Shown: piece by piece, positions 1-38,149 of the stretch
How positions within the stretch are numbered: the stretch's first letter is position 1
How the letters are laid out: every line of letters starts with the position of its first letter
Assembly: GCA_003990765.1 (NCBI GenBank)
Contig: RBNJ01000168.1
Coordinates: forward strand, 1-38,149
DNA: 38,149 nucleotides
Source of the DNA: Jimgerdemannia flammicorona
Lineage: Eukaryota
Direction of reading: 5' to 3'
The notes under the pieces: generated by a model
Told to the model about the DNA's origin: nothing
Database searches by the model: none
Seen by the model: the letters and a program-made list of their open reading frames with translations, nothing else
Translations under genes and position numbers: made by a program

Positions 1-25
1 CCCTTCTCGACGAAAAACCACTTTA

Positions 26-3000
26 TCAACCACTATCACCACCCGCCCACCACTCTGCTCACAGATCCCTTCCACCAGATGGCAACATCGCCCACCTTGC
101 AGTCCCCACCCAACCCACCACCCTGTCAACAAATCTACCACCAACTCCTCTTATCTCAATAACTTCTCCTGTATCCCTATCTGTCGCCCCTCCTCAAAAA
201 CAAAGAGCCAATGTCCAGCCAACCCCACCCACACCACCACAACCCATCCTACAGTAAGCCACCTATTACCGACACCTCCCACAAGTCTAGATTCCAGATC
301 TTCCCAGCGACCTCTCTCCCCATCTGGTCTCCTTTCAACCCCAAGGCGGTCCCCTACAGCTATCCAAAAGTCACCCAGAACCTCACACTCCCCCAGCCAA
401 TGTTCTGGCATTTGTACAAAACCCCCAACTTACCGAACATTATAACACTCCTCACAATCCAGCTGACCCCCATCCACCAGATGTCCAGCACGGAAGTTCA
501 ACATAACATTCCTCCACAACATATGCCACAACACTATCCAGAACTTGGAAGGGAGCCACCGCCGGACCTCTGTACACCAAGACCAGATCCTTGCCCAATC
601 CCACTCTTCACCAATCCTCACCGCCTGCCAGCTACTTGGCCAAAGATCCTGTCCAATTCGCCGCTGACACTCTACTCCATCACCAATGTCAAACTCAGCT
701 AGTGGAACTCCCCCTAGAAGCAGACAGTCCCATCGCCACATAGCTGGACCCCATACCTCCTCCCCCTCATTTCCACGCCAGTGCAGGCCTATCCGGTGCG
801 CCCCCTCAACCACTCCCCACCAGAAGCCCTTATACCATAACCATCAGCTTCCATTCAGACCCACCAAAGAGAGTAGATCCCCTATGGACCCCCGGGGGGA
901 GACTCTCATCTCCTACACCTTCTTCATCAATGGCACCCAACCTCCACCCTGTAGATCAACAGCCCTTCTCAACCACCAAGCATGCAGGCAGTGTAGACAC
1001 TTAGGGAAATCCACAAGGTCCAGGCCTCCCCTAAGCACTGGCTCGATAAGAGTATCCCAACTGATCTGGGCCCTTCTACCAGCCCAAATCCACTTCCTAG
1101 CCAGTTTCATCAGCCTCTTCACCACCCAAGCGGGAAAGTCTAAGTGATATGCCACATACCATAGCTTGGGGAACCAGTATACATTCAGAATTGCCACCCT
1201 TCCTGCCAGGGAGATGTGACGACCCCCCCAGCCTTTTAGAGTCTCTCCCCAAATGGCCACCCTCCTCTCCCACCATATCCATGGTAGGACTGATCCATAT
1301 ACAGAGAGGAAGATACCTAGGTACCGCACCACCTCTCCTGTGGGGACAATTGTTCCAATGACATCCCCTCCCACTAGCCTATTCCCCAGCACCATTGTCT
1401 CACACTTATGCCAGTTGAGCTTTGCTCCAGAGTGTGCCTCATACCACTCCACTGTTGCCCGAAGAGCCTCTACATCTGCAATTGATCCAAGTCCAACTAC
1501 CATGTCATCTGCAAAGGCCCCCACCTTCTATTCCACGCCATATACAGAGAGCCTAGTCACCCTCTTACGGATCCTGTCCATCAAAGGTTCCAAGGAGAGA
1601 GCATAAAGAATAGGGGACAGCAGGTCCCCCTGAGGGACTCCTCTCCCCAAGGGGAACGCCAAACCTCTGTAACCATTACACATCAGCGCCGCTTGACTCC
1701 CTTCCAACAAACTCAACATAGAGGCTCGAAACTGTAGTGGAACGCCAATCCTGTCTAGTACCTTGCCCAACCAAACCTGCCGAACCTGGTTGTAGGCCTT
1801 CTCTTGATCCAAAAAGACCAGTCTCCCATCCAGTCCACAGGCCCGGGCTCCTTCAATAATGCCATGTACCCAGGCAGTTCCATCTCTTATAAGTCTACTA
1901 CCTACAAAGCCCCATTGCTCCTCCCCCAGCACCTGTTGAGCAACCTTCTGTAGCCTTGCAACAATCACCTTAGTCACCAACTTCCAATCCATATCCAGCA
2001 GCATGATTGGCCTCCAGTTCTTCCAATCTGCATGCTGGCCCTTATCTTTATACAATAGGGCAACCAGCCCTAAGTCCTGCTCACCAACCCACATACCATT
2101 CAGAAGAACATGGTCATAGAGGGCCACCATCTCACCCAGCATCCCTGGGACTTCCACCATCTTCTTCCAGAAGTCCCACGGTAGCCCATCTTCCCCTGGT
2201 GCTGTCCCAAGCTTAGTCGCTGCCAGAACACCTTGTATCTCCTCCTCTTGTACAGGTAAGGTCAAGTCACCCAGACCCTCTACCTGTGGTGGCTCCCACT
2301 CTTCCAGTGTGTCACCAATCGCCTCTGCATCAGCACCCCCTTCTTCCTCACTCCACAGACCCCGCCAATTCTCCTTCAGCACTCCCAGTATCTGCTGCGT
2401 GCCATGCACCAGCTCTCCCTCAGCATCCAAGATCCCATCCCACCTATGCCTCACCTGCCTGGCTTTGAGGAGCCTAGACAAGTACCTAGTAGGCTGCTCC
2501 CCCTCCTCAAGCCCCTGCCATCTAAGCCTGGCTGCCATACCTTGCATATGAATCTCCTCCTCCTCTCGCAACACCCGTTGCAGTTCTACAACCTCCAATT
2601 TCACCCTCACTAACCTCCAATCCTCCACCTCATCAGATGCAAGCAAATCTGCCCACTCCAACTGCAATCTCCTCAGCCTATTGGAGGCAGACTGTATTCG
2701 CCTCCTCCTCCTTCTTCCTGCCTCCCTACCAGCTCCTCCCCAATAAACCCTCGCAGCCTCCTTCAATCTCATCCAATGGACACCCACAGATAAACCCTCC
2801 TGCCTCCAAAATGGAATCTTTGTCTGTACTTCCTCCACCCATGAGTCCCACAACCCCTTCTTGGCCAGCAGGGAGGAGTTAAGATGCCAATGTCCGGGTC
2901 CATCTCCACTCCCCCCAAACCGCCCCTGCCCAATCAGTCCCCAGTGATCAGACCATGGGCACCACACCACCTCCAAAGTCTTCCAGACATCAGCACCCCA

Positions 3001-3616
3001 ACATTCAGCTGTCAGAATCCAGTCAATCCTTGTCCCTAAGCCATTCACCCAGTGCGTGTAGACTCTGGTGCCGCCCCACCATGTTCGGCCCATATCCCCT
3101 AAGGAGCTAAGGTTTTCCACCTCCTCCCATGCATCCAGGCCGCCACTCCTCCCACCAGCATTTCTTCCTCCATCAGTCCTATCCAACTGCAAATCTCGAA
3201 CCATGTTAAAATCACCACCAAGAACATCAACCCCATCCTCTAAGAGAATGTCCTCCTCCAGTAGTTCCTTGATCCATGCAATTCTCTCTCCCCTAGCCGC
3301 TGGGCAGTAGCATGAGCCCACCCTCACACTCTGGCCAGTGCCATTCACCCCAGACCAGTTGATCTCCTCAGTTCTTAATTCCTTCCAAATCTCCTCTACC
3401 CTTCTTCAACAGAATCACCACCTTTCCAAACCAAGCAGTAGCCCCACCCCATTCCTGAGTCCATTCCACCCGGTCATCCTCATCCTCATACCGTACATCC
3501 TGCAGTAGAAAGAGATCAGCCTCCAATCCCTTTAGCCAAGTAAAAATGTTCTTATGCCACCCAGATCCCCGAAGACCATTCACATTGAGAGAGAAAATGT
3601 TAGTTGTACTGTTCAT
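26..3616 (-). pseudogene. LINE ORF2 (apurinic endonuclease - reverse transcriptase - CCHC zinc finger), disrupted
   Basis: ATG at 3616 (MNSTTNIFSLNVNGL). Frameshift near 3350-3368. In-frame stops at 1528 (VYGVE*KVGAFADD), 913 and 430. ORF-track pieces 1528-3348, 913-1524, 430-813 and 151-411 share one frame. The 3' end is approximate. Confidence 0.92.
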
Positions 3617-3647
3617 GAGAAATATTGGTAAAGATAAAACCTCTTCT

Positions 3648-5691
3648 CTATAAATCTGCACTCAAGTCCACCTGTACCAAATCCAAGTCATGTCCTGCAG
3701 CCAGTATCTTCCTCCCAGTTCCCTGCACCTCCAAACTCTCAAGAAGTTCAACTATCACCCCATCCTCTTTCTCCTCAAAGTCCTCTCTATACTCCCTACA
3801 GGCCTCCTGCCAGAACTACAAACCATGGCATTCTGCCCAACAGTAGGCCGCCTGCTCACCCACAACAACCACCAGCTCCGCCTTCCTCACCTCATCCACC
3901 TCGTAACCCTCTTCCTCCAGCAGTATTGTAAGAATCTCCATCTGCAGTGCCTCCACCACTCCTGCACCTCGCGGAATCTGTGCCCAGTGCTCTTCTGGTA
4001 TAACCCTCAGATCCACTTCCCCCAACTCCTCAGCTGCAAGGTTATCCATCACCTTGCTCATCCACAGCAGATTCCCAATCTCCTTCCCTCCAGGGGTCTC
4101 TGGCCACCCTGCATCCAGCATCATAGTATCCACACCCACACTGACATCCTCATTCCACTCCTCTTCTGGGACATCCACCAGCTCATCCTCACCAACAGCC
4201 ACTACCTGGCCCCCTTTCGCCACATCTGGGACCCCAAAGGTAACCCGCTAGACCCCCTTCATTGATACATCTTCCGCTGCTCCTCTCTGCCCCACCGGGC
4301 CCCTCCTGATAAGTGGGGGGGGGGGTACTATCTGACTCCTCCTCCCAGACCTCAAAAGTACCATCTGCATAGGGATCCCTGCCCAGTATCTTCACAGCCC
4401 ATTCTTCGGTCACCACTGGCTCCTTACCACCTTCGCTAGCCCATACACTGGCTTTGATACCTCCAGACCCTTCAGCCCCATCAACCTTTCTCTTCTCCCC
4501 TCCAGTCATACTCGCCAAGAGCTCCCTCTGTCTCAAGTGCCCCTGAGCCCTCTCCCACTACCTCTTGTCAGTGCAGATACACTTCCCCTCCACAATCTCC
4601 AAGTGCGTCGACTCCTCATAAAGCTTCCAGGCCTTTGCCCACCACTCCACCACACCACTCATCTCCTCCAATGCCTCTAACAAATCCTCCTCCTCCTCCT
4701 CACTCTCCTTCACCCTCAACACTTTACAAATGAAGGCTCCCCACATCAACACTGAGGGCCAGTTGCCAGCCTTCTCTGTGGCCTCCCTCCCTGCCAGCTG
4801 AATTCTGACATCAACATCACCAGTCCTGATCATTGTCCCCTCCCATACCTGGAAGCCAATATCCACCACATCTCCATACTCCGCCATCACCTCCTCTACC
4901 CTCCTCCTCATCTCCTCCTTCATCGCTGTGGGCACCCCCTTCACCAGCAGCTGCACCACCCTGGGGTCCCACCTCAAACAGCATACCATGGGGACCACTA
5001 CCTTGCCAACTGCCACTCCTGCCCTCAGCACCTCTTCCAGTGGGCCTGCCTCCTCAAAGCCCACCTCAACTCCCTCCAGACCCCTCAGAAATTTCACCGA
5101 AGCTGCCCCAGCCACCTGCTTCAAGATAAGCCCCAAGACCATCTTTGCCATCACCCCTAAGCCTCGGAAGCACAGAGTCACCACAAACTCCGAGATTGAC
5201 TTCTTGAGTAACGGTGCCACCGCCAGTCCCATAACACCATCAGCCAGATCCCCCTTCTGTATCGGGACCCCCTGCCCCACCTGGCCATCAGCCGTTACAT
5301 CTCTTTTTTTTTGCTGATTCTCCATCATGCCCCCATCAGCAGTCACACCCCCAGCCACTGCTCCTCCAGCCCCTACTTCTGCACCTCCAGCCAGAGCACC
5401 ACCCCCCCTCCCTAGGCTCGCCTTGCCCTTCCCCTCAGCAGCACCAGCCCTACTACCAGCTGGCCACCCACTCTCCTTGACCTTGTCCGCGAAGCTTGGG
5501 AACCCAGACCTTCCCCCATTGTCACCAGCAGACCCTTGCCCTCCAGCCCTGCCTCCTCCTCCACCATGTCCTCCCACCAACAGGCCCCTCATGCTTCCCC
5601 CCAAGCCAGGTCCACTTCCTACATGCTGCCATCCAAACACTCCAGAGCCACCCTGCTCAGTACACACCTCAGGATTCTTGTCAGTAGCCAT
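3648..5691 (-). pseudogene. LINE ORF1 (Gly-rich N-terminus, RRM-like region, acidic/helical C-terminus), disrupted
   Basis: ATG at 5691. Tx1-type RRM-like segment VQLLVKGVP...EYGDVVDI...IRTGDVDVRIQL...WPSVL. In-frame stops at 4558 and 3816, a frameshift near the G10 run at 4316-4325, and a terminal TAG at 3648, 31 bp before the ORF2 ATG. Confidence 0.85.
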
Positions 5692-5770
5692 GATACTAGT
5701 AGCTTGTCTCCAGAAACTGCATCGAAAGTGTTGCCAAAAGATTGTGTAACCTGAATGTTACCAGAGAAAG

Positions 5771-7847
5771 GTGATCTCTCACCTCTCTTGTCAAGTCCAG
5801 ATAATGTTCAGCAGACACTGCCTTCTCTTCAGCCCTCTTAGTTTCCAGTCCTTCTAATAGCACCATCCTCCTTTTTCTCAAAGTCCTCATGATACTCTAG
5901 GCAGGCCTCCTGCCAGAGCTGCAAACCATGCCACTTCTCTCAGTAGTAGATGGCCCACTCACTAGCAACAACTGCCAGCTCAGGCTCCCTTTTCTTGTCA
6001 ACCTCATATCCTTCCTTCTCCAGGAAAACTATCAGTATCTCTGCTCTTAGTGTCTCCACCACTCCATTATCATGCAAGATCTCTGCTCAGTACTCATCAC
6101 TTATCTCTCTCAGGTCCACTTCTCCCAGTTCCTCTACTATAAGATTGCTCATCATCTGACACATCTACAGTAGATTTCCCACTTCTTTCCCCCCAGGGGT
6201 CACTGGTTGGCCTCTACTCAGTATGGAGATATCCTCCCCCATACTTATAGTCTCATTCCAACTCTTCTCTAAGACATCCAACAGTTCCTCCTTGCCAACT
6301 ACTACCACTTATCCACCTTTTGCTATCTCTGGAACCCCAAAGTGCACCTGCTGGGCCCCATATATGGGCACATCCTCTACTGCTCATCCCCTCACAGCTG
6401 GTCTCTGTCTGATAAGAGAGATAGATATGGGAGACTGCTCCCAGACTTAGAACATACTATTCTCATATGGGTTCTTACTCAGTACCTTCCTGGCCTCCTT
6501 CAGACCCCCCTCCACATTCTCCTCTAGCCCCCCAGCTCAGATGCTCACCAAATCTCCACCAGCATCTTCGCTTCCATTAGCAACCCTTGTCTTCTTCACC
6601 TCCAAGCTCACCAATAACTCTCTCTACCTTCTGTGACCTTGGGTCCTCTCCAACAGCCTCTTGTCAATATGGACTTGTCTTCCATCAACAATCTCTAAGT
6701 GTGTCAACTCTACATACACCTTCCATGCCTTTGCCCTATGCTCCACCATACTACTCTACTCCTCCAGTATCTCTAACAGATCTTCCTCCTCCTCCTCACT
6801 CCTCTTTATTCTTTACACCTTGCATATAAAGACTCTCCACATTATTGCTGAAGACCTATCATGTGTCTTGCCAGTAGCCTCTCTCTCCACCAATCAAATC
6901 TGGACATCAACATCTCCAGTCCAGAAGATGGTCCCTTCTCAGATGCTAAACTCTATATCAACTACCTCTTCATAATTAGCCATAACCTCCTCTACTCTCC
7001 TCCTTGTCTCCACAGCAGTCACTGTTGGCACTCCCTTCACCAGGAGCTGCACCATCCTGGGGTCTCATCACAAGCACCATGCTATTAGGATACACACCTT
7101 CTCAACTATCAACCCAGTCTTCAGTACCTCCTCCAGTGGCCCTGCCTCCTCAAAGCCCACCTCCATCCCTTCCAGACCCTTCAAGAACTTAATAGATACT
7201 GTGCCTTCCACCTGCTTTGCAATCAGCCCCAGAACCATTTTTGCCATCACTACCAAGCCTCTGAAGTACAGAGTGACTGCAAATTCTGAGATCATTTTTG
7301 AGTAATGGTGCTACTGCCAGTTCTGTTACACCATCAGCCAGGTCCCTAGGCCTTGTGCCCTTCTCACTACTTAATCTACTATCAACAGTTCTATCTGGAT
7401 TTTTTTCCAGATTGTCTGTCACACTCTTATCAGCCATCACCCCCTCAGCTACTACACCACCAGCCCCACTACTCTGGCCTCCCAGAGGAGCTCCCCCTCA
7501 GACCCCTGCTCTGTAGTCTTCATTATTACCTTTCTCCCCTCAGCCAACTCTCTAGCCCAGCTCCCTGCTGACCCCCCTTCACCTTCTCCATGAAGCTTGC
7601 CCTCTCTTTTCTCCGGCCTTCAGCACTACCCTCTCCCCTACCACATCCTCCTGCCATCAGGCCCCTCATACTTCCCCCCAAGCCAGGGCCCCTCCTTATA
7701 TATTGTTAGTTGAATGCACCAGGGCCACCATACCCAGTAGGCACCTCAGAATACTCATCAGTCACCATGATACTAGTATCTTTTCTCCAAAAACAGTATT
7801 GTAAGTATTGCCAAAAGTTGTATAACCTAAATGTTACTGGAGAAAGA
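5771..7847 (-). mobile_element. LINE copy 2: 5' UTR plus almost complete decayed ORF1, cut at the last ORF1 codons by copy 1
   Basis: Colinear with 3660-5770 (e.g. ggcctcctgccaga.ct.caaaccatg; EF.VTL.FRGL.VMAKMVLGLI.KQV). Shares the 5' UTR block ttgccaaaag...taacct.aatgttac..gagaaag. More stops than copy 1. Confidence 0.9.
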
Positions 7848-7865
7848 TATGTGTGACAGTATCTT

Positions 7866-8565
7866 CTCTTTCTTGAAGCCCACCTCCACTCCTTCCAGAT
7901 CCTTCAAAAATTCACCAAGGCTACTCTCTTCACCTTCTGAACTAGAAGTTCTAGAATCATCCTCACTATTATCACCAAGCTACAGAAATACAATGTGATA
8001 GTGAATTCTAATCTTGATTTCTTGAGTAATAATGCTACCACTAGGTCTATTATACCATCTGTTAGATCTCCAGACCTCATGCCCCCCCCTTGTTCAGATC
8101 TACTATCAATTATTATATGGATTTTTTTCCAGATTGGCAGTCTCCTTACCATCAGCAGTTCTGCTCCCCCCAGCCACTACTCCTCCAGCCCTACTGCCCT
8201 CACTGCTATGGACCACTCCCCTAGGCCTTGTAGTCCTTGCTGTCTCTTTGCCCTTTCTCAGCCAACTCTCCAATCTTATTGATGGCTGTCTCTCTATTAT
8301 CTTGTCAGCAAAGCTTATCCTCTCAGTCTCCTGTCTCTCTGTACTGCCTCCTTTCCTTCTATGTTCTCTAGCCAGCAAGTCTTGCATACTTCCCCCCAAG
8401 CTATAACTCTTCCCTACATACTACTAGTCAAATGCACTAGAACTACTCTACTCAGTATATATCTTAGAATACTCATTAGTTGCTATATTTCTAATACCTA
8501 TTCTCCAAAATCAAAGTTGTGAGTATTGCCAGAAGTTTGTATAATCTGAATATTACTGAAGAAAT
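7866..8565 (-). mobile_element. LINE copy 3: 5' UTR and ORF1 N-terminal part, most decayed
   Basis: Colinear with 5045-5770 (DL.DGI..L.VA.LLKKS..EFTITLYF). Third copy of the 5' UTR block at ~8485-8565. Confidence 0.85.
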
Positions 8566-8574
8566 ATGATTTAT

Positions 8575-8990
8575 CTCTGAAACATACTTTTCAAACTCCC
8601 AAACTTTGATCAACTAAATCTCCTTGTACTGTGCCATCTGTGCTATTATATTCTTCTAATATTGTATCCAAAGTCTCTTAGAGCTACTTCTCAGAAATAA
8701 GCTAGAGCTGTTTTGTCTTCTCTGAATAACTTATACACTCTTTTGGCAATAGTAATCTGAGTATAAGAGAGCTGACACTCTCTGATTCAATCTTCTTTTT
8801 TTATTTCTGACTTTGAGTTCAGTAGCTGTTCCAACTTGAAGTATTCCTGGAACTCAGTTCAGTTCTAGTAGATCTTGAAGTATGAAATTTATGACAAGTG
8901 TATCTATACTATACTCTAGATACTATCAAAGGATTCCTCTATAGTTGGTGGCTCAATGGAATACTACTGTCTTTCTATGGCTCATTATAT
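8575..8990 (-). pseudogene. Decayed accessory ORF downstream of element A integrase (unknown function)
   Basis: Manual translation gives FQEYFKLEQLL (8818-8852) and QITIAKRVYKLFREDKTALAYF*EVALRDFG (8668-8759). These resemble the ORF in the element B LTR. Boundaries are approximate. Confidence 0.6.
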
Positions 8991-11749
8991 ATTACTGGTA
9001 ATCTTGAGAGCTTTGGTATTACTTTGCTGGCTAGTTATGATATTTCTTAAGTTGGTTTCAATAAATGGTAGTGGGATGATTATGTCTGAGAGTTTTCATA
9101 GCCAAAAGGTAGTTCTTTTTATATTCTGCACCAGAAAAGATTCTTCCCACTTAGGCTCTAGTTTTCATAACCATGAAGCTTCTACCATATTCTAATATAC
9201 CTGGACTTTATCTTCTATCTTGATAATTTCCAAGAGCTTGTGAATCTTTTTCACATTATTCCATTGTAGTATCTGTATCTTAGTTATGTAATCCTCAGCC
9301 TTTTTCCTGATTTGGTATAGTCTCTATATCTCTATGTCCATATATTTTTATAAAGCATCTTCATTAAATAATAGAGTTCTTTGAGACTTTCTTCTCTAAA
9401 CAACATCTCCTGAGAGGTAAAATGGGTACTTTGTAATTAGATATCCCAGAGAGCAGATAATGCTATTGACAGATAGTGGTTCCAGTTTTCATAGTTATAA
9501 CAGATATTAGCAATGATATTCTTGAGAGTCTTATTTGTCCTTTCTGCTTATCTGTTTTCTTGAAAGTGATAGGCTGTAGTCTAATATATATACTGAATCT
9601 TATACTTCTTATAGAGAACCTCAAAGAACTGATTCATAAATTCTATTCCTCTGTCTGTAGTTACTTATATTGGGGTCTTGAACTAGCAAATGATTTCTTT
9701 GTAAAAGAAATCAGCAATTGACTGTGTATTGACTTCTTTGAGAAGTCCTGCCTCTATCTATTTTGTAAAAAGATTTATAATAACTATGATATATTAATTA
9801 CCAGTCAAAGTTAAGGGTAGAGTGCTGATTATATCTATTGCAATGTGTACAAAGGGTACTAGTTCTATGTATGCTGAGCCTGAGATCTGATTTTGTTGGT
9901 CCTGTTTCTGTTTCTGGTATGTATTTGTCATAGGTCTTGACAAATTATCTGATATTTTTCTCCATTCTGGATCACTTCATTGTTCTTTTTGCTTTTTTAT
10001 AAGTATTTGTTCCTCTTAGATAGCCAAGTTCATATACTGATTTCATTACTTACTCCTTCTTATATTTGGATATAACTAGTAGCTTTTCTTTCTTCAGTAT
10101 TTCTCTATCAGTTTTGAATTATTTCTATATTCTATTGATAATCATTTATGTTTATTCTTCTAGATATTGGGGCATCTTTCACTGTCTCAGATGGGTGATA
10201 ATTCCATAGTAAAGCTTTTTATTCTTTATTGATTTGTTGGTTGAGAATTCTTCAGAGTATTTGTGAGAGAGTATCTGTATTGGCATTAGTTCTTCCAGAG
10301 TAGTGCACAATGATTACATCATAGGCCTGCAACTTCATAATCTATCTAGTATAGATTCCTTTGAGTTGTCCAGTAGTCAGTAGCTAAGTGAGGGCTGAGT
10401 GCTCTGTTTGAATAGTGAAGTATCTTCTAACAAGATAGTAGTAGAATTTTTCTACAGCCCAGATGATGGTAAGACATTCTAACTTATAGGATTCATATTC
10501 TCTTTCAGCTCCTCAGATTCTTTAGCTAAGATATGTAATGATATACTCTACTTTGTCTTTCTTCTAGACCAGAACTGCTTCTATCCTTATGTACTTACAT
10601 CTGTCTACAAGATGAATTCTTGAATCCAATTGGATCTTCTGAAGATGAGTGCTTGAGTCAGTCTAATCTTGAGTTTATCAAATGCTTTTTGTTGCCTGCT
10701 GGTCCATTGGAACTTAATATTCTCCTTATTGAGTTCATAGATTAGTTCTGCAATATTGGAGAATCTTCTAATAAATCTGTGATAGTATGAGACAAGTCTT
10801 ATAAAAGCTTGGGCTTCAGTAATATTGGTGGGCTTTAGATATACTACTACTGCTTGAATCTTAAGAGAGTCTGTGTGTGTTCTATCTTAGCTGATGATAT
10901 GACCAAAGTAGGAGATCTTGATTTCTGCAAACTTGTACTTCTTAGGCTTGATATATAGGCCATGCTTCCTTAGCTTCTCTATTATCTGCTGAATATACTG
11001 CAGATATTCCTCTGGTGTTTTGCTATAGATAATTATATCATCCATATAAATTATTGTCTATCTTTCTATATCACAGTAAAAGATTTTATTCATCATTCAC
11101 TGGAAACTTACTAGTGTATTACAAATTCCAAATAGCATTCACAGATAGATATAGATTCCATCTGGAGTGATAAAAGCTGACTTCTTACTTACTGCTTCTG
11201 TGAGGATGATTTGATAAAATCCTGAGTATAAATCCAAGGTACTATAATACTATACTTCATCTCCCAGAGTTATAAATATATCACTGATAAGGGGCCATAA
11301 TTGGCAATCCTTCTTAGTAACCAGGTAGATCTTTCTATAATCAGTGCAGAGTCTTAGAGTAAATTCTCCTAGCTTATTTTCTTTCTTTGTAACTAGTATA
11401 ACTGATGAAGCCTAAGAACTACTAGTTTTTTTTAAAGATACCAGCTTCTTCCATCTGCTTGATTTCTTCTATAAGCTAATTGCAATAAACTAGTGGGATT
11501 GGCCTTACTTTTAGATAGATTGGTTCAGTATCTTCTGTATCTATATCATAATAGTAGTATTGTTTCTTTTCTTTGATATCCTTGAAATCTGTGGTCAGAA
11601 CATCCTTGAATTTATAGAATATCTTCTTGAGTTCTTTCTTGAGTGGAAATTCATTCCCAATAATATATATAGCTGTGCTTTCTTGTGCTTTCCTCCTTCT
11701 TGTAGTCCAATTTAGCAATTTTGATACTAGCAAATACTCCTCTTCCAGT

Positions 11750-12160
11750 GAATCCAAATTCTTTCCTTTCTCTCTCTATTTCCTTCAACTTTTTAACTTC
11801 TATGATTCTTAGCTATAGAACTGGGAAGATTAACATCTGCACTAGTTGGTCCTTTTTTTTGATTGGAAATAGAATCATAGAATTGTGATTTCTAGCAATA
11901 AGTAGTATTTCTTCAATATAATCTGAATTGATGACTCCTCCTTCAATAGTAATCTTACTCTTAGCTAAACTGCTTCTTGTCTTGAGGATTCTGACATAGT
12001 CTTTTAGAATAGTTATCTCCAGACCAGTTACAAGTAGGGCAGTTGTCTGGGGCTTGAGTATAGGTTCTTCTATTATAGTGATATCTATTTCAGCTGTATT
12101 TTCTAACTTGTATTCTAGTAAGACTATCAGAGTAGATTTTTCAAATCTTGAGCTTGATTT
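11750..12160 (-). pseudogene. dUTPase domain of element A pol
   Basis: TRSSLAKSKITIEGGVINSDYIEEI matches dUTPase motifs 2 and 3; colinear with the element B dUTPase. Confidence 0.85.
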
Positions 12161-14338
12161 CTTCTTCATCATTACTATTCTCTAGGAGGGCTGGTGGTTC
12201 ATTATCCTCTTCCTCTTCCTTCTTCTCTCTTTTCTTTTTTTGAGAGCCTTCTGTCTTCTTTCATGATTGATCTTAATTCTACTAATATACTGGTAGTAAT
12301 CATTCATATGCTCTATGCAATATATTCTAATTTTGTGGAGACAGACTCCTTATAGTGCATAATATTCTATGATTTTCTTGCACTAGTCTTTCTCACTCAT
12401 CTATCTGATATTCTTCTTCTTTTTCTAGGTAGTCACTATATAGATTTCTGCTTGCTCACTTTTTTCTTTCTCAATTTCAGAGAGTACTCCTTTGTTGATA
12501 TTGATAGAAATTCTCACCTTCTATCCTTGGTTGATAATCTGTATCTTTTGGATATTTAGATTAATTATTGCTCTGACTTTATGAAGCCACTGGTTGCTAA
12601 TGAGGATGTTATAGTTGATTACATATATTGATCATGATCACATCTACTGAGATAGTTGCTCCTCTAAACTTAATAAGAATATCTCAGATCTTTCTCAGAG
12701 GTGTGGTCCTTATTCCATCTGCAGTAATAAATACTAACTTAGTTACTTTCTCAATCTCCCAACTTAGATGATCTACTGCTTTCTTGCTGAGGAGGCATTC
12801 TCTGTCTCTAGTATCAATAATAGCCTCAAAGACTCTATCTTCAATCTGACAGATTGCATAGGCAGAGGTCTTGCAATTATCTTCACTTTCTTCTTTCAAG
12901 TCTTCTTGAATATTGTTGGCCTCAGTTATCTTCCAACCTTACTTCTTGGTTGTTTAGCAAGTCTATATCCCATTTGTTGTCTAAATGTAGGAATTTCTGC
13001 CAGCTGGTCAAAGGTTGTATTGATCTTTTATTAGCTGAGATCCTTGAAGATATCATACTTAAAGATCTTGGTTTTGCAAAGCTTCTTTGCTTTTTCTCCT
13101 TCACTGGCTAGGACTGGAGTAGTTCTTCAGATGATGTCTTAGATAGTCTATTCCAATTTCATATCTTGATCTACTCTTCAGCTTAGCTTTCTATGGCAGT
13201 CTCTATCTGCTTTTCCACAGAGTTCTTCTTGGGTCTTCCTAGTGATCACTTATAGGGTTTCTTATGGACATCTTTCTTAGTAGTCTGTGCAGAGTAGGCC
13301 TCCCATTCTTCTTCATCAGACTCTCCAATTTCTTTTAAGATAATAGTGTTGGCTTATTCCCTATTTTATGTAGTATTGCTTAGCTATACTTTATACTTGA
13401 TTTCACTTATACATTTATATAAAAAGTAGCCTTCTTCTCTACAGATAAAGCAGGTACCTCTCTTCTTGTCTGAGGTGGCAATAAATTTCTGAACTACATA
13501 GGCAACAGTCTCTTTCTCTGATTTCATTTACCATGTCTCCTAAGTGGGTAGTCATTTCAGTGAACTTCTTAGTTAGTTTCTCCATAGGGTCACTATTTCT
13601 CTACTACTCAGTAGCTTTTGGCTGAGGTGTGTTTTGATTGATCACTGTGATAGGAATTACACTTATTGCCTTAAGTACTTTAATTCTAACTCTAGTGACT
13701 CTTTCTATTGTATGGACTTGTAGATATCTAGCTGTCCAGTATTGCTAAGCATAGGTGACCTTTTGTACTAGTTCCAGGATTATTGGTAATGAGTAGATGG
13801 CCATAACTAACTCTAGATGGACTTCTTTTATGAAGGTTACTTCAGCTACTTAATCTTAGATGGCATCAGTATAATCTATAAAGATTATCTAATATCAGAT
13901 TCTAGTGTAAAATATGTTTGAATCCTCACTCATTCCTTATAGATTGAACTGATCCTTTAGAGCTTGCTTGATCTTATCTGTATAATAGGTGACTCAGAGC
14001 CAGGCCTTCTGTGCTGTCAGCACAGTATCATTATTATTTCCCACATAGGTTATAGCTATAAATACTGCTCTTGCAGGGCCTCAGAAACTGAAGAGTGTAA
14101 GGGCTACTTATTGTCCAGCTGTTAGAGTTCTTACAGTAGTATACTGCTAAAAATTATCAATATAAGTAATGATTGATTTATCTAAAGTATATCTATAGAA
14201 TACTAGTGATCTTATATCCATCTTGTCTGAATATCTCAGTTCAATTTGTGTGATTCTTCAAGTAGTAGTAGTAGTTGCTTATTATTCAGCTTAAAAGTGG
14301 GAAATTCATCTTGAATTACTAATTAATAGGCACCAATT

Positions 14339-14780
14339 TGTAGTATAGCAGATGTATAAGTGTGTAAGTATGTCAGATTTCTGTATCTTGAAAACTTAAT
14401 CTTCTTTGACTCTATAGAGTCCTTGGGATACAGGGGTGGGTAAGTTCAAAGTATATCTGTCTGCAGACTTACTAGTTATCTTACTTTCTCTTTACTTTAA
14501 ACTATTTTGATCTGAGGTTTATTTACTCTAGATACTAGAGATATTTATATAAGTTTGCTAGCTATAGAGTGGCTAAGTTATGACTATATTTCCCATAAGT
14601 TACTTTTTGCAAATATTGAATCTTTTCAATATCTGCTGAAGATTTTGATAATTGCAAGAATTTTGACATCTGCAGAATCTTTAGCAGTTGCTAAAGTTTC
14701 TATGTTTGCTAAATATAACTACTATTTATATGGCTAAGCTATATTTGAGAATCAGATTTAGGTACCATAATCAAATATCT
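14339..14780 (-). repeat. 5' LTR of element A, with candidate PBS at ~14320-14335
   Basis: On the minus strand the block ends ...ctactaca-like CA at 14339, then aat-TGGTGCC, the same arrangement as in element B. TATA-like TATATAAAT at ~14543-14551, AATAAA at ~14518-14523, ~19-bp subrepeats at 14600-14715. The far boundary is not resolved. Confidence 0.65.
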
Positions 14781-14863
14781 ATTCCTTTAATTTATATTAC
14801 TAATTAAGATTAACTATCATACTAAATATTACCAGAAATAGTAATCTATAGATAGCTATATAG

Positions 14864-16428
14864 TGTCACATAGTAGTCACTGAGTTCTTCAAATATATCA
14901 GATTCTCTTCAAAATATATCTCTTAGACTAACTCAAGTTTATTATAAGCAAGTTGTTATTGGAGTGCCTTCTCAAGGTCTTATAGTTCTCAAACTTCTTA
15001 TCTTTAAACTATCTTGTTATCTCTTAGATTGCTTGCAAGGAGGTGTATGTAAGTGAACCAGAACTGACTTTATTTCAAAGAAAATAAGAGTGATATTTAT
15101 ACAAAATACAATTCAATAGTTACTAAGATATAAGGCTAAATATAAATTCCAATAATCAAATAAAATGCTGGAATACAATTCCAGTGTTGATACAGATGGT
15201 TGTACAGGTTCAGGATACTGGTATAATTTCGATCATATAGGAAAATGGTGCTGGAATAATTCTGAGTCATATAAGGTCAGAATGCCAGTAGAGAAATAGC
15301 TATTATACAGGAAAAGAATACCAGTACAATTCAGTATAACTTAGAGCAGAAAGTTCAGGACTATGGGAGCTTCATTTTCATCAGAGGTCAGGATGTCTTC
15401 AAAGGAGATAAGATCAGTTTTGTTCATCTTGTTATCATATAGGTCACATATTTTATATATATTATACATTTGGCATATATTGCATAGGATGACATCATTG
15501 CTGATGATATCATCATATTTGGCAGTGGCAGGGGCTCTCCAATCTATAACATTCTCTTCTACAAAATAAGAAACAAATGTGGAGTCTTGGGGAGGTCTAA
15601 CCTGGATGCTGGGGCCTTAGAATACTGAGATCAATCCTTGCAGGAATTGATCTGGGTTGTCCTGAAGGATGGGATACCAGAACTCTTCTACCTCATCACT
15701 ATCAAGGGTGATAGTGGACTGAGCTTCTGTTGCCACTCTGGCTTCTAGTGCATTGATATGACAAGCTAACAGGTTTCTAAAGTCTGAGACTCTAGTATAC
15801 TCCAAGTTGAAGATCAATCATGGTGCATGCCTAAAGATCTGATGAATCTTCTTAGCTGTCCTTATTTTATATATATCCATAGAAGTAGCATTTTGTAACT
15901 CTTAAGGGCTGATCTGTGGGAACTCCCAGCAGAGAAGATTTCCTATTTCATACTTCTGCCATATTTGGAGGCATTTGGTAGTAATGGTGATCCTTGTTTC
16001 CATTTTATAGTGGTAGAGGATAAAGTGATAAGGATCTCTAGTATCCAGGTTAAGACTAGGAGTCCTTCTTGTATGGGTCCTCATGGCTCTTCTAATGTCT
16101 TGGAATATCCTTTCTTTGACTGAGTAGCCTTGGTGATTCCTTGACCTTGAGGTTTGGTAAGTGACAGACATTTCATTTGTGGTAAGTCTTTGAGCTATTT
16201 TGGGATTGGTGGGTCTTATTGAGTTGCTACTACTGCAGTTCCTTAATCCTTCTTTTATATTCCTCAAGATGCCTATTCTGTAGTCGCAATGACTCACAGT
16301 TGGTCAATATTACACATCTCATAACCTGGGTGAGTCATGCCATATGATCTTCTTATACTCTGAACTGGTGGCTTATAAGAAAAAGCTGTCTCCTATGCTG
16401 ATATCATTATTCAGAGGTCACCATTATA
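14864..16428 (-). repeat. 3' LTR of element B
   Basis: Runs tgtcacatagtagtcac...ggtcaccattata, a direct repeat of 22110-23678. Minus-strand TATAAAT at ~15095-15101 and AATAAA at ~15069-15074. Confidence 0.95.
15341..16171 (-). pseudogene. Protein-coding ORF embedded in U3 of the 3' LTR (~185 aa, possibly ~275 aa), unknown function
   Basis: Track ORFs 15902-16297 and 15617-15817 are in one frame, separated only by stops that are sense codons (CAA, TGG) in the other LTR. A possible extension runs to KTDLISFEDILTSDENEAPIVLNFLL* at 15341. Confidence 0.7.
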
Positions 16429-16438
16429 TCTTCCTCCT
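16429..16438 (-). promoter_or_regulatory. Polypurine tract of element B
   Basis: Minus strand AGGAGGAAGA immediately precedes the 3' LTR. Confidence 0.8.
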
Positions 16439-16799
16439 GAATAAGGATCTTCTTAAATATCCTTATTCATTAGTCTAGTCTTGAAAAATTTGCTGATCCC
16501 ATAACCTCTAGCAGGGGGTCGAAAAGTGATGTTTATGGGCTGGTATCTTCTTTTTGTATTTTGGAGTGATGGTGAAGAATCACTTCCTTCATATAGATCA
16601 AGGGTTAGATTTTGATCTTGACTAATCAGTTGATGGTTTGAACTTCTCTGATTTTGAAAGTCTCATGAATGAGTAGTTGCTGGTTCTATATCTTTTAGAG
16701 AATGGTTCAGACAGATTGTCTGCTGGTTATGGAATATGCTGATATGATTCACAAACTAGAACCTTACAGACATTCATCATGTTTTGCTTCTCTTATATA

Positions 16800-19700
16800 G
16801 ATTTGTGGTACTTCTTGAGTCTGTTCCTGTGTACCATAGTAGACAGTATGGTTTCTGAGAGTTTTCTAAGCCAAAAGGTAGTTCTCTTGATATCTTGCAC
16901 ATAGAAGAGTCATTCCCATTTGGGCTCCAGTTTTTGTGACCATGAGGCCTCTACCATATTTTGATATAGTAGGACCTTTTCTCTAATTTGGATGGGTTCT
17001 AGAGTCTTGGGATTCTTTTTCACATTTTTCTTTATCAGTACTTGTGACTTGGTGATGTAATCTTCAGCCTTCTTCCTAATTTGGTGTTGTCTCCAAATTT
17101 CTGAGTCAACCCATCTCTAAGTTAGGTCTAGATTTGTAGCTGAGGTTCCATCAGAATCTTCTTCTCTGAAGAGCCATTCTCTTGGGGTAAAGTGTATACT
17201 CTGTGACTGTATATCTCATAGGATAGAGAGAGTGGTTGGGAGGTAGTTATCTCAATTCTCATATGTATCTGAGATCTTTGCTAGGATGTTTTTGAGAGTC
17301 TTATTAGTTCTCTCTGTCTGTCTATTTCCTTGAGGGTGGTATGTGGTGTTCTTGATATACTGAATCTTGTATTTCTGATATATTATCTCATAGAATCTAT
17401 TGACAAATTCTGTGCTATAGTCTGTGGTGATTTGCTTTGGTGTCTTGTAGTGGCAGATGATTTCTCAGTTCAGGAAGTCAGCTATAGAGAGAGCATTGGC
17501 TTCTTGTAATGATCCTGCTTCTATCCATTTGGTAAAGAGGTCTACAATAACTATAATATAGTGGTTTTCTGATAGTGTCACTGGTAGTGGCCCAATGATA
17601 TCTCTTGCAATGTAGCAGAAGGGGATAGGCTCAATTCTTGACAACCTAGGTGCCTGGTCTTGCTGATCTTGTTTCTGTTTTTGGCACTTGTCACACCTTT
17701 TGACAAATTGGTGCAGGTCTTCTTCCATCCTAGTCCACTATATGGTTCTTTTTACCTTGTCATATATGTTGGTTCCTTCTAGGTATCCTTGTTCATATAC
17801 TTCCTTCATTACTTGATACTTCTTATATTCAGGTATTATAAGCTTTCCTCTTTTTTGGAGTATAGTTTTGTCTAGTTCAAATTATTTCTAAGTCCAGTTA
17901 ATGATAGTAATAGTCCAGGGTTCAAGATGGTTGGACATCTTCCACTGCCTAAGGTAGCTGATTAATCCATAGTATAGCTCCTTATTGATGTTGAATAGTC
18001 TTGATGGGAATGTTCCAGAGTATCTTTGAAAGTACATCAGCATTGGCATTGGTTCTTCCTGAGTGGTGCTTAACAATACAGTTATACTCTTGCAGTCTTT
18101 AGATCTATCTGGCATATATTTCTTGGGGGTTCAGAGTATGGAATAGCTAGGCAAGGGCAGAGTGATCTGTTTGAATAGTGAAGTATTTCCCAGCTAGGTA
18201 GTAGTGGAACTTGTCTACTGCCCAAACTACTGCTAAGCATTCAAGCTTACATAACTTGTAGTTCTATTCTGCTCCATGGGTACCTCAGCTTACATAGGAG
18301 ATAATATATTTATGTTCATCTTTCTTCTGAGCTAGGACTGCTCCAAGTCCTATAGTACTTGTATCTGTCTGCAGGATGAACTCTAGGTTCCAATCTGGTC
18401 TTCTGAGGATGGGTACTTGGGTCAATCTGGACTTGAGTTCATTGAAGGTTTCTTGGCATTCCTTGGTCTATTTGAATTTGGTCTCCTTCTTCAGTAGCTT
18501 ATAGATAGGTACTGCAATGTTGGAGTATCCTTTGATGAATCTTCTGTAATAGGAGACCAGTCCAAGGAAGGCATAGACTTCTGTGGTTGTTCTGGGTCAT
18601 GGGTAGGCTGCAACAGCCTCAATATTTATGGAGTCTGTATAAATTCCAGTCTGGTTGATGAGGTGTCCCAGGTAGGTGATTTCCTGAACTACAAACTTGC
18701 ACTTCTTAGGCTTGATGTAGAGGGCATACTCCTTGAGTCTCCTGAGGGCTAGCTGTACATGGTTGACATATTCCTGTACAGTATTGCTGAAGATGATTAT
18801 ATCATCAATATAGACAAAGAGCCATTTTCCAATCTCATTACTGAAGACTCTATTCATTATTTGCTAAAAACTTGCTAGAGCATTGCACATTCCAAATGGC
18901 ATTCACAGGTAGATATAGGTGGTATCAGATGTGATGAAGGCTGATTTCTCACTGGTATCTTGAGTGAGACCAATCTGGTAGAAACCTGAGAACAGATCCA
19001 AGGTGGTGTAGTATTTGGCTTCACTTCTAAGGATAGTAAGGATTTCTTGAATATTTGGCAAGGGCTGCCTATCCTTCTTGGTGATTGCATTGAGCTTCTT
19101 GTAATCAATGCAGAGTCTTGGGGCAAACTCTCCAGGCTTGTTTCTTTTCTTTGAGGCAAGGACAATGGGTGAAGCCCAGGAGCTGATAGCTTGCTTGATG
19201 ATTCTGGCTTCTTCTATTTCCTTGAGTTCTGCTTGCAGCCATTCTCTGTAAGTAGGTGGTATTGGTCTGGCTTTCTGGTAGATGGGCTTGGTATCACTGG
19301 TGTCAACTTCATGATAGTACTTGGGTTCTTGATTGTGGATATCCCTGAAGTCTATAGTAAGTACTCCTTTGTTCTGGTGCAAGATTTTGAGTAGCTGTTC
19401 TTCTAAGGAAATGTTTTCTCCAATGGTATATGTGTGCTTGTTCTGGTCCTTATCTTTCTTGTACTTAATTTTGGTAATCTTAGTGTCAGCATAGACTCCT
19501 CTTCCAGTAGATCCAAAGCCTTGTTCTCCTCTCTTAGTCTTGATGAGTTTGATGGCTTCTATGATCTTGGGTTTCTTGACTTCATGGATCAGCATCTGGC
19601 CAATCCTGTCATGCTTCTTGACTTTAAATGGGGTGGTGGGATTGTGATTTCTGATTATAAGGAAGATCTCACCTGTGTAATCAGAGTCAATTACTCATTC

Positions 19701-22070
19701 TTCAACTGAGATTTTGCTTTTGGCCAGACTGCTCCTGGTTTTGATAATTCTGGCATAATTTTCTGGCAACTTGACTCCAATTCCAGTGCCAAGTAGAGTG
19801 GTGGTCTGAGGTTTGAGGATAGTATCTTGAATGCCAGCAAGATTCATTTCTATGGCTCCTTCAGTCTTGTATTCTGGAATCTTGGCTCTAGGGTGAAACT
19901 TCTTGACCTTGAGAGTGATGTCTGGTTATTATTCCTCCTCATCATCACTGTCAGCTTTAAGCTCTAGAGGTTGGTCATCTTCTTTGGCTTTCTTTTTTAC
20001 TTCAGTAGCTTCTTGCTCATGCTTTTGTTGACAGATTTTTCTGACTTCACTGATATAGGACCAGCAGTCATTCAGATGTTTGGAACAGTACATTCTGGTA
20101 CCATGGGGGCATCTTCCTTGAGGGGCATAGTCATCAATGATCTTGTTGTACCACTGCTTATCTGTGAGCTTGGGTGTCTTGTTTTTGTTCTTGTTCACTG
20201 AGTGCATGAAGACTTCTGTATCCTCCTCATCTCCTTTCTCCATATTTGGTAGAACTCCTTTGTAGACATTGATAGAGACTCATACCTTTTTTCCTCTATA
20301 GTTGATCTGTATCTTCTGGACATTGAGGTCAATAATGGCCTTCACCTTGTAAAGCAATTGATTGTCAATAAGGATGTCATAGTTTGTGGTACTTGTAACA
20401 ATCATATCTACTAGGATAGTAGCTCCTCCCATCTTAATGGGGACTTCTTGGATCTTGCCAAGGAGAGTAGCTCATATACCATCTGCTGTAATATAGACTA
20501 TCTTAGTGGACTCTTCAATGTCCCAGCCTAGGCAGTCAATTGCCTTCTTACTCAGAAGACATCCTCCAGCACTAGTATCAATGATAATATTAAAGATATA
20601 ATCTTCAATCTGACATAGGGTATAGGCTGATGTCTTGCACTGGTCTTCAGATTCTTCATCTGAGTTTTTGGATTCTTCTTGTACATTGTGAGCTTCTACA
20701 ATCTTGTACTCTTGATTCTTGATAGTGGTTGCAAGTTCTACTCTCAACTACTGTCTGAAGGCAGGGACTTTGGCTAGTTGTCCAAAAGTAACATTGACCT
20801 TCTGTTCTTTAAGGTTCTTATAGATATCATACTAGTGGATCTTGGTCTTGTAAAGCTTCTATTCCTTCTTGTATTCACTTTCTCCTGAGACTAGAGTAGT
20901 GCCTTCAATAATTTGGTGAGCAGCTTCATCTAACTCCATATCTTGGTCAATCTCCTCAGGTTGGGTCTTGCTTTGAATAGTGACAGCTGGGGTCTTCTTT
21001 GGTCTTCTAACTGGCTTGCTGTTGCTCTTCTTATCATAGGGCTTGGACCAGGTTCTGACACCTTTAGTAACAGAGTAGTATTCAGATTCCTCATAGTATT
21101 CTTCATCATCAGTGTCACCAATCACCTCAATAACTACTGTATTGGTTTGTTCTCTAGTTCTGATAGTATTGCTGGGTTGGGTCTTATATCTTGTTTTGGT
21201 CATGCAACTCTTTGCATAGTGGCCTTCTACTCCACATCTGAAGATATGATATTGTATTCTTCTATAGCAGCTGCAAATCTCTGTACTGGTCTCCTGTTAG
21301 CACTTCAGACTTCTCTAACAATATCACTAAGGTGTGCAGTCATCTCAGCAAACTGCTTGGCAAGTTTCTCCACTAGGTCGCTTTAGCTGTCTTGGGGGAT
21401 GGTTGTCTGTTTACAACTGTAGTGGGTATAATACTGGTTGGCTTTGATGGCTCCATCTTGATGCCAGTTATTTTCTCTATTGAGTATTCAGCAGAGTGTC
21501 TGGTAGTCCAATATCTCTGTACAAAGACCACTTTCTGATCAAGAGTCAGAGCAGCCAGTGTAGACCAGTTGCTAGAGCAATTTCAGAGTGAACTCCTTTC
21601 AGGAAGGTTGAATCTGCTATTTGTTCCTTGAGGGCATCATCATAGCCAGCTAAGACAATCTGGTAGCAAATTTAGATATAGAATGAGTTAGGATCTTCAC
21701 TGAGTCCATGACAGATAGTGTTGAGTTGATCCTTGAGAGCTTGCTTGATCTCTTCAGTATAGTATGTAGTTCTGAGGAAGGTCTTCATGTTGGCAAGTTT
21801 GGCTGCACCAGTATTAGCAATAGTGGCTACATTGAACTTGTCTCTGGCAGGTCCTCTGAGGCTGACTGGTAGAAGGGCCAATTGTGCATCCACATTGAGG
21901 ACTCATATGGCAGCAAATTGTTCAAAGTCTACAATGAAGGTCAGAATTAACTCTTCAGTAGTATAGAATATAGGGGGACATATTTCCATCTTGTCTTGAA
22001 TTCTTGCAGGGGTGACTCTTGTAGTCAGAGTAGTTATTGTAGGGGTTGTTTATTTTTTAGCTTAAAAGTG
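16800..22070 (-). pseudogene. gag-pol of element B
   Basis: Knuckle FRCGVEGHYAKSC (~21203-21243); protease IIDTSAGGCLLS (~20570); RT WASPIV, LCIDYKKLN, LDLFSGFYQI, YIDDIIIFS; RNase H (~18000-18400); integrase CDKCQK, DIIGPLP, DLFTKWIEA, KLEPKW, VHRNRLKKY. Many stops and some frameshifts. Confidence 0.95.
19500..19920 (-). pseudogene. dUTPase domain of element B pol, between protease and RT
   Basis: LKVKKFHPRAKIPEYKT, TGIGVKLP, TRSSLA, IDSDYTGEI, DRIGQM, RGEQGFGSTG (trimeric dUTPase motifs). Confidence 0.93.
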
Positions 22071-22089
22071 AGGAATTCATCTTGGATCA

Positions 22090-22106
22090 CCAGCCAATGG
22101 ATACCA
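22090..22106 (-). promoter_or_regulatory. Candidate primer binding site of element B
   Basis: Minus strand: LTR ...acatgaCA, then act, then TGGTATCCATTGGCTGG. The cognate tRNA was not determined. Confidence 0.65.
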
Positions 22107-22109
22107 AGT

Positions 22110-23678
22110 TGTCATGTAGTAGTTGCTGAGTTCTTCAAATATATCAGATTCTCTTCAAGGTGTATCTCTTAGACTAACTCAAGTTTGTTATAAGCAAGTT
22201 CTTATTGGAGTACATTCTCAAGGTCTTATAGTACTCAAACTTCTTATCTTTAAACTCTCTTATTATCTCTTAGATTGCTTGCAAGAAAGTATGTATAAGT
22301 GAACCAGAACTGACTTTATTTTAAAAGAAATAAGAGAGGTATTTATACAAAATATAATTCAATAGTTGCTAAGATATAAGGCTAAATATAAATTCCAATA
22401 ACCAAATAAAATGCTGGAATACAATTCCAGTGTTGGCACAGATGGTTGTACAGGTTCAGGATGCTGGTATAATTTCAGTGATATAGGAAAATAGTGCTGG
22501 AATAATTCTGAGTCACACAAGGTCAGAATGTTGGTGGAGGAATAGCTATTATACAGAAAAAGAATGCAAGTATAATTCAGTATAACTTAGAGCAGAAAGT
22601 TCAGGACCATGGGAGCTAAATCTTCATCAGAGATCGATGTCTTCAAAGGAGATGAGATCAGTTTTATTCATCTCATTGTTATATAGGACATACATTTTAT
22701 GTATGTTGCACATTTTGTATATATTGCGCAATTCAATGGGATGATATCATCACAATGATGTCATCACATTCAGTGACAGTGGGGGCTCTCTAATCTATAA
22801 TATTCTCTTCTACAAAATAAGGAACAAATATAGTATCTTGGAGAGGTCTAATCTGAATACTGGGGCCTTAGAATGCTGAGATCAATCCTTGCAAGAATTG
22901 ATCTGGGTTGTCCTGGAGGATGGGATACCAGAACTCTTCTACCTCATCACTATCAAGAGTAATAGTGAACTGGGCTTCTATTACCACCCTGGCTTTTAGT
23001 ATATTGATATAGTGGGCTGATAGGTCTCTGAAGTCTGAGACTCTGGTATATTCCAAGTTGGAGATTGACCATAGTATATGTCTGAAGATCTGATGAATCT
23101 TCTTAGCTGTCCTTATTTCACATATATCCATGAGAGTGGTATCTTGTAACTCTTGAGGGCTGGCCTGTGGAAACTCCTGGCAGAGAAGATTTCTTATTTC
23201 ATACTCCTGCCATATTTAGAGGTATTCAGTAGCAATAATGATCCTTGTTTCCATTTTATAGTAGCAGAGGATAAAGTGATAAGGATCTCTGATATCCAGG
23301 TTGAGGCTAGGAGTCCTTCTTGTGTGGGTCCTCATGACTCTTCTGATGTCTTGGAACATTCTTTCTTCAACTGAGTGATCTTAGTGATTCTTGACCTTGA
23401 GGTTTGGTGAGTGGCAGACATTTCATTTGTAGTAAGTCTTTGAGCTATTTTGGGATTGGTGGGTCTTATTGAGTTGCTACTACTGTAGTTCCTTGATCCT
23501 TCTTTTATATTCCTCAAGATACCTATTCTGTAGTTATAATGACTCATAGTTGGTCACCATTACTCATCTCATAGCCTGGGTGAGTCATACCATATGATCT
23601 TCTTGTACTTCAATCTGGTGGTTTGTAAGGAAAAGCTATCTCCTGTGCTGATGTTATTATTCTGGGGTCACCATTATA
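22110..23678 (-). repeat. 5' LTR of element B
   Basis: Runs tgtcatgtagtagttgc...ggtcaccattata, a direct repeat of 14864-16428. Confidence 0.95.
22587..23421 (-). pseudogene. Second copy of the LTR-embedded ORF
   Basis: MSATHQTSRS (1-nt frameshift) ... PYHFILCYYKMETRI ... IRTAKKIHQIFRHILWSISNLEYTRVSDFRDLS ... FLQGLISAF*. Confidence 0.7.
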
Positions 23679-23741
23679 ATAGTAATTAGATTATAATAAT
23701 AACTATATAAAATACCTCAGAAATTTCAGTAAATAAACCTT

Positions 23742-23833
23742 AGTCTGAAAAGTTTCAAAGTAAAAGATAAGTCTGCCTACTATACTTTAAGAGATATGTC
23801 TGCCAAAAGCTACTTAATCTAGGAAGAATTACA
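23742..23833 (+). repeat. LTR 3' tail of element C (5' copy)
   Basis: 92-bp ungapped match to 28582-28673 with 12 mismatches, ending in CA; preceded by TATATAA and AATAAA. Confidence 0.8.
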
Positions 23834-26800
23834 ATATTTAGAAAAAATACCTACTCTAAAGCTACTTTTAGAAAATTGTAAGCTTAACTTTCAATTTATA
23901 CTCTAGCTTGCTTTTTGATATAAAGAAGAAGTTTACTAATTGGGAAAGAATGTATATCATCCAAGTTATCTACTATTTTTAAGAAATCTGCTTTATTCAA
24001 GAAGTCTTCCAAAATGTACTATATTATACTAATTCTAACTATTAAAAAAATACTATTGAAATCATTTACCAAAATTATTTGCATTATATAAATAAGAACT
24101 TATATCTATTTCTTATACTAGAAGTTATTAAATATTTTGTTACTTTTGATAAAGTAAACCGAGGGCTCAAGTCAATCTATATAATAGCTCTAATCTTGTA
24201 ATTTGTCTTAATTGAGCTAGTATATTATATTTGGATAATTTTTCAGCTTACAAAAACCCAACAGCCAAACTGAATATATTTAATATAGCACTAATCTCTA
24301 TCACTATAGGAGAATAAGTCATTACTAGTATTTAAATAAAAAGAGAACTAATTATCTCAAGACTTATCAATTACTCAGTATCAGAAGGATCTTAACAAGA
24401 AGCCAGCAGAGTACAGAATCCTCAACCAGAGTCAGCTCAATTACTAAGAGTTCAGCTTATAAATATCTCAGAAATACCAGTAGACTTACCACTAAGAGAT
24501 CTAACTAAGCCAGAGAATACAGAAGACTAAGCTCAAACTTTTGATAAACTTGAATAAAAACTTGAAGACTATATTTATCAATTTTGATTTTCTGCAAAAA
24601 TACTACTAATTACACTACTATATATCTAAACTAGCAGATCCTCTCAGCGCAGTATTTTCAAAGATACTCAGACCTACTATATCTTACTTAAAAACTCCAA
24701 CTTCAGGATACTCAAGTATTCTAAGCTCTAATAATAACTCAGAAAGTAAATCAGAATCAGAATTAAAACTAGAAGAAAAAGGCCACCCTAATAACAATCT
24801 TTACAGAATATCTAAAAGATGTCCCAAGAGAATTTCTTAATATAATTGAAGGAATTATAGCTCTTAAGAATCTCACTACTTAGAAAAAGATTGTTATCTT
24901 TAAAGCCCAACTCAGGAAATTAGCCAAAGAAATTTTCATCTGAGTAGTAAATAATATATATAGATCTTAAAATAGCCATTCAAATAGAAGTATCTTGAAA
25001 TAAATAATATAAAGTCATAACCAACTAACTTATTGAAAAATATACAGAAAATGAAATCTATTATAAGGTTCAATATCTATTATAGAGATGAAGATAAATC
25101 TTAAAGAATTACTCGAAGCATTCTTTATCAGATCTAGAAAAGAATATATATAGCCAGATTTAATGTTACTAATCAGAATATTATAGGTTCAATGATCTTC
25201 ATAAATGAGATTCTCCCAAACATTATCTAGTATATCTATATCTTATATATCAAAAGGCCTGAAGAATAAGTAGATATAGCTTAGTAATTTTTCAATATAT
25301 ATTAGACAAGGAACTATCTGAAGTAATTATAATAAGAAAGATTATAAGAAAGACCTCTTGTTTAAAACCCTACAAGAACTCCTTCAAGAATATAGAAAAC
25401 CAAAAGAAGAAAAGCCAGTTAAGGAGTAGAAGAAAGAGAGAAATGAAATCCAGGACCTCAATTCCAAGTTAGACTAATTGGTTGAGTAAATTAAAAAACT
25501 TACTATATATGAAAATTAAAGCTATCCATAAGACAATAGAGGTTATATATTACAAAGAAACTAAAACTATCTACTCTGAGATAGAGCTCAAGTTCAATAC
25601 TTCTATTGTAGAGAGTTTGGATACTTATCATAAATTATAATAGTAGAATAAGTGACTGAAGAGACTAAGAACCACTAAATTGAAAAAATACAACCTAGCA
25701 CAAGAAGACTGAAGCTCACTCCATTGAAGATTTTAAGGAGAAAAGTAATAGTAATGACTACAGTGACCTGAATCTGTATCCAACTAAGATCATCTCTTAG
25801 GAGCAGCTGTCTGTATCATTGTCAAATAATTTCTAGACACCCTCTAGTAGCCCATTGATAGATCATCTAATCTCAGCATTATAGTAGTAGATGGAGCCCA
25901 AACTCAACCCTTGGGATAAGTACAAAACATTACTATCACTCTTAGATATATCTAGTTCTCTGCTCCAAAGGTTGTTATTACTAAAGCTGTTATCTATAAT
26001 ATGACCCTTGGTACCAACTAGATGAAGAAAATAAATACAGATATTGATATTAGTCAATAGGTGCTCAAATTCGACTACAGAGAAAAGAAATACTGAATCA
26101 AGGTGACCAGCTATGAGCAATTGAAGAAGAAGAAGATTATTATTCAGAAAGAGTATACTAATAGTAAAGAATCTACTATAGAGAAAGAAGAAGAATCTGA
26201 AGATAAAAATAAGCCCAGACTCAACCTATGAATCAATCTTATAGATGATAGGCCAGAAGACAATATATAGATAAAAGATACCATCTCTATTACAATCAGA
26301 GTTATTACAGAATAAGCTAGAGAGTACTCTATCTGTCTCAAAAGATACAATGCTCTGAACATTTCTCTAAGATTATTGAAATAAGGAATTTATCTGGTAT
26401 AGTCTATCTAGAATATAAAAAAAGAAAGATGAAATATAACTACTCTCTATAACTAAAGCTGTAGAAGTATAAGCAATCTAGGATCAAGAAATATCAGATA
26501 AAGAAATCTCTAAACAAGAAGTTTCTAAATAGGAGAAATTCTCTAAACTTATTTTTTAAGATAACTCTTAATAGATACTACTAGAAGATAATGATCTCTG
26601 GAATACTGAAGAAGGGCCAAGCATAGTTACTATTATTTTAAGATAAGAAATAACCCAGAAAAGAGTCTTTTAGCTAGAAACTTATCAGTATCAAATAGTC
26701 TTTCACTCTCTCCAAGACTACTGCTATCAGTATTACTTACTAGGCTAATAAGAAAACAGAGATACTGTAGATCAGAATTTCTAATTATAATTACTCAGAT

Positions 26801-28581
26801 ATATATTAACTTTATAAAAGCTCTAGATTTTATGGGTAAAAGAGAAATCAATTATCTCTAAGATCTCTCTATTGGAGCCAGATGGCTATATCTTAATCTC
26901 AGAGTATAAAGACTCATGTCTACTGAAGCTTTAGCTCAAAGATAATTCAAACTCAGCAAAGATATTATCCAGTATGTCTTACTATACTTTAAGGCCAAAT
27001 CTCAAATAAAATCTTATCAAAAAGATATAGGATTAATCTTTATAGACTCTAAGACAAATCTATCAAGCTTAGAAGAATAATGGTACTTAGTATAGGACTA
27101 GCTATGTAGCTATTTAAAGAAACTTATATCTAGCTAACCTCAAGGTCTAAACTCACTAGATAAGAAATAACTATAGAAGAAAGAATAATAGACTCTGAAT
27201 AAACAGGTGAAATCAAGATTATTCTGAATAATAGTAGTATAGAATAGAACCAAATCTATGAAGAGCAGAAGATTGCACAAGAAATCTTCATAGAAGTTAA
27301 GACTCCTCAACTATAAGAAGTCTCTGAACTAACTCAAGACACTAGACAAATTAAAAGATTTAAAAACTCAAATAAGAAAGAAGTACATCTCCCCTAGATT
27401 AACTACTTCAAAGAGGATACTCTCAGCAAGTATATTGCCAATCAGTCAAGCTATACAAGAACCTTATCTTAGAACTAGAAGAGCAGACCAGCTTTGAAAT
27501 ATTTATATCATCTGATCTTAGAAACCTCTTCTTTAAATCTAATAAGAACCTCAAAAACCTAGCTATAGAAGGATATATATTTTCTAATAAGATGAATTCT
27601 ATATATTCTCAAGCAACCAACCAAAGCTGATAGCCTCATTCTGTCAAAAGGAATCATCATAAGCCATCTGGTACTCAATTTTAATCAGATATATAGAGAA
27701 GTTTATAAACTAAACCTATTGGAAAAAGGCAAAAGATCTCAGAAGAAAGAAAAGGCCTTTCTGTAATTTAGGAAAAAATGTGTATAACCTTTTACTAATA
27801 TTAGACAAGAATTGACATCTCAGCAATAGTAGCAACTAGTAGAACTCCTTTATATAGAGATATATATCTTTACTATAGACTATAGTAATCTGCCATATTA
27901 TCTATCATATGACTATAGTATAAATACAAGAAATATAACATCTACTACTATAGTATAAATATAGAAAATACAACACCTATTTGGCAGAAGCCTTATAGAA
28001 TACCCCACTACCTAAAGATATTTGAGAAAGAATACATTTAGGAACTTTTAGACAATGGAGTTATCTAGCCCTCTTTCAGCTTCTAGATCAGTTCTATACT
28101 TATTATACCCAAGAAAAAAGAATGAAAATTCTACATAGATTATAGGAAGCTCAACTCAATGACAGAAAAAGATACCTACTCTTTATCCAGAATTGATGAT
28201 CTTCTAGATCAATTATGAGATGCCAAATACTTCAGCAGTATGGACTTTTTTGTAGAATTCTATAAGATTTCCATAAACCCCAAGAACATTCAGAAAACAG
28301 TCTTTCTTATCCTAGAAAAATTGTTTAAATATCTCTAAATGCTCTTTGGACTCAGCAATATACCTCCAACCTTCCAGAGAATGATGAACTCAGTCTATAC
28401 CCCACTGATCCACTACTGCCTAATTGTATACATAGACAATTCCAATATCTACTCAGTAAATTTTGAAGAAAACCTATACTATCTAGAAGAATTCTTCTAG
28501 CTTACCTACAAGAACTACCTGAGACTCAATGCTAAGAAGTGCTACTTTGAGAAACAGAAACTTGAATTCCTTATATTCATA

Positions 28582-28673
28582 AGTCTGAAAAGCTTCAAAG
28601 CAAAAGACAAGTCTGCCTACTACACTTCAAGAGATATGCCTGCCAAAAGCCAATTGATCCAGGAAGGATTTCA
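28582..28673 (+). repeat. LTR 3' tail of element C (3' copy), fused directly to the truncated RT
   Basis: Matches 23742-23833. Confidence 0.8.
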
Positions 28674-28874
28674 AATTTCAAAATAAAATATTTCAAATTT
28701 CAAATTTCGTACTTTATTTTCCCCTAATGCATTTTTTAATATGCCAGCGCTATACAATGATGCTACGCAATACTGAGTCACCTTCAATCATTTGTGACGT
28801 CAGAATCAATGATATTTTGGCGATGTTGAGTGGATTCGCTACATCCTTTTTCATTCCTTTCACCAAAAGACACA

Positions 28875-30937
28875 ATGAGTACTGTCAAAGCCCCTCGCGC
28901 CATTCCGGGAGTTCATGCCTTTTTTTGTAACGTAGCCGCAGATGGGTGGACACCAACTTCATTCGCCGCTGGCTACGCCGGAGCCAGTAAACGGAAGTGT
29001 TGGAATGAGTACACGAGCTCCTTGGTTGCGATTGGGATGTCAAAACTTGCTAATCAGGAGCTTCGGGATGCGGCGATCGAGGCTTACACTAAATACAAAG
29101 TGAATATGTCGGCCTATTATCATATACTATGTATACAACCTCTGGCCGATATCTGATATACTATGAACCAATTTAGACCTTCAAGACTGAATTCAACGCG
29201 CTATGGGCGGCACGAAAGAAGGATGCGCCTAAGTCCGCCCAAGTCAGCATGGACAGCACGGACATGGAGCCGACTGAATATGCCGAGAGCAATAATGAAT
29301 CTGAAGGCGAACAAATTGCGAAACCCCAGACAATCGACCGTAATGCCTATCTCGCAATGTTCAAAACAATCCTGAATGAAAATAAGTTTGTCCTGCAGTC
29401 GGGACGTGTTGTGGAGGACATCCTCTACGAGTATGGAAAGTCACAGGAGATTGAGACGTACGTATATTTTTTATATGTTTTGATCCCTCGTATATGAGAT
29501 ATCTGACGCAGAATATTTTCAATAGGGCTGTCCATTCCTTCATTCTGAATGTCGACGATCCGGACATCATGAGGCTTTTCCAAGGTGACGAAAGGACTGA
29601 AATCAATGCTCTCAAACCAATGCTTCCGGCTGTGGCCCCGAATATGTTGACGGAACTCGCAAAGTATTCTAAGGTATTGTAATTTTTCTTTTTCTTTTTT
29701 AAATGTGGTAACCACTACATTCTACTTATATCTGGCATTTACTTGGCAGTCAAACATCGACGAAGTGCGCCAAGCTTTGATGGAGCACAAGGTGGAGGGA
29801 ATGTACGATCGCCGAAAGCATTTCGATATGGAATGGATACATATGGCGGTCCGGACAATGTATGTATTTATGCGACACATAAATTATATTGCACCAAAAA
29901 GTAGTCATAATTATATATCACATATCATATAAACTAGGATCAACCTGTGGGAAAATCCCGACGTTCCAATGGCGCGACCCAACCTCGAAGTGTGGAACAT
30001 GGCCAATGTATACAATCAACTAGTCGACTTTGGTTTCCACGCCCCAGGCATATATGTCGCCGTTGTACGGTATGTGATTCAAACATACTTGGAATAATAA
30101 TACATATATTTATTTACTTACCGTTGCAATTTTATTATGAAGGGGCGAAGGTTCAAGTATTGCAAGCTCCGAGCGGCGAAATCGTCGGCGCCATCTCGGG
30201 CAGAGAAAGAAGCTTGGCCATAAAATTGATGGAATACTTCGGGGCCTAGGAAATGACGTCGAGTTTGGTGTCTTTGAAGCTGCCCGCATTTTCAGCAGTG
30301 AAGCCGGCACCAAGTATCTCAAGGATTCTTTAAAATTGTTGAAGGCAATGAAGGATATCTTCCTTCAAATGACGAGGAGGGTGCAGCAGAAGGATGAGTG
30401 GGTGAACAAGCTAACGGTAATCGGAAGTTTGCACCAGGGTAAGTTCGCCTTCATAAACTATAGTTTTATCTCTGTTCTTCTAATCAACAGCATTTTCTTG
30501 TAGGCCTACAGGAACAAACATATCTTCTTCTTCGGGCAAAAGGTATAATTTTGATTGCGACCAGAACTAGTGCCATTCAAATTCCCACAATGTTTTCCCC
30601 TTCGGTGATGAAGGAAATATTGAAATTAATCGGGCGGACATGGCAGACGCGGGTATGTTACAGTCAATGTCCTTCTTGTTTGTTTTATTTTTACTTCTTG
30701 TATTAATGAAACATTTCAATGAAAATGTAGGAGGTCGTCCGGGGAGTTCGTGAGCTGATCGAGAAGTCCGCCATTGACGAGGACCTCAAAGACTCGCAAA
30801 CGGAAGCGACCGATACCAAGTGGAAAAGTCCCAAAAAGAAAGCCCCGGAAATACCCGATTGCTTTACTACTCCAACCAAGGCACCGGTGGCAAAGTTCCG
30901 AATGCAAACATCACTGTCACCTACACCGACGCCATAG
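28875..30937 (+). CDS. Intact 8-exon gene, 515 aa; putative PD-(D/E)xK restriction-endonuclease-fold protein of a family expanded in early-diverging fungi
   Basis: Exons 28875-29099, 29177-29457, 29526-29673, 29750-29859, 29938-30069, 30143-30438, 30504-30652 and 30731-30937 are all joined by GT-AG introns into an open 1548-nt frame. Motifs LQSGRVVEDILYEYG, HSFIL, RGEGSSIASSERRN, GHKIDGILR, EFGVFEA, DSLKLLKAMKDI. Confidence 0.85.
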
Positions 30938-31924
30938 CTATGAACACCCTGTTACCAATGTTTTCTCGACGTCTTGTAAAACCACATGTCATTGTTTCGT
31001 TATTTTGTTGCATTATGCCCTCACCGAACCTCAACAAATGTAGGAACCAGGCTAACTTCGGAAATGATAGATCCTGATGCAGCGTGCGTTTGATTTAGTT
31101 GTACTATGTGTATTCTATTAAAAATTCATGTCACATTGCAAACACACCTTATCAGTGTCCTATGGGGCCTGGTAAAAGTCTCCCGGATAAAGGGCAAGCG
31201 AACGTGCCAATTAATATCCTTTTTCTTACCGACTCCCCCCTCCAAATATCTCGTTTGTAAAATGATGCTTACTATGGCTAGGAAGGACCACGGACGCTGT
31301 TTTTTATTTGCATCTACCCTGCCTTCCTTCTTTTTGTGACGTAGCAGCAGGCCTTACCGAACATTCGGATGAAATTTATTATTACAAGAGTAAGGAAAAG
31401 CATTTATTTATTACTTGGATCTCACAATGACTAGTATAGAGCGTCATTGTTTTAGAATAGCAAAACATTCAATTGATATTTCTGCATATAATATGATACT
31501 GACTTGATAAATGCCTCTCTACTCATTCACATGTCCCAATCCCTCTTACCTAGGAACTATCTGTGCACATATTGAATCACTTGTATTCCTGCAGTTTGGG
31601 GGAATCTCCGTCACAACTATTGTACCATTATTTCCATGACTGAGCTCGATAAAACCCAAGCCAAGGCGAGGAAGAAACGTGGCACAAACAGACACTGGCA
31701 ATCCATAGCAAGGTTTTGTGATCAGAACACCTAGACATAGCTATGTCTCTGGACCACCAGGCTGTGATCTATCACCATCAAAAAATGTACGCCAAGGCAG
31801 AATGATTATATAAATGGGCGCTAGCAACCTGTGTGGAGGCATTGCGGTGTCAGTTGATGACGGAGAACGACGATTAGTCGGGACGTTGGGTTGCTGTGGT
31901 TGCGATAATGAGACGAAGGGATAG

Positions 31925-32240
31925 ATGAGACCACCGAGTGCCCGACGAGACAACCAGGCGTCTTGACGGGACAACCGGATATCCCGACAGGTCAACTGGA
32001 AACCCCATCAGAATTATATGAATGACGACTCGATGCATCAACCGAATGTAGATTACATGAGCGACATCTCAACGTATTAACCAGACATCTATCAGATATC
32101 TTCTCAAGACAATATGAATGACATCTCGACGCATCAACCAGACATCCCGTCGGGATGACGTAAGTGACATCTCGAGTATCAACCGGACATCCCGACTAGT
32201 GATCAAACGGGACGAAACTGGATGAGACTTGTCCCATTTC
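31925..32240. repeat. Imperfect tandem repeat array (about three 21-bp units, then four ~36-bp units)
   Basis: Units like cccgacgggacaaccggatat at ~31942-32004, and atgaatgacatctcgacgcatcaaccggacatcccg at ~32018, 32058, 32113 and 32160. Confidence 0.7.
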
Positions 32241-33121
32241 AATAAACCCGAACCCTTACCAGCGCCCTTTGTTACAGCAGCTCGGCTTTGCCATACTTGT
32301 CTATGCCTCATAGAGGCTAGTCATATTAGTCAAGAATGTCACTGTACTTGGATGCTCCGATCCAAGTACCTTTTCCCAGATCGCCAGCACTTATTCATAT
32401 AGCGGTTCAGCCTCACCATATGTAATCTGACTCGTGTTGAAGATTATTCAAAGAGATTACCACCTAATATTTATCTTTCTCCCTTATTTCTAGTGTTCAT
32501 TGATACATCAACTCGACTTCCTTATGCTTTCCCTGTTGACATAGAGCGAGCCCTAAAAATATGGCTGAGTGCTCACCTTTTCGCGGATCGCCAGCGCTCT
32601 TTCTTTAAGTGCCTCAGCCTCGTCGCGATTACCCTGCCTCAGAGCCCAGTTATGTCGTTCAGAGACGTCGCCATGTTCGGCGCCATCCATACAAACGCTC
32701 CACCTCCTCGTGCTTGCCACAGAGTACGACCAGATTGATAAGATCGGTTGCTACTTGGGTTCGTACATCTACTCATCGATGGCCAAGGCTCGTGGATACC
32801 TCGGTCTTCGGTTTTATACAAATATAAATTGTTCACTTTCGTTGTATTTACCCTGCAGACTGGATTGTTTAAGAAATGCATCGCACGTGGGTGCTTTGGT
32901 CTCAGCACCATTTTTGAGATCATTGATAGAAAGGTAAATTTCGGCAAGGAAAAAATTACGGTGTAGCGGGTGCAATGAGAGTTAATATGCTGAAGTGCTT
33001 TGGCGGCACTGGGTACAGAGGTAAGAGTGTGAGAGTAAGGGTGCAGAGGAAAGAGTGTAAGTTTGCTCCGTATAGCATGTCGTGTGGCTTTGTACTTAAT
33101 ACTTTGTGATGTCATTTGCTT

Positions 33122-33830
33122 GATGACAACCGGCCAGACGCCGTCATCTGCGAAGTATATGGTGGCCTGCTCAATGGCGTCATTATGGAGTTGCAGGACG
33201 TGGGCTGGGCGCAAGGTAGGTTTCCTCCGGGTCTATTTGAAACGTAGCAGTTTCCTGAGTATAATTATTTTATAAAAGTTCGTCCATGTTAAAATTCCTG
33301 AGCATGCCTATAGTCATCCGATCCCGATCCCTAGTCCCAGTTATCACCATCGAAACCCACGGCAGCAACTCGTTCCAGTCCTCCGTTATCGCCAAAAAAA
33401 AAAACTCGTCACACTCGACTGCATCTCGCCATGAGCGAGGCCATTGCAGCGGCTATGATTTTCTTGTTTGTCAGTGAGTTTTGTAAGTGACTATGCAAGA
33501 AACTTGAATGGATTGTTGTATGGGTAATGTAATTCTTGTAATAGTGAAGAGTTCGCATGTATCAAGCTAAGCTGATAATTGTCTCTGTGGTCCACAATCA
33601 TACATAACCCCAATATCCAGACGATCATCACTTCCTCGTTGAATCCGCCTGTGGTGCCGTGTCCTCGCGACATCGTCCCGCAGCTCCACAAGCACGCCAA
33701 CCTGGTCATCACCGTCTGCAGCGGTTCTAACATCTCTATCGACGTTGTCGCCTCCTACCATAAGCGATATGTAAGCCCGCCTGTCATCGTCTACAATGAG
33801 ATTTCCTCAAGCTGGGTGACGGTGTGTTGA
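33122..33830 (+). pseudogene. L-serine/threonine dehydratase (PLP-dependent, fold type II) pseudogene, C-terminal half
   Basis: PDAVICEVYGGLLNGVIMELQDVGWAQ | GT-AG intron 33216-33334 | VPVITIETHGSNSFQSSVIA..LVTL; DHHFLVESACGA; LVITVCSGSNISID. The Gly loop is damaged, there is a frameshift in an A-run, and internal segments are missing. Confidence 0.82.
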
Positions 33831-34791
33831 GCTCCATGGATATGAATGCCGAGAATGGGTACAGACAGATGCCGCTCCACCAGGCTATAAAGAGTTGAGA
33901 TTGTGAGTCTCGTTTAGAACGATTTGAGTTATCAAGGTCAGTTTCTAAAGCGCAAAATGGTTTTCTTGGAAATATAGGGGTGAAAGAAATAGACGTTTGT
34001 GTTGACATATGTTTGGAACATATGTTTATGTTGTAAAGCTGCTCATCGAGGAGTGAGGGGGGAATGGGTGCACAGGGGCGTGGGGCTCAACGATATGCCA
34101 TATTCAAGACCGATTGAGTATGCGTAGTTCTCTCATCCTCGCTGTCACAACATCTCTGAAGTCCAGAGCTGGATATCGTCGCATACCTTCGATAAATTGG
34201 ACACAAAAATATTAGCGAAAAAGCCAAGAATATATTGCGGGAGTGAGAAATAACGGGCCACACCTTCCTACATCTGATTCTGAAAGGTCTCATGACTGCT
34301 GGAATGAAACATTGCCCAGCATCCATTGTCAAACACGTCGATTAATTCAGAGTGGTCAGTATTCGGATTTCACCATTCTCCTTGCTTCTCATTTCGTTTC
34401 TTAACTCGGAGAGTAGCAGTCTGTGATTTCTTCTACTCTTGTTCTCTATTCATCCGTCTATTCCATTCCATCAATCCGAATTGCTCATTCTTTTTTTTTT
34501 TTTTTTTTATTGATTTGTCTCTATATACATCCATTAGAACCCTTCTCCTCTCGTTAATTTGTATCAGACTTTGCCAAGCACTCTCTAAACAAGAACAGTC
34601 TTCATCCCAGGAAAATTCTCGCTCAAACTGGAACTGTCAACTCCACAGGCCCAATTCATTTGCATAGGGTGAACGCGAACGAGGTAGAAAAGTTAAACAA
34701 AAGCGAATCTAAAACCGCACCTATTCCTCGTCCTCAGATCCCAACCAACCCTTATCGACGAGACTCCTGGTGAGCTGTACGACCTGCTCAC

Positions 34792-34930
34792 CTTCGACGT
34801 CGCCCTCTTCGAGCTGCTCGGTGACGTCCATAATGGCGATGAGGTGATCGATGTGAGAGACGGTACCGCTGAGGGAGTGGAGCTTGTCGACCTTGAATTG
34901 GTTGGCGTTGCAAGTCTCCTCCTGTTGGAC
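34792..34930 (-). other. Isolated coding-like exon, product unidentified
   Basis: AG acceptor and GTGAGC donor flank the open frame VQQEETCNANQFKVDKLHSLSGTVSHIDHLIAIMDVTEQLEEGDVE, which has a strong C/G-ending codon bias. Confidence 0.55.
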
Positions 34931-35679
34931 CTATTTGCGTATGAGTCTGGAAAGGAGGAAGGAGGAGGGGCAGGAGGCGAGTATCAAATCCCTTGTAATC
35001 TGTTCCGCATACCCACGTGAGCCACAAACCCACATTCACAATACTAATACCACCTCCTCCCGGTTCCCAATCCATACGACCCGCAAACCAATGCACCTTC
35101 ACTCTTCTCCTTCTCAGGCCCAACCAACCTCTCGATCGCGTGCCTCAGGCACGCGATAAAAAACTCGATGTGAACCTCAACGAGAATGGACTGTTCCTCG
35201 TCCATTAGTCGGTAGCAGTGGTCGATAAATGGAGCCTAGCCTGGTTGACCGTAGAATTATTTAAGTGAATGTAGTGGTTATTCCAATAAGACTAGTGTTG
35301 TTAGAGTACCACTTGCACAATCAGCCTGCAGAGGGAGATGACAAACCCATCTAGTGATCCGGATAGATGCGATTCGTAGACGGTTTTTCGGTGTATATGG
35401 CTTCAATGTGCTGATTTTCAGTCTCTTCAATACGGGCAGTTTCTGTAATGCGGCGGTGCTGGCTATCGTCGTTCGTGCTTCTCTCTGGCGATCTTTCTCC
35501 CTCGTTGTTGGTGGGTGTTTGTCATTAGCGATTGCGGTTTCGTAGTGCGCTTGCCCTATCGACAGTCGACGTTTGAATGAGAATAATGGAAATCAATATG
35601 GCCATCACCAGCAAAATCAAGAATGGCACCCTGACAACGAAAATAACCGTAAACACTCACCTGTTCCTGTGGAAAAAAG

Positions 35680-35712
<33 letters not shown>

Positions 35713-36432
35713 AATTTAGCCAACTGATATAAATCGTAAATACTTTTTGGGCATTCCCATACACCTGAGGCACTCATACCTATCATCACAACGTATTGCA
35801 ATAGTTTGCTTCCATGCGACAGGAATTGGCAAGTCCAAACCGAAGTACTGCAACCGCGTAAGTTAATTCATTCGGTTAACGAAACTCCGAGTTCCGAAAT
35901 ACAAATGTCTCCTCGATCCTCGCGAACTCATTCAGCCCAGCTTGGAAAGCTTAATTATGGAGTTTGTCAGCTTGATTATTAATTCATCAATTACAAATTC
36001 AGGAGGCCACATTACCGTCGTTCGAGAGACCACATCACTAACCTACTATCCCAGAAGGTACGTCGGTAACGTCCGCTTCAACACAACTTTCCCACCCCAG
36101 AGAAGAAGTCGGTTCCGACAACACCCGCAACCAAGTTGCAGAGATATTTGTTAGGAGAGACCATTATTGAGAGCTTACAGTTCGCACTTGACCGTGTCGA
36201 GAATGTCAGCCTTAAAATGTAAAGTTTAAACGCGAACCATGTGTCGTGCTCCTTCAGGTCAAGGAGCTTGAGAACTCGGGTGTAACCCATTAACTTCCAC
36301 GAGACAAAGATCTCTCAGTTTCACCGTAGCTGAATAATTATAGATATTCCGGTTCTGACTGGGTGATTATGTCAAATCACGTAAACTTCGCGTTTGAGCT
36401 GGGAGAGTATTGGAATTTCAGAAGGGACGTGA

Positions 36433-36594
36433 ATGTCCAATACCAAGACGTCCCAACTCAAGATTATCCTCGTTGCTGGTGGCCACGGTGGCCTCGGAAA
36501 GTTTATTGTTGGCGAGTTCGTTGCCAATGGGAATTACAATATTAAGATTTTGACCCGCCTCTCTTCCCCTGCTGTAAGTATTCAGGGTAACAGG

Positions 36595-36638
<44 letters not shown>

Positions 36639-37470
36639 AATCTCACACTCTGCATTATGAAAATTTTGATCTGTGGAATACTCATCCCATTTTTACTATC
36701 CATCACATTTGAATACAGGGAAATGCCACCGACATTGAGAAGTACAAACCTGTCAGTGTTGAGATCGTCGCCGCTGATTACAGCGATCACGCCGGTCTCG
36801 TTAAGGCCCTCGAGGGCGTTGACATAGTGGTCAGCACCGTTGGACTCGCCATCCTTTACGACGACCAGATTGCCTTGATCAAGGCCTCTGAAGAGGCTGG
36901 CGCCAAGAGGTTCATTTCTTCGGAGTTCAGTACTGACTCTAGCAAGTAAGCTTCAAATGAATCTTCCTCTCCACTTGACTGACTTTGTGAACTTCAATCA
37001 CATCACCACAGTGTCCCCCCCTTTTCATCAAAAACGTCAAATCTCTGGCCATCTCTGTACGAGCTCCACCCTCGAGTACACGCTCTTCTACACCAACTAC
37101 TTTCTGGATACCTTATTCTCCTTCAACAGCTGGGATCTGACCGCTGGCAAAGCCATCATCATCGGCGACGGCCATACCAAATTCGTCATTGCGAGCTTGG
37201 GCAACCCCAAATCCTGAAATGCTGTCCACGATACTGCTTCCGACGTCGTTTCATGGAACGAGGTCCTTGCCATCATCGGAAAACACGCCGGTAAGTTTGA
37301 TGTCACCAATAGAGATTTGGCGTCCGTCAACCCTGATTCTGTGGTGGATAGCCTCCTTTCTCTTCCCGCTCAGGGGTTAGGCGTCATCGAGCAGTGTCAC
37401 GATCGATTATCCTGATATTAAGGTTACCACTGTCGATCAGTACCTCCGCGAGTTCTATAGCAAACCTTAA
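36433..37470 (+). pseudogene. NmrA / isoflavone-reductase-like NAD(P)-binding oxidoreductase pseudogene
   Basis: Exons 36433-36573, 36719-36945 and 37012-37470. Motifs ILVAGGHGGLG, ILTR, ADYSDHAGLVKALEGVDIVVS, KRFISSEF, LEYT, GDG, YPDIKVTTVDQYL. Lesions: frameshift in the C-run at ~37015, TGA at 37215, second frameshift near 37400. Confidence 0.88.
36595..36636 (+). repeat. Poly(A) run in intron 1 of the NmrA-like locus (similar runs at ~34491, 35673 and 38045)
   Basis: Homopolymer seen directly. Confidence 0.9.
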
Positions 37471-38040
37471 AGCGATCCATATTCAGACTGACCTTTTATT
37501 GAGATTACTTTTCCAGCATATTTATTCTCAGTAATTACGCTAGCACGAAATGTCCATATTTAATAAGCACTTGTTATGTTTACTTTCGATGTACACATAA
37601 TTCAACATGATTGTTATTCCAAGCCAAGCAATTAATATTCATCATTGCGTCTCTTCGTTTACACGGTTTTCTTTGTCCAATTTCATTGCAAGTATGGCAG
37701 TGCTACGTTCAATGAGTCGGACGGCCCAAAATTGATTCAATCATCTTTTCGGTGGAGAGTAATACCTACATGGTATAGTTCAAGACAAGCTGACTCGGAA
37801 ATCATTAGACTTGGCAAATTTGAGTGCACTTTCTTTTTTGCGCGTTTAATTCAATGCTCTCCGTTAAGTGTGCTGCCTCTTGACTGCATTAAGTAGACTC
37901 TAAAGAATTCTTCAGAGATTCATGCATCCATATTTATGTGCCTAGAGGTAATGTCTCCTATGACATATTACTAGCAAATATGTGCATTTATATATTTGTA
38001 AACTGTGATATATCTGTCTGGGTAGCTCGAGTTCATTACT

Positions 38041-38080
<40 letters not shown>

Positions 38081-38149
38081 TTTTATGGACTCAGAGTCCT
38101 GAGGATTTTTATTGGAAGAGAACTTAGACTATATAGGCCAAAACCCTCC

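Follow-up and report, generated by a model that had tools for sequence, protein, structure and literature searches.

A probable third gene, ORF3, of a dUTPase-bearing Ty3/Gypsy lineage behind pol in one element and inside the LTRs of its neighbor in Jimgerdemannia flammicorona

The window we analyzed, the whole of a 38,149-nucleotide stretch of Jimgerdemannia flammicorona DNA (contig RBNJ01000168.1), holds two related Ty3/Gypsy elements, A and B, which follow one another head to tail along the minus strand. Pfam places the domains of both on one strand in the order PR-dUTPase-RT-RNaseH-IN, and the elements are 66% identical in DNA over 4,096 nt (A side 9085-13105) and 47-57% identical in protein over RT-RNaseH. 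Element B is complete in outline: its 5' LTR (22110-23678, minus strand, 1,569 bp) is followed by a PBS-like TGGTATCC, its 3' LTR (14864-16428, minus strand, 1,565 bp) stands directly behind the polypurine tract AGGAGGAAGA, and the LTR pair, with flanks (A)CTAT, is 87% identical over 1,576 columns. The pol of B ends in KKYHKSI (16793-16816, minus strand, stop at 16795-16793), 365 nt upstream of the 3' LTR. The internal region of element A (9031-14340, minus strand), which we delimited by Pfam, by homology to B, and by aligning the PBS region, contains gag, PR, dUTPase, RT, RNase H, and integrase in heavily decayed form; its pol end (9031-9051, minus strand) reads ..LKKYHN before a TAG stop at 9033-9031 and is homologous to the ..LKKYHKSI and stop of B. 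B appears to have inserted into the 5' LTR of A, the A remnant being 14355-14863, and no ORF3, the gene described below, was found in that remnant with either of two ORF3 profiles. At its other end A is cut at 8570, its 3' LTR being absent from the window, and at this junction (8570/8571) the homology of the adjoining repeats stops at 8567-8570, where a GC-rich repeat array and a LINE begin. DNA homology between A and B stops at 9085, and 8571-9084 is unique.

Several other features surround the two elements. Positions 1-8570 are GC-rich (50-56%) and strongly C-skewed, and they contain a minus-strand LINE with Exo_endo_phos and RVT_1 in a 625-aa ORF (1531-3405) and a further RVT_1 at 916-1527. 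Upstream of the LINE is a diverged array of direct repeats of 0.7-2.1 kb (3760-5770 versus 5863-7846, 68%; 7153-7848 versus 7876-8567, 67%), and this array, which abuts A at 8570, may be the repeated 5' region of the LINE. Direct repeats of 108 nt (23742-23849 and 28582-28690, 84%) bracket a very AT-rich region, 24000-28600 (28-30% GC), where, on visual inspection, plus-strand translations resemble protease and RT; the region may be a third retroelement in an advanced state of decay, and its ORFs of at least 70 aa gave no Pfam matches. A 78-aa open frame at 36713-36946 (plus strand) matches an NmrA-like/NAD(P)-binding family (E 3e-11) and is probably a host-gene exon adjoining the transposon cluster, and long A/T runs occur at 35671-35709, 36586-36641, and 38032-38084.

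Behind the integrase of element A, a first-pass annotation had singled out 8575-8990 as carrying an apparent homolog of an ORF in the LTRs of B. The peptides it quoted are indeed present in the minus-strand translation of both elements, FQEYFKLEQLL at 8852-8820 and QITIAKRVYKLFRE at 8759-8718 in A, and the LTR-B strings at 23275-23027 and again, in the 3' LTR copy, at 15808-15776. Its placement of the locus holds, but the ORF itself is wider: tblastn and HMM searches define a decayed copy of a 153-aa accessory ORF, here ORF3, at 8590-9038 (minus strand). This copy contains 11 in-frame stops, which fall at W, Q, or R positions of its relatives, and one frameshift, near 8655-8634, and it reads ATA at the relatives' Met position.

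A frame this damaged could owe its resemblance to the LTR-B frame to chance, being AT-rich junk behind the integrase with no gene in A. Besides the 11 stops, the direct comparison speaks for such a reading, since BLASTP of the A tail against the LTR-B frame gave E 0.076 (7/34 identical, 5' LTR copy) and 0.14 (3' copy), values that are not above chance given the many frames scanned by the first-pass annotation, and tblastn with the B-type proteins P0001-3 reached only E 4-9 at the A tail. However, a profile of P0008, P0011, and the A tail found 12 proteins at E<=0.01 among 801 candidates, of which 11 were new (P0012-P0022, 83-153 aa, E 7e-27 to 2.6e-10), and these intact A-type relatives, with the pattern MANNRST..ALKITSAAQRAIERQW..TEFQEYFKL..ITIAKRIHKLF..AWEFE, match A end to end. 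In tblastn, relatives aligned to A over the full 153 aa at E 3.2e-40 and 1e-38; P0013 covered 9038-8670 (E 3.2e-40) at 56% identity, stops counted, and P0012 covered 9038-8634 plus 8655-8590. An HMM of the 11 external proteins scored 177 bits (E 6.6e-57) on the A tail and 4.9 on the next unrelated frame. The A tail was in fact the top score of 846 sliding frames with every profile tried: a profile of eight external proteins, containing no window sequence, gave it 19.9 bits (next best frame, 1.7), and with a profile built from close LTR-B relatives it scored 2.9 bits (next frame, 2.2). A chance resemblance is thus refuted by the intact A-type relatives and the HMM score, and we give it practically no credence. 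We consider it very probable that 9038-8590 (minus strand) is a defunct copy of a genuine third gene of this dUTPase-bearing Ty3/Gypsy lineage.

The copy appears to lie almost entirely within the window. Two intact A-type relatives (153 and 121 aa) end at ..AWEFE, and the alignment of A reaches ..WEFE, 20 nt before the LINE junction, so essentially all of the ORF is inside. Directly after ..WEFE, the minus strand of A reads AAGTATGTTT (8588-8579), which contains GTATGT, the fungal 5' splice-site consensus; a second exon of the A-type ORF3 may therefore lie beyond it. The A-type may be a short form of the gene, or its second half may be elsewhere.

The position of the A tail, behind integrase, is one at which chromoviruses and errantiviruses carry additional modules (PMC2864245), and the tail might accordingly be a C-terminal extension of integrase, such as a chromodomain that has decayed, or a membrane protein resembling Env. 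The observations contradict both versions. The pol of A ends in LKKYHN and a stop, as pol does in B, and ORF3 starts at 9038, in a frame that differs from that of pol and overlaps its end by 8 nt, while the relatives start with a Met of their own. Pfam gave no match to env or chromodomain families at E<=10, and the maximum Kyte-Doolittle(19) value was 0.74, so that with a separate frame, its own Met, and neither a Pfam hit nor a hydrophobic segment, we judge an extension or an Env to be very improbable. The env-like position that the first-pass annotation had noted is nevertheless accurate, given that ORF3 and pol share a strand and ORF3 begins 8 nt ahead of the pol stop.

We then turn to element B, in which ORF3 lies wholly inside both 1.57-kb LTRs. 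The copy in the 3' LTR (15341-16171, minus strand; LTR positions 258-1088 of 1,565) comprises 276 codons and a stop, with three internal stops, and residues 1-271 of P0001 align to 16171-15344 at E 2e-118 (tblastn). The longer frame that includes it, 16303-15344, has 3 stops in 320 codons, compared with 26-50 stops in about 521 codons in the other five frames of that LTR. The copy in the 5' LTR (22587-23421, minus strand) has stops and frameshifts near both ends and was recovered by tblastn in three pieces (23398-22745, 22662-22636, and 22631-22590). Intact B-type relatives, of 215-342 aa, are available elsewhere: a word-seeded search of 5.8 billion proteins yielded 485 candidates that included 3 such proteins (215-271 aa, 68% identity), and an exhaustive search of 1.84 billion representatives with a B-type profile yielded 6 proteins (138-342 aa, E 2.8e-145 to 4.2e-4). 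A metagenome locus of 1,535 bp (L001), the 1 locus obtained from 93 pattern matches, encodes an intact 291-aa member. All B-type relatives are unnamed or "hypothetical," on contigs of 900-4,848 bp, and a protein atlas returned only unnamed clusters (scores 0.89-0.92). Viral contigs gave 0/49 and prokaryote genomes 0/15, and P0008 as a lone query retrieved only itself among 281 candidates.

Soil metagenome DNA provided copies against which the decay of the window could be compared. One soil metagenome DNA run carries a 0.06 share of the stretch, and 1,661 pieces of contigs from a soil metagenome aligned on the B 3' LTR. The window copy has three internal stops there, and at two of these positions the soil copies have sense codons, with residues as in P0001-3. 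When we compared the window with these contigs over 14864-17400 (run X1), the differences were A>G 69, T>C 38, G>A 37, and C>T 30; the window mostly has A/T where the related contigs have G/C, and thus its copy took mainly C-to-T and G-to-A transitions, a pattern expected of deamination or of a RIP-like process. The B-type LTR frame belongs to a real gene family, and the A and B copies of ORF3 in this window are pseudogenes.

We asked how the two types are related, since the first-pass annotation had proposed a comparison of profiles between the two ORFs. When the A-type alignment (A7) was compared by hhalign with a B-type alignment from which the window's B rows and P0008 had been left out (A8), the match had a probability of 83.8%, short of 95%, and an E value of 7.9e-6 over 99 columns, and A7 versus P0008 gave 85% and 6.1e-6 over 111 columns. 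P0008, the family member most diverged from the rest, matches both sides in ordinary BLASTP, the A tail at E 1e-6 (31/125 identical) and P0001-3 at E 2.5e-8 to 6e-7, and it is a bridge between the subfamilies, because removing it from the eight-protein profile drops the A tail from 19.9 to 5.8 bits. From the A side, P0012 reaches both B LTR ORFs in tblastn (E 0.005 and 0.009). The superfamily motifs are in register: [WF]Q/H-E/K-Y is followed 34 residues on by AK-K/R-I/V-x-x-I/L-F and then by ..DF, such that FQEY, AKRVYKLF, and RDF of A align with WQEY, AKKIHQIF, and SDF of B at equal spacing. The identical distance from AK to DF that had been noticed by eye is real, at 26 residues in both elements, and a blastn search with word size 7 likewise bears out the stated lack of DNA similarity between 8571-9084 and LTR-B (E<=10). 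The by-eye alignment itself was correct in its AK/DF register and wrong in pairing FQEYFKLEQLL with FILCYYKMETRI, a string about 21 residues upstream of the correct partner; FQEY pairs instead with the WQEY motif, 34 residues before AK.

At the level of sequence profiles, these comparisons show the ORF3 of A as a distant homolog of the 247-291-aa ORF inside both LTRs of B. The two types have in common a soluble domain of about 150 residues that is entirely helical, and the C-terminal half of the B-type, with its NPILQDNPDQ block and an acidic tail ending in ..LNFLL, is absent from the A-type. Both neighboring elements thus carry one superfamily with intact members elsewhere, in agreement with the conserved third gene that the first-pass annotation had suspected in this dUTPase-bearing Gypsy lineage. 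In the profile alignment, A and B are identical at 14/100 positions, compared with about 52% in pol, and we conclude that ORF3 has a much higher rate of evolution than pol, as is usual for accessory genes.

Membership in a family does not by itself give a gene a role, and ORF3 could instead be a passenger, either a captured fragment of a host gene or a gene-caller artifact on repeats, open only in young copies and of no use to the element. It has no known domain, and its relatives sit on short, repeat-like contigs as hypothetical or unnamed entries, all of which would fit. However, the two elements that carry homologs share only 47-57% identity in their pol proteins, and their ORF3 identity is about 14-26%; this indicates long joint descent rather than recent capture. 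Conservation is also blocky, with the invariant motifs TEFQEYFKL and NPILQDNPDQ beside variable linkers, and a TATA box and leader are conserved between lineages that share 43% protein identity. Furthermore, no stand-alone longer or fused cellular homolog turned up among the 1.84 billion representatives. We therefore regard a passenger as improbable.

The TATA box just mentioned recurs at nearly the same distance from the gene. TATAAA lies 85 nt upstream of the ORF3 start in A (9118-9123, minus strand), 88 nt upstream in both LTRs of B (16254-16259, minus strand, ahead of the ATG in the 3' LTR; 23509-23504, minus strand, in the 5' LTR), and 80 nt upstream in L001 (position 296, the sole TATAAA in its 1,535 nt), so that it stands 80-88 nt before ORF3 in each of the three lineages for which DNA is available. 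The corresponding strand of A and B contains TATAAA 18 times in 15,108 nt, and the longer form TATAAAAG occurs twice in these 15.1 kb, both times at the LTR box sites. ORF3 may be transcribed as its own unit from this TATA-type promoter, which would be located within the final codons of integrase in A and within the LTR in B; judging by the position of the box, we put the chance that this is so at about even. The box of A is integrase coding sequence (N-I-K-R), and coding alone could explain it. At the homologous codons of the B integrase, which has no ORF3 directly behind it, the sequence is GATATCAAGAGA.

A promoter inside the B LTR raises the potential that the box, at LTR position ~170, is simply the main promoter of the element, with ORF3 in R-U5 as a leader gene upstream of gag. 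The restriction of TATAAAAG to the LTR sites and the start of ORF3 at +88 are consistent with that arrangement. Three observations count against it. The same gene and box are found in A at the 3' end behind pol, where a leader ORF is impossible; long leaders with an ORF ahead of gag hamper gag translation, as a 1.3-kb leader with an 830-nt ORF would here; and the 477 nt that follow ORF3 in the B LTR show weak colinear matches to the short LTR remnant of A (best E 0.017), as if they were an ancestral LTR with its own promoter. On balance we think a leader gene unlikely and favor a dedicated promoter for ORF3, in which case every B-type LTR would carry the gene and its promoter.

We also considered which of the two arrangements came first. 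ORF3 was seen beside a Gypsy pol, or in LTRs, in the two elements of this window, the relatives being on contigs of 515-4,848 bp (515-3,003 bp for the A-type). The first-pass annotation had described ORF3 as absorbed into the LTR in B, and the location inside the LTR stands, while the direction of change is a matter of inference. Some sequence details hint that the position behind pol may be the older one. Just upstream of the B ORF3 ATG is a 16-nt sequence, AAAGACTTACCACAAA (16176-16191, minus strand), that is identical in L001 (355-370; E 0.049) and reads ..KTYHK followed by TGA, like the pol end KKYHK, with a frame offset to ORF3 that equals the offset in A. In L001, a purine tract, AAGGAGGGAGGA, comes right after the ORF3 stop. 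The weak resemblance of the 477 nt behind the B ORF3 to the LTR remnant of A, noted above, is a further hint of this kind. Direct tests for a relic of pol were negative: the 257 nt upstream of the B ORF3, taken as an integrase 3' end, gave DNA local alignments not above shuffles (50/300 and 22/300 reached the score) and protein matches to the integrase end no better than E 0.27, and for this reason the KTYHK-stop and YKR motifs stay hints only. The spacer of B between the pol stop and the polypurine tract (16429-16793, minus strand, 365 nt) contains no open frame, no match to either ORF3 profile, and no DNA similarity to the tail of A, and a profile of external A-type proteins found no A-type relic between pol and the LTR. 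By eye, L001 also has a diverged direct repeat (GTCAGGCGGAAC..CAGAACA..) at 170-225 and 1481-1535, 1,311 nt apart.

What the protein might do can be approached through its predicted structure and composition. The AlphaFold2 model of an A-type protein (P0012) has eight helices, with a pLDDT of 83.3 and a pTM of 0.77. The B-type model, at a pLDDT of 58.5, repeats that helical core and ends in a tail that is disordered from residue 219 onward. Maximum Kyte-Doolittle(19) values of 0.19-0.74 in nine family members indicate that there is no membrane segment. To the shared domain the B-type adds a middle block that is conserved and a tail that is disordered and strongly acidic; its C-terminal third has a pI of about 4.05, with hydrophobic residues within acid runs (DLISFED.., ..LNFLL), and its N-terminal two thirds are mildly acidic (pI 5.6-6.4), which does not favor DNA binding. 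A Pfam search at E<=10 found nothing in the intact relatives or in three translated frames of 8575-9200, and PDB sequence profiles gave nothing below E 0.38. In fold searches, which a distant relation may escape, the best values were Foldseek E 0.59 (PDB) and 0.12 (viral structures) and VIA Z 4.2 for the A-type, and Foldseek E 0.45 and VIA Z 3.9 for the B-type.

These features would suit a protein that acts in trans as a regulatory adaptor for its element, with the helical domain as a binding module and the acidic tail of the B-type as an effector, in the role of a transcriptional activator or of a factor countering host silencing, two roles that the first-pass annotation had put forward as speculation. 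We offer this function, which draws on modeled structure, as a tentative possibility. A more extended version would make ORF3 a self-promoted trans regulator whose whole cassette (pol-end relic, TATA box, leader, and gene) moved into the LTR in B, making each LTR its own expression unit; of this we are distinctly more doubtful.

Several known systems resemble ORF3 in position. The tas/bet ORFs of foamy viruses overlap U3, and the foamy virus activator consists of a binding domain and an acidic activation part. ORF3 is like tas/bet in its 3'-end position, in a promoter located in the preceding coding region (here a putative one), and in its reach into a long U3, and it is unlike them in that no sequence or fold match was found, the host is a non-vertebrate, and env is missing from the element; an activator function belongs to foamy viruses and would extend to ORF3 only by analogy. 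Parts of the foamy virus literature place these accessory genes 3' of the last structural gene, with an internal promoter in the preceding coding region (PMC8670036, PMC4929722, PMC13220597). The Sag protein of MMTV is encoded by an ORF in the 3' LTR (PMC2119085, PMC2191119) and is reported to be a type II membrane protein (PMC2191119). The B-type ORF3 is similar in being a protein of about 300 aa inside a long LTR, with both LTRs carrying the ORF, but ORF3 has no membrane segment and no Pfam sequence similarity to Sag. For foamy Tas/Bel, MMTV Sag, and lentiviral Nef alike there was no Pfam hit, with best Foldseek E values of 0.12-0.59 and a VIA Z of 4.2, and the likeness is positional only.

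Closer to home among retrotransposons, the Gypsy-family element Cer1 of C. elegans encodes CERV, an extra non-env protein that is reported to be needed in trans for the handling of element RNA (PMC10309623). ORF3 is likewise an extra non-env protein of a Gypsy-type element, a comparison made by description only. "Additional ORFs" with no assigned function are described for LTR retrotransposons of fungi, plants, and rotifers in passages of two papers (PMC2864245, PMC5408684), the first of which also describes a dUTPase between PR and RT in the basidiomycete element PosPlaTy3-5. ORF3, too, is an extra ORF in a Gypsy element, and it is set apart from those in these passages by description, not by sequence. 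The passages of PMC2864245 make no mention of an ORF inside an LTR or of sister elements that carry the same gene at different positions, and in the literature on retrotransposon ORFs we found no description of the ORF3 family or of one gene at both positions. With no Pfam hit and no sequence or fold match in the PDB either, the earlier description of the system as undescribed stands as far as these searches reach, and we conclude that ORF3 is a new protein family, within the known accessory ORFs of LTR retroelements.

Accessory genes separate "complex" from simple retroviruses, and very few are understood in LTR retrotransposons. ORF3 offers a helical domain, confidently folded in the model and without a Pfam or PDB match, and a case of one gene in two places in sister elements, behind pol in one and inside the LTR in the other. 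It makes two questions testable: whether a fungal-type Gypsy element has its own regulator, and whether a gene can be carried in, and expressed from, an LTR. Large metagenome protein sets already include intact ORF3 proteins labeled only "hypothetical," and annotating them would avoid their being counted as host genes. If the cassette reading were true, each LTR, even a solo one, would express ORF3 independently, and in a genome with hundreds of such LTRs the gene would be dispersed in high copy number and would keep the family active. The retrotransposon would then multiply its regulator faster than itself.

Follow-up and report, generated by a model that had tools for sequence, protein, structure and literature searches.

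Genes located inside the U3 region of an LTR, or overlapping it, are known in retroviruses: MMTV sag, lentiviral nef and the bel region of foamy viruses. The sag gene is a complete U3 ORF that is present in both LTRs of the provirus and lies upstream of the LTR TATA box. In foamy viruses, an internal promoter serves the trans-activator, and nef and bel/tas run into U3. LTRs are usually taken to be control regions without coding content, and masking removes them ahead of gene calling; standard annotation is therefore blind to a conserved gene in an LTR.

In LTR retrotransposons of plants and fungi, additional ORFs (aORFs) are placed by passages of PMC7264820 within the internal part of the element, for the most part after pol and before the 3' LTR. 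Examples given there are the env-like ORFs of Athila and Bagy2, antisense ORFs of Grande, RIRE2 and Retand, and brtn of Boty. A dUTPase between PR and RT is described, in parts of PMC2864245 and PMC5408684, for the basidiomycete element PosPlaTy3-5 and for Juno, Vesta and TelKA of bdelloid rotifers. The rotifer elements also gather diverse extra ORFs, according to the same passages. In searches of freely accessible full texts, covering the articles proper, no paper turned up in which a Gypsy or Copia retrotransposon has a gene within its LTR. The "within the LTR" passages of PMC6875170 and PMC12801592 concern unrelated matters, and so do the passages of PMC12786077 and PMC13486581.

An LTR-housed accessory gene of a retrotransposon is thus, within this literature, so far undescribed. 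The one reported here would combine retroviral positional logic in a retrotransposon with a new protein family. It was detected in the window, by which we mean the whole 38,149-nt stretch of Jimgerdemannia flammicorona DNA taken into analysis. Like sag, it is a whole ORF of similar size situated in the LTR, occurs in both repeats and lies upstream of the presumed genomic TATA box. Unlike sag, it resides in a retrotransposon of the Gypsy order, not in a betaretrovirus, and has its own TATA motif directly upstream. The use of U3 as 3' coding space is shared with nef and foamy bel/tas; if the mechanism proposed below holds, a separate promoter for a regulator and an acidic activating tail would be shared as well. 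However, nef and bel/tas merely overlap U3, whereas the start of this gene is 257 nt into the LTR; no homology to them was found. With aORFs, as passages of PMC7264820 characterize them, it has in common that it is an element-specific extra gene, conserved across copies and devoid of cellular homologues. It differs from them in being located inside the LTR itself, in sense orientation, and not in the internal region. The host element also resembles the dUTPase-bearing Gypsy elements, since its dUTPase lies between protease and RT as in the passages cited above; those passages place the extra ORFs (ORF3) internally and mention no LTR-borne gene, in contrast to the LTR-borne gene here.

All internal genes of the element are read on the minus strand. 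The element itself thus lies on the minus strand, its 5' LTR being the right repeat and its 3' LTR the left one. Its features are as follows.

14864-16428, minus strand: 3' LTR, 1565 nt, direct repeat with 22110-23678, adjoined by the polypurine tract
16429-16438, minus strand: polypurine tract, sense AGGAGGAAGA, abutting the 3' LTR
16439-22098, minus strand: decayed internal region, from Pfam matches and the ORF list
17252-17737, minus strand: integrase, zinc-binding and core pieces (Pfam)
18285-18467, minus strand: RT_RNaseH_2 (Pfam)
18597-19300, minus strand: RT, RVT_1 (Pfam)
about 19500-19925, minus strand: dUTPase domain (Pfam)
20280-20747, minus strand: protease (Pfam)
20859-21296, minus strand: gag with CCHC zinc knuckle (Pfam)
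22099-22106, minus strand: PBS-like TGGTATCC, 3 nt inside the internal region, after the 5' LTR
22110-23678, minus strand: 5' LTR, 1569 nt, direct repeat with 14864-16428
14860-14864 and 23679-23683, no strand: probable 5-bp target-site duplication ATAGT, requiring a 1-nt shift of the LTR edge

The internal order is gag-PR-dUTPase-RT-RNaseH-IN. Integrase follows RT, and this order fits a degenerate element of Ty3/Gypsy type. Paired LTRs, a PBS-like site by the 5' LTR and a polypurine tract by the 3' LTR are all present. The dUTPase assignment between PR and RT is based on PF00692 matches (E 1.6e-10 and 9.9e-6) on ORFs 18903-19694 and 19695-19925. Integrase_H2C2 at 17465-17737 scores 22.8 bits, under the cut-off of 25.5, and feature matches of the RT piece in the Atlas are below 0.9. 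The two LTRs differ by 12.5% over 1562 aligned positions, with 178 transitions, 17 transversions and 12 indel columns.

CpG is nearly absent from transposon sequence of the window (observed/expected 0.00-0.04 at 8000-28500, versus 0.95 at 28500-38149), which fits a host methylating or hypermutating repeats. Only one gene resembles a host gene, an NmrA/isoflavone-reductase-like exon at 36713-36946 with about 40% identity to plant reductases. Both observations, as well as the dUTPase between PR and RT, are compatible with a fungal host without establishing it.

Each LTR houses one copy of the frame.

15341-16171, minus strand: gene copy in the 3' LTR (left copy), 276 codons and a final stop, broken at codons 90, 118 and 185
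22587-23421, minus strand: gene copy in the 5' LTR (right copy), the worse preserved of the two, showing stops, a gap of 1 nt around codon 12 and further indels over the C-terminal third

The left copy begins with ATG at 16171 and terminates at 15341-15343. In both LTRs the ATG lies at the same depth, and the left-copy stop falls 477 nt short of the LTR end. The remaining five frames of the same 828 nt contain 10-29 stops each in the left copy. Among 5000 base shuffles the mean number of stops was 16.8 and the minimum 4; none had three or fewer, the number found in the real sequence.

Lesions of the two copies are largely complementary. Codons 90 and 118 are stops in the left copy and sense codons in the right one. 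The left copy, in turn, is open where the right one shows a stop of its own and, near codon 12, a gap of 1 nt. In addition, the C-terminal third of the right copy carries extra stops together with gaps of 1 nt and 2 nt and an insertion of 8 nt. Both copies share the stop at codon 185. Since both U3 regions derive from one template, this stop is most simply regarded as inherited, which suggests that the gene had been truncated before the element inserted here. The gene copy in this window is dead. The initial annotation had described LTRs of about 1.57 kb, each with a sense-strand frame upstream of a TATA box and with complementary lesions. All of this agrees with our data, the sense strand being the minus strand of the window; only its inventory of lesions was too short, as it understated the damage to the right copy in the C-terminal third.

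We wondered if related genes occur elsewhere. The left frame, read through with X at its three stops, served as query (P0001). A word-indexed search retrieved five proteins, the best of which, P0002 (271 aa), is 68% identical with 100% query coverage (E 6e-110). When 1.84 billion representatives were searched exhaustively with HMMER, five clusters emerged, including distant ones at 41% (P0009), 33% (P0011) and 30% identity (P0012). Profile search raised the total up to 12 proteins. In the reverse direction, tblastn with P0002 matches the left copy over its full length (E 2e-118), and the HMM score is 369.5.

These relatives fall into four divergent groups with identities of 27-79%. The first consists of the window gene, P0002-P0007, P0010 and P0016, the second of L001/P0013, the third of P0009 and P0011, and the fourth of P0012, P0014, P0015 and P0017. 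Intact full-length ORFs have 271, 323, 325 and 342 aa, and all start with MP[AP]. Every relative covering codon 185 has a sense codon at that site, so the ancestral ORF was the longer version of about 275 codons. Of the two lengths considered in the initial annotation, about 185 and about 275 aa, the latter is therefore the right one. Longer or fused forms were not detected at E<=0.001, which is weak evidence.

All matches are environmental or genomic proteins from "ena" or "jgi" sources, from contigs of 0.6-4.8 kb (4.8 kb for P0011, 2.4 kb for P0007), and are nameless or termed "hypothetical protein". They lend no support to the multicopy family in Glomeromycotina and Mucoromycota that the initial annotation brought up: none of these nameless matches has an NCBI or UniRef source, and 1.84 billion representatives contain only five clusters. 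Searches of 5.8 billion and of 1.84 billion proteins revealed no cellular homologue.

A metagenome scan with P0003 identified one locus, L001. A scan with profile A3 produced 243 pattern matches, of which 0 were confirmed, and IMG/VR scans with P0011 and P0002 gave no confirmed locus. L001 is a metagenome contig of 1345 nt, an LTR-internal fragment without flanking gag-pol, with an intact ORF of 323 codons at 69-1040. It is the one relative whose LTR context was read as DNA.

Within the window, tblastn and HMM searches detected no further gene copies beyond those in the two LTRs. A candidate at 8599-8852 was rejected, its match lacking both collinearity and significance (E 0.85). The window also contains, at about 8.6-14.8 kb, a related but older Gypsy copy in which tblastn and HMM searches likewise reveal no trace of the gene; the gene is thus not universal in the lineage.

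Selection on the frame was estimated from 214 codons aligned between L001 and the left copy within the conserved body. By codon position, the differences amount to 0.35/0.20/0.55. In frame, pS is 0.80 (saturated) and pN 0.25, with pN/pS of 0.31; in the two shifted frames of the same alignment, pN/pS is 1.01 and 1.47. Nucleotide identity is 64% in the ORF body versus 45% in the rest of the LTR (downstream). This is a signature of purifying selection. Since the window copy has decayed neutrally after insertion, the true constraint is stronger than the pN/pS figures indicate. When the two LTR copies are compared with each other, the values are 0.42 in frame versus 0.74 and 0.65 in shifted frames. 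Mutable C/G at third positions may be behind this gap; the comparison was set aside as evidence.

Taken with the intact diverged homologues, the pN/pS of 0.31 with L001 bears out the central proposal of the initial annotation, a protein-coding gene wholly contained in both LTRs of a Gypsy-order element. We conclude that the LTR very probably contains a real, selected gene of the element.

The gene product represents a new protein family without known domain or fold. Pfam has no family for the window pieces, the L001 ORF, P0002, P0009, P0011 or P0012. At E<=1, nothing was found for nine of nine members, barring a chance-level ATG5_HBR match (E 0.088) in two of them. A PDB sequence profile gave 0 matches at E<=1, and the protein shows no similarity to the element's own gag. 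Neither was homology to Sag detected, no Pfam family being matched at E<=1. Sag is a type II membrane glycoprotein, whereas the LTR-gene protein is acidic, helical and soluble-looking.

AlphaFold2 with a 9-sequence alignment reached a pLDDT of 51.7. A core-only model based on 14 sequences has pLDDT 66.1 and pTM 0.52; it is mainly helical with a short beta-hairpin. Fold searches returned nothing above noise: the best E was 0.42 in BFVD and 2.5 in PDB with Foldseek (core model). VIA-align hits with the best Z of 5.8 and 5.7 are generic helices, well below what counts as noise when models are helical. Nothing informative came from the ESM Atlas, where the top feature score was 0.83 and the top TM 0.33. 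Structure prediction and Foldseek comparison, which the initial annotation suggested for a consensus protein, matched no known fold.

With models of low to middling confidence that match nothing, any functional guess has to be drawn from composition. In four of four full-length members, which cover the four groups, the N-terminal part has a net charge of +1 to +7 and the tail of -14 to -25. The basic N-terminal patch is weak in the P0011 group (net +1). The tail comprises 51-121 residues, 15-26 of which are F/W/L/I, and its sequence diverges freely. Such acidic composition studded with F/W/L/I is typical of acidic activation domains. We tentatively propose that the protein might be a nuclear regulator of element expression, either a trans-activator or an RNA-handling factor; this guess, drawn from composition, is more likely wrong than right. 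Its role would be comparable to that of retroviral 3'-end accessory proteins in logic, not in ancestry. Short motifs sought by eye in the tail (clathrin box, LIR, SIM) were rejected, as no single motif is found across the four groups.

Further, we examined the signals surrounding the ORF. They are listed below in the sense direction of the LTR.

16331-16337 and 16290-16296, minus strand: two TGASTCA heptamers (AP-1/Gcn4-type, motif match only), LTR 92-98 and 133-139
16252-16262, minus strand: TATA1 GAATATAAAAG, LTR 167-177, 82 nt upstream of the ATG; also at 23502-23512 and L001 1-11
LTR 258, sense: ATG
LTR 1086-1088, sense: stop
LTR 1160-1166, sense: third TGASTCA
15094-15103, minus strand: TATA2 TGTATAAATA, LTR 1326-1335, presumed genomic-RNA promoter; also at 22340-22349 and L001 1216-1225
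15069-15074, minus strand: AATAAA poly(A) signal, LTR 1355-1360; also at 22315-22320 and L001 1244-1249

The TATA1 11-mer (TATAAAAG) and the TATA2 10-mer are identical in L001 and both window LTRs. In L001, TATA1 stands 58 nt before the ATG, with no other ATG between. From the start of TATA2 to AATAAA there are 29 nt in the window and 28 nt in L001, and the surroundings of TATA2 are otherwise hardly alignable between the two. In the 5' LTR, the two upstream TGASTCA heptamers lie at 23581-23587 and 23540-23546, again upstream of TATA1. Across the window TGASTCA is not enriched (10 occurrences versus 7.4 expected, with at least 10 in 21 of 100 shuffles); six of the ten are in the two LTRs. The initial annotation did not mention TATA1, the additional conserved TATA motif that shortly precedes the ORF.

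A TATA motif just before a poly(A) signal corresponds to the layout of an LTR with short R. For this reason TATA2 is taken as the putative genomic promoter, and the ORF is probably located in U3 rather than in R/U5, in agreement with the initial annotation. We propose that each LTR would have two promoters. TATA1, preceded by the two TGASTCA heptamers, would drive a monocistronic mRNA about 1.1 kb long, which would begin shortly ahead of the ATG and end at the LTR's own AATAAA. TATA2, 28-29 nt before AATAAA, would start genomic RNA. Expression of the gene would then need no splicing and could proceed from either LTR of the element as well as from a solo LTR. That the ORF has its own promoter in TATA1 is suggested by these motifs, with chances that we put just short of even. 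As reverse transcription copies U3 to both ends, each insertion holds the gene twice, and it is plausible that a solo LTR keeps it. Altogether, the best explanation of the locus is a conserved accessory gene of about 270-340 codons in U3, with its own promoter and a regulator as product, and we hold this whole account with modest confidence.

Expression might instead resemble that of sag, nef or env, by a spliced subgenomic mRNA from the genomic promoter, with TATA1 being irrelevant. Retroviral 3'-terminal accessory genes are known to use such mRNAs, and the ORF in the 3' LTR is necessarily within the genomic transcript. Spliced env-like mRNAs are also reported for some plant elements, in passages of PMC7264820. 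However, no acceptor-like sequence upstream of the ATG is common to L001 and the window, an argument that is weak since L001 offers just 68 nt there, whereas the 11-mer TATAAAAG upstream of the ATG is identical in both. We regard this route as unlikely.

Somewhat less credence is given to TATA1 being the genomic promoter itself. The ORF would then be located in a very long R/U5 and represent the first cistron of genomic RNA. TATA1 with the upstream TGASTCA heptamers does resemble a complete promoter, and the position of AATAAA beyond the ORF would formally allow an R region of about 1.17 kb. On the other hand, L001 and the window share TATA2 and its 28-29 nt distance from AATAAA in a stretch with otherwise only 45% identity; such conservation is expected only if TATA2 is used. 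Moreover, genomic RNA would have to bypass the 5' LTR poly(A) signal 1.1 kb past the cap. This arrangement is thus improbable.

The frame could also be a transduced host gene or its fragment, a passenger without role for the element. Gene capture by LTR elements is known (passages of PMC7264820), and the protein has neither a retroelement-type domain nor similarity to the element's gag. Nevertheless, the searched 5.8 billion and 1.84 billion proteins hold no cellular homologue, and all matches are on short unnamed contigs with no longer or fused form. One relative, though just 53% identical, still has the ORF in the same setting of promoter and poly(A) signal, and intact ORFs in four diverged groups argue for long-term retention, so that a passenger origin is very unlikely.

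Finally, that there is no gene at all, the frame being a chance opening or conserved as cis-regulatory DNA only, is hardly credible: both window copies are broken and known domain or fold was not found, but none of the 5000 shuffles had three or fewer stops, third-position excess and pN/pS of 0.31 are confined to this frame, and intact ORFs at 30-40% identity occur on independent contigs.

The preferred account, an accessory gene in U3 with its own promoter, has a more far-reaching version. The LTR might be an autonomous gene composed of promoter, ORF of 270-340 codons and poly(A) signal, the product of which would regulate the neighbouring genomic promoter in trans. We consider this version speculative and rather doubtful. 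If true, a retrovirus-style feedback circuit would be contained within a terminal repeat, and each solo LTR that recombination leaves behind would go on supplying the entire family with the factor.

Should expression follow the proposed scheme, coding use of U3, known in a few retroviruses, has arisen in a retrotransposon too. Gene dosage would be doubled with each insertion, and solo LTRs could supply the factor in trans. The product would then represent a new protein family, of no known domain or fold, that is testable for control of retroelement expression. The gene would also provide a concrete system for asking how accessory genes of retroelements arise.

The frame of about 275 codons carried inside each LTR of the Ty3/Gypsy-type element (hereafter LTR gene) is broken in both copies. 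Comparison of these dead copies (15344-16171 against 22590-23421) gave pN/pS of 0.42 in the frame of the gene, and 0.74 and 0.65 in the shifted frames. After insertion both copies should drift neutrally, and the lower in-frame ratio departs from this expectation. The gap between in-frame and shifted-frame values may be an effect of third-position composition.

An older related Gypsy copy lies directly upstream of the element, and its internal regions are 71-74% identical to those of the element. No trace of the LTR gene was found in this copy by tblastn or HMM; either its LTRs have been lost, or the gene was never present in that relative. Both the element and this older copy contain a dUTPase domain (PF00692). 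In the element it is located between protease and RT, an arrangement reported for basidiomycete and bdelloid rotifer elements (PMC2864245, PMC5408684). Features detected around the LTR gene are as follows:

913-3405, minus strand: LINE-like ORF with endonuclease and RT
4558-5757, minus strand: unassigned LINE-like ORF of 399 aa
About 8600-14860: older related Gypsy copy
11813-12181, minus strand: dUTPase domain of the older copy
19500-19925, minus strand: dUTPase domain of the element
36713-36946, plus strand: exon of NmrA/isoflavone-reductase-like gene (Pfam E 3e-11)

The block with the LINE-like ORFs occupies positions 1-8000, where GC content is 52%, the plus strand is much richer in C than in G (GC skew -0.3 to -0.5) and internal repeats are spaced about 2.1 kb apart. 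The NmrA-like exon, sharing ~40% identity with plant phenylcoumaran benzylic ether reductase, is the sole recognisable host gene in the whole window.

Region 23679-28500 is AT-rich (GC 28-30%) with positive AT skew and lacks CpG; its ORFs of at least 70 aa yielded no Pfam matches. Throughout transposon sequence (8000-28500), CpG observed/expected is 0.00-0.04, compared with 0.95 in the last 9.6 kb (28500-38149). Among the differences between the two LTRs, transitions outnumber transversions 10:1 and are chiefly CpA/TpG to TpA. This pattern suggests either cytosine methylation directed at repeats or a process resembling RIP.
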